From: Thalassophryne amazonica | Taxonomy: Eukaryota | DNA length: 64,000 nt | Assembly (NCBI RefSeq): GCF_902500255.1 | Contig: NC_047118.1 | Location: forward strand, 75,533,565 to 75,597,564 | Reading direction: 5' to 3' | Shown here: one piece after another, positions 1 to 64,000 of the stretch | Layout: each line of letters starts with the position of its first letter | Position numbering within the stretch: the stretch's first letter is position 1 | The notes under the pieces: generated by a model | What the model was told of the DNA's origin: nothing | What the model saw: only the letters and a program-made list of their open reading frames with translations | Databases searched by the model: none | Position numbers and translations under genes: made by a program

Positions 1-99
1 TTTCGCTTGTCATCTGGGCATCAGGAATACTGTTAATCTCATCCGGGAAAGGTTTTGGTGGCCTTGATTACTCCCAGATGTAACTGAATATATTGGGGC

Positions 100-1170
100 G
101 TGTCCGACCTGCGTGATGTGCAAATCCTCCACCTGACCACCTACCAGCATGCTCCATCCTTTACCCATTCCTACACGACCTTGGTCACACATTTCAGTGG
201 ACTTCATAATTGTCCAAGGAACATACTGCAATTCTTACTATTGTTGACTGCCTGTCCAAGATGGCGCATTTTGTACCCTTACCTAAACTGCTAACTGCAA
301 AAGAAACTGAAGCCTTATTAAACCACATTTTCAAGTTACATGGTTTTCCACAGGACAGTGTTTCCGACTGAGGTCCGCAGTTTGTTTCTCGGTTTTGTAG
401 GGAGTTTTATCAACTGCTGGGGGTCTCCTCCAGCCTCACCTCCGGGTATCATCCACAGGCAAATGGACAATTCGAGAGGGTCAATCAGGAATTACAAAAG
501 GGCCTTCGTATCCTTGCTTCACAGCACCCACCCTCCTGGTCTTCCCCGTTAGTATGGATTGAGCTCACCACAACTGTTTGTCATCTGCATCCATTGGTTA
601 CTCTCCATTCCATGTGTCACATGGTTTTCAGCCTTCTCTGTTCTTTTCCACAGACCTGACTTCACGTGTGCCCTCGACTCTGTCCCTCATCCTCCACTGC
701 CGACAGACCTGGGCATGGGCCCGTCGGGCTTTGCTGCAATCATCGGCGGATTACAAGGACGCGGCCAACAAGAAGAGGTCACAAGAGCCTGTCTACTCTC
801 CTGGACAACGGGTGTGGCTCTCCACCCGCCATCTGCCCATCCCGTGGTCTACCAGGGAAGCTCACTCCCAGGTTCGTTGGTCCATTTCCTATCTCAAACA
901 TTATTCATCTGGTTTCTGTCCACCTTTGGTTGCCCAGGTCTATGAGGATACACCCCACCTTCCACGTCAGCCATGTGAAGCCTGCCCGCACCAGGGGGCC
1001 GGGCTTTTCGGTGCAGCGCCTCTTGGGGTTTCAGCGGTGTGGGAGGGGAGTGCAGTCCCTGGTGGACTGGGAGGGGTACGGGCCGGAGGAGTGCTCGTGG
1101 ATCCCCTCCTGTTTCATCTTGGACCCGGACCTGATTATGGACTTCCATGCTCGGCATCCTGATTCATGTC
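100..1170 (+). mobile_element. Ty3/gypsy-type LTR-retrotransposon pol 3' fragment (integrase core, C-terminal region and chromodomain), frameshifted and decayed
   Basis: Overlapping + ORFs carry integrase-like motifs (..HRQMDNSRGSIRNYKRAF..; ..[40 protein letters not shown]..) and a chromodomain-like ..[37 protein letters not shown]. The frames are broken, so this is a relic. Downstream 1170-1750 may be LTR sequence (unverified). Confidence 0.6.
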
Positions 1171-2553
1171 ATGAACTGTGTTTTGTCTTGTTATCTACCA
1201 TGTTTAGTTTAGGTCTTCATTTCATTTTGTTCTGATTTCGTGCTGTTTGGATTTTGTTTTTATTGTTTACTTAGTTTAGATTTTGGATTGTGTTGTCTAT
1301 GTGACTTCTCTGGCTGGGTGTTTCCTACTTGGGCTTTATCTGTCCCTGTTTCTCTTTTCTGTCTCTCTTGGAGCTTGGTGGGGGCGTGACACTGTATTTG
1401 GGCCACACCCTGTTCTGGATCTTTCCACACGTTTACAATCTATAGCTCATCACTAGGTGTATTTAAGCTCCACTGGTTGCACTGGTTATTCGCCTGACTG
1501 TTGCGCCTTGTGCCTTCGCTTGTAGCTCTGTATCATTGTGTTTTCAAGTCCTGATGTCACATTGTATTTTGACCACCTGCCTGTTTATACCGACCACACC
1601 AGTTGCCTGATGATTTTGATCTGTTTTCTTCTTTTGGACTGCCTCTCTCTGTACTGGACCCCACTGAGTAATTCAGTAAATGCCTCTTTGAACCACAGCT
1701 ACTGTGTCGAGTCCCACATTTGTCTCCAGCCTTCTATGTTAGACAAACCTGATACAAGCTGGACATGATGGCTCCCATGGGTAACTCAGACTTTGGTGGC
1801 ATCCTGAAAGTGCAGGCCCAGAACAGCCACATGTAAGAACAACAACTAATTTTAACTGTCTGAAACACTTAGACCTGGCCAGCAGTTGACTCTGGGGGAG
1901 TGTGTGCAGCTCCTCAGTTTTTGACAGCATCAACACCCCAGTAAGCATTAGATCATCTCTAGTGCCTCATGCCGAGCCTCACCTGCCACCCATCAAGCAA
2001 GACGATGGCAATCATGAGACATGTTGCTCATTCCTGTCCCTCTATGACCTGCAGCCTCCAGCCCTGTTCAAATCCCATGGATGCCTGATGGTCTGGGCCA
2101 CAGAGTGGGTGGTTGCTGAGTGTCAGCCATTGCACATGCATTCTCTCATTGCCTGAGAGAATGCATGTGCAGAGTTTCTGGGCTTACGGGTTCACAGGTC
2201 CCTCAATTTCAGCGTGTAATTGTTTAGTATCATTTATAACCACCGTTGGAGTATTGCCAACCCACCAGATTTTCTATCTTAATGTCTGCTCATTCTCATT
2301 ATTTCCTTGTCTTTGCCTTCGTGTTTTTGGCCCAAGCTGCCTCTGAGTGTCTGCCCATTTTTGCCTGCCATTCTTCACTTTTGCCATCTACTATGTATGT
2401 TGGCTGTACTCTTAACCTCTGCTTGTATTTTTGGATTACTCTTATGCTGCTCTGTCTCAGAACACTGTTGGCAATTGGAGTGATCTCCTATGTTTCTGAC
2501 TACTGCCCATCTAAGTGACCAAGAGAACTGTGTACTTGTACAGTACCATAGAC

Positions 2554-3823
2554 CAGTGATTTTCAACCTTTTTTGAGCCGCGGCACCCTTTTTATATTTA
2601 CAAAATCCTGCAGCACACCACCAACCAAAATAATATTATAATGCTATTACCTCTGGTTTTGCGCAAAACCAATTATTGCAATAGAAAATCGATACAGAAA
2701 ACACCGCATTTCGAAAATCCCAAAGCATTTTGCGCTCTGATCTCAAGTAGGGCTGTCACGATTAGGAATTTCTGGAGATGATTAATTGTCAGACAAATAA
2801 TTGCGATTGACGAATATATTTTCTATTTTTTTTCTTTTTTCCCCTTCTTTATATTCTACTATTGTAGTATAATTACACAACTGTGGAAGAACGTTTGGCT
2901 TCTGTGAGTGAAACTGGGAATGGTGCAACATTTTTATTTTTATCTTCATTTTACATACAGTCCCAACTTTTTCTGAATTGTGGTTGTTTCTGTTGCATTT
3001 CTGAAATTGTTTCTCCTCATCAGTCACGTTTTGTGCTTAAACACTGCATTAAGCTCAAGATTGAACAAATAAATACCTTTGGAAAATAACAGCTGTTAAA
3101 GTTCAGAGTTCTCACCTGCTTTTTGTGATCTCTGCGTCTGAACATTGTTTTTTTTTTTTTTTTTGTGGCTCAGTTCATTCATATATTCTCATTTTTTAAA
3201 TATGTTTTTAAAGATATTTGACCATTTATTTCATCTCATGATCTCATAAATTCAGCATACGACGCGCACATGGTGTGAACAGGACGGTAACGGCAGAATC
3301 ACACCTTTAGAGAAAGTTCAGAGAGAAGTAAAAGCAGCTTCATGTTTTGGTTTTGTTTACTCGGGTTAAAATCCTCTCTCTGCTCCGCGCTCGCTGCGCA
3401 CTGAACGTGTCGCGCCTGCATTCAGGAATCTCCCTCACCCACCCCCTCCCCTCCCTGACCCACCCCCTCCCCTCCCTCACCCCCTCCCCTCCCTGACCCA
3501 CCCCCTCCCTCGCAGTCTGCAGCCTGTTAACTCCGCGCGCGTGCACACACAGGCACAGACACACACACCGACAGCTCCGCATTTTAGACGGCTTTTGAAG
3601 GAGACGACACTGTTTTAATCGGCCGTCAGCCTCCTTGTTATTGTCCCGCCTTAAGACGAGAGCGAGGCTGCAGCACAATGACGTCAGATTCTGAGTCGTT
3701 TTATGCTTTATGGATAAAATAAATAATTCACGGTAATCGCGAATATGAAAAATAATCGCGAATATGAAAAATACCCACGGCACCCCCGACGATCGATCAC
3801 GGCACCCCGGTTGAGAATCACTG
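2554..3823 (+). mobile_element. Non-autonomous TIR element family 'A', copy 1 (about 1.27 kb; termini CAGTGATT(T/C)TCAACC...GGTTGAGAATCACTG; hAT-like judged from 8-bp flanks)
   Basis: Terminal inverted repeats cagtgattttcaacc / ggttgagaatcactg. No long coding capacity. Internal C-rich tandem repeats and a duplicated 'aatcgcgaatatgaaaaat' motif. About 97% identical to the inverted copy at 15423-16681. Flanks are CCATAGAC (left) and GCTTAAGC (right). Confidence 0.75.
3425..3515. repeat. C-rich tandem repeat (units of about 14-17 bp, ccctcacccaccccctcccctccctga) inside element A copy 1. The complementary strand is G-rich and could form a G-quadruplex
   Basis: Direct tandem units are visible. 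Copy 2 (15740-15790) carries one unit fewer, as the ORF translations ...REGRGWVREGRGWVRE... show. Confidence 0.7.
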
Positions 3824-4379
3824 GCTTAAGCACACGTACAGCAGTCTGAACATCAAAATATACCTAAAATACCCATAATGCAGTGTTTCAGGATAATTTA
3901 AATTATTGCATTATAATCATTATTATAAATGTCGACAAGTCTTAAAAAGAAAGGCAGATTAAAATCCTTAACTTTTCTCAGGACTGAAAAGCTGCTAAGT
4001 GTCTAATATTTATAAATTAATGTGTGAAATTTGAAGCACTTCTCACAATTGACGGTTTATTTTAAATTAATTCCTGGAATTTCTAATAAAATCAGGTTGT
4101 AATTAGTGTGTTTTTTAAAAAAATCATTTTATTACTAGCATCGGCTGTTAGGTTTCACAAACAAACAAAAACATATTTATTTAAAAAGAAAAGTGTTTTT
4201 GAATTAAACTTCCCGTTGACACTAAAGCACGATAGAAAGAATTTTATATATATGAGCCATCGACATGATGACTACATGACTGCGGAGATGATAAAATGAT
4301 AAAATCTTTGGACTCAAAAACACCCTGATGTGCTTTTCTGTCTTTTCATTGAGTCAGTACTGAGTCCTCCTCTTCCAGC

Positions 4380-4693
4380 ATCTCTCCTCTTCTCCTCCTC
4401 TTCAGCTGCATTATGACACACTGCCCCCCCCCCCTCCATCAGTGGCCATCTGTTTTTTTTTTCTTTTTCTTTATTGCTTTTCCACCTTTTTTCCACCTCC
4501 TGCACTGCAGCAGCATTGATTTCTTTCCTCTGCAGCACCCCCCCCCCCCACACACACACTCATCTCAGTTTAAAAGCAGATCCACCATCCACACCCACAA
4601 AGAATATAAACATGATGCTTTGGTTACTTTTCCATTCATCTACCCATCTTCTGCAGCTCTCTCTCTCCATTTCTCTTCCTCTGTGTCTGTCTG

Positions 4694-4726
<33 letters not shown>

Positions 4727-4740
4727 GGGCTCTCTAGCTG
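4380..4740. repeat. Low-complexity block: poly-C, poly-T and a (CT)n microsatellite at 4690-4735
   Basis: ctctctct runs and homopolymers. ORFs 4413..4760 and 4474..4737 are translations of low-complexity DNA, not genes. Confidence 0.8.
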
Positions 4741-5390
4741 CAGTGGGTGACTGTAAATAATTTAGATGAATTTAAAATTCAAATGAAGAAGCAGACCTCG
4801 CGCTCTCACTTAGCATCCTCTGGCTGTTCTCCCTCCCTTGACGACTGTTGCCATGACAACTCTTGATCGTCCTAGAAATCTAGTGAAAGAAATGCTCCTT
4901 GTTTCTCTGTTCATACTTAAAAAAAAAAAGTCTATAAAATTAAATAAGATGTCAAAATACAGTTGGCTCCATATAGTTTAACATAGAAATCATTTTAATT
5001 TAAGTCAGAGGGAGGCGCTCTCTAGTACAGGTTCTAAGGTGTCACAAATGAGCCAGCTGTTCACATTTTTGAAGAAAGCATCAAACTTATCCCACTCAAT
5101 CTGTAGGTTATAGTTAACAGTTTAAGGGGTGGACACCAGTGAAATATGCATATTAAGTAGGCGTGGCATGTCATTTTCAAAATGGCCACCAGAAACTGTA
5201 TGTAAATACATACAGATAAACACAGTTTATTTGCAAATCACACAGCTTGAACTTGTAAAAATCAACATTTCTCAATAATTGCTATGATGTCCAAATAACA
5301 TAGGTCCCTGTAAAAGTAAAAACTGAACAAATTTTATATAATGTGGCCATTATACAAATCATATGTTTTGTAAAATGTGTTGATAGCATG

Positions 5391-6500
5391 GCCCAAGCAG
5401 AGGGTCACCCCTTTTGAGTCTGGTCTGCTTGAGGTTTCGTCCTCAAATCATCAGAGGAAGTTTTTCGTTACCACTGTTGCCTGTGTGCTGCTCTGGGGGT
5501 TAGTAAGGTTAGACCTTATGCCGCGTTCACACCGCACGCGACACGACGCCACAAATTCGCTTTCTTCGCCTAGTGATGGATGCGCCACTATCGCCCGGTG
5601 TGTCGCTCTGCTTGGGCAGAAACTTTTGCTGCGAAAAGTAGCTTGTGTCATCAAATAGGAGGAGCTTCCATTCCGCTCGCCGTCAAGTCAACATGGCGGA
5701 CCTTGATCACACGGAGTGAGTTGCTGTGCTCTATTTGTTGTGGAAAGCAGACATGTCGCCAGCAGTGCCGTCACTGGGTTCACAATATCCTCATGAGACG
5801 TTCCCAATTCGGGAAGTTTCATCATTTGCTGCAGGAGCTGCATCTGGATGATGGCCGCTTTCAGCAGTACTTCTGCCTCTCCAGGACCCAGTTTGAGGAC
5901 CTCCTGTCCCGTTCACGCGCGCACATGTAAACAAGGAAAAAAAAAAACTGGCTGCCCCTGCAGTTCCTCGCTCTCTCTCCCCTCAAACTCTCATCATTGT
6001 GTTATAAACCAGTCACCACTTGTTTTATCATACATCTGTGTAGTTAATAAAATGATCTTCACGGAGGATTCGTTCACGTGCGCACGTGTGGTGCTGCTCA
6101 CTCTCCCTTCCTGCTCACAGTCTGGCTGCCAGACACAGGACATGTCCACGTCAAGTATAAACTCCAGACATCTTCACGTCACTACACATCCAGTCCTTGA
6201 TTGGTCATTGCGGCGCAACAAGACAAAAAAGTTCAGATTTTTCAACTTGGGGAGGAGGGCGACACAACGCGATATCGCGCCACAAAGTCGCCAATCGCTC
6301 AAAATCACTTCATTCGCGTCCATTGCGTCACATTGCGTGGCTTGAACTTTTGTGGCATCACAACGCATCCTTCCATAGGGATTACATGGCAACCTGTCGC
6401 CGCCGTCGCCCGCGTCGCATATGGTGTGAACGTGGCTTTACTTGTGTGAAGTGCCTTGAGGCAACTTTGTTGTGATTTGGCGCTGTATAAATGAAAATAA
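5391..6500 (+). repeat. SINE-like tail repeat (gcccaagcagagggtcacccc...ttgtgatttggcgctgtataaatgaaaataaattgaa), split by a nested insertion
   Basis: The uninterrupted paralog at 14670-14860 reads ...ggttagacctta|cttgtgtgaagtgcc... Here the same junction is split by 5519-6437. Similar tails occur at 14560-14650 and 48140-48225. Confidence 0.7.
5519..6437 (+). mobile_element. PIF/Harbinger-like non-autonomous element (about 919 bp) with a 3-bp TTA target-site duplication, nested in the SINE-like tail
   Basis: Ends tgccgcgttcacacc...ggtgtgaacgtggc are inverted repeats. Flanked by TTA at 5516-5518 and 6438-6440; the paralogous empty site has a single TTA. Internal ORF 5580..5930 carries a motif reminiscent of the Harbinger-transposase N-terminal HTH (...FRLSRTQFEDLL...); the family assignment is unverified. 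The body is CpG-rich. Confidence 0.45.
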
Positions 6501-6599
6501 ATTGAAACTGAACTGAATATACAATGGCATCAATAACTACAATTTATGTTTTCTGGCTAGTTTGCATCCTAAGCACTCTGCATAAAAGAAGTAACAAAC

Positions 6600-7760
6600 A
6601 AGAGCAATCATAGATTTCTTACGTCTGCCAATTTGGATCTGGATGACCTCCAAAATTCAGTGTTGTCTTCCATGCCCTAACATTTATCTGTGGTGCCAAT
6701 TGGGTGAGAATCCGCGAAGCAGTTTTGACGTAATCCTTCACTCTAAAACATTGCAGCACATTTAGTTATGTCCACTTGCTGCCTCTCTTTAACATAGAGA
6801 GCTCTTACAGGTTTTGGATGTTGAACTCAACTTTACAAGTTGAGATGAGTTTTAAAATTGAGTTCAACATCCATCCAAAAATTGTAAGAACTCTTTATGT
6901 TAAAGAGAGGTAGCAAGTGGACATAACTAAACGTGCTGCAATGTTTTAGAGTGTTCAAAGTGACATCTTGATCCAGAGTCCAGATTTGGATCCGGATCAC
7001 CTGCAGAATTTAATGGTGTCTTCCATGGCCTAATATGTATCTGTGGTGAAACGTTGGTGAGAATCTGTGAAGTAGTTTTGATGTAATTCTTCAAAGCCTA
7101 TATAAATGGAATCTTAATCCAGAATCCAGATCTGGATTACCTCCAAAATTCAGTGGCATCTTCCATGGCCTAATATGTATCCGTGGTGAAAAGTTGGTGA
7201 CAATCTTTGAAGTAGTTTTGATGTAATCCTTTCAAGCCTATATAAATGGAATCTTGATCCAGAATATGGATCCGGATTACCTCCAAAATTCAGTGGAGTC
7301 TTCCAAACCCTAATATCTTTCCGTGGTGCAAACTTGGTGAGAATCCGTGAAGCAGTTTTGATGTAATCCTTCAAAGCCTATATAAATGGAATCTTGATCC
7401 AGAATCTGGATCCGGATTACCTCCAAAATTCAGTGGAGTCTTCCAAGCGCTAATATCTATCCATGGTGCAAATTTGGTGAGAATCCTTGAAGTAGAGTTA
7501 ATGTAATCCTTCAAAGTGTATATAAAGTGAAATCATGATCCAGAATCTGGATTCTGATCCAGATCTCCTCCAAAAATGTATGTGTTCTTCCATGGCCTAA
7601 TATCTATCTGTGTTGAAATTTTCATCAAAATCTGTGCAGTAGTTTTGACGTAATCCTGCTAACAGTAATCCTTCAAAAGCTATATGAAGTGAAATTTAAT
7701 CCAGATCTGGATCCAGATCACCTCCAAAATCTGTGCAGTAGTTTTGACGTAATTCTGCTA
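6600..7760. repeat. Satellite-like tandem array, unit about 139 bp (...aatggaatcttgatccagaatctggatccggattacctccaaaattcagtggagtcttcca...gtgagaatc...gttttgatgtaatccttcaaagcctatataa), about 8 units
   Basis: The 'acctccaaaattcagtg' landmark recurs at 6648, about 6998, 7141, 7279, 7418 and about 7567, a spacing of 138-149 bp. Confidence 0.75.
6708..6960. mobile_element. Foldback (palindromic) insertion of about 250 bp inside the satellite array
   Basis: Near-perfect inverted arms: ctaaaacattgcagcacatttagttatgtccacttgctgcctctctttaacatagagagctcttacag... / ...ctgtaagaactctttatgttaaagagaggtagcaagtggacataactaaacgtgctgcaatgttttag. It breaks the 139-bp periodicity. Confidence 0.6.
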
Positions 7761-8263
7761 ACAGACAGACAGACAAATAATTAAACGTGATGATTTTATT
7801 ACATCCTTGGTGTACGTATAAAGGTGTTACTGTAAATAATATGTTGGAATAGAATAGGCTCGTCATCTGTGTGGTGATAAACATAACTAATTAAGATTAT
7901 CATGTCATTGTTGTGGTGTTTGAGTATGACCACTGGAGGCGGTCACACTGTAAAGGTGGGCTGCCGTGTAGAGAGCAGGCAGACAGGGCAGATCAGAGCG
8001 AGCGAGCGGGTAACACCTGTAAGCTGTACAGAGCTGTAATAAAGTTACACTGTTCCTGTACAACCGGAGTCGTCTCTCTACCAGGACGAAACAATTTATT
8101 TTCTGTTACAAGGAAGATGATACTTTCCTGGCAGAGAAGAGTCCAGCAGAAATGCTGAACTCTATTGAGACGAAAAGTAGCACATGGTAATGGCGGCTAC
8201 ACCTGCATTCGGAGCGGCAGAAGACCTCCGCTTTAACAAGGCTGAAGAGGAATTCGATTCTTT

Positions 8264-8626
8264 GTGGCAAATTGTATAAAATTCAGAGAGGAAAAATCAA
8301 AGGCAGTGTTTTTGACTGTTGTTGGAAAAAGACATCATGCACTGTTGAGAGATTTGTGTGAACCAAGGAAACCCGCAGACTGTAAGTTGACTGATTTAAT
8401 CAGTTATATGAGAATGCATCACATGCCAAAAACGAACTTTATCACCGAGAGGTATAAGTTTCATATCAGGAAGCAGAGACAAGAAGAGTCCATCAGTGAT
8501 TTTATGGCAAGTTTAAGGAAGCTAGCTTTAACATGTCAGTTTGGGACATTTTTGGACAATGCTTTAACCCTGTGGGATCGACGCCGTTGTATACGACGGC
8601 TAAGACCAAGCTTTACTAAATTATAA
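8264..8626 (+). mobile_element. Retrotransposon gag-like fragment (capsid-type motif DFMASLRKLALTCQFGTFLDNALTLWDR)
   Basis: ORF 8264..8626 resembles the conserved gag region of Ty3/gypsy or BEL elements (...L..L...C.FG..L...LRD...). It is isolated and has no intact downstream pol. Confidence 0.45.
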
Positions 8627-8639
8627 ATAACTTTTCAAT

Positions 8640-8745
8640 GATATGAGCTGGGGGAGGTGTGTGTGGATCGGGAGGTCTGGGCGGCTTTGTTTGAGCTGCT
8701 GCCCCCGCGACCCAACTCTGGATAAAGCAGAAGAAAATGGATGGA
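8640..8745 (+). repeat. LINE 3'-terminal fragment (RT C-terminus, ...EVCVDREVWAALFELLPPRPNSG*)
   Basis: Same conserved tail as 17632-17870 (…RPRGRPRTRWKDYISRLAWERL.VPPEELGEVCGDREVWAALLELLPPRPDSG*). The related ends at 26985-27175 and 47290-47775 translate in the same frame, …PRTRW..YI..LAWE.L.IP.EEL.., beginning …RPRTRWRDYISQLAWEHLRIPQEELQDLAEKC… in the 47290-47775 copy. Confidence 0.6.
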
Positions 8746-10406
8746 TGATATGAGATAGAAACTTACTTTTTTTGCTGAAAAATTAACTCCGCGGACTTTC
8801 GAGCCAACCATCGGCCATCTTTGTATTCCTCATAGAAGCTGTGTGATCACGTGCGCAATGTGAGTGTCCAATCGGAATTGGTTCGCAGTCACATGGTTTT
8901 CCAAAATCCAATCGTAGGGCAGATTTACCTCACATGAAAAGCCAAAGATCATTTTCAGGAGTTATATGTTATTAGTTGGCCCGTTTGAATAGCCCCCTGG
9001 GTGCTCCAATGAGTACATACTATTAGTACATACTCAGTGCACCCTGCGCCATTACGCACAGCGATCAGTGAAAGCAGGAGCAGACGGAGAACCTCTGATG
9101 ACAATCTCACGTGCTCAAATAAAGAGTGTGTAACTATCAGGATTGCTCCACTAGTTTGCATGTGAATGTTACTGGATAACTCTGTTGCTTTCTCTGCGTA
9201 AAGCACTGTTTACCATATTAATGGACAACGCATAGACCATTTTGTGTATATTGGTCAAAATGTGCATTTGTGTTTATTGTTTGAACCTTTTTGTTGTTCA
9301 GTCTTTCACACAAGACCTCAAATTACCTTTATAAAGTGTCAAAACAGTTGTTTATTATAATTTGCTGTGTGTTTTGAATAAATGTGTGTGGAAAATTATT
9401 TTTCGGTTTATTTTTTCCTTGCCTATTTTTGATTGTAAACCTTTATTACACTTATAAAACACAACAAAAACATATATATTCTGAAAGCACAGGTTGTCCT
9501 GAAAAAAGAGACATAAAACTTGATTGTGGGATGCAGGGAGAGCTGTTAACAGCAATAATAAAACATTTATGCCAGGTGAGTGAACTGTCCAAAAAAATGC
9601 CCTCGGACCCCAGAGAGTTTTAAGAGACAGACTCATTTGTGGTGTTACCAGCAAGAAACTCCACAACAGCTTATTAAGTGTGGCGCAAAGCAAAGAGTTA
9701 ATACTCGCCGAAGCTTTTGATGTGAGCCTCGCGCATGAAATGGCGGAGCAGAACGCGAGACACTGGGAAAAAAAGTCCATAAAAGCAAACGCTGTGTCCA
9801 CGAAAGGTTTTTCCAAGTAGGAAAAAGGGAAGCCGTGTCACAGATGTGGGAGGACAGGCCATACGCCAAATGATTTCCACTTTAAAGATGCACAATGCCG
9901 CAGGTGCCTGAAAAAAGGGCACATCGCCAGGACATGCAGAGAATGACTAGAGGATTTCGAGTTTCATACCTGAATAGTCTGCCTATCACAGCGAAGCAGA
10001 TTGCATGTGAAACTGAAAAAGATCCAATACTGGCGAAAGTGAAACAGTATGTTTTGTCAAGATGGCCAAAACATGTGACTGATGAAAACATTCAGTCATA
10101 TTTGAGACGAAAATTTGATCCGACAGTGGAAGATTGCTATTTACTTTGAGGATTCAGAGTAATCATTCCAGAAAGTTTGCAAAACAGGTTACTTGCAGAG
10201 CTACATGATAGTCATTGGGGCATGGTAAAAATGAAGTGCTTGACTAGAAGCTTATGGTGGCCAACATTGGATGACGATGTTGAAACTGTAGTGTACCAGC
10301 TACAGCTCCAGTACACACGTGAAAATGGGCTTCAGGTCCATGAGAAAGAATTCACCTTGATTTTACAGAATCCAAAGGTCAATTGTTCTTGGTAGTGATA
10401 GATACA

Positions 10407-11874
10407 TACAGTAGTGTTCAAAATAATAGTAGTGCTATGTGACTAAAAAGATTAATCCAGGTTTTGAGTATACTTCATATTGTTACATGGGAAACAAGGT
10501 ACCAGTAGATTCTCACAAATCCAACAAGACCAAGCATTCATGATATGCACACTCTTAAGGCTATGAAATTAGGCTGTTAGTAAAAAAAAAAAGTAGAAAA
10601 GTGGGTGTTCACAATAATAGTAGCATCTGCTGTTGATGCTACAAACTCAAAACTATTATGTTCAAACTGCTTTTTTTAGCAATCCTGTGAATCACTAAAC
10701 TAGTATTTAATTGTATAACCACAGTTTTTCATGATTTCTTCACATCTGCGAGGCATTCATTTTGTTGGTTTAGAAACAAGATTTTGCTGGTTTACTAGTG
10801 TGCTTTGGGTCATTGTCTTGTTGAAACACCCATTTCAAGGGCATGTCCTCTTCAGCATAAGGCAACATGACCTCTTCAAGTATTTTGACATATCCAAACT
10901 GATCCATGATACCTGGTATGCAATATATAGGCCCAACATCATAGTATGAGTAATATGCCCATATCATGATGCTTGCACCACCATGCTTCACTGTCTTCAC
11001 TGTGAACTGTGGCTTGAATTCAGAGTTGGGGGGTCGTCTCACAAACTGTCTGCGGCCCTTGGACCCAAAAAGAACAATCTTACTCTTTTACTCTCATCAG
11101 TCCACAAAATATTCCTCCATTTCTCTTTAGGCCAGTTGATGTGTTCTTTGGCAAATTGTAACCTCTTCTGCACGTCTTTTATTTAACAGAGGGACTTTGC
11201 GGGGGATTCTTGCAAATAAATTAGCTTCACACAGGCGTCTTCTAACTGTCACAGCACTTACAGGTAACTCCAGACTGTCTTTGGTCATCCTGGAGCTGAT
11301 CAATGGGTGAGCCTTTGCCATTTTGGTTATTCTTCTATCCATTTTGATGGTTGTTTTCTGTTTTCTTCCACACCGTCTCTGGTTTTTTGTCCATTTTAAA
11401 GCACTGGAGATCATTGTAGATGAACAGCCTATAATTGTTTGCAACTGCGTATAAGTTTTCCCCTCTCCAATCAACTTTTTAATCAAACTATGCTGTTCTT
11501 CTGAACAATGTCTTGAACGTCCCATTGTCCTCAGGCTTTCAAAGAGAAAAGCATGTTCAACAGGTGCTGGCTTCATTCTTAAATAGGGGACACCTGATTC
11601 GCACCCGTTTGTTCCACAAAATTGACAAACTCACTGACTGAATGTCACACTACTATTATTGTGAACACCCTCTTTTCTACTTTTTTTTTTACTAATAGCC
11701 CAATTTCATAGCCTTAAGAGTGTGCATATCATGAATGCTTGGTCTTGTTGGATTTGTGAGAATCTACTGAATCTACTGGTACCTTGTTTCCCATGTAACA
11801 ATAAGAAATATACTCAAAACCTGGATTAATCTTTTTAGTCACATAGCACTACTATTATTCTGAACACTACTGTA
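10407..11874 (-). mobile_element. Tc1/mariner family 'A' element with about 230-bp terminal inverted repeats and TA duplication. The transposase is degraded (ORFs 11127..11576 and 10770..11042 on minus), and the element is inserted into the retrotransposon integrase
   Basis: Ends TACAGTAGTGTTCA…/…TGAACACTACTGTA. Minus-strand ORFs encode Tc1 transposase (…LIKKLIGEGKTY…[13 protein letters not shown]…; …KHGGASIMIWA…[12 protein letters not shown]…). Paralogs at 30895-32360 and 46324-46769. Confidence 0.85.
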
Positions 11875-12043
11875 TGCCAGATCGGCCGAATTACTACCAC
11901 ATGCAAAACGATTGCAGTTTGGAGAAACTTGCTTTCCACTTATCAGTTGCCGAAGGAGGTGGTAACTGATAACGGACCTCAATTCATTGCAAATGAATTT
12001 GAGACATTCCTGAAGTTGAATGCTGTCAACACTCCGACATATA

Positions 12044-12917
12044 CGAGGTCTGTTAGAAAAGTATCGGACCTTTTTATTTTTTTCAAAAACTATATGGATT
12101 TGAATCATGTTTGTAATGAAAGAAAGTGCGGACGGGTCCGTGTGTCGGGACGCAGCCGACGCTGTGCGCCGCCACAGGAAGAACACCTCCGTTGGAAGCC
12201 TTAAGGACAAGTTGGAACATGTCCAGCTGTTAAACAATTTCTCAGATACTCACTCAACTGAAAGTCATCAAAAGCCGCCTGGTTTTTACAAATGGTTATC
12301 AACACAGAGGTGTTTTTCCTGTGCCGCCACACCGCGCCGGCTGCGTCCCGACGTGCGGACCCGTCCGCACGTCTTTCATTAATAAAATCTCCTTTAACAG
12401 TGGAATGTCCGGATAAACTGCTGATCCCGACCTCTTCTGAAAGTTCTCTGTTCTCTCACGATGTCCTGGGTCAACAGAGGCTTAAATTTGGAAGCTTTCA
12501 GCTTGAAACAGGCAGACAGCGGCGGCTCAGGGCACGTTGCGACATCCTGCTCCGTGGGCAGTCCTTAAAGCGACAGCAACAGTCCATAATCTCTCATCAG
12601 CCGTTAAAATTTTCACAGAAAACCAGCTGAATTTCTCGAATGGTGTCCACTTCGATGTGCCTCACAGTTTTTGAAAAAATTTTGATCAAGCAAAGCGCCA
12701 GTCTCTCAGGAAGTTGTCAGACAGAGATTCCGACGGGAGGGGTAGACCACTCCTCACTCAAAGCCAGCCCACAGGCAAATGACGTAACCAACAGGCGTGA
12801 AAAAACTCACGCATGCGCACGAGGGTTCAAGGTTGTCTGATGTAATCGCACGTGATTCAAATCCATATAGTTTTTGAAAAAAAATAAAAAGGTACGTTAG
12901 TTTTATCACAGACCTCG
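12044..12917. mobile_element. TA-flanked non-autonomous TIR element (about 874 bp) with about 60-bp TIRs and an internal 70-bp-arm hairpin (12115-12380), inserted within integrase codons
   Basis: Ends cgaggtctgttagaaaagtatcggacc… / …rc identical. TA at 12042-43 and 12918-19. Removing the element and one TA restores …TPTY|NSPSNG… in the integrase reading frame. Confidence 0.6.
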
Positions 12918-13139
12918 TAATTCACCTTCAAATGGATTGGCTGAGAAGCTGGTGCAAAATTTTAAGAGGTCCTTAGCTGAAAGTCGAGCACTTGGTGGTA
13001 TGATGCTGCAAGAATGTATTGCAAAATTCAGGTTTGTATCAAAATATGCCACATGTCACAACTGGGAAAATGCCAGCAGAACTGTTCTTGAAAAGACAGG
13101 TTCGCACCAGGTTGTCTTTGCTGAAACCAAAATTCTGCT

Positions 13140-13690
13140 GTGTGTTTAGGGTCATTATCCTGCTGAAAGATGAACCGTTGCCCCAGTCTGAGGTCAAGCA
13201 TGCTCTGGAGCAGGTTTTCATCCAGGATGTCTCTCTACATTGCTGTATTCATCTTTTCCTCAATCCTGACTAGTCTCCCAGTTCCTGCCGCTGAAAAACA
13301 TCCCCACAACATGATGCTGCCACCACCAAGCTTCACTGTAGGGATGGTGCCTGGTTTCCTCCAAACATGATGCTTGACACCAAAGAGTTCAATCTTTGCC
13401 TCATCAGACCAGAGAATTTTGTTCCTCATGGTCTAAGAGTCCTTCAGGCGCCTTTTGGCAAACTCCAGGCAGGCTGCCATGTGCTTTTTACTCAGGAGTG
13501 GCTTCCGTCTGGCCACTCTACAATACAGGCCTGATTGGTGGATTGCTGCAGAGATGGTTGTCCTCCTTGATGGTTCTCCTCTCGCCACAGAGGAATGCTG
13601 CAGCTCTGACAGAGTGACCATTGGGTTCTTGGTCACCTCCCTGAGCAAGGCCCGTCCCCCCGATCGCTCAGTTTAGATGGACAGCCAGCT
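13140..13690 (-). mobile_element. Tc1 family 'B' transposase fragment (middle part)
   Basis: Minus ORFs 13433..13648 (…KNPMVTLSELQHSSVARGEPSRRTTISAAIHQSGLYCRVARRKPLLSKKHMAACLEFAKRRLKDS) and 13235..13429 (…[57 protein letters not shown]…). Confidence 0.8.
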
Positions 13691-13699
13691 CTGGAAAGA

Positions 13700-14650
13700 G
13701 TCCTGATGGATCTCAACTTCTTCCTTTTAGAAAGGAGATGGGTGTGGTATTTGTGCTCGAGACCCTCCTGTCCTGTGCACCAACAGCATTTCCTGTATAT
13801 TTGTTTTGTGAATTGTTCCCTGAAAAGCCTTCAGTTAATTCAAAATGCTGCAGCTAGAGTACTGACGGGGACTAGAAGGAGAGAGCATATTTCACCCATA
13901 CTGGCCTCTTCTTTGGCTTCCTGTTAATTCTAGAATAGAATTTAAAAAATTTTCTTCTTACTTATAAGGTTTTGAATAATCAGGTCCCATCTTATCTTAG
14001 GGACCTCATAGTACCATATCACCCCAATATAGCGCTTCGCTGTCAGACCGCAGGCTTACTTGTAGTTCCAAGGGTTTTTAAGAGTAGAATGGGAGGCAGA
14101 GCCTTCAGCTTTCAGGCTCCTCTCCTGTGGGACCAGCTCCCAATTCGGATTAGGGAGACAGACACCCTCTCTACTTTTAAGATTGAGCTTAAAACTTTCC
14201 TTTTTGAAAAAGCTTATAGTTAGGGCTGGATCAGGTGACCCTGAACCATCGCTTAGTTATGCTGCTATAGACTTAGACTGCTGGGGGGTTCCCATGATGC
14301 ACTGAGTGTTTATTTCTCCTTTTGCTCTGTATGCACCACTCTGCATTTAATCATTAGTGATTGATCTCTGCTCTCTTCCACAGCATGTCTTTTCCTGATT
14401 CTCTCCCCTCAGCCCCAACCAGTCCCAGCAGAAGACTGCCCCTCCCTGAGCCTGGTTCTGCTGGAGGTTTCTTCCTGTTAAAAGGGAGTTTTTCCTTCCC
14501 ACTGTCGCCAAGTGCTTGCTCACAGGGGGTCGTTTTGACCGTTGGGGTTTTTCTGTAATTATTGTATGGCTTTTGCCTTACAATATAAAGCACCTTGGGG
14601 CAACTGTTTGTTGTGATTTGGCGCTATATAAATAAAATTTATTTGATTAG
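13700..14650 (+). repeat. Widespread teleost interspersed repeat with a conserved pseudo-peptide (…LQLIQNAAARVLTGTRRREHISPIL…LLWDQLPIRIRETDTLSTFKIELKTFLF…), ending in the 'ttgtgatttggcgctatataaataaaat' tail
   Basis: ORFs 13706..13927 and 13972..14223 show the conserved motif seen in many fish genomes. It sits between two Tc1-B fragments, so it probably inserted into that Tc1. Confidence 0.55.
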
Positions 14651-14669
14651 ATTTTTTCTATAATTTGTG

Positions 14670-14860
14670 TGTTGCATGGCCCAAGCAGAGGGTCACCCCT
14701 TTGAGTCTGGTCTGCTTGAGGTTTCTTCCTCAGAGGGAGTTTTTCCTTACCACTGCTGCTCTAGGGGTTAGTAAGGTTAGACCTTACTTGTGTGAAGTGC
14801 CTTGAGGCAACTCTGTTGTGATTTGATGCTATATAAATGAAAATAAATTGAACTGAAAAA
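14670..14860 (+). repeat. Intact short copy of the SINE-like tail repeat; serves as the 'empty site' for the 5519-6437 insertion
   Basis: gcccaagcagagggtcacccctttgagtctggtctgcttgagg…ggttagaccttacttgtgtgaagtgccttgaggcaactctgttgtgatttgatgctatataaatgaaaataaattgaactgaa. Confidence 0.7.
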
Positions 14861-14864
14861 AATT

Positions 14865-15400
14865 ATGGATGATGGAGGCCACTGTGCTCATTGAGACCTT
14901 CAAAATGGCAGAAATGTTTCTGTACCTTTCCTCAGATTTGTGCTTTGTGACAATCCTGTCTCAGAGGTCTACAGCCAATTCCTTTGACTTCATGCTTGGT
15001 TTGGGCTCTGACATGCACTGTCAACTGTGGGACCTTTTCTGTAGACAGGTGTTTGCCTTTTCAAATCATGTCCAATCAACTGAATTTACCCAGGTGGACT
15101 CCAATTAAGCTTCAGAAACATCTCAAGGATGATCAGTGGAAACAGGATGTACCTCGGCTCAAATTGAGCTTCATGGCAAAGGCTGTGAATACTTATGTAC
15201 ATGTGATTTCTTAGTTTTAAAATTTTTAATAAATTTGCACAAATCTCCGAAAAACATTTTTCACATTGTCATTATGGGGTACTGCATGTAGCATTTTGAG
15301 GAAAAAGAAATTAATTTCATCCATTATGGAATACGGCTGTAACAAAATGTGGAAAAACGTGAAGCACTGTAAATGCTTTCTGGATGCATCACAGCCTCAA
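14865..15400 (-). mobile_element. Tc1 family 'B' 5' end (TIR, leader and N-terminal transposase codons), minus orientation
   Basis: Classic Tc1 terminal region at 15150-15400 (…caaaggctgtgaatacttatgtacatgtgatttcttag…ccattatggaatacggctgtaacaaaatgtggaaaaacgtgaagcactgtaaatgctttctggatgcatc). The reverse-complement of 14900-15150 encodes …TKHEVKGIGCRPLRQDC…. Confidence 0.7.
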
Positions 15401-15422
15401 GAAACAGTTGTATAGTCTATGG

Positions 15423-16681
15423 CAGTGATTCTCAACCGGGGTGCCGCGGCACCCTAGGGTGCCGTGATCGATCGTCGGGGGTGCCGTGGGTATTTTTCAT
15501 ATTCGCGATTATTTTTCATATTCGCGATTACCGTGAATTATTTATTTTATCCATAAAAAGCATAAAACGACTCAGAATCTGACGTCAAACGTGCTGCAGC
15601 CTCGCTCTCGTCTTAAGGCGGGACAATAACAAGGAGGCTGACGGCCGATTAAAACAGTGTCGTCTCCTTCAAAAGCCGGAGCTGTCGGTGTGTGTGTCTG
15701 TGCCTGTGTGTGCACGCGCGCGGAGTTAACAGGCTGCAGACTGCGAGGGAGGGGAGGGGGTGGGTGAGGGAGGGGAGGGGGTGGGTGAGGGAGATTCCTG
15801 AATGCAGGCGCGACACGTTCAGTGCGCAGCGAGCGCGGAGCAGAGAGAGGATTTTAACCCGAGTAAACAAAACCAAAACATGAAGCTGCCTTTACTTCTC
15901 TCTGAACTTTCTCTAAAAGGTGTGATTCTGCCGTTACCGTCCTGTTCACACCATGTGCGCGTCGTATGCTGAATTTATGAGATCATGAGATGAAATAAAC
16001 GGTCAAATATCTTTAAAAACATATTTAAAAAATGAGAATATATGAATGAACTGAGATACACACACACACAAAAAAAACAATGTTCAGACGCAGAGATAAA
16101 AAAAAAGCAGGTGAGAACTCTGAACTTTAACAGCTGTTATTTTCCAAAGGTACGAGTATTTATTTGTTCAATCTTGAGCTTAATGCAGTGTTTAAGCACA
16201 AAACGTGACTGATGAGGAGAAACAATTTCAGAAATGCAACAGAAACAACCACAAATCAGAAAAAGTTGGGACTGTATGTAAAATGAAGATAAAAATAAAA
16301 ATGTTGCACTATTCCCAGTTTCTCCACTCACAGAAGCCAAACGTTCTTCCAGAGTTGTGTAATTATACTACAATAGTAGAATATAAAGGGGAAAAAAAGA
16401 AAAAAAAATAGAAAATATATTCGTCAATCGCAATTATTTGTCTGACAATTAATCATCTCCAGAAATTTCTAATCGTGACAGCCCTACTTGAGATCAGAGC
16501 GCAAAATGCTTGGGGATTTTCGAAATGCAGTGTTTTCTATATCGATTTTCTATTGCGATAATTGGGTTTTGCGCAAAACCAGAGGTAATAGCATTATAAT
16601 ATTATTTTAGTTGGTGGTGTGCCGCAGGATTTTGTAAATATAAAAAGGGTGCCGCGGCTCAAAAAAGGTTGAAAATCACTG
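15423..16681 (-). mobile_element. Non-autonomous TIR element family 'A', copy 2 (inverted relative to copy 1)
   Basis: Reverse complement of 2554-3823 with about 97% identity and one fewer C-rich unit. Flanks are GTCTATGG (left, equal to the reverse complement of CCATAGAC) and GCTTAAGC (right). Confidence 0.75.
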
Positions 16682-17389
16682 GCTTAAGCAGTATTTTAAG
16701 TATTTGTATCGTGTTGCATTTAACTTCAGAAAAACACCAGTATGTTTCTTACTAAGTGTTGAAATGTTAAAGGTATTTTTATTTTTCAATCATGTTAAAG
16801 TTTAGTTTCTTATATAAACATTCCACTGATGCAAAAATCCCTAAAAACTGAGACTCCCAAATGTTTAAGTCAGAGCTCCACCTGGTGGGCTTCTGTGGAA
16901 ATTACATAAAAACACTGCTCATTTCTTGCCCCTAAAGTTCTGATGGAAATTTTAAATCATTTCTGCTCTTGGTCTTGATATTCAATGTTCTTATTTATTT
17001 CATTCTCTTTTTGTGCCTATTGGATAAACGTGCATGATTATGATTAATCCAGTTCTGAAAACCGGTTCATCAGTGTGAACACATTAAGGTTGAAGATTCA
17101 GTCTGGTGCAGGTGGAACAGATGCTTGGATCACATTATGTCCTCTTTTCTATTGTTTATTTGCTTTGAGTAAACATTCATACTTTGAGGGGTGTTCTTGA
17201 TCTGGCTGCCAGGAAGAATTTCTTCACCCGTGTCTCTGTGGCGTTCCTGGGTCGGGCGGTGGCAGCAGCGCGTGCGCCTTGGCTGCTAAAGTGTAGCTGT
17301 AAAGCTCAACAGCCATCCAGGACTCTTACATGCAAACACATCCAACTCCATCAAAAACAAAATGGCTATTTAATGACATCTCATTTTAT

Positions 17390-17630
17390 AGTCATGATGG
17401 TAAATGCACTGCATTTATATAGCGCTTTTCCATCGGCATTAGACGCTCCAAGTGCTGTACAATAATGCCTCACATTCACCCTGATATCAGGGTGCTGCCA
17501 TACAAGGTGCTCGCTACACACCGGGAGCAACTAGGGGATTAAGGACCTTGCCCAAGGGCACTTAGTGACTTTCTGGTCAGGCGTGGATTTGAACCAAGGA
17601 TCTTTTGAGGTGACTCAGGCATCTTTTCTG
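17390..17630 (+). repeat. SINE-like sequence (…ctgcatttatatagcgcttttccatc…ggtgctgccatacaaggtgc…gggattaaggaccttgcccaagggcac…), immediately followed by a LINE-derived tail
   Basis: Resembles teleost tRNA-derived SINE bodies. 17632-17870 is the LINE 3' tail, so the two may together form one SINE or LINE 3' unit. Confidence 0.4.
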
Positions 17631-17631
17631 G

Positions 17632-17870
17632 ATGCCCCCTGGACGCCTCGCTGGAGAGGTGTTCCTGGCACGTCCCATTGAGAGAAGGCCCCGGGGAAGA
17701 CCCAGGACACGCTGGAAGGATTACATCTCTCGGCTGGCTTGGGAACGCCTTAGTGTTCCCCCGGAGGAGCTGGGGGAGGTGTGTGGGGATCGGGAGGTCT
17801 GGGCAGCTTTGCTTGAGCTGCTGCCCCCGCGACCCGACTCCGGATAAAGCGGAAGAAAATGGACGGATGG
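17632..17870 (+). repeat. LINE 3'-terminal fragment (RT C-terminus; ORF 17632..17847)
   Basis: MPPGRLAGEVFLARPIERRPRGRPRTRWKDYISRLAWERLSVPPEELGEVCGDREVWAALLELLPPRPDSG* is a conserved fish LINE end. Paralogs at 8640-8745, 26985-27175 and 47290-47775. Confidence 0.65.
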
Positions 17871-19314
17871 ATCTTTTGGTCTCAAACCCAACGCTTAACC
17901 ACTAGACTCACTCAGTTGTTTCTTACAGACTACAAGAACATTTGTAACAGTAAAGTTAAGTAAATTATGATCATAATTAAAATCTGGCTCAATTTTTTTT
18001 TAATAAATGCATGTCATTTGTTCATTACAGGTCAAGTCTAGGAGGGCGTGCACACTAGCGCTACATCCACCACACTATGGAACCACCCAGGCACAGTTCA
18101 TCCCCACCTCCCCAAAGTAACCATCAATCTGCTGCAGCCAGATTAAATGTGGGCGTGTCCTTGACTTCCAACACTGAGGTACCTTTGTGCTGGATCAGTT
18201 GCAGAAAACACCACATGGACAAAATGTCACAGATGTTCCCTCACAATGTAAGTGATCCTCATCCAAATCTGCCCAAGTCTGCATTTGTGTGACACAAAGT
18301 CAGTCCAGTTGTACCCAAGGATGCTTTGCAGCGGTTGAGGAAGTAAGAAGTGAAGGAAAAGTTGACACCCACAAAATCACCTCGCTGTGGTAAACAGACT
18401 TTGGAGAGGCGTAAGACAAATTTATTATGGTGCAGTGATAGACCTTTAAAGAATAAAAACCTAAATTAAAATGGTGCACATGTGATGCATTAAAACAGCA
18501 GGTTTGATTGATCAGAAGAACTTTAGACTTGAGACAGTTCGGAGCATCAACTCATTTAATCTTTACCCGAAGCAGGCGTTACTGTCAATTACATCAACGT
18601 CACAAAGGACAAAGAAGTTTCTTTGGCTGTCAGACTCCAGGAGTGAAGCGCTTTAGAGGCACAATTCTTAATTTGAAGCAGATCCATTGTAAACTCCATG
18701 TCAGAGCTTCTGTCCACAAATAGACCCGCAAGGCGCAGTTTAACCGTACAGGCCTCAAAAACCGTTTTACTGACCTCAGCTGGTTCTGGTCTGTTCCACA
18801 GGGAAAACCCATGGTTTAAAAAAAAAAAAAAAATCATTTTCTTTTTGGTGACTCAGCAGCTACTAAAAACGTTTTTACTGACCCCTAGTGGCTGCAGTGA
18901 CTCGACATTCAGAGTTTCTGCTCACTGAAAAGGTAATTTTTTTTTCCATTTTTGCCTTTCTTATCACATTTATCATTGATAAAAGTTTGACTTAACATCC
19001 CATAAGAATAAGAAAATTCTTTAATAAGGAAAGGTTTAAAAGAGAAAACTGTAGCTCACATCAAATGATACCAGAGGGCAGCAAAACTATGGTCAGCGGA
19101 TTCACCAAGAAATCAGAACAAAACATTATACAGCATTTGGGATTTGACAATAACAGATACGTGAAGCCATGGTGCCGCACAGGAAGTAGAAAACCCAAAC
19201 CGTGACATTCTGCTGCCAGAAAAAAAAAAAAGTCTACATTGGACCAGTGTGATTGGGTCAAACAAGTCAACGTTCGACATTTGAATCTCTCGTGAAAAGT
19301 TTCCCACAGTGATG

Positions 19315-19432
<118 letters not shown>

Positions 19433-19800
19433 CACCAAAATAAGAGTGGCCAACAGAAAATCTAATATTGATAATTGAAAACCTTTAATTTTTTTAAAGC
19501 AAAAACTCAAACATACAGAGAAGTCTTTTGAACTCTGAAGAAAAAAAATTGACTTTTTTTTTTAAATGACAATAATTGACAGATGAACAGATATCAGTTG
19601 CAGGCCTAGTTTTGTTTTGTAAACTAGGGGACAGATCAGCTGGTTAATATGTCCAGCTTCACAGACTTTTGTGAAAACCCAACCGTTTCAAATTAAAGAT
19701 TTCTGATTCCTACAAGAAAGCAGTGCTGTACTCTATCACAGTGAAGGAAGGGTACAAAAACCTGTTCAGGTTTACTTTTGGACGGCTGTTCCTGCTCGTC

Positions 19801-19920
19801 TTCACTGGTCAAGGCTTTGCAGCGCCCCCAACAGACCATTGGCGGTGGTGAAGAGGTTGATGGGTGAAGCCCCGTCAGTGATGATTGTGGACTTCAACCC
19901 CAGAGCCTGAAGCAATTTCA
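19801..19920 (-). CDS. MVP: MVP terminal coding exon ([39 protein letters not shown], stop TGA at 19801-19803 on minus)
   Basis: Acceptor ctttccag|gtgaaattg. Matches [32 protein letters not shown]…. The teleost-style C-terminus is shorter than in mammals. A possible ATTAAA polyadenylation signal lies near 19482-19487 on minus (weak). Confidence 0.85.
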
Positions 19921-20443
19921 CCTGGAAAGCAGAACGTGACCTTTCAGAATAAAAGCCTTTGTTCTTGGCTCAGGCTGCATTCATAAAACATGCTAACAGA
20001 CGTCAACTTTTCCTTCACTCTTCCTCACCGACTCACACGTACAAAATGTTAATGTCCATCGTTATAGTAAATTTATCGGCTCTGATCAAACTAGACATGC
20101 GGGAAGTGGGTGGGATTAAATCAGACGGCTGCTTTATGTTGTGCACAAGCTCCTCCCACAATCCTCCTTTCCATCCATTTTTGGTCACGTCTCTTTCACA
20201 TGAATAGACTAAACATGGAAATAATGAAAGACAAAGGCTGCCAGCTGACAAGCTAACAGGGAGGGGAATTCATACGCCCCCTACTGGACAGAGTATGTCA
20301 CAAAAAATAAACTTCCTAACAGAAACAAAGATTTGTAAGTATAAATATAGAAAGTAATTCTGTAACATCTGACACAACAAGCGTCAGGTTGTTTCAGCTG
20401 CAAAGCTGATTTGTTTTTATTTTACTGTCTGGACTTTTCCTAC

Positions 20444-20632
20444 CTTCAGCTCGGGTCCGGCTCGGGCCATCTCAGCCAGCGTGCTGCTGCCCAGACTCTC
20501 CACCAGCTCTTTGAAGTGCTGAGTCTCAATCTGGGCCATACGTTCCTGTTTCTCCAACTCCAGATGGTCCAACTCCTTCTTATAGTTCAGCTCCTGCTCG
20601 CGAGCCTTAGACAGCCGCTGTAGCTCCGCCTC
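20444..20632 (-). CDS. MVP: MVP coding exon 15 (EAELQRLSKAREQELNYKKELDHLELEKQERMAQIETQHFKELVESLGSSTLAEMARAGPELK)
   Basis: Acceptor gcgcatgcag|gaggcg, donor ctgaag|gtaggaaa. Matches [61 protein letters not shown]. Confidence 0.88.
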
Positions 20633-20840
20633 CTGCATGCGCACCACACGTCAGTTACACGGTTATCACTGCAGGTTCACACATGTGAAGCATGAAGCTG
20701 ATTGGGCAAAAGAGAAAAGGTCAGGACTAAATTAGCATGAAGGGGGTGTGTGTGGGAGGGGCTTATTCATCTCAAGGGGCGTGTCATAAAATGTGCTCCC
20801 TGCTAGTTTAAAAGAATGTGTTTGAGAAAAGAGAACCTAC

Positions 20841-20967
20841 CGCCTCGATCCTCTGAGCCTCAGCCTTCAGTTTGGCCTCACTGACCGCGGCCTCGCCTTG
20901 AATATGCGCAGACTCTGCCCTCGACTGCGCTTCAGCTTTGGCGGCTCCGGTACTTTCCACGGCAGCA
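20841..20967 (-). CDS. MVP: MVP coding exon 14 (S|[42 protein letters not shown])
   Basis: Acceptor tctcccag|tgctgcc, donor gaggcg|gtaggttc. Matches [44 protein letters not shown]. Confidence 0.88.
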
Positions 20968-21221
20968 CTGGGAGAGGATATACCGTTAGAACCTCACTGT
21001 CCACGCCCACTATACGTAGCCACACTCCCCATGCAGACACAAAAACGAGGGATGCGCCCAGCCACAATTTTTCACTTCCAATCCAATCCTGATACCTGGA
21101 TATCTGCCGATACCAATACTTTTCCGATCCGATACCAGAGCTGTCTTCCACTAGTGGAAGACAGACTTTGGTCCTAATATGTGTAGTACACCGATTGGTT
21201 CCCAGTGGAACCAGTGGGTAC

Positions 21222-21338
21222 CTGAGAGCCTCCAGCTCCAGCAGCTCCTTTCTGGCTCTTTCAGCTTCAGCCTGGTCGGTGATCCGCTGCCTCTCCAGCT
21301 TTCCCCGAGCCTCCTGCTCCAGTCGCTCCGCCTCGTGG
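21222..21338 (-). CDS. MVP: MVP coding exon 13 (R|[38 protein letters not shown]|S)
   Basis: Acceptor gtttgcag|ccacgag, donor ctcag|gtaccc. Matches [39 protein letters not shown]. Confidence 0.9.
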
Positions 21339-21636
21339 CTGCAAACAAAACGCCACAATGCCAGAAGTCATAAAATCTTCACTAAACATGACTCTTCATC
21401 TGAATCCAGAATCCCCACCACCACCAAAAAAGTCTTTTGGGGGGTGTCTCACTAGTTTCCGACAGTGTCCCTCTAGGTTCAGTCTGTGGTGTTGAGGTCT
21501 GCCTCTGACAGACTGGAAGTGAGGAATTTGGACTTTCTTTGAAAGACCTGCAGAGATCTCTTTTCAAGAACAGTTCTCGTGTTCCTCTGTAAGGAAGTGA
21601 CCCACTTTACCATGAACCCTGTGCAGCGTGGCGTAC

Positions 21637-21848
21637 CGTGCAGCAGCCTCCTGGGAGTTGGTGGTGATTTCGATGGCCAGCTGGACGCTCTTCTGCAGGG
21701 CATCCCGGGTCCTCTGGTCCACAGGCTCCACGGACTGGATGTCCACGCTGCTGATCACCAGGCTGTTCTGGCTGAAGCGCAAACTGGGACGAACCGCCAA
21801 TTTCTCATCGAAGCCGAACACCGCCGAGCAGATGATCCTGTTTGAGTT
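21637..21848 (-). CDS. MVP: MVP coding exon 12 ([70 protein letters not shown]|R)
   Basis: Acceptor ttctgtcag|aactca, donor gcacg|gtacgcc. Matches NSARIIRTAVFGFE….[44 protein letters not shown]. Confidence 0.9.
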
Positions 21849-22177
21849 CTGACAGAAGGTGGGGGGGACAAGTTGTTACATTGCTGACCATGAGGTCAGG
21901 CTGAGAACATCTAAAATCCAACAGAGTACTCTGAAGACAGACGTTCACCAAAAACACCCCAACAGGAGGCACAACTCAAAAAAAAAAAAAAAAAAAAAAA
22001 AAACCCACAAAATTTTAAAATTTGACCAAACTACACAGTGACAGTAATAAAATTACTAAACACACTTATGTTTCATGTCAATCTGTTGATTACGTAAAGA
22101 TTTAAAAATTACCTCTAGACTAAATGGTCAGGTTGAGTGTTTGAGTCTCTAAACGGAGGCCGTGGTGAAACACAAAC

Positions 22178-22322
22178 CTTATGAAAATCATCAAACTGCA
22201 CAGAGGCGACGGCGCCTCTGATTCGTGAAGCGATGGCTTTGCAAGCATCGCCGACGAAGTCCGGCACTGAAAACACAGCAGCGGCGTCGGCGGGACTCGC
22301 CGGAACTTTGATATCAAAGTGC
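22178..22322 (-). CDS. MVP: MVP coding exon 11 (W|[48 protein letters not shown])
   Basis: Acceptor ccttttcccag|gcactt, donor cataag|gtttgtg. Matches [48 protein letters not shown]. Confidence 0.9.
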
Positions 22323-22422
22323 CTGGGAAAAGGAAAAAAAAAGCCAGAAAAGGGGATACGTTTAAAACAAAAACAAAAACTCTGGACACCATTTTGGGTT
22401 TGAACGTGCACAGTGGTCTCAC

Positions 22423-22620
22423 CAGTTGTAGGAAAGCTGAAGCTGGAGCCGGGCGTGGTCGGCTGTCTCTATGGTAATCATGTCTGTGAAGAAGTCAGGC
22501 CCCAGCAGGAGGCAGATGGCCTTGATGACGTTGGCCCTCTTGGGTTTGTCCCCGGATAGTGAGAGCACGGTGAACTGCTCGTCTGGACCCAGCATCACCA
22601 TGTCCGGCCCAAACACCACC
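22423..22620 (-). CDS. MVP: MVP coding exon 10 (R|[65 protein letters not shown]|W)
   Basis: Acceptor gtgttggcag|ggtggt, donor aactg|gtgagacc. Matches [66 protein letters not shown]. Confidence 0.9.
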
Positions 22621-22689
22621 CTGCCAACACAATCATGTCAGTCCTCCTATTCTCAACCTGCTCTGTGCCCCCCCAGGACTGAACCGCAC

Positions 22690-22925
22690 CTGGCTTTCTT
22701 CTCTCTGTAATCGTAAACCTGGGCAGCAGCGTTGTGGGGAACCCGGTAGGAGACCACTCTGGTTTTGTCCCTCTGCTTGTTCTCACTGGGACCGGTCCGG
22801 TCTGAGCGATCAGCCAGAGGGTCTCGAGCAGCCATCAGCAGGGCTTCCACATTACTGGGAAGTTCTTTCTGCCACAGTTCCTCATCCTGGGTCAGCATGT
22901 ACGTGTGACCCATTACCGCCCGGAC
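22690..22925 (-). CDS. MVP: MVP coding exon 9 ([78 protein letters not shown]|R)
   Basis: Acceptor cctgacag|gtccgg, donor gccag|gtgcgg. Matches [30 protein letters not shown]…[25 protein letters not shown]. Confidence 0.9.
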
Positions 22926-23397
22926 CTGTCAGGATCAACATTACTGTCGGTTAACTGTTCGGACGATCACATTTTAATTTACCAAGAGGCCAAATTCTCA
23001 ACATTCCAGCTTCTCAAATGAGACAGTTTACTTTTTTGGGATGTCGGACTGATGTGGATGTTTTAAACATCTCTAAAGCAACAAAATGCAGCATTCATCA
23101 AGACTTAATCAAGATCAGACTTTGCATTCCCCACATTCTAACCAGTTTTACAGCAGAAGCAACAGAACATTTCCCTTATTTTGTTTTTAAAATTTGACTG
23201 ATTATTGAAGGTCAGAAACCAAGTGAATGTCTAACTTTTGGCCACATGGAGGCGTGTCTTTAGACAATGTGATTGGTTTTGTTCTTTTACTCATTCCGGC
23301 ATTTTAAATTATAATAATAGATAATGGCTTCAGCTCTAAATGCAGACTTCTCACTCGGGTCTGTTTCAGGGACATCGCCGAGGCTTCAAACAAATAC

Positions 23398-23607
23398 CTT
23401 TCCCGTTTTGATGTCCCGGACATAAATGCCCTCGTTCTCATCCAGCGGGATTGCCTGCCGTTTCAGCAGCACCTCCACAGTAGCAGGAGGGACGTACTCG
23501 ATGGGACCGCGCAACATCCAGCGGTCTCCCGGGCGACGGACAATGCCGCCCGTTCGAGAGCGCTTTGCCCTGCCCGCCGTCTGTTCCTCTTCCTCTTCTT
23601 CCTCTTG
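23398..23607 (-). CDS. MVP: MVP coding exon 8 ([70 protein letters not shown])
   Basis: Acceptor tctctgccag|caagag, donor gggaaag|gtatttg. Matches …[53 protein letters not shown]. Confidence 0.88.
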
Positions 23608-24029
23608 CTGGCAGAGAGAATGGGAGAGAGAGGAGGAGGATGGAGAGAAGGGTTAATGTGGTGATGCACTGGAGGGATGGAGGAGAGGAGGAAGGAGTGA
23701 GGTGCTAAAAACAAGAACCAATAATGTCAAAAGAAAATGGTGAAAAGAGGAAAAAAAAAACAAAGTGCAGGTAGAGCGATAATGAGCGGGTGTAAGAACA
23801 GGGCGGGGTTTAAAGACAGGAATGAAGAGAAGAAGAGCAGAGTTAGATGGGTTAGCCGGGTTAGGAACGGCAGATGAAGCAGAGAAGGACAGAAGAACCT
23901 CATTCCTCAAAAAACAAAAAATATCTAAGACATCAGCCCACCCCCCCCCCAAAAAAAATATGACGTAAAGGCCACCAGAGAGCAGTGTTGCAGTGCATAA
24001 TAAACCTGAGAATTCTTGTTTATTGAAAT

Positions 24030-25151
24030 GTTTATCACCTCTTAACATCAGTGTTTGGCTGCACCCGTACGCGCAGAGACTGCACCTGTGCGCGCGGAAA
24101 ATCTTCCCGAAATGTAACTGTGGAATTGCTTCCTCATCAACAAAATTAGTCTATTTATGGCATCAGAGCAGTCACAAAACCTCACTTGCATAAAAAATGC
24201 ATTCACATGCAGATATTAACTGCACGCTCAAAGGTGTTGCGCGCGAGGACCACCCCTGCCCGCTCTAACTTGATTTCTGCTCGCGCGCAGAGAATTCCTG
24301 CTCACTCACTTGAAACTTATTGCACTATGGGGGAAGGAACCAGGTCAGCACTGGCTCTGCTGTGATTGGCCGTCTCTGTAGAGCGATGTTTGATTGACAG
24401 CCTTCTCTGACGCAGAAGTCGGTTGGAGATAACTGCATTAAGCGATTATCACCTCGTTTCTGCTTAAAACTTCACTCCAGTCATCATCTATCTCAGCGAC
24501 AGATCTCTGAAGCTTCTGTACAACAATCATTTCCACATAAATTCAGCTTTATTTCATAACAAATTACAGAAAGTCCTAAAAATCACCTCCTGACACTCGT
24601 CTGCAGACTGACTCTGTGCACCCAAACCGAATAATGTGATTATTAACCATCAGATGACAAATTAAAACCTCTTAAGTCACATGCAAACCATGACGCCACC
24701 ACCTCCCTGAAGGAGACAAGGTTGTCTCCTTAAAAATAAATAATGATTTATTCATGAATCAAATCCAAACAAAATTATTATTGTACAGAAGCTTCAGAGA
24801 TCTGTCGCTGAGACAGATGACTGGAGTGAAGTTTTAAGCAGAAATGAGGTGATAATCGCTTAATGCAGTTATCTCCAACCGACTTCTGCGTCAGAGAAGG
24901 CTGTCAATCAAACATCGCTCTACAGAGACGGCCAATCACAGCAGAGCCAGTGCAGACCTGGTTCCCTCCCCCATAGTGCCATAAATTTCAAGCGAGCAAG
25001 CAGAAATTCTCTGCGTGCGAGCAAAAATCAACTTAGATCGGGATAGGGGAGCGCTGGTCCTCACGTGCAGCACCTTTGCACATGCGCAGAGATAATTTGT
25101 GCACATGGAGTGATTATTTGCACGCACACAGTTAATATCTACGCGTGAACG

Positions 25152-25188
<37 letters not shown>

Positions 25189-25190
25189 CG
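24030..25190. repeat. Large palindromic (foldback) element of about 1.15 kb within MVP intron 7, with about 450-500-bp inverted arms around a unique 24540-24780 centre
   Basis: 24290-24530 is the near-exact reverse complement of 24780-24990 (…tgggggaaggaaccaggtc…ggccgtctctgtagagcgatgtttgattgacagccttctctgacgcagaagtcggttggagataactgcattaagcgattatcacctc…). The outer arms 24060-24290 and 24990-25140 are also inverted. It is followed by a T39 tract. Confidence 0.7.
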
Positions 25191-25356
25191 AGTTGGGTTT
25201 TGTCCCTGATCTGACGCCATACTAAGTAAGTCAAAAATACTTCAGGTTGGGGTAAAGGTTAGTTCAAACTTTGGCAGAGCGTGCACAGACTGCATGTACT
25301 GCAGCCAGACCCTTCTTCCCCCTGAGGGCTTTTTGGCCCCCTGCTGCTGGCCTCAC

Positions 25357-25482
25357 CTTCTCTGTGTCGACGAAGGTCTCCACAGCTCTCAGGACCAAAC
25401 CCTCATCCTCAGACAGCACGTACACGTCCTGGATGCCATGCTCCAGACACTCGCCTGGCTGCAGGAAGAATGAACGCTCACC
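25357..25482 (-). CDS. MVP: MVP coding exon 7 ([42 protein letters not shown])
   Basis: Acceptor tgtttcag|ggtgag, donor gagaag|gtgaggcc. Matches [41 protein letters not shown]. Confidence 0.9.
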
Positions 25483-25860
25483 CTGAAACAAGAAGGAACC
25501 AAAACAGAGAATGACTACAGAACAAGCTCAGGAGGCATGAGCCCAGAAACAGGTTTGGTTCCATTTCTAAGGTGCCTCTGGTTGTCCTGTTGAAGGTCAT
25601 GTGGAGAAGCTGGAACCAGCCTGGAGACAATCTGCTGGATCATATTTACCCTGAATAAAAGTTCATCTCAAAGTCTTGCACACCGATAGGAGCAAGCAGG
25701 ATTCAAACCCGACCCTTCAGCTGGATGGCAGCCGGCTTGACCCGCTGAGCTGACGTGGATAACGTCACATGACCAGAGATTTCAAATGGAAGTCATTTTT
25801 AAGGCTTGAAAAGCTTCATGAAAGTGAAAACAGCAGCAGCTTCCGTGAATAATTTCTCAC

Positions 25861-26097
25861 CTTCACCACCCGCTTCTGGCCCAGCTGCGGTTTTCCATCA
25901 GGTCCGACCGGGTCCAGGATCACACAGTACTGCCTGCTGCTCAGCGTCGTCACGTTCACCACGTCAACCACCTCCTCGGCCACAGATGGGATGTGGGCCT
26001 CCCTGTCGGCTATGGTGACAAGCCACTCCTCCCCCGTACGCCGATTCCGCCCACCGGCATCCTTGAAGGGTCGCAGAGCGCGAACATGCAGCGCTTT
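25861..26097 (-). CDS. MVP: MVP coding exon 6 ([79 protein letters not shown])
   Basis: Acceptor cctcag|aaagcg, donor gtgaag|gtgaga. Matches [80 protein letters not shown]. Confidence 0.9.
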
Positions 26098-26202
26098 CTG
26101 AGGACGCAGAGAAACTGGAATCACCGCAAAACGAAAATCTGCAGATCAAAACAACGCTGGAGTGGCAAAAACACGGAGCAGCGTCAGACAGGAAGGATTC
26201 AC

Positions 26203-26297
26203 CTTATCAGTCAGGATGAAAGCATTGACGATGTCAAGGACTTCCTCATGCGCGGCTGGAAGGTACGCCCCCACCTTCTTGACCAGCCACTCCTCAC
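26203..26297 (-). CDS. MVP: MVP coding exon 5 (G|[31 protein letters not shown])
   Basis: Acceptor ccttcag|gtgagg, donor gataag|gtgaatcc. Matches [31 protein letters not shown]. Confidence 0.88.
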
Positions 26298-26381
26298 CTG
26301 AAGGACACGCACAGACAGATGAACTTTAATCTGTGCTTCTAATGAGAAGAACGAGGGTGTTTTGGTTCGTGTTCGCGGTAC

Positions 26382-26513
26382 CGGTGACCCGGCGAACGAC
26401 ATCACGGCCCACGCCTTCTTTACGTGCCCTCAGCCTTATGGCCTGGTTCTCTGTGATCACAGTCGCCTTGATGGTCTCCAGCACTACCACCTCCTTCCTG
26501 GGTATGTAGGTCC
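26382..26513 (-). CDS. MVP: MVP coding exon 4 (G|[43 protein letters not shown]|G)
   Basis: Acceptor ctctggcag|ggacc, donor caccg|gtaccg. Matches [32 protein letters not shown]….RVTG. Confidence 0.88.
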
Positions 26514-26984
26514 CTGCCAGAGGTCAAAGGTTAAAATAAATTAAATTTACAGCATCTTCTGAAAGACTCGCTGCATTTGTACACACAGTGATTTCACATT
26601 AAAAATATCATCTGAAAATATGCCTCATCGGTCCTTTGGCCAATTTCAAACAAACGTGGCATCTAGATGAAGGTCAAACCTGGAACTACCCTTGAGTTTG
26701 TTTGAGCAAAGGTCAAGGTCACTGAGGTCAAGTTTAAGCACACTGGTTTTCAATCCAGTTCCAACCAAACCTGGCACACAGCAGTGGATTCCAGAACTGT
26801 TCTGGCAAAGTCAACCAAAGACCAATCATTCTGATGGTCAAGGCCTTTGAGGTCAAAGTTCAGATTTCTATGTACAGTTTAACAAGAAATTATCTCCTAA
26901 ACAAGAGGAGGATTGTTACAAACTGTTTTTTCTTGAAGTCTTGTGAAATATATGTTTCAAAAATAAATGAAACTTTCAAAAGTC

Positions 26985-27175
26985 CAGCTGATGTGGTTTC
27001 TGGTAAGGATGCCCCCCCGGTCGTCTCCAAATGGAGGTCTTCCAAGCATGTCCAACTGGGGACGAGGCCCCGGTGAAGACCCAGGAAATGCTCGAAGGGT
27101 TATATTTCCCAGTTGGTTTGGGAACATCTTGGGATCCCCCAGGAAGACCTAGAGGACTTGGCTGAGGATAGGGAA
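26985..27175 (+). repeat. LINE 3'-terminal fragment within an MVP intron
   Basis: …RMPPRSSPNGGLPSMSNWGRGPGEDPGNARRVIFPSWFGNILGSPRKT… belongs to the same conserved LINE C-terminal family as 47290-47775. Confidence 0.5.
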
Positions 27176-28011
27176 GTGTGAGATGAGCTGCTTAATTGCC
27201 ACAATGACCTGGAGAAGCAGCACAAAATGAGTAGTCCAGAAAATACAGGACTCCTTTTGTTCTGTCAAACCAAAACTAGAGACGTGAGGAAAAACCAAAC
27301 CTGGTCCAGTGAGAGTGTAAATACAGACCAGAATTTTTAAAAAATATAACCCACAAACACAAAAGGAGACATGTCAGGTTGTCCAGCATGACATTTACAG
27401 CAAAGAGTTTTTATTACTGCCCTAAGACAGTCTTTTAGGACTCTCTGCAGTTCCATATCAGACCATAATTTCATATGTAGAAATTATGGGGCTCTGTGGA
27501 GTTTCTATGACACTTCAGTTCCCTTAGAACCCTTTTTTGAATAACACTGCCATCTAGTGGGGGAGGGGTGAATTCTTCAGGAGACCTCACTTTGCCATCA
27601 TTACATTAATGAAGAATGCTATGCAAGGTCTGTCAGGGGCATTTTGTGATGTGCACTTTAAACATTGCAAACATAGTATCCAACACAGATTTTTCAAGAT
27701 ACAGGGAAATGTTTTAGTTTTCTTTTTAAAAAGGTGGACAAAACAGCTGTTTTTAATATTAATTTTCCAAAGCTCTTTTGATGCACATTGTCAGGAAAAG
27801 AGTCTTTCCTTTGAAGTATGTTATGCGGGAGAAGTATTTTGCATTATTTTGAAATTTAGTTTTAGATTTTAAATATTAATTTCGTACAAACTATAATGTG
27901 TACTTTGACATAACATTAGTGTATTTTTGGCCCATGACCCTCCACACAGATTCATTTTTGGCTCCTCATAGGAAAAAAAGTTGGGCACCTCAGGAAAGAA
28001 AAACTACATAC

Positions 28012-28132
28012 CAGGTCCTTCAAACAGCCACTCATCTCCAGCAACCCTCTTCTCTCCTTCCTCCTCAAAGTCCAGCAGAGCCTGGAGACGCAGCGCCGTG
28101 TCCGGATACACGATCTGCAGGGGCGTCACGTC
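28012..28132 (-). CDS. MVP: MVP coding exon 3 ([40 protein letters not shown]|G)
   Basis: Acceptor tgtgtctcag|gacgtg, donor cctg|gtatgtag. Matches …[42 protein letters not shown]. Confidence 0.9.
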
Positions 28133-29483
28133 CTGAGACACACAAACAGACTGGGCGGTAACCGACCGCGTCATGTCATCTGAACCCATTCCCTGAACCA
28201 CGATTGTTTTACAGCAAGAGGATTTACTTTCAAAAGCAGGTCCACTTCTCATTTCTGATCGACAAAACATACCCCAGTCTCCCATCAGAGGACCCAAGGC
28301 TCTCGATGTGAAATTCTGCCTGAAGAGGGGGTGGGCCGATGCATGAGCATGACCAATATCATGTACATCGGAATGGCAATTTAAATAAAATACAAACAAA
28401 AAAATATCACGACTAACTCACCTGATTGTGTCCATTTTTTCCTCCTTCATTAAGTGTATTCCATGTAATTTGATTTCAGGTGGTTTCTTCTAAAAAGGGA
28501 CCCCTGACAGGCAAATACAGTACAATCCAGTATTTTTGCAGTCAGCCATTTACCCCGTTAAAGTATTTACATTCTGGGCAGACAGACCAGAGAGAACCAG
28601 GCTGACCTGAAGCAAAGCCAGACTGGACTAAATAACCTCATGGAACAAACTAGAAAAGAACCAAAAACAGTGCATCCCTCAGTAAATTCTGATTATCAGT
28701 TTCCTCTGGTCTCCACAAAAACAAGGTGTCACCTGCAAAATCAGCATTTCCACATGATCTGCAAACAATATCTTTATTATTGATTCATCAGGCAGTTATT
28801 GTAATAACTCAGAATACTTTTGTCAAAATGGTTTTTTGTTTTGTTTTTGCCCAGTCACAACACAAATTAAATTAAGCATTTTAAAGATTGGGAATACAAG
28901 CACATTTCAAAAAAATCTTTTACGTTTTGAGGCAGATTCACAAAAAGGGATGGAGCCACTAAAAAGAGTGGAGCAATATTCTGACATTCTAACATGGAGT
29001 TACACACTGATTCATACTCATTTTTTAATTACTTTGTGGTAAATGCTGCAAGTAGTCATTTTCATACTCCTTTATGACTTCTGAAACAGACACAAATAAA
29101 CATTAAAAGACCCACAGATATCTTCATTTAAACAGTAGTTCAAATGCAAAGAGATTTAAATTACAAGTTATAAACAACAACAAAAAAAAAACGATATAGC
29201 AATAAACATTAAATGACTATAGTATTATCAGTGATGGTTTAAAAAAAGAGTGGAAACAACACCTAAAATTCAGCCATGTTAAAGGTGTAAATTTATACAG
29301 ACTGAATAACAGGGTTTTTTCCCCTGTATTTTTCCTCAAACATATTTTCAGTGAAGATATTCGTTGATCATTTTCAACACAGAGACAGCATTTTTGGTCA
29401 CGTGACCCGTCATGGCAGTGTTCTTCAGTGCCACAACAGAACGGAACCCCCCAAAGGTCAGAACACAATGAACTGCTACTAAC

Positions 29484-29679
29484 CTGCTGCATCTCCTCTC
29501 CTGGGTACAGGGGGAAGGGGTCCTGGGTCAAGCGAATCTCTAGGTCGGCGTGGCGAAGCTTAGCCTGACCGCACTGATCAAACAGGACCTGATCGTCGTC
29601 ATCACGGGCAACAGGGTTGATGATCACGCAGTAGTGTCGTGGAGGTACCATGATCATACGCACAGGCGCAAAGAGGACT
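29484..29679 (-). CDS. MVP: MVP coding exon 2 ([65 protein letters not shown])
   Basis: Acceptor ccaacag|a…, donor …cagcag|gttagt. Aligns to the MVP repeat domain (VLFAPMRMVTVPPRHYC…[22 protein letters not shown]). Confidence 0.9.
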
Positions 29680-30129
29680 CTGTTGGGGACAAGGAGGTGG
29701 ACACAGACCACCAAAAGATCAACATTTAATACTTAAGGAAACAGCGTATATTTATGAATTTAATCAATGTGCCAGTCAAAGGGACTCAAAATTGATAAAC
29801 TGTTGCCAAGTAGGCAAAAAATAAAAATATAATTCTGGTGTTCTTTAGAGGCTCTCGTGCAAAGCAAAAGTTACTACAACAACAACAGCCGCTTCGTGGT
29901 CACACGGAAAAAGGAAGATGAAATCATTAGGATAGTTTTTTTTTTCCCTCCTTCAGATGTGGGTATTGTTCACATGCTGCTGTAGATTTAACAAAACCAT
30001 TTTATTTTCACATTATGAACCAAATGTTTCTCACACTGAGGTTAATGAAATTGTGTTTCAACCTTTTTGGGTACTGCTACAAGTTCAGTAACCAAAGTGT
30101 CATAAGTCAGGTCAAGTTTGACAGCATGT

Positions 30130-30880
30130 GCTGATATCATGTGTTCCCACATCTACCACAGAGCTACCCAGGTTCTAGTTGGCAGCCATTCACAGTGCTT
30201 CACTTTTTACACATTTTGTTATGTTATAGCCTTACTCCAAAATGAAGAAAATTCATTATTTCCCCTCAAAATGCTACTCACAGAACCCCATAATGACAAC
30301 ATAAAAAGTTTTTTCCCTAAATTTATTAAAAATAAGAAATTTGAGAAATCACATTTATACATAAGTATTCACACCCTTTGCTCATACAGCCTCACGTCTT
30401 TTTGAATTTGATGCCACAAGCTTGGTGCACCTATATTTGGGCAGTTTTGTCCATTCCTCTTTGCAGCACCTCTCAAGTTCCATCAGGCTGGATGGGGAGC
30501 ACTGGTGCACAGACATTTTCAGATCTCTCCAGAGATTCAGGTCTGGACTCTGGCTGGGCTACTCAAGGACATTCACAGAGTTGTCCTGAAGCCACTCCTT
30601 TGATATCTTGGATGTGTGCTTAGAGTTATTGTCCTGGTGAAAGATGAACAGTTGTCCCAGTCGGAGGTCAAGAGTGCTCTGGAGCAGCAATGTACAGAAA
30701 CATCCAGGATGTTTCTGTACATTGCTGCATTCATCTTTCCCTCAATTCTGACTAGTTTCCAAGGTCACATCATTGACATCATCAGGAATGATCTTACTTT
30801 TCCCACCCAGCGCCATCGGGTAATAACACCTGTGATGAAGGACATCACAACATTGTGATACCTGGCGACGGGAAAAATGT
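30130..30880 (-). mobile_element. Tc1 family 'B' 3' portion (transposase C-terminus and terminal repeat), minus orientation, in MVP intron 1
   Basis: Reverse complement of 30130-30420 gives the classic Tc1 end (…gtgaatacttatgtataaatgtgatttctcaaatttcttatttttaataaatttagg…). ORFs 30378..30623 and 30616..30858 are the opposite-strand image of Tc1 transposase (…[10 protein letters not shown]… region). Confidence 0.7.
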
Positions 30881-30894
30881 AAATTGCATGTAAA

Positions 30895-32360
30895 TACAGT
30901 AGTGTTCAGAATAATAGTGCTATGTGACTAAAAAGATTAATCCAGGTTTTGAGTATATTTCTTATTGTTACATGAAAACAAGGTACCAGTAGATTCAGTA
31001 GATTCTCACAAATCCAACAAGACCAAGCATTCATGATATGCACACTCTTAAGGCTATGAAATTGGGCTATTAGTTTAAAAAAAAAAAAAAAAAAAAAAGT
31101 ACAAAAGGGGGTGTTCACAATAATAGTGTGGCATTCAGTCAGTGAGTTTGTCAATTTTGTGGAACAAACAGTTGTGAATCAGGTGTCCCCTATTTAAGGA
31201 TGAAGCCAGCACCTGTTGAACATGCTTTTCTCTTTGAAAGCCTGAGGAAAATGGGACGTTCAAGACATTGTTCAGAAGAACAGCGTAGTTTGATTAAAAA
31301 GTTGATTGGAGAGGGGAAAACTTATATGCAGGTGCAAAAAATTATAGGCTGTTCATCTACAATGATCTCCAGTGCTTTAAAATGGAAAAAAAAAAAAAAA
31401 AAAAAACAGACACATGGAAGAAAACAGAAAACAACCATCAAAATGGATACAAGAATCACCAGAATGGCAAAGGCTCACCCATTGATCAGCTCCAGGATGA
31501 TCAAAGACAGTCTGGAGTTACCTGTAAGTGCTGTAACAGTTAGAAGATGCCTGTGTGAAGCTAATTTATTTGCAAGAATCCCCCGCAAAGTCCCTCTGTT
31601 AAATAAAAGACGTGCAGAAGAGGTTACAATTTGCCAAAGAACACATCAATTGGCCTAAAGAGAAATGGAGGAATATTTTGTGGACTGATGAGAGTAAAAT
31701 TGTTCTTTTTGGGTCCAAGGGCCACAGACAGTTTGTGAGACGACCCCCCAAACTCTGAATTCAAGCCACAGTTCACAGTGAAGCATGGTGTTGCAAGCAT
31801 CATGATATGGGCATGTTTCTCCTACTATGGTGTTGGGCCTATATATCGCATACCATCATGGAACAGTTTGGATATGTCAAAATACTTGAAGAGGTCATGT
31901 TGCCTTATGCTTAAGAGGACATGCCCTTGAAATGGGTGTTTCAACAAGACAATGACCCCAAGCACACTAGTAACCAAGCAAAATCTTGGTTCCAAACCAA
32001 CAAAATGAATGCCTCGCAGATGTGCAGAAATCATGAAAAACTGTGGTTATACAACTAAATACTAGTTTAGTGATTCACAGGATTGCTAAAAAAAAGCAGT
32101 TTGAACTTAATAGTTTTGAGTTTGTAGCATCAACAGCAGATGCTACTATTATTGTGAACACCCCCTTTTCTACTTCTTTTTTTTTACTAATAGCCCAATT
32201 TCATAGCCTTATGAGTGTGCATATCATGAATGCTTGGTCTTGTTGGATTTGTGAGAATCTACTGGTACCTTGTTTCCTATGTAACAATAAGAAATATACT
32301 CAAAACCTGAATTAATCTTTTTAGTCACACAGCACTACTATTATTCTGAACACTACTGTA
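30895..32360 (+). mobile_element. Tc1/mariner family 'A' element, the most intact copy (ORF 31200..31658 transposase N-terminus; pseudogenised downstream)
   Basis: TIRs TACAGTAGTGTTCAGAATAATAG… / …CTGAACACTACTGTA. MKPAPVEHAFLFESLRKMGRSRHCSEEQRSLIKKLIGEGKTY…, then a poly-A run, frameshift and stops. Confidence 0.85.
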
Positions 32361-34224
32361 CATCATATATTTGTGCATGGAGAGTTTCATTGCACTCTCC
32401 TGTAGGATGTTATACCTATTGTTTTTAACTTTATCTGTTTGCACTGAAAGGAGAAGCTCTCTCCAGTTTCATTGTACATTTTGTTTAACGACAAAGGGAA
32501 TTCTATTCAATACTCTAACATTAATACATTTATTAATATCAAAGTAAACAATGACCGCAGCCATACTTCAAATTTAGCAGAACTTCGCTTATGTGCTGCA
32601 ATCTTTGCTCTCGCTTTGGATTACAGCATGTACCACCACTTCTCACACTCATCACTTGCGCGCAACTACCAGCATGGAGAGTAAACATACCAGTAAGCTA
32701 ATCAATATAACTAGTGTGTTGTCTGTGGGGATCCACAGGCTCTAGATTGGGTTGTGTTTATACAATAGGTAGCTGACATTTTTCAAGGGTGGTAATAAAT
32801 TATGCAAAGTTTCTATAATGAGTTGGAATGGGGTGTGAGTCCAGAATGATTTTAGAACCTTAGACCTCAATAGTGTTTAAAAGAATTCAACTGTCAATGT
32901 ATTTATAAATTGTTTAGGTTCTTATTAGCATATACACACTATTAATATCATTATTTTATTATTCAGTATTCCTATTATTATTTTAGGTTGTTATTAGCAT
33001 ATACACACTATTAATATTACCATTTTTATTATTCAGTATTCCTATTTGATTTTTAAATGGCCCACAATGGAAATAAGTGTTTTCATGTCATCCATGTATT
33101 TTTAAAGTATTTACAATTATATTATGTACTTACAATGAACTTACTAAATAAACTCACACACGCTTTTAATATAGATAAGCCGCATGTGAATGAGATATGT
33201 TCAAACATTTTCAAGCTGTGTGACGATTCATTTAAGCTTGCTGAGTTTCATCTCTATGACATTAAGGTATCCTCATGATTACACGTCTTAATACAGTTCA
33301 GGTTATATGATTGGTTGATTTTACTGTCCATTCATGAATAGAAGTGCAGACCCCATTTGTTTTTGTATTTCTTCTTCCCTTTCTGTGACAACCAATTACA
33401 GCTCTTAGAGGACTGCATCATACCTAGCAACGGGGTCAACCCCGCCTCCTCACAAAGATAGGAGTTTCTGTCCCCTCCTTGCTCAGAGCTGCTCTCAGAC
33501 ACCTCCTTGATCACTCCTAGGCTAAGATTCCTTGCCAGGAATTTTTAGGCTAAGTTAGGAGCTCTCAGAGGACTTTTAGGTGCGTCATGGATACAGGCCC
33601 TGGATCTTGGCCTTTATCCTCCAATTCCTCACTCAGCTTCTCGAGCGCTACAATCAGGGTCTCCACTGATTCTACAAAGATCAGAGAATCCTAAAAGTAC
33701 TATGTGAAGCAGTCAACTAAGCTACATTTTTCCTTTTTTGTTGTTTTAAGAATTTTTGTGGGCATGTAAGCCAGGTGCATTTGCGATATACAAAGCATTT
33801 TTAAAGTGCACATAGTTTGTATAAACGTAAACTAAATGGTTAATTTTACATGAAGAGCTCCCTCACTACCAAAATATCAAGTCCAGCTGTGCTGCTCTGG
33901 ATGCTTAAACCAGGATCTGGCAGATTTTTTGCAAAAGTCAAGGCACACAGCCACTGTAGGCCCAAGTTGTGGAGCAATCAGAGCTGAAGTAGGTGTCTCC
34001 ACTCACCAAGCTCCAGGTTTGTGGAGCTCAGCCAGTGCAGCCACTCCTGTAATAGCAGTGAAAAATCAGGACATTCCTGGCGCACACCACTATGAGCCAC
34101 CGCTGGTTTGGAGCTAAATGCCACAGTGCAGTTGAAAACTCCTCAGCACTGCAGCAGTCGCCACCCTCCAAAGTAAAGATTCTTTCTTTGATGTTTTCCA
34201 GAGATAAGGCTCCTTTATAACACA

Positions 34225-34610
34225 ATGAAAGGTGGCAGCAGCAGAGTTATTTCACAGTGTGCAGAAACAAGAACACTTACAGCTCATAGGGAAAGTATTC
34301 ACAGCATGTCACTTTTTCCCCATTTTGTTGTACAGCCTCATTTCAAAATGGATGAAATTATTTTTTCCTCAGAACTTGACAAACAATACCCCATAATGAC
34401 AATGTGAAAAAGTTTATTATTATAATTGCAAATTTATTAAAAAAAAACAAACAACAACAAAGAAATCAATGTACAGAAGTATTTACAGACATTGCCATGA
34501 AGCTCAAAATTGGGTGCAGGCACATCCTGCATGTCCAAGAACAAACCAAGCATGAAGTCAAAGGAATTGTCTGTAGACCTCTGAAACAGGATTGTCTTGA
34601 GTAGGGTTGA
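34225..34610 (+). mobile_element. Tc1 family 'B' 5' terminal fragment (terminal repeat, leader, first transposase codons …KHEVKGIVCRPLKQDC)
   Basis: Tc1 terminal repeat signature (…gaaagtattcacagcatgtcactttttccccattttgttgtacagcctcatttcaaaatggatgaaattatttttt…ccccataatgacaatgtgaaaaag…). Confidence 0.65.
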
Positions 34611-34699
34611 GCTGGATACTCATTTTAGATGAGTATCCGGTACGGGGGAAAGCATTTTCTGACGAGCACAATCTGAATGAAACTCAGTATCTGTGCTCG

Positions 34700-34794
34700 T
34701 GGTGAAGAAAAATTCTCATTGGCTAACTGACTGTCTTCACGCTCTGTGATTGGCCAGTCTCACAGAGCGACCACCCCTCCCGACAGACACGTCT

Positions 34795-34857
<63 letters not shown>

Positions 34858-34860
34858 TCT
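34700..34860. repeat. Two CCAAT-box motifs (…tcattggctaactgactgtcttcacgctctgtgattggccagtc…) followed by an (AC)30 microsatellite
   Basis: ATTGG ×2 at about 34719 and 34750; acacac run 34797-34856. Lies in MVP intron 1; any regulatory role is speculative. Confidence 0.4.
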
Positions 34861-36063
34861 CTCTCTGTGCTTGGCTGGATTCTGCCTCACGTTGCTCTGT
34901 TAGTACTCTTTAAAAGTTTTCTTCAGCTCGCCTCGTTTTCGGTTTGTCTGATATTTAAAGTTACTTGAACTTGTTTCGTATCATACGCGGTGCTTTTGAC
35001 AAGACAGAGCTGAAAATGGCTCCTGTCGGTCACTGCTTCCACTCCAGTCGGGTTTTTTATTTATTAACCGTTTGTTTGCTCTTCGTTTTGTTGGTGATAT
35101 AAAATCAGTTGAAAAACTTTGCTCGTACTGAATGCGGTGCTTTTGAGAAGAATACAGTGAACAAGGCTGACATATTTCCTTGTTTGCCATCACTGGATGT
35201 TTGCATGAATCACCAAGTTCGCACAGATCATTAAAAAATAAACAGTCTTACAGACCACTTACACACATGTAGCTGAACACACAAAGTAGCCTATATTAAC
35301 ATTTTTATTGAATATGGCTGCATGCAGTATCTGACACTTTCTCACTGCAGTTCATAAAAATAAATTGGTCAGTTGAACAACCTCTCTCCCTCTCACACAG
35401 TCACACACAGACAGTGATGCACACACACCTTAATCAATATTGTTTAACTCTGTCTGGAAAAAATGGCAAGAATGTTAGGTAGTAAAAATAAATCAATAAT
35501 TGAAAAAAATAAAATAAAATCACAGTTTGATCATAAAATTAAAAAAAAAAGTTGTGTAGTTAGTAGTTCATAATTTCATAATTTCCTACTACACTGAATG
35601 TCAATTCTGAGGCTGTTCTGTTATTCATTCATACACTTAATATTCATGTTCTGACTTTATAAAAAAAAAACTTGTTCTGTAAAATAGTTTCTTTACTATT
35701 GTTATCAAAAACATTGACTCTCAATTCTGAGGCTGTTCTGTAAATATTCATTCATACACTTAAGAATACTCATGTTCTGAGTTCATAAAAAAAACAAACC
35801 TGTTCTGCAAATAATTACGTTTGTGATCAAAAACTGACTTGAATCTCAATTTTGAGGCTGTTCTGTCAATAGTTTCAAATAAACAATAAATATAGCAACT
35901 TCTGATCAATCCATATCAATTTTAGACTTAAAATAATGCACTGATTTAAGCCCCAGCCATTTTGGGTTAAACCACACCCACTTCACGCTTAGGCCCTGCC
36001 CACTACGAGTACAGATAATTTAGATGGTTGAACAGATACAAATAGTGGTGTACTCGCTCATCC

Positions 36064-37214
36064 CTAGTCTAGAGGCACAAATTTGGGGAAGGGTACAGTA
36101 ACATTTCTGTTGCTTTGAGGGTCCCAGTGAGCACAGTGGTGTAAATGGAAGAAGTTCAGATCCACCAGGACTCTTCCTAGAGCTGACCACCGGTCTAAAC
36201 TGAGCAATTGGGGGAGAACAGCCTCAGTCAAGGAGGTGACCAAGAACTCAATGGTCACTTTGTCAGAGCTCCAGCATTCCTCTGTGGAGAGAGGAGAACC
36301 TTCTAGAAGGACATCCATCTCTGCAGCTATCAGGCCTGTATGGTAGAGTGGCCAGACACAAGACACTCCTGAGTAAACAGCACATGGCAGCCCGCCTGGA
36401 GTTTACCAAAAGGCACCTGAAGGACTCTCAGACCATGAGATACAAAATTCTCTGGTCTGATGAGACAAACACTGAACTCTTATGCCAGGTGTCATATTCA
36501 TCACCAAGCCAATACCATCCCTACAGAGAAGCATGGTGGTGGCAGCATCATGCTGTGAGGATGTTTATCAGCAGCAGGAACTGGGAGACTAGTCAGGATT
36601 GAGAGAAAGATGAATGCAGCAATGTACAGAGACATCCTGGATGAAAACCTGCTCCAGAGTGCTCTTGACCTTAGACTGGGGCAATGGTTCATCTTTCAGC
36701 AGGACAATGACCCTAAGCACACAGCCAAGATATCAAAGGAGTGGCTTCAGGACAACTCTGAGTGTCCTTGAGTAGCCCAGCCAGAGCCCAGACCTGAATC
36801 TGATTGAACATCTCTGGAGAGATCTGAAAATGGCTGTGCACTGATGCTCTCCATCCAACCTGATGGAGCTTGAGAGGTGCTCCAAAGAGGAATGGACAAA
36901 ACTGCCTTAAGATAGGTGCACCAAGCTTGTGGAATTATATTCAGGAAGACTTGAGCCTGTAATTGCTGCCAAAGGTGCATCAACAAAGTATTGAGCAAAG
37001 GGTGTGAATACTTATGTACATGTGATTTCTTAACCATTTTAATTTTTAATAAATTTGCAAATATTTAAAAAAAATCATCATATCATTATGGGGTGTTGTG
37101 AGGAGAATTTTGAGAGGGGGAAAAAAAAAAAAGAATTTACTCCATTTTGGAATAAGGCTGTAACATAAAATGTGGAAAAAGTGAAGTGCTGTGAATACTT
37201 TCCAGATGCACCAT
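36064..37214 (+). mobile_element. Tc1 family 'B' element, 5'-truncated (transposase remnant ORF 36348..36602 and 3' terminal repeat)
   Basis: …RHKTLLSKQHMAARLEFTKRHLKDSQTMRYKILWSDETNTELL… then frameshifted …[24 protein letters not shown]…[12 protein letters not shown]…. Ends with …gggtgtgaatacttatgtacatgtgatttcttaacc…ctttccagatgcacc. Confidence 0.8.
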
Positions 37215-37460
37215 ATACCTGGTGTCAAAGTCTGAGAAGTGTTTCACGGTGTTTGAGTGCCAATTCCACCACAAACCCATGAAAAGTAGTTCTCTGCAGG
37301 CTGAAGGACCACCTACAGACCTGGATACAGTTTATTGTCACACCCAGGACTAAATGTATAAATAATGAACCATTTTAAAGTGGACAAGTGGCTGCTGCAC
37401 TGCATTAGAGGAAAAACATCTATAATAATAATGTTTTTCTTTCATTAAGTGACCTCTGAC

Positions 37461-37624
37461 CTTTCATTGTCCTGCCGGATGTAGGTTAGCGGTCCAGTCT
37501 CCACGCGAGCAATGTTGGTGTTTTGATCCAGCACATGGATGTAGTGATGTGGTGGGATTCGGATGATTGAAGCCTCGACTGGCACCTCTTGCTCCGGCAC
37601 GCGGTTTCCTCCTTTCGTTGACAT
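37461..37624 (-). CDS. MVP: Major vault protein, coding exon 1 (ATG at 37622-37624 on minus; [54 protein letters not shown]|R)
   Basis: Matches the MVP N-terminus (…[31 protein letters not shown]). Donor …aaag|gtcagagg. An acceptor-like ...ttctgttctgcttttcag sits immediately before the ATG, which implies an upstream non-coding exon. Confidence 0.88.
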
Positions 37625-38819
37625 CTGAAAAGCAGAACAGAAACTTTTCAAACCAAAGGTAACACAAACTGATTATTTAACAAGCAAAGGCCATTCTAAA
37701 TCTTCAAATTAGATTTACGGTTTTAGAATTTTCCTATTTGAGTGCATTTGCTGCTCTGACAACATAATTTAATAATAATGCAAAGATTATTTCCAATGTT
37801 CAACAGAAATCACCACGTTCTAGTCTTTCATACAGAACATAGCATCGTTCTGGTTGTTCTGTCCTTCCTGCTCTTCAGTTTGTCCATTTTAACGTTACAT
37901 AGGTGACTACTAAGGATATGTGCAGGTAGAGTGTACGTAGATTGTGCAGTTGCTTATGTCGGCACGTGTGACCATTGCGCTCTTTGTGCAACGCATTAAG
38001 GATATTTTTGGCCTAATTTTTTCCCCCTTCATCCCCCCGATGTCTTGTTTTAGACCAAATTCCAGATAGCTACCTTCTCCACCCAGAGCAGAGAGTAGAC
38101 CATCTACACAAGCCCTGACTTGAATTTGAGGATCTGTGTCTTTCATGGGGTTTTTGCAGATGCCAAGTTGATTGGCAACATTTTCACAACTCATGATTTT
38201 TATTTTTTGTGCCATTTACAGGGTTTTCAAGGAAGTCAAGTTGAATGAAAACATGTGCAAAGCAATTTGAGGTCAAGTTCATACAATCTGGCCTCATTTT
38301 TACTGTTCATAAAAGTGATTCTGATGGGTTCTTCATTCGTTTCTCACTTTATAAACGTAATCATCCCAGAGCGTTGGTTCTTTTTGTAGATTATTCAAGA
38401 GAAACAATTACAACTGGCAAAAATAAGATAACATTTTTGGAGGATTACTTTCTGAACCAAACAAGACATTCATTAAGGGTTTTTCGTTTACGCCGACAAA
38501 ACAAAAAAAAAAAAAAAAACAGCTCTGTAACTTTCAATTAAAAAACAAAAACAAAAAACAACTCCACAGACCTACCAAAAGAGAACCGATTTAAAATTTG
38601 TGTTAACAATCACCATAGAGTTCAAACAGAAGTTGGTAACTGACTAAAATGCTACTATAGAAGCAATTGTTTGCACAGAACCCACACAATAAAGTCACAA
38701 TAAAGATACAAAGATAGTGTAAAATATTGTCTGGACTATGTTACAGATCTTTTCCTGTAAGTCTAGAAAAAAATATTCAAAATTTCTGAAATAATTTTGT
38801 TATAGTTAGTGCAGCAGAT

Positions 38820-39100
38820 AAGTGAAACAATCATGCAAATGGTGATAAAAGCATCAAATTCGGCAGAAATACTCAGACACTCCTCTTTTGAAAAACCGAT
38901 TAGCCACTTGACCTTTCAATCGGTGGTCAGGTAGGGGTCAATTGAAGAATTACACAGAGGTCAAAATTAAGAGATGCTCCAATCATATTGAAAAATATTC
39001 CACATTATTTGCCTGATCATAAATATTGAAAAAAGGTATAGTTTGGACTATCTGTGACTGAATTCTATGGAGTTACGGGATAAAAACAGCAAGAATGGTG
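38820..39100 (+). repeat. Dispersed repeat family (…agtgcagcagataagtgaaa…ggtgataaaagcatcaaattcggcagaaatactcagacactcctcttttgaaaaaccgattagccacttgacctttcaatcggtggtcaggtaggggtcaattgaagaattacacagaggtcaaaattaag…)
   Basis: A second, duplicated copy in the same orientation lies at 43020-43400. Confidence 0.6.
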
Positions 39101-41439
39101 ACAAAGGTCAGTGTCATTTTGTGCAGTGGTCAAAAGTTAAAGCTGCTCCAATTTTGGTAAAAAGTGATGCAAATTATTGGTTGAGCTAATAGGATTAATA
39201 AATGGAATAGTGTTGAATGCTTGGTCTCCAAAGTAAAGGTCAAACAAGGTCTATGTCTATTGGATTCTATGACATGTGACATATGTTACCCCATAAGGTG
39301 ATAAGTAAGGATGATACATGGTACAAACTATTCCTTTTTAAAACCGTGTTAACTCAACTAGTAAGTAGAGTTACTGGTCCATCCAGTTGTCTGCCTGGGT
39401 GTGTCAATAACCTGCATCACATGCATATTTTAAGTTTTAAAAAATAAAACTGTTAAATACTTTTTAAAGTTACTAAATACCCTGATTATACAAAAAAAAA
39501 AAAACTGGTTAGTTTGTGTTTGTCATTTCTGACTACATTTTATATTCAAGGTGCCAATAAATTGTTGGAAGGATTATTTAAAAAAGGCTAAATAGCTACC
39601 CAATTTTGTCAACACTTTGCTGCTGAATGCTCGTGTTTTATTAATGGAGAAAACATTAGAATTTCATTAAATAATATTACCTCTTAAGTTCACAAAACTA
39701 TGAACCCATGGAAATAAGTGTTACTGTTACACAACTGTGGGAGCAAATCTAGTGATCAAACACCTGAATTACCATACTGGGTGACATCTAAACATGTAAT
39801 TAACAAATATTTATTATTAAATAAATACATTTTTAAAAAGTACAATGATTGGTCCTTCAAGATTTTTTCAAAGGCTCTCTGGTTTACATGTTTCCGGGCA
39901 GCTTACTGAAGATAAATTACTTTTGTCTATCAGTTGTCAAACAAGAAATCACTCCTACAGAACAAATAAATCATGAGTCCAAAGTCTAAATGGACTCAGA
40001 GATGATGCTGCAGATTAAGTTTGTCAATCCAAAGAAAAATGGAACAGTTTCTGCATTTACCTCAATTTGTATAAAATAAAAAATGTTTTTAAATGAGGCA
40101 CTGAAAGAATGTCAGATGAAATTTATACCTTTTTGGGAGGGAATAGAACAACTATAATCACCTGACCTCTGACACCATCAAAAATCACATCAAAAATTTC
40201 AGGTTCATCAACAAAAAGAATCAGTTTACAATTTGGTGCTCCTCCTCAGGATTTTATGACATCAGAATACTTGGAGGACTTCACTAATTAAAAACAAAAC
40301 TGAACTGACTGAAGCCAGTTCCAATGTTCTTAGCAAGCAGGTCAATACAACTTCGCAGGAAAAAGATTAATTTACCATAAATGTGAGTAACTGTATTTCT
40401 AAAAACACTTTAAAGTCCTGTAAGCCAGAGTATTTTATTTTTTGTACTTTTGTTTTATTTTACAATGTCAACACAGTAATTAAAGAAATATATTCCTCAT
40501 TTTCTTCATAGCTAAGCTGCAAACAGTAGAGAGAACAGCAGTCAGCTGCTTTCAGCGCTCTGTGAAGCTGCAGAACACTGAAAGCAGAAATCAGAGCGGA
40601 TACAGACACACTCCGCTCTGACTTAAAGGAAAAAAAAAAAAATCCTCCAGAAAAATGTTTCATAATCCAGAGTTGCTTCTGTGTCAGCAGATGCTGATAA
40701 TATACTCCGAAATTTACAGTTTATAGGCTCCCTGTTTCCAAAATGCTCGGAGACTATGAGAGCACGAGGAGAGGAGGAGGAGCCTCAGTGAAAAACTGAA
40801 TTAAATCAGTCCAGGTTCAGCTCTTGTTCAAACAAGGCAATTAGAGGTTATATTGTTTAAAAAAAAAAAAAATAATGCTATCCCACTGAAACATGTTGGA
40901 AAAAAAAATGTCATGACAGAAAAACTCTACCTGCTTCACAGGATTAAAAGGTACAGTGTGTCATTTTTGAAGAAGAGAACAAATGCTATATGTCCATCAA
41001 ATATTGATGTGTTTTAACCTTTTCAACGTTATTTATTTTATTAACTTAGACTTTGACAGAAACATTTAAAAAGAACTTTAGTATTACAAATATTACAACA
41101 TAAATGTAAATTTTTTTCTATTATTCTTTCTTTCAATGCATCTAAAACCACTCAAAATTAGTTAAAATAGGGCTTGCCAATAATGTTTTAAAGTATAAAA
41201 CCCTATAGCTTCAGGGGGCTCTCCTTCCTTGACCCCCACTGGGGCCCCCAGGACCCCAGGTCGTGAGTCACAATCACATAATTTACCTGGCATTAAAATG
41301 GTTCTAGCTAGAACCCTGCTGATGTGGATTTTGCATCCATCAGTAAGAACAGGTCGTGCAGTTTTTGTGGAACAGATCAGGTCTGGAAGCAAGTGTCAGT
41401 GCTGCTGCAGCCACTACAAAACAGTCTTGGGGCCTGAAT

Positions 41440-41660
41440 GGAAACCACTCAGACAGAAAGCCAGTCCATCCCCACCTCTCAAATGTAGCCACCCATCTGA
41501 CACAGCCAGTTGAAATGTGGGCATGTCCAGCTACGTTAGACACCAGTGTATGCTCCCAGAGCTGACCAGGGTCCTCAACACAGAGGTACCTGTGTGCTGG
41601 TTCAGGACCAGAGAGAAGCACCACATGGACAACATGTCATAGCTTATGTTCCCTCACAAT
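41440..41660 (+). repeat. Dispersed repeat shared with 18060-18250 (…catccccacctc…aaatgtgggc.tgtcc…gaggtacct.tgtgctgg.tcag…caccacatggacaa.atgtca.ag…gttccctcacaatg)
   Basis: Two copies at about 80% identity on the same strand. ORFs 18077..18292 and 41356..41565 are its translations; the family is unknown. Confidence 0.5.
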
Positions 41661-43019
41661 GCAGTTATTGATGTAGTTCTACAATCTTTTCCATTATTTC
41701 AGCTGAAAACCCTCTTCATGGGGTCATAGTTAATTTCAGTTAAAGTCCAACAGCTCCTTAAGGTCTGTTGGCACTTTCTTTGAACTGCAGACTCATTTGC
41801 ATTTTTTTGTTTGTTTGTTTTTTTGACTCACGCCAGTGTTTGTTTTAGAAATACAACCTACAAGGAGATTTAAGAATGTTCTCCTCAACGTCCATCCACA
41901 CTTTTTCTCTACTTGCTGTGGAAAACAAGAACTCAGTTAAAATCATTTCTCTGCTGTATGTTTTAATGGAGGGAAAATCTTCCAACTGACAAACAAAATG
42001 GTTTTGTGCAACATATGATTTCTTTATGCGGTACACACAAATATAAAAAAAACAACAATAATAATGCATGCAAATTTAATCATTCACCATTTATTATTTA
42101 TACAAGAGAAGCTATCTCATGGTATACTGTGTCCCAAACAGGAAGTGCCAAATTTTGAGTCCACAGTGAAACAGGAAATGTCAAATGTCAAACACTTCCT
42201 GGATCGACACATGAGATCTCATTGAATCTCGTGGGAATTCAGTGGGAAGTTCACACTGAAACAGGAAGTGCCAAATTTTGAGCCCATAGCCTGACAACCG
42301 CCCCTGAATTGGGCCAGATACTGGCCTCTCTCTCCTAGCCTGTGATTGGTTGGCGGCCAAGACGCTGACGTCAGCCCATGCGTAAGCCTCACGATGTGGC
42401 GCAAGCACTGCTCTCCTATTGGTCATTTAGGAGAGGGATTCCAGTGCTGCTCTCCTATTGGTTGTTTAGGAGTGGGAAATCTCACTCCAAAATGGAGGCC
42501 TGTATCCGGCCCAATTCACAGCCGGGCCAGTTGTCGGGATACTGAGCACACAGTTAAACAAGAAATGTCAAATGTTGAACACTTCCTGGCATGGGTGGAC
42601 CTGGGTGTCACCAGGCCACTTTGAAATCTGATTGGACACATCAGGTACCACCCCTGATGACTGACATGTTACAGCACCACAGGTCTGGTTGAAAAGAGCC
42701 ATTTTAAATCTGACACATATCAACTGCTAGGTCTCTCCTGTACAGTAGTTGGCACTGTGTACCACAAAAAGTTCTAATCCACCTTAATAGAAGAAGAAAA
42801 ATCTTGGAGCCATATTTGAACCTGAACATGTTTGAACCGTGGGCTCCAAATGACACCAAACTTATATTAGTGAGTAAATGACCGTATTATGCCAGAAATG
42901 AGGTCCAGGTTGTTAAAAGCGGCATTTCTCCTTTAATTCGGGTTGCCTTATATATACACACACACACACTTTTCCTGTGATTTTAGATTAATAAAGCTAA
43001 CAGACAGCAGCTGATTCAT

Positions 43020-43400
43020 GCTCTGTTGGCATATTAGTGCAGCAGATAAACAATCTATCAGATGGTGATACAAACATCAAATTCAGCACAAATGCACCTT
43101 AGACACTACACTTTTGAAAAACCGTCTGGCCATTATTAGTGCAGCAGATAAGAGAATATTTAGAGTGGAATCCTGCAAATGGTTATACAAGCATCAAATT
43201 TGGCACAAATACTCCATAGACATTAACTCTTGAAAAAACTGATTGGCCACTTGAATCTTCAATAGGCAGCAAGGTGGGGGTCAACTGAAGAATTCCACAG
43301 GGGCTGAAATTTTAAAATGCTTCAATCAAATTCAAAACTACACCACATTATTTGTCTGAAGATAAAGATAACAAAAAGGCATAGTTTGGACTATCTATGA
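43020..43400 (+). repeat. Second, internally duplicated copy of the 38820-39100 repeat family
   Basis: tagtgcagcagataa… occurs twice (43024, 43139). …ttgaaaaaactgattggccacttgaatcttcaataggcagcaaggtgggggtcaactgaagaattccacagg…. Confidence 0.6.
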
Positions 43401-46323
43401 GAAAAATGCTGGGGGGGGGGGTCTCAGGAAGCTGAAAGGTTTTAGCCATGCTAATGCTCCCCTGAAGCATTTGCGCAAAAAAGTGAAGACCTAATGGACG
43501 CTGAAGAGCGTCGCTTGTTCATGTCTGCGGCATATACATATTACTAACTTTTATTTACTAAAATTAAATCTGCAAGATTCCATTTTGAATTGAGAGTTTT
43601 GGATTTTAGTACTTTCATGGCCTCATAAAATGTGACATTTTGCAGTTCAGTTTCTGTAAAACTAAAGTAAAATCACTGTGTCACATTTAGTCAAACTAAA
43701 TTCAAAGTATTTGTGACTAAATGTAAGGTTTCAGGTAAACAGGTTCCAGATCAGATTTTAAAAACAAAACCAAAGCAAAGTAAACAGAAGAGTTTTTGGC
43801 TGTGGACTGCAGAAGGAAACATTCTGCCATATACGTTGTGAACGTGTGGGTGTGACAGAAAAATTTGATTATGAGTTTGAGGTCAAAGAGCAGCAGAGTG
43901 ACTGGACTGGTTCAGCTCCACCAGCCCAACCCACAAAGACTCAATGTGCACCATAGTTTTTTATTTATTCAATGCAGCTTGGTTGGAGACAATAAGTCTC
44001 CAAGTAGAAACATACGTCTCCAAACAACGTTGGTAATTTGTATAACAAATCCTAAAACATTAAGGATCACTTTATTTGACTGTACTATATACACACATAA
44101 GGGAATCTTGTTTACGGGTTTTGCTTAATCCGGCGTTTTAGTCCCATCAAGCGAGCTTCTTTGATTTATTACGATGATTAAATTAAGAGAAAATAAAACT
44201 AAACCAACCCCGTGACGTCACAAGCCTGACGGCAACCGGCGGTTAAAAGTTTTTTCCACCGTTAATTCAACTAGTTTACGACATAACTTTCAGATTGTTA
44301 ATAAAATCTCTTCATTTTCCTTTCTTCTTCTGTTTTTTTGTGTGTGACGTGAATATTGTCCGAGGTTGCTGGAGGTTTTCATTTGAAGGTTTTCACTGCG
44401 GATTTGGTGACGGAAGCGTCGCCGTTTTTCTTACCGTGTCTCAATCGCTCGGTTTCAGGCAGCTTCCGAGTCCGTACTTGAAGACTCTTCTGATTTTCTA
44501 TGGGTTTTTTTTTTTTTTTTTTTGCAAACCCGGACGATAATTAGATGGGCGTGGCTCCTTCTGACTTGCTGGGAAAATGACTCAGCAGTCACGTGTTTTA
44601 CCGACTTTTACTGCGTCACTGCAGCTGTGAGATCAGCGATATAAACAGCAGCAGATAAGTGAAATATATATAAAGGTTGAACAAGACAAGGTTAATGAGT
44701 GTTTTAAGAAACAAACAACTACTTATACTGCTATATATCATGTACATAAATATTTCATGAAATTTGTTAGAGCAGGAATAATGTGGAAATGGCGACACCT
44801 GCTGGCTGTTCCTCAGTACACAGAGGCCTCCCTGCTCAGCTCTTGTTGGAGCGACAACACACAGAATGTCTCTTTCAGTGCAGCTTCTTGTTCTGACTTT
44901 AACACGAAGTTAACACCCAAGTCTTTCATCGCCAACTGTAAATGGTCATCAAACATTCCAACTGTATCTTTCTGAACTCTTCCGCATCAAACTCTATCGT
45001 ATTGAGCAATAACAGGGGAAGTTGCTTATACATTTTAAGTTTCTTAAATATTTATTACAGCCACTCTTAAAACTTCAGTTATCTTTATAATTTTATTACT
45101 AGTAAGTTTTAGAATTGATTTAGATGAGATATACTCATTATTTCACAGGAATATATGATATCACAATTATCTGGGAACTACTTTGCGCAGGAATTCATCA
45201 AGCACGTCGGCTGCGGGCGCGTACTAACACAGAATACCCAGAAACTGTGGAAAGTTGTTCGGCCAAAACGAGAGCGTCCACTTTTAGCTTGTCATAAGCT
45301 AAGTTTGTGGCGCTCGTGAGAGTGCGCGCAGAGGGAGGAGCCTTCCAGTTTTTCATTCTTCCCCCTCTAAACACACCAGAAAAAGAAAATAAGATTAGTA
45401 TCACTTTTTGTCTGCTGTGGCAGCGTTATATTCCTGTTCGCTTCCACCAAATCCCCTTGCTTTTGCTTTAGTAGTTCCAAATCACATGAGAGAAACCAGA
45501 GCGCTGCTCTGTTCTCATGCGGAAGTGAGGCCTCGTGTGTTTCACAGATCTGGTGCTACAGGAAGTGCTGAGACAAGATGAGGCTGCTACAAAATGCACC
45601 TGCTCTTGCTGGGATTTCTGTGTGAGTGCAATGACTTTGGTGACAGTGTTAGATATATTTGTGTGTTTGATTATTGTTTTCCTTATTTATTTGTTTTGGT
45701 ATTAAAGTAGTTGAATTTATTAGGCACCAACACTTAAAAAAATCACTCATTTACAGACCACGAAATCAATACAAAAAAAGCTACAGGAAAGAAAGAACAA
45801 GAAAACAATGTACATGGTGCCCAAAAGGTGTAGGGAGAAGCAACGCTTATCAACGCCTACACCCAACTATACAGTCAAATCAACCCAAGCTACGTGCCAG
45901 TTCATGCACATTCATTTCCAACAAAGTCTGAACAGTAGCAGCTTATAACTACAGCTGAGGGAAGTCAATATTTCCAAAAGAGCTCCTATTTTGTACAAGT
46001 TACCTCAGTACATATTCAATAGTAAGAATTCAAATGAAGCAGATCCATCATACAACACAAACTCAACGTATTTCATCAGATACATATCCGGAGAACACCA
46101 TTTCTTTGTAAAAATCTTTAAACTGGTTGATATTTGGACATCGTTTGAGTTTCTCAGGGAGCTTATTCCATTTTTTGGGCCACAAATAGAGATACAGAAG
46201 CATTTCCTGGTCGTCCTAGTGCCAACAATTTTAAAATGACACAGACCCCTTAAATTATATATTCCTTCTCCTTGATTAAAATATTCTTGAAATCTAAATG
46301 GTAATTGCTTATTTTTCACTTTA

Positions 46324-46769
46324 TACAGTAGTGTTCAGAATAACAGTAGTGCTATGTGACTAAAAAGATTAATCCAGGTTTTGAGTATATTTCTTATTGT
46401 TACATGGGAAACAAGGTACCAGTAGATTCAGTAGATTCTCACAAATCCAACAAGACCAAGCATTCATGATATGCACACTCTTAAGGCTATGAAATTGGGC
46501 TATTAGTAAAAAAAAAAAAAAAAAACGTAGAAAAGGGGGTGTTCACAATAATAGTAGTGTGGCATTCAGTCAGTGAGTTCATCAATTTTGTGGAACAAAC
46601 AGGTGTGAATCAGGTGTCCCCTATTTAAGGATGAAGCCAGGCACCTGTTGAACATGCTTTTCTCTTTGAAACCCTGAGGAAAATGGGACGTTCAAGACAT
46701 TGTTCAGAAGAACAGCGTAGTTTGATTAAAAAGTTGATTGTAGAGGGGAAAACTTATACGCAGGTGCAA
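46324..46769 (+). mobile_element. Tc1 family 'A' copy, 3'-truncated (left TIR plus first about 60 transposase codons)
   Basis: tacagtagtgttcagaataacagtagtgctatgtgactaaaaag… to …gaggggaaaacttatacgcaggtgcaa, then unrelated sequence. Confidence 0.8.
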
Positions 46770-47289
46770 TCAATGAGCAATACAGAGTATGTAGAATGTG
46801 CTTTGCCCTATTTAATACTGCAATAACAGTCTGTAATGTTTTCACAGCATAATAGGACAAAGCTGCACAGGTCACAAGCAGTCAAGTCACATTTGTAGTT
46901 TATTTTTGAACCTCTCAGTCTTACTGGTGAAGTGTAGCTTTATTTCACTTTAATGACAATGTTCAGATGCTCTTGGCAAAATACGAGGTAGCATGGCCGG
47001 TTCCTTTCTTCACCACCCAACATACTTTATAAACCACATGTAAACTTGTTGTAGCCACAGGGTCATGTTAAGAAACAGTTCACATGTGATCATTAAGGTC
47101 AGCGAATAAAGATCACAGCACTCCTACTGAGTGGACATGACCTGCTAATATTGCTACATTCCATCAGGCTTCCAGAAATTTGGCTTCCTGTTCATAATAT
47201 ACAGGTACATCTTAAAAATAAGAACATTGTGGAAAAAGTTCAACATTTTTTTTCTCATATATTTGAGAAAGTGAGCATTTTATTATATT

Positions 47290-47775
47290 TTTTTGCAGAT
47301 ATTGTGGTTCTGTAGGCATTATCAGCTAGTGACTCTGAGGCGCATTGGACAGGTTTGTGGTGAGAATCTGAGACCATGGTCCTGTGTTGGAAAAGGGTGG
47401 ATTGTCCCTTCTGGGTCAGGGGAGAGTTATTGCCCTAAGTGCAGGAGTTTAAGTATCTTTGGGTCTTGTTCATGAATGAGGATAAATTGAAGAGTGAAAG
47501 CCATTGCTTCTTTGCATCGAAAGGAGCCAGCTGAGGTGAATCGGACATCTGGTGAGGATGCCCCCTGGTAGCCTCCTGAGGGATGTCTTCCAGGCACATC
47601 CAATTGGGAGGAGGCCTCAGGAAAGACCCAGGACATGCTGAAGGGATTATATTTTCCAGGTGGCTTGGGAACACCTCAGGATCCCCCAGGAAGAGTTACA
47701 AGACTTGGCCGAGAAGTGTGGGATAAGATGCTTGGTTGACTGCCACTGCGACACAGACCCAGATAAGTGGCAGGA
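47290..47775 (+). repeat. LINE 3' end (RT C-terminal region to stop)
   Basis: In-frame reading: …GHLVRMPPGSLLRDVFQAHPIGRRPQERPRTRWRDYISQLAWEHLRIPQEELQDLAEKCGIRCLVDCHCDTDPDKWQEMK*. No poly-A or tail was identified. Confidence 0.6.
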
Positions 47776-49334
47776 AATGAAATAAACTTTTATATATTCA
47801 AGACTCCTTACATGTAAACTAAAATGTTTGAAGCATTATTATTATTTTGATTATGGCCTACACCTTCAAAAGAAAAAAAAAAAAACCAACAGAAAATGTC
47901 TATTGATATATTTAATTTCAAGTCACTTATGATGCAGAATAAATATCACAAATCTCTCAATCTGGTTCAGTACACACAACCACAATCATGGGGAAGTCTG
48001 CTGACTTGACAGTTGTCCAGAAGACACTCACTGAGTCTCCACCGATTATTGCTGAAAGGGCTGAATGTTCACACAGTGCTGGATCAAAGCATATTCGGGT
48101 GATTCTTTAACTATGGGCACTATTGGCCTTGTAAATGTAATTTCCACCACACCATTGCCTTACAATATAAAGCGCCTTGGGGCAACTGTTTGTTGTGATT
48201 TGGCGCTATATACATGTGCTCTGATGTCACTGTTTATCTCCATACACACTACCCAAACAATCTTTCATACAAACTGTTTAGGGACATTACAGTGTTGTGG
48301 TGGAAATTACGGCAATAGTGTGGGACAACTACATTTTGTTTAAAAAAAATCACAACAGTTGTATGACATTGAATACCCCAATTATGTTTTGATTATTTTA
48401 CTGATATTTTATTCAGAGATATTTTAGAACATTAGAAAAAACGTTTCTTTACCATTCATTTTTATCATTGAAGATCAAAAGTCTGGGTGTGGGACAAGCA
48501 CAAAACGGCAATATTTGCATGTAATGATGCTGAAAAAAGGTGAAAAAGTCATCATAGACTACTAGAACAAATTTCTTAACACACTTTCATTGTAAAGATA
48601 ACTATAAAAGTGTGAAATTTCCCATTTTTTCAGTTTTTCATACAATATGATCAAAGGACATAAGTGCCCGTAGTCTAAGAATCACCCATTCATGGAAATT
48701 TGACCAGAAGGGAAAAGTGTTGTAGGAAGAGAGGACCCCAGGCTTGAGAAGATTTTCAAGCAAAGCCCATTTAAGAACTTGGGGGAGCTTCACAGGGAGT
48801 GGACTGAGGCTGGAGTCAGTGCATCAAGACCCACCACACACAACATGGAAATGTCCAGTGTGTAGTTTCCACAGTTGAGTACCGTGTCACCCGCTGGTGT
48901 CGGCCCACTATGTTTTATCAAGTCCAAAGTCAACACAGCCATCTTACCAGATTTTAAATTGTAGGGTATTGTCAAGAGGAAGATGACACCAGCCAGCCCC
49001 AACAATACAGACGAGCTGAAGGCCACTATCAAAGCAACCTGAGGTTAATATCACCTCAGTTGTTGATCTCATGAAATATTTAAATATTTTGAGATTCATT
49101 TTTCTATTTATTTATTTGAGCTGTAGGCTGTAAATTTCAAAATAAAATAAATGCTTCAAACATTTTTAATGTAATTTGAGAATATATAAACTTCTCACTT
49201 TCTGAAATAACTGAAAAAATATTTTTTCACAATACTCAATTTTTTTTAGATGCACGTGCGTATAAATTATTTATAAGTATAATATTTATTTATTTATTTA
49301 TTATATAATATCCTTTAAAAGCCATGTTATTCAT

Positions 49335-49525
49335 AGTAAGTCCCTTTGGCTGCTCCCTTGTTTGCACTCAGGGTCACCACAGCAAATCCAAGCTGGATCT
49401 GCATGTTGAATTGGCACAGGTTTTACGCCGGATGCCCTTCTTGACGCAATTTCACATTACATGGAGAAATGTAGCAGGGGTGGGATTTGAACCAGGAACC
49501 TTCTGCACTGAAACCAAGCGCATTT
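49335..49525 (+). repeat. Teleost SINE copy (…ggtcaccacagcaaatccaagctggatctgcatgttgaattggcacaggttttacgccggatgcccttcttgacgcaa…)
   Basis: A diverged second copy lies at 50823-50960 (…ggggtcaccacagcagatccatctcagacctgcatgatgatttggcacaagttttacgctagacacccttccagg…). Confidence 0.65.
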
Positions 49526-52500
49526 TGAGCCTAAAAACAGACATCCATGTTGGATTTTAAAATTTTAGAGGAATCTATAAAACAGTTCAGAATGGCACCC
49601 CATCTAATATTACAAACATATAGTCTGTGATTAAAATGCACAACTAAACAACATTTTTGTGCCTTTATCTACGTAGTAACTATAATTTACTTTAGGTTCC
49701 TTCAAAATGGAGCACAGACAAAGTGCTGCACCTCATATTAAAGCTGACGCTTTGCACTTGGACTTCTTGTGGAAATGCCTAAAATATAAACTGCTTGTGT
49801 TCAAATACTCTGGATCCAACTGTAAAGATTTCTTTGTCCTAAGGTTAGAAATAGAAAAAGTAAATTTCATTCTGAGTGCTCTTTCTAGTTTTTTCTTCAC
49901 ACGGCAACAAAGAGCAGAGGCAGATACAGGTTTCCATTTATATTTTTTAGGTGATTCAGTGTGAAAACAAACAGAATGTGAACATTCGTCAAACAGCATC
50001 CAGCCAGATCCTGAAGGTCACATGATCACCGGATCAACCAAACACACAAGAGTTCACAAGCATGATAAACCACAGACAACATGCAGAAAATGCCTGAAAT
50101 AACATCAAATATCATTTAATAGCACATTTTCATTTTTCTTTCAACAAACTCATAAGGAGACAAAGAAAAAATGTGACATAATAGTGTGCACGAATGCATG
50201 GAAGCTTATAAAGGACTCATTCAAACTCTATGCAGACTTTACAACAAATACTGAAAATTATTTTTGTTTTTACTGAATGAAGAGTTTAGAGTGAAAAGAA
50301 AGAAAAATATTTTAAAAGCCTCCAAATTACACAAACACAAACTGTTTGAATATCAACTCCTCGTTGTACATTTAAAACATTTAGGTCAAATATGCTTCCG
50401 TGGTTTTTTTGTTCTTTTCTTCTTTGTTTTTCCTGGTGGGGAATCTGTACAAAGACCTTTGGTTGAATCTGTGCTGCTGTTTTATACAATATACATATTT
50501 AAATCAAATTTAAATACTATTTTGGCTAGAATTAATATAAAAAAATAGTATATGAGTCAACATGCTTTGTTTCTTATGAACATTATCTTGCACTTTTACA
50601 CATTTTATACAGGAATTCAGAGAAGCAGAAATATGTAAAATACAAAATGTTTAACCTGACTTGAAATGTTTTTGTTTTTTTAATATTCAAAAGTTAAAAT
50701 CTGTAAATTGGCCAAACACTAAAACAAAATTAATAATTGAACCGCTGCTCAAGCATTCTTTCAGGCAACCTGCTTCATGTTATATTTGTTTATTAATACA
50801 TTGCTGATATGAAATGTTGAACTCTTTAGCTTTTCCCTTTTTTCCATTTGGGGTCACCACAGCAGATCCATCTCAGACCTGCATGATGATTTGGCACAAG
50901 TTTTACGCTAGACACCCTTCCAGGCTTAACTCCACATCACATTGGAGAAACCACTCGGACACTACGCTGCCCTAAATATTGGACTCTATGAAAAACAAGA
51001 GTCTTTTCTTTTTTAATAAAACATGAGTGCACAGTTATGTTAGTTCACTTGGTTCTGCATTGATAAATAATAATGAAAAAGTGTAAATATTAAAATCTCA
51101 CTTATTAACTGAATCCTCTCATCTGTGTGTTGAAGTGTCCTTGAGCAAGACACTGAAGCTGAACCTGTTGTCGGTGCTCAGCACCGCCCCACGCTATGGT
51201 TTAGCCCCTCTGGAGAAAAGCTCTGCGTATACAAAAAAATAAAATCTACGTCTACCGTCACATTTGGGATTTATGTGGGAAAATGCAGTTGCCATGACAA
51301 CAATCACGCTAGTGTTTTGGCTGCAACCTGTTGGAATAAAATTATTTTCAGCTGACTGAGATTGATCGGCAGTTCAGAGGTTTGACAGCGCAAAGGAAAA
51401 AGTGACCTCTGACATTCCGACAGGCTGATAAACACAAACATTCATCATCCTGCTGACTTGTGACAGCGTGGAAGCTAACAGTAGATGATGAGTTTTTTTA
51501 AAAATAGAAATGTTTTTGTAAATCATGCAGTGTCCTGTCAGAACTTCCACAAAGACAACTTAGTGGCGGATGTTGGTAAAAGACATGTCGATGGAAGCAG
51601 CAAAATTCTGCCTGAAAACTGTTGCAAAGTTCAAATACAGTAACTCAATGACAACTGTTGGCAGCACAGTTAGCTTACCTCTGTTGCTGTGAAACACGTT
51701 AGCTTGTAGCTGAATGTGCTATCTGAGCGTGTTGTAATATTTTTAGCCAATATGACATCACCGGTTTTGTTGATGATAATTAGCGTCACACTGAAAACAG
51801 CAGCTGTAAAGTGATGACATCACCACACGTCTAACCCAGCCCACTGTATTCATGTCTTCTGGCACGAATACAATTTGTTTTGCAGGTCGCAAATGAGACG
51901 TTCAGTCAGAGACACCTGCTAGCTCCACTGTATGTTACAAAACTATTACATGCACATTGATCGCAGAAGCAAAGCTTTTTTTTTAAACAATGGACCAAAT
52001 GAACCGATTGCTTCATACAATGGTTCAGATCTAAATCATTCATTGTGTCAAAACACACAAAACAATAAGTGAAACAGTTTCAGAAAATGGTTCATTATAA
52101 CGAAGCACTCAAAACAGTTACTGAAAGATGTGCTTCAGAAATAGGTTCACTGGAAACTAAGTGAAACAATTACTTCATAAAATGATTTGCTGTTTTGAAG
52201 TTGTCATTACCCAGACTACAACTTAAAAATGAGATGTATAATTATAGATTATAGAACCTTTTTTTAATGTGATAACTTGGTCAATAGAATTGAAATGCTG
52301 TTAAAATGTTTGTTAAAATATAATAATTTAGTATGTTAATTACAAAACTATATTATAAACAAACTATTGCATTAAACACCTTTTTATTAAAAAATTGTTA
52401 AATTGAAATTATATTTTTGATATGGCATTAACTTTGGTAAAACCTAGACTTTTCTGGAATTTTTTTAAATTGTTATTGCATTTTTTTGTTGTTGTTTTTT

Positions 52501-52832
52501 CACAGAATTGAATGACTTCAGTGCAAGATTACTTGATGATTTGAATCGCTGAAAATACTGATGTTGAACAAATTATTGGTTTGATTTCTTACCATTTTTA
52601 TAATCAATGTCTTATTGCTATTGAAAGAAATTCATCATTTAAAACAAACAAAAACTTAATTTGTTTTCTTTGGGAAGCTTCAGTGCTGGTGTTCGTGAAA
52701 AAAAAAAGAATGACTAAATGGCGACTATTCCATCATTAGCTCCGCCTCCTCTGACTGTGCTCAGTGTTCAGTTCAGAGGAAGCAAAACATTTCAATTTCC
52801 TGAGGATGAGGAGTGATGTGGGCGGGGCTGAT

Positions 52833-52929
52833 TCAGTCTAACATGGCGTCCAGCTGGTCTGCGAGGTCATCGAACATGTTGCCGATGTCATCCAGAATGT
52901 TCCCTGTAGACTTCACTTGACTCGGCCCA
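52833..52929 (-). CDS. Caskin-like gene, terminal coding exon (S|[31 protein letters not shown], stop TGA at 52833-52835 on minus)
   Basis: Acceptor ccccactag|tgggcc. The peptide matches the conserved C-terminal 'Caskin tail' (…[19 protein letters not shown]-type ending) as I recall it from vertebrate CASKIN1/2. Family call from memory, not a database hit. Confidence 0.6.
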
Positions 52930-53287
52930 CTAGTGGGGTAAAAAAGAATAAACACAAATCAACAGCTTAAGAGTCTAAAACCACACGTTACACTCCATGG
53001 GGTGATAAGACACGGGAGCTCCAGACCACGCTCCCTCCCAGACAGGAGGTGCAATAACAGTCGGTCTCTCCGACAGACTGTGTGGGCGGGTCTTTCCAGA
53101 ATAGTGGGTGTGTCAGAATCAACAGCTGATTGGATATGAGATTCACGAAGGCCATTGCCCTTTGTGGTACGTAGCTGTGGTGGCTAACAACAAAATCTAC
53201 ACATGAACATTGTGAAACTGTATGTTGGTGACATTTTGGTGTCAGGGTCACACTGATTAAATAATGAAATGTGTTTGGACATCTTAC

Positions 53288-53558
53288 CTTTCATCATCCT
53301 CCAGGTTCAGTTTTCTCTCCGCAGCCTTCAGAGCTGCTTCTAGCGACGTACTCGTCTGCTCAAGCCTCTGCTGCACCACCTCTGCCCCGTACAACACCTC
53401 TGTGACGGAGCCCGGGGTCATCATGGACACCTGTGTCTTTGTTGGTGTGGGGTTCCGAGGCGCTGCCGGGGAGGATGCTCGGACAGGAGAGGATGGAGAG
53501 GTAAAGGCCACGCTTTGGACCACAGTGACAGTGAGAGCCGGAGGGGAAGCTGCCGCTG
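53288..53558 (-). CDS. Caskin-like gene, penultimate coding exon (…AAAASPPALTVTVVQSVAFTSPSSPVRASSPAAPRNPTPTKTQVSMMTPGSVTEVLYGAEVVQQRLEQTSTSLEAALKAAERKLNLEDDE|S)
   Basis: Acceptor gtgcctag|cagcgg, donor gatgaaag|gtaagatg. Reading frame is continuous with the flanking exons (phases 1 to 2). Confidence 0.6.
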
Positions 53559-54504
53559 CTAGGCACAGAAACAACAACGTTATTCGACATTCTTATTAGT
53601 GACATCTGACTAGTGTCGCTACCAGGGCATCTCTAGTTCAACTCCCATCACACTCAGCCACATTTCCACAAAAAACTGGGTGAACACAATCTGAACCTAA
53701 GCAACTTATTAAAAAGGCAGTAGAAACTGTTAAGGGTGTGGTGTGTTCTCTATGGACGTACGTGGAGGACGTGGTCCAACTTTGGACATGTAACAAAAAA
53801 AAAAGCAGCAACGATGTGGTCAAAACAGGATGCACTAAGCATTAAATAATGATGTGCGGGGCAGACAGCTTCTCCCAGCAGCAGTGGGGAGAAGTGCTGT
53901 GCTGCTTTTTTAATGGAATGTGCTGGTGAATGTGCTGTCCGTAGCGCTAAACGCAGCCTAAAATAGAAATCAATAAATATATGTGGAAAAAATAATCTCC
54001 TGCACCTCCTCATACAAACTGAGCTTTGCTTCAAAGCATGCACACGGAGCATATTTGAATGTGTATTTATAACAGAGATGGCATTTTGGCAGGAAAGCTA
54101 TTTTCTTACATGTGGATATAAGAAAACTTACAGAATGAATTTAAAAAAAGTGCAGCGCCTGTCACAGGGCAGAAACAGTTTGCAGTAAGAACACTGTAAG
54201 AATAAATTCTATATAATTAGTGAGAATGTGTTAGAAGCTCTGAGAACATGGCAGGGACTTAATCACAACAAAGTATGGACTCAAACATGCATCACAAAAT
54301 CAACATTTTCAGGATGCAGTGTGTTGTTCATGGTGTTCACCTGAGTTAGATTTGGTTTTAGCACCATCGCTTCATAGCAGGACACCTGTTAGTATCGACC
54401 TGGCCTGGGTGGCCTATCTTTGTGAAATTGACATGTTTCCATGTCGTTTTCTCCAAGCAACAATTTATATCAATAACAATGACATGAACAATATGTGAAT
54501 TTAC

Positions 54505-56166
54505 CTTGTGCTGCCAGCAGGCTGTGACGGACAGGTTTTGGAGCAATAGCAGGCTTTGGGGATAGAGGAGGTCTAATGGGGGATCCTGTAGATGGACTTG
54601 ATGGCCTCCCCTCTTTGAACCTGAGAGTGATGTCCTCCTGGTTCTGGGAAAGTGGTCTGATGTTGCCAGTCTCAAACCCAGTAGCTGCCTCTCTGGTAGA
54701 CGAGGATCCAGCTTCTTTTTCCTTGGGTTTGTGCCTGCGTTTCACTGTGTCTGACTCCTTCAGGTTAAACTCTGGCACCTGCAGGTTTTTGGCTGCCAGT
54801 TTCTCTGGGGGTTCCAGCACGGTCTCAGCCCTCGGTGGTCCTGCAACCTTGGGCCTCTGTTTGATTGTCAGGTTGCCCTCCTCGGCAAAGGGGATGCACT
54901 CGCTGGAGCTGTTGTGAGGGGAGGAAGAGCATTCTATCCCTGGTCCCTTTGCTTCTTCTTCCTCAGAATCAGATCTCACCCCTTGGTCTTGATCAGGGTT
55001 GATGGTTTGGATGACAATAAACTCGCTCTGTGCCCTCCTCTTCACCCCTGTGGCATCATGGGGTTCTTGAACTTTGAGAGAGATGAAAGGTGATTGTTGC
55101 TGGATGGGGTCTAACTTAGGGCCTAAATGGTTCTTCACCTCTGAGCTTCCCTCCAGAGAGGCAGCAATGCTCCTCACATTACCCGGACTGTCAGTCACAA
55201 CACTACCACTGGAAGATGTTGTGCTGCAGTCACTCAACTCACCACTGGTCGTGCTACTTACTGAGCTCAGTCTCTTGGGTGGCGGAGGTGGGGGACCTTT
55301 TTTCCGGGCACGAACGGCAAAGGACTGACTCCGTCCCACATTGGTATTCTTTTCTGGGCTTGACTGTAATCGCGCAAGTTGGCTCCGGCCAGGTTTTCGA
55401 GTCAAAGTGGCATATGATGACAGGCTTCCAGAAGGAAGAGCAGGCTCCTCATCGTCATCATCAAGCTCACCATCTGAGAGGGCATAGCGGGTCCGGGTCT
55501 GTGAGCGCTTCGCGAGGGGTGCCAGAGCATGACTGTGATCTTCAGGTGGGACATTTGAGGTCTGCTCCAGGTCTGTGGATCCACAATGAGAATGCAGGTA
55601 GCTGAAGCCTTTCAGTGCTGGAGAGCCGTGCGGAGAGGAGCCTTGAGATCTAGGGAGTTTGGGCTTTGCTGGGATAGCCGGGTATTTAAAGACGGTGGCT
55701 GTACCCAGAGGTACCTGCTTGGGCAGCGGTTGGTGATGTAATGGCTTCTGATCCCAGCATTCTGGGATATTCCTCTCCATATTGTCTTGGGACCAGGCAC
55801 TGGGAATGATTGCAGCTGTGGGAGGATCCTGAGAGCGCCCTGACCCTCTTAATCGGGTACTGATGCTCTCCTGATAATGGGATATTCCCACTGCATTCTT
55901 GATGGCCAAGCCATCTTCGCAGCCTCCGTAGTGGCTTGATATGGCAGACTGCAACTCTGGACTAAGCTCACTGTCCTGAAAGGTCAACATCTTTGGGGTG
56001 CGAGGTGACGGGCTTTCACTGCCAGCATCAGGTGGCTCGATAGTTACGAGGTGGAGGTCTCCAGGGCCTTTTCTTTGCAATGTGCCTTGGGTAGATTCTG
56101 CCTGAATGATTGCCCTCTGGATGTCGCATAATTTCTTCACAGCCAACATGAGCTTCTTCTGGTGGC
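54505..56166 (-). CDS. Caskin-like gene, large exon (1662 nt): end of a SAM domain (…GHQKKLMLAVKKLCDIQRAIIQAE…) followed by about 520 codons of Pro/Ser-rich low-complexity linker (…RKKGPPPPPPKRLSSVSSTTSGELSDCSTTSSSGS…)
   Basis: Acceptor is (ct)n…ctag|gcc, with the (GA)n microsatellite 56163-56262 supplying the polypyrimidine tract on the coding strand. Donor gcacaag|gtaaattc. ORF 54470..56347 is open throughout, but its N-terminal 'LSLSLS…' is intronic microsatellite, not protein. The SAM 'LGHQKKLML' motif and a long proline-rich exon fit Caskin SAM2 plus linker; confidence is moderate. Confidence 0.6.
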
Positions 56167-56168
56167 CT

Positions 56169-56200
<32 letters not shown>

Positions 56201-56222
56201 CGAGAGAGAGAGAGAGCGAGAG

Positions 56223-56257
<35 letters not shown>

Positions 56258-56262
56258 TAAAA
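56163..56262. repeat. (GA)n microsatellite with occasional GCGA units
   Basis: agagagagagagcgagagag… On the minus strand it reads (CT)n immediately 5' of the exon acceptor. Confidence 0.9.
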
Positions 56263-57702
56263 TTAAGGGTGTAAAATAAATATTGATGGTGTTGTGATGC
56301 ATTCCCTTTTTGATTGTAAAGGCTTCAGTTAACAAGAGCGACACCAATTGTGGCTCATGCCCCTGCAGTATGTTAAGACTGGTGTGTGGTTTGATAGTAT
56401 CAGTGATAATGAGGTCTGGAAATGATTTCTAAAGCAAAAGACTGGTGCTTTAAAGATGGTATATGGTCTGTTTGAAAAGCGAAAGGTTGCCGCTTTATAA
56501 CTGGTATGTGGTATACTGACCCTCATTTTCCAAAGGAACCTTACCATAGCTTCCCCCAATTAGGATTAAAGCAAAAATAAAATAAATTAAATCTTCTGAC
56601 TTTTTTTTTTTAAAGGCCAAATCATAAGCTGTTCACCATCTGTTTTTTTTTTTATAGAAACCCTTTTGCGATCGTGTCCTAGGATTTAAGGTAAAACAAG
56701 GCAGAGACAGTTAAGAACACAATGAGAATCAACAGAAATCTTTTAAAATACAAAAGATTAAATACGAGCTGTGTTTCTTTTTCCTGGTCAAAAAAAGGAT
56801 GAGCAGAAATTGAAAAAAAAAATGGTTTGTTTTCTCTTCATATTTAGAATAGGCTAATAAAAACTCAAATCACTGGCAAACAGAACAAATAAAAATGACC
56901 TGTTTTCTCTTATTGCAGACATCTAAGAAGGGTGAGGTCAAAAAATAGGAAACCGTCGGACTGCGAGCGGCAACTGTGTGGAGGGTGTGGGAGGGGGTTT
57001 CGGGGGCCTCCCCTGGCATTTTTTTTTTTAATAAGGTCCCAAATGGTGCACTTTGACCACAATTTTAAGGATGAGTAAGAACCACAGTCCATATTTGCTC
57101 ACAAAAAAATGTTTGTATTTTACATATTTAAACAGAATGAGGGGTCGTGATAGCAGGAAAAAAAAAAATGTACACATTTCCATTCCAACAGCTTTCCATT
57201 CATGACACAGAAGTCAAACCACAGCGAGGACACAATTACGCAAAGTTTGAATCTTCACAGCAATGAATGTAAACTGATTGAACAATATTCAATTTTATTA
57301 TATGGCTACGGCGGTACGTGCGCTTTGACTGGCTGATTTCTGGTCTGATATCTTCCCATATCAGTCTGTTACCATGACAATTAGTCTGGATCACGTATCA
57401 GATTTGCGATTTTGTTTACAATTTTCACAACAAAATAAAATAAAACAAAAAGTGGACAAAGATAATGGAGGAATTAACAGCAAACAAGCTCAAAGTGGAC
57501 GTGCAAAATGAGATGTGAAAACACAGATCCAAAACAGTCAAGAACAGATTGAAAACTGCTTTACAAACCAGAAAGCTAGAAACACAATTAGAAAAACCAA
57601 GTCAGACATGAACATACTCCATAAATATCTAAATGGCAAAAAACACACACACACACACAGATTGAAAGCCTACCAGTTAACGGCCGGGCCATCTGTTGAC
57701 AA

Positions 57703-58826
57703 CAGTGTTGCCACAGTTACTTTGAAAAAGTAATCCAATTACTGATTACTGATTACTCCTTGAAAAAGTAACTTAGTTACTTTACTGATTACTCAGTTGT
57801 AAAAGTAACTAAGTTAGATTACTAGTTACTTTTTTAGTTATTTTCCCCAGCTGTCGACAACAACCCTCTGCCACCTCAACATGACAATGATACTTGTTTA
57901 GCCAAAACTCGCTTTATAGTCACCCTTTCTTGACTTCAATGAAAATAAATACTTGTTTTATAAAAAGTAAAATAAAGACCTCTTTCTTGACCTCATATTT
58001 AACTGTTGACAGCACTGTAACAGTAAAACTTGCAATTTCTAACCTACATTGTTAATAAATGTAACTATTAAATTCTTTCTAACATTTTTCTAACATTTAA
58101 ATTCTCTCTAAACATTTTACTTGTCGAAATTATTATTATTATTATAAGTAGTATTAGTAGCTGTAGTAAAAAAAAAAGGCTTCAAAACTGGACCTTTAAT
58201 CTAGGGGTGTTGTGGGGGGGGCACATCCTTGCCCCATGCCCCCATTCCATCTGGATTTGCCCCTGCTTTGGTGGTTGAGCACAAAGAATGGATAACATTT
58301 ATTTATGCAGAAAACATGACCAGATTTACAGGTAAGAAATTTTTATTGTGTTTTCACATCATGTGGTCATCAGAAAGAGAGTTTAGGTGCATTTGAGTGG
58401 AAAATACTGTTAGTTGTTGACGCGTTGCGGAGGATCAGCTGTTTTTAATGAGCAGATACGGAGCGGCTCAGCTCAGAATTCTAAATAAAGGAGGAAAAAA
58501 CATAAAAATGTCTTTGTAAAGCTCAGTGCAGGTGTGCTGTTTTCACCGTGCTTTAAGAGGTGAGGACGAGCTGCTGCAGAAAACCGCGGATGAAAAGCTC
58601 ACAGCTCGCTTAAAGTGGGCGGTTCAGTCGAACCCCGACCTCCTGCCCATGGACCAAGTTTAATGCTGCTATCGACCCACAATGCAAAAATAATAGTAAC
58701 GCACAGTGACTTGGAGAAGTAACTTTAATCTGATTACTGATTTGGAAAGATTAACGCGTTAGATTACTCGTTACTAAAAAAAGTGGTCAGATTAGAGTAA
58801 CGCGTTACTGGCATCACTGGTTAACA
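57703..58826. mobile_element. hAT-like non-autonomous element (about 1.12 kb) with an 8-bp target-site duplication GTTGACAA / GTTAACAA
   Basis: Termini cagtgttgccacagttactttgaaaaagtaatc… and …(rc) cagtgatgccagtaacgcgttactctaatctgacc are related inverted repeats. Subterminal GTAAC(T)/AGTTAC reiterations at both ends (57720-57850, 58700-58810). Flanks gttgacaa|…|gttaacaa (7 of 8 identical). Confidence 0.5.
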
Positions 58827-61289
58827 AGTTCTTCACGGAGGTGAAGAAAACGAATGTGTCTCACTACGAGCCCAACAACCTCAGCAGCTTTCATATTCGG
58901 ACGATACCGGAAGGTAGTATGTTTATACATATAACAGCCATATAATAAACAAATTATTAACCTCGCTTGCTCGGTCTGTATGAGAAAATATCAGACCTCT
59001 GTGTTTTTTGCACGGTACTGTATTGTCAACACCTCAGTCTATTTTCCCGTACAGACCTCACGCTCAGTTAATAATCCTTTAAAGCTTGTTTGAACTGATA
59101 TTGAATAGTAGAATAAATTTGCCATTCATAACTGTGTAGATTCGAAACAATAAGGTTCTAGATGATATGAGGTAAAATAATCTATTTTAAAATTGCATGT
59201 CAGTGCTACTTTATCATCACATGTTCGTGAGAATGAAACAGCTTAGACTGAACTAAGCTATTATTGAGCCATTACGACACCTGGACCACTTGGGTCGTAA
59301 TTTAACGGTTTCATTATTATTTTAAGCTGTTCAGCCATTTTCATGTTGTTCAAAGTAAAACCAGGTCACATTTAACGAGTGCACGACCGGCTTTTTAAGC
59401 ACAGTCAATACATGGAAAACACATGAGCTGTCTTTCAGCAAAAACCTAGAATCAACAGGGAAACCATGACTTCATGAACACAAGAAATTTGGAAAAATGT
59501 TTTTGAAAATTATTATTATTATTACTACAAAGAACTGATTGTTGAGAGCCTTCCTGGTGGTGAAAAACATAGCTGGAAGTTGTTTTGTTGAGTGCACAGA
59601 CTTTTGTCGTGGTCACGGAGGCACTATTTCCCACATGAAACATACTTCAAGTAGTTGTGACACCAGAAGCATTCAGCTTCGTCACGTAGTACAAGAAAGA
59701 ATGTCTGAGCTCATCCTTTTTCTCCAGCCAGGACCATTTAAACTTGGTTTTGATTATGTCACGCAATGTCATCATGCCTTTACAGTGTGGACAAGGCCAA
59801 AATCCCACTTTTATTCAAAATGGCAATGTCCAATGTCAAGAAAGATGACTTTAAGCTTGCTTTTAGCTCGTTTTCATCTTGGAATATAGTACGTGCCATT
59901 GGATTAATATACATGCTGTTGGATTAAACTGGACAGTGTTTGGTACTTTCCCGGAGTAAGTGAGGTCATACCGGACTTTTCCATTGCAGATGGGGAGGCC
60001 CATGGAATGAACTCAGTGGTGAAGATGATGGAATATGTCTAAGATGATTCTAAAATGACAAAGTATGATCAAATGAAGTATTAATGTGTTAAAAGTAATA
60101 TCTAAGAATGATTCCAACATAAGTATGATTAAATTAACTATTAATGTAATAAAAGTAAGAGCTGATTAGAAAAAGTATGTTACAAATAAGTGAAATGAAT
60201 GATTATATGAGTTGTTTTTCATAAAAAGTGCAGAGTCAGAAGAAAGAGGAAGTGAAGAAGTTGGTTTGATAAAGAGTGCAGAGTCAGAAAGAGGAAGTTA
60301 AGTGATGTCGCAAGCAGAGCAAGAGAAGCTGATAATAAACTGATCAAATGATTAAGATGTGGTAAAATATGAAAATGAATAATAAGGAATGAAAATGTTT
60401 GTATATGATCATGTGAATTGTTTTTATGTGAAAGAGAGTTGTAATGAAATGATTGAATATGATTGATGTGATTCTAAAAACATGATTTAGAAAAACAAAT
60501 TCTCAGAAAAGTTGAAGTGTTAACAGAAAAGAGGAACTTGAGAAATAAGTTACTGGCAAAGGGCTGCAGATGGCTTCCAGTAAGGGAAGGAGAAGGGAGG
60601 AGGTTTTGAGTCACCATCGTCCCCATGGTAACCAAGATCATCTGAACAGCAAAGAGTCAGCACATATATAAACTGTAAAACACCAGGAAACGGGGTTATT
60701 CTTCCAGGGAGAGGTGCTGTTGTCACTTCTCCCCTGCTACGAGGAAATCACAAGACTTGACCATCTTGTGAGCAGCAATTGGAATCGTGGAGTGAGAGGA
60801 TTGGAGCCATAAGAGATCATTTGAGAGAGTTTTCAACTCCCACTCAGGCCGTCCAGTCACGGAGTAGCAGAGCATTGGAGAATAATCACTGGCCTTAAGT
60901 CTGAGTGGGGAAGTTTCAACGTTTTCTCTCTCAAGGAACATCACAGCATACCAGAATGGATTAGATCAACTTTTGGTTGATTGAAGAAGGAATAAACTCT
61001 TATGTGGATTAATTTCCTGAAGGATTACAACATCACACAAGGATCGTGGTCAGCTAACAACTAATAGCTGATGAAGAGGAAATCAAGTTCATCGAGCTGG
61101 GGACTTTATCATCAAAAACCTCTTTCCCTCACTCCTAGAAAAACTGTTAAGAAATCAATCCAGTCCAGTCAAAGTAAGATCAGACAGTATTATTGAATTA
61201 AAAACAAAAATCTCTGCCGATCATTATTTTGATTATACTTGAATTACTGTTGTGAAATTATCATCATATAACCTATTTTGATTACCGTA

Positions 61290-62440
61290 TTTTCCGGACT
61301 ATAAGTCGCACCGGAGTATAAGTCGCACCAGCCACTTTATCCATTATAAAGAAAAACAAACCATAAATAAGTCGCACCGGAGTATAAGTCGCACCAGCCA
61401 CTTTATCCATTATAAAGAAAAATAAACCATAAATAAGGTCCACTGGACTATAAGTCCCATGGACATACAGGTATGTTAACATGAAAAGTTCAGATGATAA
61501 TATTGTGACGGCTACCGTTTTCGGATGCATATTTCACCAGTCGCAACTTGTAATCTGCAGAGTATGATTTTCTTTTTGGTGGCATTTTTTCGGGCCTTCT
61601 CCGTTGTCTTGTTATGTTATCAGTAACGTTAAAATTTTTATTTTTCTATGGTAGTCAGAAGTCGCAGGAACAGTCACACAAGCCTCGAGTGCCCTCTCGT
61701 GAGCTGCATTTTACCTACAGATATGTTTGTATTTTGCGGACCACATTGCGAGCCGAACCATGCAGCGCCTACCTGCGCAGCTCATGACCTCCCAGCGGTG
61801 TCGATCCAGCTCCTTCCAAGTGGAGACGCTAATCCTCCGCCGTCGCTCAGTGCTCCCATGCAGCTCTCAGCGTCAACTCTGCTCACACTGATATCCAAGG
61901 GTTGAAGCTGTCTTGTTAGCCGTCCCGGAATAAACACCATGTTCGTCTGCTTCAAACGCTTTTCACAATCATCGACGCCAGCTCCTTCCAAGTGCACACG
62001 CTAATCCTCCGCCGTCGCTCACCCAATGCTCCCACGCAGCTCTCAGCGTCAACTTAAACACTCTGCTCACATTGATATCCAAGAGTTGAAGCTGTTCTGT
62101 TCGCCAAGCCGGAATAACAGCAAGCACCGAGTTCGTCAGCTTCACACGCTGTGGGTGAGGTGAGGAATACGCATCCAAAGTTCTGTTCTCTGATTGGTTA
62201 TCGCGACCAGCGTGAACTATAGGATGGCCGTCATACTACAGTGCCCATGATGCATTGCATTTCCTTTTCCGGTGGCCATTTTAAAACATAGATCGACTCT
62301 GTCACGTAAAATTGTTTTGTTACAGTAAATTAATTGAGATCCTACCGGTATATTTTTCATTTATAAGTCGCACCGGAGTATAGGTCGCACCCCCGGCCAA
62401 AACATGTAAAAAAGTGTGACTTATAGTCCGGAAAATACGG
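61290..62440. mobile_element. TA-flanked non-autonomous TIR element (about 1.15 kb): TIR CCGTATTTTCCGGACTATAAGTC, subterminal 'agtcgcaccggagtataagtcgcacc' repeats, internal about 190-bp tandem duplication (61790-61970 and 61975-62160)
   Basis: Left gatTA|ccgtattttccggactataagtcgcacc…; right …ggtgcgac…gacttatagtccggaaaatacgg|TAtgttg. The 62-bp subterminal unit is repeated twice at the left end (61296-61440). Confidence 0.55.
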
Positions 62441-63239
62441 TATGTTGTCAGCACTTGCAAAACCTGCAATAAATTTCCAAGCATGCCGTTAAAGTGTTAA
62501 GGCTCGGACATTGGATTTATTGATGCTTCTTAAGGTGTAAAAGTTAAAGTTTATTGGGTGTATAACATCAAAAAGTGCTCTAAAAGGTTAGTCTGGTTTT
62601 TAATGAAATTAACGCATCCTGGGGACTCGCTGTATGAGTCACTAAATTCAAAGTCTAGCAACATTCCAAGAGCCCTGATCCATAAGAGGAGAGCTGCCGT
62701 TAACGGGCGTGGCCGGCTCGTATCCTGGTTCCAGAGAAGGCTATTCGACCGGGGTGCGAGGTCAGCGGGGTGGACGTCCGGATGGAGGCAGTGAGCGGCT
62801 AGACAAATCTGCTCGCCACCAGCTTGAACAGCCTTTGTGCAGCCCTGCCGGGTAATACCCGTGGAGACACGAAGGTCGGACCCCAGAGACGGAGAGCTGG
62901 TTTTAGTACACAAACACACTCATCGGAGGGTGAGCGTGTGCCGCGTGTATCTAAAAAAAAATAATAACGGGATCTGACACGTGCCGCCCGAACAGGGACC
63001 TGACGAGGTGTAGTCGGGTCCGAGGAAGAATCCTGGCCAAAGGAGAGTCTTTGCCATTGGATAGGTGGAAAGCCCCTGAGTGGATCACCAAAGGAGACAG
63101 TGTTGTGGAGAGTGTCGGCTGATGGCCTGTATAGGTCCAGTAACGGCTTGAAACATATCTGTTTTCCAGAGGTGTGAAAGTTTGGAGGCGACCACCAGAA
63201 GGACGAAGTAAAGACAACAGGAGCAAGTATCCCAGGGAG

Positions 63240-63410
63240 CTGGGATCAAGGACGAGAAGCAGACGTGTCACTGCTGGATCGTCTGAACTGGGACGAGAAG
63301 CAGACGTGTCACTGCTGGATCGTCTGGACTGGGACGAGAAGCAGACGGGGATAGCCTGCTGGATCGTCACGAAACGACGAGGAAGGGAAGCAGGCGAGGG
63401 AGCCTGCTGG
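63240..63410 (+). repeat. Three tandem units of about 40 bp (gggacgagaagcagacgtgtcactgctggatcgtctgaact)
   Basis: Direct repeats at 63243, 63287 and 63329 (partial fourth). Possibly part of an LTR or 5' leader of the element that starts coding at 63763. Confidence 0.6.
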
Positions 63411-63762
63411 ATCGGATCGTCAAGAGAGCAGGTATGAGAGTATACCGTGCAAAATGGTGATCTACAAGAGAGAATAGGATCATCAACCCGTGAGGTTCCT
63501 GAGGGGAGAAGCGGGAAAAGGAGCAGCTGATTTGGAGTTAACCTCTGGAATTAGCGCTGAATAGCCAAGTAGTCTGTCACTCATCCCTGACTCAAGGCGC
63601 CAAGAGAGGCTTTGAGAGGCAGACGACTCGAGACGACAAGGACCATAGCTGAAGTCAAGGAGACGACAGTGGTGGAATCGACAATCTCAGCAACCGAGAG
63701 AATAAAGGGAGGATAATCATTACGAAACAGTAAGGTTAGTGTTAAAAACAAGCAGTGAAAAT

Positions 63763-64000
63763 ATGGCTGAAGAAGAGTCAGGACCCGTAGCAACCCCTGA
63801 ATCCGAACATGACGAGGAAAAAGAAGTGAATATTCAGCCACACAGAGTGGTATTGTATGGACGAGGATTTGATTCTTGGGCAGAAACAGTTCAAAAATAT
63901 GTCAGAGATCAAAGTGTAGAAACTGATGAAGAAAGTTTCAAAGAAGCTATGGTAGGAACTATACACACATTAGGGATATATTATCCAGGTCAGCATAAAG
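63763..64000 (+). mobile_element. Start of an open reading frame (MAEEESGPVATPESEHDEEKEVNIQPHRVVLYGRGFDSWAETVQKYVRDQSVETDEESFKEAMVGTIHTLGIYYPGQHK…) running off the window; plausibly a retroelement gag
   Basis: ATG at 63763 and open to the window end in frame. An acidic N-terminus with upstream tandem repeats is typical of an LTR-retrotransposon 5' region. No domain is recognisable in the visible 79 codons. Confidence 0.3.

Follow-up and report, generated by a model that had tools for sequence, protein, structure and literature searches.

Inversion between a pair of transposons has been textbook material since the work on bacterial IS elements, Ty, hobo/P and Galileo. The Galileo-mediated inversions of Drosophila buzzatii are reportedly the subject of studies by Caceres in 1999 and Casals in 2003. 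The published signature of an inversion made by ectopic recombination is a pair of copies in opposite orientation whose target-site duplications have been exchanged (PMC2775673; PMC8225341). Each breakpoint of inversions 2j, 2q7 and 2z3 of D. buzzatii bears a copy of a cut-and-paste transposon; the two copies of an inversion face opposite ways, their duplications are exchanged in reverse complement, and the junctions neither gained nor lost sequence (PMC2775673). Two candidate mechanisms have been proposed for these inversions, ectopic recombination and hybrid-element insertion. The Ac/fAc inversions at maize p1/p2 likewise have a hAT element at each breakpoint and 8-bp duplications, but they arise by reversed-ends transposition of two separate elements, which makes one new duplication only and loses the segment between the elements (PMC8225341). 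In bacterial inversions between inverted IS copies, and in human inversions by non-allelic homologous recombination, homologous exchange flips the spacer and may do so repeatedly. Those cases involve other element classes, and in the human ones the repeats are mostly segmental duplications, much larger and free of duplication footprints.

Here we describe a locus in a percomorph fish that is a clean new example of this well-known kind of rearrangement. It shares with the Galileo inversions the opposed copies, the reverse-complement exchange of duplications, the clean junctions and the same pair of candidate mechanisms. It differs in the element (a probable hAT with an 8-bp duplication, rather than a P-superfamily element with 7 bp) and in scale, as the apparent inversion is an 11.6-kb micro-inversion of gene-free DNA, whereas those of the fly are cytologically visible and polymorphic. 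In Drosophila, the uninverted chromosomes and chimeric copies have been demonstrated, whereas the fish case is known from one assembled sequence. Unlike the maize inversions, it has two flank pairs that are both reciprocal.

Two opposed copies of one element

The window, by which we mean the whole 64-kb stretch of DNA that was analysed, contains two copies of the same element:

2554..3823, plus strand: copy 1, 1270 bp, a putative hAT element of non-autonomous, SPIN/Charlie-like type; terminal repeats 2554-2568 and 3809-3823
15423..16681, minus strand: copy 2, 1259 bp, the same element as copy 1, inverted; terminal repeats 15423-15437 and 16667-16681

These lengths agree with the earlier note, which had described two inverted copies of about 1.27 kb and about 97% identity. 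Measured identity is 97.7% (28 substitutions in 1225 aligned columns), or 98.9% with low-complexity runs masked, and the copies also differ by 12 indels of 1-33 bp. A repeat finder chained the inverted-repeat arms as 2553-3807 and 15457-16682. The terminal repeat CAGTGATT[T/C]TCAACC is present at all four ends. Its exact pattern, CAGTGATTYTCAACC, has four matches in the window, at 2554-2568 (+), 3809-3823 (-), 15423-15437 (+) and 16667-16681 (-), against a mean of 0.47 matches in shuffled sequence. Neither this pattern nor a repeat search revealed a third copy of the family in the window. In the alignment, homology between the copies ends exactly at the terminal repeats, and the flanks beyond the adjoining 8-mers are unrelated. 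An inverted segmental duplication was rejected on the grounds that homology stops at the terminal repeats.

The interior of copy 1 holds a CCCT-rich minisatellite and a 19-bp tandem duplication. Its sole open reading frame encodes 147 aa, for which a homology search returned no protein match. Judged from its sequence, copy 1 is without coding capacity.

Substitutions between the copies are unevenly placed, with seven in the first 213 bp and six in the other 929 masked columns (maximum chi-square permutation p = 0.058), and the less diverged stretch is the CpG-richer one. All 28 substitutions and 12 indels could have arisen after the event that produced the present arrangement, and later mutation together with gene conversion could also yield an uneven spread.

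Copies of the family were sought in other collections. Exact-product look-ups with the flank and element reading frames gave no record, and a strict DNA pattern for the element ends had no match in viral, prokaryote-genome and metagenome collections. A looser pattern found eight loci in the same collections. Five of them were read as chance, being high-GC contigs (57-69%), two of them named prokaryote assemblies, with a match of the 15-mer only (18 nt in L007). The other three (L002, L004 and L006) match over 35 nt; L002 was rejected as a copy of the same family and is read as a short MITE, related but of a different family.

Exchanged target-site 8-mers

The four 8-mers that abut the elements were all read directly:

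2546..2553, plus strand: putative target-site duplication P, outer-left, CCATAGAC, the reverse complement of 15415-15422
3824..3831, plus strand: putative target-site duplication Q, inner-left, GCTTAAGC, palindromic, identical to 16682-16689
15415..15422, plus strand: putative target-site duplication P, inner-right, present as the reverse complement GTCTATGG
16682..16689, plus strand: putative target-site duplication Q, outer-right, GCTTAAGC

Direct duplications are absent at both copies: the flanks are CCATAGAC and GCTTAAGC at copy 1, and GTCTATGG and GCTTAAGC at copy 2. Between the copies, the flanks match in reverse complement at eight of eight positions, since CCATAGAC becomes GTCTATGG on reverse complementation and GCTTAAGC remains unchanged. 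The mixed, reciprocally paired flanks and the palindrome were features of the earlier note, and a base-for-base re-reading leaves both intact. When the inversion is undone on paper, each site acquires a perfect 8/8 duplication, and the match stops at exactly 8 bp, an indirect sign of the 8-bp duplication typical of hAT elements. The reconstructed empty sites, ...GTACAGTACCATAGACTATACAACTG... and ...CTGCTGTACGTGTGCTTAAGCAGTATTTTAAG..., come out identical to the two ancestral sites proposed before. A composite transposon, with the two copies as the ends of a larger mobile unit, was rejected because a direct match is lacking both between the outer flanks (CCATAGAC/GCTTAAGC) and between the inner ones.

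How surprising is such a match? The probability of coincidence runs from 1.6e-9 to 1.7e-4. A random pair of 8-mers from the window is reverse-complementary with probability 4.1e-5, which for both pairs jointly gives 1.6e-9; the strictest target-preference null, which obliges all insertions to fit NYYTARRN, still gives 1.7e-4 for the two together. The palindromic form of Q is unremarkable in itself because NYYTARRN sites are often palindromic (13% of those in the window, compared to 0.6% of all 8-mers).

The same 8-mers bear on the identity of the element. Published SPIN/hAT-N families have the terminal repeat CAGTGKTTCTCAACCT and the 8-bp target consensus NYYTARRN (PMC3014272), and the target motif of Buster-clade hAT elements is nnnTAnnn (PMC3517528). 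The terminal repeat found here matches CAGTGKTTCTCAACCT and begins with CAG, as in the SPIN/Charlie type. Q fits NYYTARRN at six of six positions and P at five of six, and the central TA of the Buster-clade motif is present in each. These features support the assignment, already proposed as hAT in type, to a probable non-autonomous, SPIN/Charlie-like hAT element of the Buster clade. With vertebrate families such as SPIN_NA1_AC and hAT-N1_AC of Anolis (PMC3014272) it has in common the similar terminal repeat, the NYYTARRN 8-bp target, the non-autonomous character and a sub-kilobase to kilobase size, a likeness of ends and target motif that does not extend to a comparison of internal sequence and is accompanied by no close copies in the collections searched.

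The candidate inverted segment and its surroundings

The DNA between the copies comprises the following features:

3832..15414, no strand: candidate inverted segment, 11,583 bp between the inner 8-mers, made up of transposon debris and satellite
6595-7764: 140-bp satellite, within the segment
10405-11876: Tc1/mariner copy, within the segment

Fragments of gag and integrase and SINE-like pieces also lie inside 3832-15414, where no host gene was detected. Across 20 open reading frames, Pfam identified transposon domains and the domains of major vault protein and caskin and nothing else; Rfam had no match over positions 1-20000. The segment lies in intergenic DNA about 3.1 kb downstream (3' side) of the major vault protein gene. 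Major vault protein exons within the segment were considered and rejected, the last coding exon lying outside it at 19826-19924. This exon was mapped with a C-terminal query, and the matches validate themselves. Identity is 80-92% in the best matches for major vault protein exons and 74% in the best caskin-2-like one; a look-up of the Pampus protein gave no record. The nearest available relatives, including the Logan contigs of the nearest, align to the window in exons only, at 82-89% DNA identity.

We also looked for features that span the ancestral junctions. No repeat crosses either reconstructed empty-site junction (600 bp per side, searched against the window), and a protein-level self-comparison of the window found no split coding fragment. 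A Tc1-like fragment at 15143-15391, which has three other copies, does not cross the P junction: its start lies about 27 bp to the inner side. Neither site is bridged by a repeat or a gene that would independently confirm ancestral continuity.

How the inversion may have arisen

A flip of 3832-15414 is supported as the only parsimonious source of two reciprocal sets of P/Q hybrid flanks in cis. The earlier note had placed an 11.6-kb inversion at this interval, and the 11,583 bp between reciprocal hybrid flanks agree with it. We infer, with considerable confidence, that the flip took place in the organism.

Our preferred account begins with the insertion of two copies of the hAT element, of about 1.27 kb, 11.6 kb apart and in opposite orientation, downstream of the major vault protein gene. 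Each insertion would have created its own 8-bp duplication, P (CCATAGAC) at one site and Q (GCTTAAGC) at the other. A later crossover between the inverted copies, in other words ectopic, non-allelic homologous recombination, would then have flipped the intervening 11,583 bp and exchanged a P and a Q between the elements. Both copies would thus end with a mixed pair, P on one side and Q on the other, the inner P in reverse complement. Taken as a whole, two independent insertions followed by a flip through ectopic recombination seem to us somewhat more probable than all the other histories together. Under ectopic recombination, two insertions of the same family within 12 kb, with no third in 64 kb, require local hopping or luck.

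The alternative that survives best is that a lone element at P or Q, after replication, had one end of one copy paired by the transposase with the opposite end of the copy on the sister chromatid. Insertion of this hybrid element at a target close by in the same chromosome would invert the segment, leave an opposed copy at each breakpoint and make the second 8-bp duplication at that moment. [quoted passage not shown] That the window has just two copies of the family, 11.6 kb apart, would need no extra assumption; both 8-mers suit the target motif of the family, as transposase-made cuts would; and hAT inversions via alternative transposition are known in maize (PMC8225341). Counter to this, the event would have left two identical copies, whereas 28 substitutions and 12 indels now separate them, and an active trans-acting transposase would have been needed at the time. 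The uneven spread of substitutions, although its p of 0.058 is above 0.05, and the lower divergence of the CpG-richer part mildly favour two distinct parents with partial homogenisation, which suits hybrid-element insertion slightly less well. We regard this route as unlikely, while giving it more weight than any other rival, and favour homologous recombination over such aberrant transposition. The two are separable only via chimeric copies (PMC2775673). Of the earlier proposal of a flip by homologous recombination, therefore, the flip stands on its reciprocal flanks, and the mechanism is not singled out, as hybrid-element insertion yields the same footprint (PMC2775673).

The footprint could also have been made by assembly. 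If the true chromosome read P-[element]-P and Q-[element]-Q, an assembler that flipped the 11.6-kb unique piece between the inverted repeats would produce exactly the observed arrangement. Against this, the window has no N in 64 kb, and a (TA)52 microsatellite, a 1.1-kb satellite array and several 1.4-kb repeats of similar size and identity (92-95%) are all resolved, which speaks against a flipped scaffold piece and for an assembly that is contiguous and of long-read type. In addition, long reads would easily span a 1.27-kb repeat and distinguish its copies by 28 substitutions and 12 indels. We consider mis-orientation improbable.

The remaining readings have a negligible share of the probability: reversed-ends transposition of two direct-orientation neighbours is documented for hAT elements and makes inversions with an element per breakpoint and an 8-bp duplication (PMC8225341), but under it just the new target would supply a pair of matching 8-mers, with the other flanks drawn from two different sites, so that the two perfect reciprocal matches exclude it, and they effectively refute chance resemblance without rearrangement, which would further demand that both original direct duplications had decayed at four of eight positions in elements just 1-2% diverged.

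The biological consequence of the inversion is probably small. It neither breaks nor carries a gene, and the DNA that it turned round, a mix of transposon debris and satellite, lies about 3 kb past the major vault protein gene on the 3' side. Its value lies in being a base-perfect natural case of a DNA transposon pair reshaping a vertebrate chromosome, with both duplications intact and both empty sites exactly predictable. It thus provides a PCR-testable marker for asking whether small inversions flanked by inverted repeats are polymorphic or recurrent in the host fish. Together with other copies of the family, the locus could separate ectopic recombination from aberrant hAT transposition. If hybrid-element insertion were the true route, this would be a natural germ-line vertebrate case of transposase-driven inversion by a SPIN/Charlie-like hAT element in a single step, and it would mean that, in their active phase, elements of this type directly reshape the genomes of fish.

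The two element copies and their exchanged flanks

The two inverted copies of the hAT element (copies 1 and 2) are bounded by the terminal motif CAGTGATTYTCAACC, which has exactly four matches in the 64 kb (shuffled sequence mean 0.47) and whose positions therefore set the boundaries of both copies. A repeat finder places the chain of inverted-repeat arms at 2553-3807 and 15457-16682.

Copies, terminal motifs and directly read flanks
2546-2553, plus strand, flank CCATAGAC
2554-3823, copy 1, 1270 bp; terminal motifs at 2554-2568 (+) and 3809-3823 (-)
3824-3831, plus strand, flank GCTTAAGC
15415-15422, plus strand, flank GTCTATGG
15423-16681, copy 2, 1259 bp, opposite orientation to copy 1; terminal motifs at 15423-15437 (+) and 16667-16681 (-)
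16682-16689, plus strand, flank GCTTAAGC

In each copy, position 9 of the repeat is T at one end and C at the other, and we label the ends so distinguished A and B. Across 1225 aligned columns there are 28 substitutions between the copies (97.7% identity); masking homopolymer and microsatellite runs leaves 13 in 1142. Indels number 12, among them blocks of 33, 18, 11 and 6 bp. A CCCT-rich 21-bp minisatellite within the element differs by 33 bp between the copies (3430-3510 versus 15745-15793), copy 1 lacks an 18-bp block (CGGCACCCTAGGGTGCCG) that adjoins the B-end repeat between GGGTGCCG direct repeats, and both copies hold the 19-bp unit TAATCGCGAATATGAAAAA in perfect tandem duplicate (3734-3773; 15491-15530).

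Neither copy has a direct 8-bp duplication, its own flanks agreeing at 4/8 positions; every flank 8-mer instead pairs perfectly, as reverse complement, with one on the other copy. With each element read in its own orientation, the order is CCATAGAC-(A...B)-GCTTAAGC for copy 1 and GCTTAAGC-(A...B)-CCATAGAC for copy 2. Pairwise alignment ends the homology at the terminal repeats, and the flanks past the 8-mers are unrelated. Repeat finding, direct reading and alignment thus confirm all the numbers that the earlier note had given for copies and flanks.

Two random 8-mers of the window form a reverse-complement pair with probability 4.1e-5, and both pairs jointly with 1.6e-9; under the harshest null, in which all insertions lie at sites matching NYYTARRN, the joint probability is 1.7e-4. 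The palindromic GCTTAAGC might seem suspicious. This is answered by the target motif of the element family, NYYTARRN, which is itself palindromic, and by the share of perfect palindromes in the window, 13% among NYYTARRN sites as against 0.6% among all 8-mers. With P and Q denoting the 8-bp duplications of the two insertions, the presence of hybrid P/Q flanks at both inverted copies in cis requires an exchange that flips 3832-15414, as the earlier note had proposed.

Identity of the element

The terminal repeat is of the SPIN/Charlie type. The Anolis elements SPIN_NA1_AC and hAT-N1/N3_AC have the repeats CAGTGKTTCTCAACCT, CAGTGGTTCTCAACCTGTGG and CAGTGGTTCCCAACCT and 8-bp duplications (Novick et al., PMC3014272); SPIN_NA1_AC and hAT-N1_AC share the target consensus NYYTARRN, and that of hAT-N3_AC is NYYYRRRN (PMC3014272). 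To NYYTARRN, the consensus of the first two, GCTTAAGC fits at 6/6 positions and CCATAGAC at 5/6. Both have a central TA, and nnnTAnnn is the mark of Buster-clade hAT targets (PMC3517528). Judged by ends and targets, a test independent of the flank cross-match that bears out the assignment to hAT, the element appears to be one of the vertebrate non-autonomous hATs of SPIN/Charlie-like type.

At 1.27 kb the element cannot encode a transposase, and the one ORF of any size in it, 147 aa long and in part low-complexity, found no homologue among 5.8 billion proteins. No further, unrearranged copies of the family occur within the 64-kb window. Scanning viral, prokaryote-genome and metagenome collections for the element ends returned high-GC contigs that match over 15 to 18 nt, hits we read as chance, and a 35-nt match in three JGI metagenome contigs of about 42% GC (L002, L004 and L006). 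At 3540-3755 of L002 lies a MITE of ~215 bp with SPIN-like ends (CAGTATGGTTCTCAACC...GGTTGAGAATCACTG) and flanks GTCAGGCG/GTCAAGCG matching at 7/8; it is presumably eukaryotic DNA within the metagenome, and its kinship to our element appears limited to the termini.

Genes and repeats around the proposed inversion

Features of the window, which is percomorph teleost DNA
666-1235, plus strand, Gypsy/Ty3-type integrase C-terminus (SH3_Tf2-1 and chromodomain), left of copy 1
6595-7764, 140-bp satellite, ~8-unit tandem array (TRF 6979-7552, period 140, 87% matches)
8264-8626, gag-like fragment, inside the inverted segment
10405-11876, Tc1/mariner, ~220-bp terminal inverted repeats (CAGTAGTGTTCAAAATAATAG...), TA duplications on both sides
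11929-12204, integrase-core fragment, inside the inverted segment
19826-37624, minus strand, major vault protein gene, exons from 37.6 kb down to the last coding exon (19826-19924)
21337-21224, 20969-20844, 20632-20423, 19924-19826, minus strand, major vault protein C-terminal exons
About 29.5 kb, minus strand, Vault_2 domain exon of the same gene
54470-56347, minus strand, large caskin-2-like exon (Caskin proline-rich domain, E = 1.2e-38)

No host-gene domain or Rfam family was found in the flipped segment, so the inversion disrupts no recognisable gene and contains none; the end of copy 2 lies ~3.1 kb downstream of the last major vault protein exon. The segment holds the satellite, the Tc1/mariner copy with a degraded transposase (HTH_Tnp_Tc3_2), the gag-like and integrase fragments, SINE-like pieces and a Tc1-like fragment. 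The integrase tail at 666-1235 and the gag-like and integrase-core fragments are collinear in neither orientation.

An 82-nt inverted repeat (6739-6820/6872-6953) marks the left edge of the satellite. The major vault protein gene span contains a second Tc1/mariner copy, near full-length and 92.6% identical (30894-32360); a third, at 46323-46774, is partial. Directly downstream of the last coding exon of that gene is a (TA)52 microsatellite (19316-19418), probably in the 3' UTR, and one of its introns contains a foldback-like structure (24229-24532/24772-25078; ~305-bp arms, 90.6% complementary, ~240 bp spacer) that could be a long-TIR MITE or hairpin-forming element. The ORF upstream of the caskin-2-like exon passes through a (CT/SL) low-complexity stretch. 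Best matches of this exon are 71-74% identical (Logan contigs 70-74%, Sebastes 71%); with a best identity of only 74%, the protein collection contains no close relative of the source species.

Origin and meaning of the proposed flip

Three transposon-based routes to inversions are described: ectopic recombination, hybrid-element insertion and reversed-ends transposition (PMC2775673; PMC8225341). The first, a crossover between two independent insertions in inverted orientation, would be expected to yield chimeric copies in opposite orientation, with exchanged duplications and sequence neither gained nor lost (PMC2775673; PMC8225341). We regard it as the probable route, with some reserve. It needs local hopping to place two copies 11.6 kb apart. 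Local hopping is a known habit of hAT elements.

Hybrid-element insertion, with element ends taken from same-site copies on sister chromatids, is a rather unlikely source. Its derived product, x-P-(A..B)-Q'-(inverted)-P'-(B'..A')-Q-z (primes marking inverted reading), is identical to that of ectopic recombination; according to Delprat et al., the sole difference is identical versus chimeric copies (PMC2775673), and separating the two takes other family members. A weak argument for it is that it directly accounts for two copies, the sole ones in the 64 kb, lying 11.6 kb apart. Also weak is the counterargument from the spread of substitutions, with 7 in the first 213 bp and 6 in the remaining 929 columns (maximum chi-square permutation p = 0.058), most CpGs (44-46 versus 8-9) falling in the less diverged part. 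This is more natural for two distinct parents that conversion has partly homogenised, as under ectopic recombination, than for sister copies diverging uniformly.

A piece mis-oriented in assembly between the inverted repeats would leave an identical footprint. We consider this improbable: the window has not a single N and resolves the (TA)52 run, the satellite of 1.1 kb and several Tc1 copies that are 1.4 kb long and 92-95% identical, and the indels between the two hAT copies suffice for any spanning read to distinguish them, a point of argument rather than a test. A search for independent confirmation found no repeat or coding fragment in the window that spans either reconstructed empty site. 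The protein and contig collections yielded neither exact nor homologous matches to flank or element ORF products; the nearest relatives there show exon-level similarity only, at 82-89% DNA identity. All remaining explanations together seem very remote. Reversed-ends transposition of two separate elements, which duplicates the new target alone and leaves two unrelated outer flanks (PMC2775673; PMC8225341), is excluded since both flank pairs match.

The Galileo-flanked inversions of Drosophila buzzatii come closest as a precedent: they share with the fish case the logic, the footprint and the candidate pair of mechanisms. Among hAT elements the nearest precedent is the alternative transposition of maize Ac/fAc, whose footprint differs from that in the fish. 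The phenomenon itself is not new; the finding adds a genuine and very clean example, located in DNA free of genes, to a known kind of event. It provides a structural marker that is well defined and easy to assay, and may offer a vertebrate case in which to test recombination against aberrant hAT transposition.

Follow-up and report, generated by a model that had tools for sequence, protein, structure and literature searches.

What kind of element interrupts the repeat at positions 5385 to 6515 of the 64-kb stretch of DNA analyzed here (the window), how did it come to lie there, and is it still able to move? A sequence-only reading of the window had described a Harbinger-like MITE of 919 bp, inserted at a TTA and flanked by TTA on both sides, together with an uninterrupted copy of the same repeat. 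The comparisons reported below make it very probable that positions 5519 to 6437 represent a teleost PIF/Harbinger transposon that lost its interior and its autonomy, was presumably moved in trans, and is now probably an immobile relic.

Insertion Site and Target Duplication

The host of the insertion is a dispersed, SINE-like tail repeat of ~210 bp, in which Rfam and ARAGORN found no RNA family or tRNA-like head. Two copies lie in the 64-kb window, one of them interrupted at TTA. The interrupted copy reads directly as ...ggttagacc-TTA-TGCCGCGTTCACACC...GGTGTGAACGTGGCT-TTA-cttgtgtgaag..., with 919 inserted bp at 5519 to 6437 (plus strand) and one TTA at each junction (5516 to 5518 and 6438 to 6440), which bears out base for base the insertion described earlier. 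Its paralog, 8 kb away on the plus strand at 14674 to 14857, reads ...ggttagacc-TTA-cttgtgtgaag... and has one TTA only, at 14784 to 14786; GGTTAGACC before the TTA and CTTGTGTGAAG after it are common to both copies. The left arm of the host repeat (5385 to 5518, plus strand) is 90% identical to 14672 to 14788 of the paralog, and the right arm (6441 to 6515, plus strand) is 94% identical to 14784 to 14852 over 69 nt; when both arms are aligned with the paralog, identity reaches 90% for the left one and 87% for the right one. With the insert taken out, the rejoined repeat matches 14674 to 14857 with 86% identity over 205 bp (blastn). Because both junctions are set by the paralog, the duplication can be placed in one way only and its length of 3 bp is read directly. 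The term "empty site" is apt for 14674 to 14857 in that this copy is uninterrupted and carries a single TTA, but it is a paralogous copy and not the orthologous allele from before the insertion.

A filled and an empty paralog give no polarity when taken alone, and the pair could also be read in the opposite sense, with the 919 bp original to a longer repeat and 14674 to 14857 the product of a deletion between the TTA triplets. We consider such a loss extremely improbable: the inverted repeats of the segment sit right at its boundaries, its relatives in other fishes lie in unrelated flanks with 3-bp duplications of their own, and a related repeat family, in its two copies at 14573 to 14633 and 48155 to 48215, shows just one TTA at the corresponding position (14578 to 14580 and 48160 to 48162). 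Since this related family also has one TTA there, the single TTA is the ancestral state, and the 919 bp are read here as an insertion.

Elsewhere, the window holds a Ty3/gypsy integrase remnant, an exon of the major vault protein gene, and a Caskin exon. It is nuclear DNA of a teleost: all relatives of its protein remnant come from teleosts, and some of its repeats also occur in the Ilyodon and Haplochromis loci described below. Rfam and ARAGORN detected neither an RNA family nor a tRNA in it.

Terminal Inverted Repeats

Terminal inverted repeats (TIRs) of 26 nt lie right at the insertion boundaries, the 5′ TIR, GCCGCGTTCACACCGCACGCGACACG, at 5520 to 5545 on the plus strand and the 3′ TIR at 6411 to 6436 on the minus strand, where its reverse complement is GCCACGTTCACACCATATGCGACGCG. 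The pairing is imperfect, with 5 mismatches in 26 nt (81% complementarity), and the outermost bases of the insert, T5519 and T6437, are non-complementary. Both repeats contain the 14-nt core GCCRCGTTCACACC, which occurs twice in 64 kb, at the ends of the element only (0.09 occurrences expected from shuffles), and the same core also ends the related elements of other fishes. The termini of this subfamily can be written as TGCC/AGCC...GTTCACACC. In reverse complement, the 3′ end of the element reads AGCCACG..., which is canonical, since the consensus first base of the terminus is A or T in the metagenome set described below.

Transposase Remnant and Internal Anatomy

Protein homology reveals a decayed remnant of transposase exon 1 at 5693 to 5912 (plus strand), and the DNA alignment with other fishes stops at ~5913. 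The homologous reading opens with MADLDHTE from the ATG at 5693, meets a TGA stop at 5717 to 5719, continues as VAVLYLLWKA, passes a frameshift, and runs as CRQQCRHWVHNILMRRSQFGKFHHLLQELHLDDGRFQQYFCLSRTQFEDLLSR to its end at ~5912; the damage consists of one stop and one frameshift. A GGA-GTGAGT at 5714 was considered as the donor of a mini-intron and dropped, as the alignment of the relatives fits an in-frame stop and a frameshift. The open frame at 5580 to 5930, which had been proposed for comparison with Harbinger transposases, overlaps a stretch that is indeed homologous to the N-terminus of DDE_Tnp_4 proteins; the frame itself, however, is open by chance, the homologous reading being a different one that starts at the ATG at 5693. 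The motif cited from it as FRLSR reads FCLSRTQFEDLL in the window, that is, FCLSR, with TGC encoding Cys. Relatives have Cys or Arg at this place, and a CpG transition turns CGC into TGC. This motif had been likened to the helix-turn-helix (HTH) of the transposase; it does belong to the transposase N-terminus, but it corresponds to residues ~60 to 72, upstream of HTH_Tnp_4 (~87 to 130), and is not the HTH itself.

To characterize the remnant, we compared it with protein collections by several methods. In phmmer searches, the fragment matched teleost exon-1 proteins of ~100 aa from Goodeidae, with E values from 8e-18 to 3e-13, one match being labeled "Nuclease HARBI1" by UniRef. These ~100-aa fish matches begin MADMDFTDLITVFYLWRAEKRRRR..PWVHQILQGREQFGDYHHLLQELRLDDGRFQRYFCLSRTQFEDLLSRVGRRIGLRDTNYRRCIPAAERLSICLR and correspond to exon 1 of the transposase, whose splice donor in the fish loci is GTGAGT or TTAGT. 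A profile search yielded 207 matches across teleosts, under names that include "DDE Tnp4 domain-containing" and "ALP1-like"; some of them are longer and continue through FRVGVSTV into FPLCCGALDGKHV, the region of the first catalytic Asp. When 1.84 billion representatives were searched exhaustively with HMMER, 13,596 of them matched. Ten near-full-length proteins among these were scanned; all ten contain PF13359 (DDE_Tnp_4), seven contain PF04827 (Plant_tran), and several carry PF13613 (HTH_Tnp_4) at residues ~87 to 130. The HMMER profile held residues beyond the window fragment, and the window fragment alone was then compared by BLASTP, in which it is collinear with residues ~15 to 72 of three full-length proteins of ~395 aa (7e-12, 2e-8, and 3e-8). 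In the reverse direction, tblastn of full-length relatives against the window gave a match at 5712 to 6008 only. Pfam found no match on the window ORFs because the ~70 residues retained lie outside both DDE_Tnp_4 and HTH_Tnp_4. Based on this homology, the remnant represents the very N-terminal end of a PIF/Harbinger transposase and precedes the HTH region defined by Pfam; its ancestry is that of DDE_Tnp_4 proteins, and the window copy itself is devoid of the catalytic domain.

Beyond the remnant, the segment at 5913 to 6189 (plus strand), bounded by the deletion breakpoint on one side and the conserved 3′ region on the other, has no match to the fetched relatives, and the middle 288 bp (5913 to 6200) resemble neither any fetched relative nor other DNA of the window. 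A motif at the junction, CGTTCACGCGCGCAC at 5910 to 5928, recurs at 6071 to 6089. The adjoining subterminal block at 6190 to 6247 (plus strand), which runs from CCTTGATTGGT to AAAGTTCAGATTTTTCAACTTG and includes an inverted CCAAT motif, is near-invariant (CCTGATTGGT...AAAGTTCAGATTTTTCAACTCG) in the window, Xyrauchen, Ilyodon, Cirrhinus, and Haplochromis. It may be a candidate promoter of the opposite-strand Myb-like gene, a suggestion that comes from the Xyrauchen element, in which the Myb-like gene is read inward from the 3′ end.

Relatives in Other Fishes

Genomic loci were taken for seven fish proteins (L001, L002, L003, L090, L091, L092, and L093), and relatives with the same ...GTTCACACC termini were found among them. 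All three with both flanks have 3-bp T-N-A duplications: the 958-bp element of Ilyodon furcidens (L002) reads TAA-TGGTGCATTCACACC...GGTGTGAACACACCA-TAA, the 3592-bp element of Haplochromis burtoni (L003) reads TAA-CGGTGTGTTCACACC...GGTGTGAACACACCG-TAA, and that of Cirrhinus molitorella (L091) is flanked by TCA/TCA. Single 5′ flanks are TAA in Ameca (L001) and TTA in one Crenichthys locus (L093), the 3′ ends of which were not found; the exception is a second Crenichthys locus (L092), whose one recovered flank is TAT, not T-N-A. The claim of a Harbinger hallmark had turned on the duplications of other copies, and those of the fish relatives (TAA/TAA, TAA/TAA, and TCA/TCA) speak for it.

The element of Xyrauchen texanus (L090) spans 4.5 kb, with one flank TAA and the other in an assembly gap. 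Its terminus, TGCTGCGTTCACACC, is the nearest to that of the window copy, and its exon 1 is 81% identical to the window at the DNA level. On the plus strand it encodes a frameshifted DDE_Tnp_4 protein, and on the minus strand, inside the same TIRs, it has ORFs with MADF_DNA_bdg (1.1e-6) and BESS (3.3e-9) domains. A transposase with a Myb-like partner is the canonical pair of Harbinger genes (PMC9179366); the MADF/BESS ORFs are absent from the window copy, in keeping with a non-autonomous element.

The window element is collinear in DNA with these relatives from the 5′ TIR through exon 1, and collinearity resumes over the last ~250 bp, including the block at 6190 to 6247 and the 3′ TIR. Its 5′ and 3′ parts are collinear with the Harbinger copies of four other fishes; the Ilyodon, Haplochromis, and Cirrhinus elements have the TIR core in common with it and match its order at both ends. 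The Ilyodon element has the same order as the window copy, namely TIR, 5′ UTR, exon 1, deletion, 3′ subterminal region, and TIR; however, its breakpoint differs, in that exon 1 is complete and continues into intron 1.

These loci also bear on whether the exon belongs to the element at all. Harbinger is not alone in making 3-bp duplications, and such a duplication, together with the empty Pfam result on the window ORFs, would also suit an element from a different superfamily of this kind (CACTA/EnSpm, Zator, or Academ) that had picked up part of a Harbinger transposase gene. We judge this capture highly improbable: in Xyrauchen, the same termini enclose the DDE_Tnp_4 and MADF/BESS genes, the termini are not CACTA-like, and the target preference is TWA. 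Moreover, because the DNA from TIR to exon 1 is collinear in five fishes, exon 1 is native to the element, and we retain the PIF/Harbinger assignment for both the ends and the coding remnant.

The Same Terminus in Metagenome Contigs

JGI metagenome contigs were scanned for GCCRCGTTCACACCNNAYGCG, which gave 86 loci. About half of them lie in high-GC contigs, presumably as chance bacterial matches, and these served as a negative control. The remaining loci are in low-GC contigs, among them Ga0209780, Ga0209145, and Ga0126327, that are almost without long ORFs and share nothing else with the fish window. Within this low-GC set, A precedes the terminus in 24 of 32 distinct matches, and TAA or TTA stands ahead of that A in 18 of 32, against 2 of 41 high-GC matches; a further 6 of the 32 have TGA or TCA at the same place. 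Pairing of opposite termini yielded ~20 short elements of 145 to 1429 bp, 8 of which have an identical T-N-A on both sides (TTA, TAA, TGA, or TCA, with TGA/TGA and TCA/TCA in L031 and L041); the other pairs differ by one base in their flanks (e.g., TTA/TAA) or are probable mispairings. These flanks confirm the association of the terminus with a 3-bp T-N-A target, mostly TWA.

What the fish element has in common with these TWA-flanked short TIR elements from environmental and host-associated metagenomes is the 21-nt terminus (A)GCCGCGTTCACACCGnAYGCG. The shared terminus alone was recovered in the metagenome scan, with no copy of the full window element, and none of the contigs that share it encodes the transposase. 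The terminus could mark a single Harbinger lineage, with recognition conserved across very distant animals or with horizontal transfer between fish and a probable invertebrate; we offer this as a tentative and rather unlikely interpretation. The sharing of the terminus with MITE-like elements in eukaryotic metagenome contigs is the only lead of the present analysis with some novelty.

The metagenome pairs, together with the fish loci, also settle how the window duplication is to be read. Taken alone, the window formally fits a 2-bp TA duplication of the Tc1/mariner or ISL2EU type (gaccT-TA-[tgcc...ggctt]-TA-cttg), the additional T matching by chance, for which the odds are one in four for a single base. 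Yet the TCA/TCA flanks in Cirrhinus and the TGA/TGA and TCA/TCA flanks of the metagenome pairs contain no TA, the shifted boundary gives no better inverted repeat, and the remnant and the full-length relative point to DDE_Tnp_4 plus MADF and not to a DD34E/Tc1 transposase, so that a true 2-bp duplication appears very improbable. Tc1/mariner membership, which goes with a TA duplication and a DD34E/D transposase, disagrees with the window copy on both counts, as its duplication is 3 bp and its remnant is of the DDE_Tnp_4 type. ISL2EU elements, distant relatives in the Harbinger-like group, make 2-bp duplications, and the window copy and its complete relatives, including those with TCA/TCA and TGA/TGA, have 3 bp. 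The window element resembles this teleost Harbinger-like group in its IS5-related DDE transposase and its presence in teleosts (PMC9179366), but it differs in the 3-bp duplication and in the Harbinger-type Myb-like partner of its relatives.

Classification

PIF/Harbinger elements are marked by TIRs of 25 to 50 bp, a 3-bp target duplication, and a transposase accompanied by a Myb-like ORF (PMC9179366); such elements, and the forms derived from them, have been amply described in teleosts (Etchegaray et al. 2022, PMC9179366), including two-gene elements of the Harbinger3_DR type (Kapitonov and Jurka 2004 and Sinzelle et al. 2008, cited in PMC9179366). Every feature of the superfamily that we tested was found: a 3-bp target duplication of the mainly TWA kind (TTA/TTA, pinned by the paralog), 26-nt TIRs, DDE_Tnp_4 ancestry, and a Myb-like partner in autonomous relatives. 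The PIF/Harbinger assignment made by the sequence-only reading accordingly stands, on the TTA duplication, the TIRs, the DDE_Tnp_4 remnant, and the relatives with their T-N-A duplications and two-gene Xyrauchen element. In comparison with the teleost elements of PMC9179366, the window copy has the same 3-bp TWA duplication, TIRs of ~26 nt, an N-terminal DDE_Tnp_4 remnant, and relatives with opposite-strand MADF/BESS genes, and differs in that neither the catalytic domain nor the Myb-like gene is left.

The label MITE, on the other hand, fits poorly. MITEs are typically below ~600 to 800 bp and without a coding remnant, and an element of 919 bp with a piece of exon 1 is more accurately called a non-autonomous internal-deletion derivative. 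It is similar to the Tourist-like MITEs and mPing of plants (PMC2836001) in being a deletion derivative that keeps its termini, in its TWA duplication, and in its dependence on transposase and ORF1/Myb-like protein supplied in trans; it differs in its size (919 bp, compared with typically ≤430 bp) and in its recognizable coding remnant. The domesticated genes of the HARBI1/ALP1 type belong to the same protein family, and some matches of the fragment are labeled HARBI1 or ALP1-like; the window sequence, however, is bounded by TIRs and target duplications, truncated, and frameshifted, and is the relic of a transposon rather than a gene of the host.

Proposed Origin and Decay

We propose that the ancestor was an autonomous element of ~4 to 5 kb, in which ...GTTCACACC... 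TIRs would have enclosed a DDE_Tnp_4 gene on one strand and a Myb-like (MADF/BESS) gene on the other. Nearly everything after the first ~70 transposase codons would then have been lost through an internal deletion that broke exon 1 at ~5912; what remained would be the two termini, the 5′ UTR, a portion of exon 1, and, toward the 3′ terminus, ~250 bp of subterminal sequence. Proteins of an autonomous copy elsewhere could have mobilized this shortened element in trans, the Myb-like protein binding subterminal sites and recruiting the transposase, which would cut at the inverted repeats. Insertion into the TTA of the SINE-like repeat, by a 3-nt staggered cut and repair, would have doubled the triplet, and later decay would have left an immobile relic. 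For the trans mobilization, the staggered cut, and the part played by the Myb-like protein, we rely on what is known of the superfamily (PMC9179366; for mPing, PMC2836001), and likewise for the probable inactivity of the present copy, to which the stop and frameshift, the five TIR mismatches, the non-complementary end bases, and the lack of an autonomous copy nearby also point.

Alternatively, the same anatomy could belong to a member of a MITE family that is still active and present in high copy number in the source genome. The observed/expected ratio of CpG is 1.3 in both subterminal segments and 0.5 in the flanks; this non-depleted subterminal CpG argues against great age of the insertion, and, like the intact target duplication, it is compatible with an insertion that is not very old. 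Transcription of Harbinger elements in teleosts is reported (PMC9179366). We nevertheless regard present activity as unlikely: the TIRs have 5 mismatches in 26 positions in addition to non-complementary end bases, the exon remnant has a stop, a frameshift, and a CpG ratio of 0.48, the arms of the host repeat are 10 to 14% diverged from the paralog, and the 64-kb window contains no second copy of the insert, whole or partial (blastn), and no autonomous copy. A dead relic remains the preferred description.

Implications

This kind of element is fully known; the locus is a clean textbook case, yet ordinary, and its significance beyond annotation is small. The filled and empty paralogs form a neat teaching example, in which a paralogous empty site fixes the length of the target duplication. 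Annotators should mask the locus as a non-autonomous DNA/PIF-Harbinger element nested in a SINE-like repeat and should not enter the ORF at 5580 to 5930 as a gene. In teleost annotations, many "hypothetical proteins" of ~100 aa seem to represent exon 1 of this transposase.

Interior and Base Composition of the Element

The middle of the 919-bp Harbinger derivative (5913-6200) had no match among related elements or in the rest of the window. At the deletion junction, where the remnant of transposase exon 1 ends, lies a 19-nt motif, CGTTCACGCGCGCACATGT (5910-5928), which recurs at 6071-6089 and is similar to the 14-nt core of the terminal inverted repeats (TIRs). The middle segment may have been added as filler when gap repair was aborted, or it may be intron DNA specific to the lineage. 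Both of the element's subterminal segments (5519-5700 and 6190-6437) have a CpG observed/expected ratio of ~1.3, compared with 0.48 in the exon remnant and 0.5 in the DNA flanking the element.

Other Repeats and Coding Sequences in the Window

Directly downstream of the SINE-like repeat that the element interrupts is a tandem array with a period of 140 bp (6979-7552; 4.1 copies, 87% matches), whose weaker copies span 6595-7662. The uninterrupted paralog of that repeat is adjoined on its upstream side by a member of another SINE-like tail family related to it (…GGCAACTGTTTGTTGTGATTTGGCGCTATATAAAT…). This second family occupies 14400-14646 and 48155-48215, and ARAGORN and Rfam found no tRNA-like head in it. 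Also present are a dispersed repeat of up to ~1.4 kb in three copies (10406-11874, 30891-32360, and 46323-46774; segment identities 64%-98%, mostly 83-98%) and a tandem duplication of a 66-bp unit at 98% identity (61301-61432). A Ty3/gypsy retrotransposon of the chromovirus type has left a remnant of its integrase C-terminus at 666-1232 (+), an ORF in which a chromodomain accompanies a Tf2-1-like SH3 domain. Two host gene exons lie on the reverse strand, one encoding a major vault protein repeat domain (29217-29711; 1.4e-25) and the other part of a Caskin protein, its proline-rich region (54470-56344; 1.2e-38).

Transposase Exon 1 and the Element Terminus Beyond the Window

In teleost genome annotations, exon 1 of this element's Harbinger transposase appears to have been called as a gene many times, yielding "hypothetical proteins" of ~100 aa; the DNA-level check of this reading covered a few loci only. 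Such proteins occur in Goodeidae, Crenichthys, Cirrhinus, and others (the Ilyodon and Ameca loci, L002 and L001, and protein matches P0001-P0120). The 21-nt terminus of the window element also ends short TIR elements of 145-1429 bp in metagenome contigs (L004-L089), flanked there by T-N-A duplications; examples are found at L013 1253-1469, L028 1696-1965, L033 1274-1438, and L056 777-1317. The contigs that bear these elements are low in GC, poor in ORFs, and derived from several metagenomes, and apart from the terminus they have no DNA in common with the fish window. A Harbinger lineage that has been deeply conserved, or one that has been transferred horizontally, may account for the terminus common to the fish and metagenome elements.
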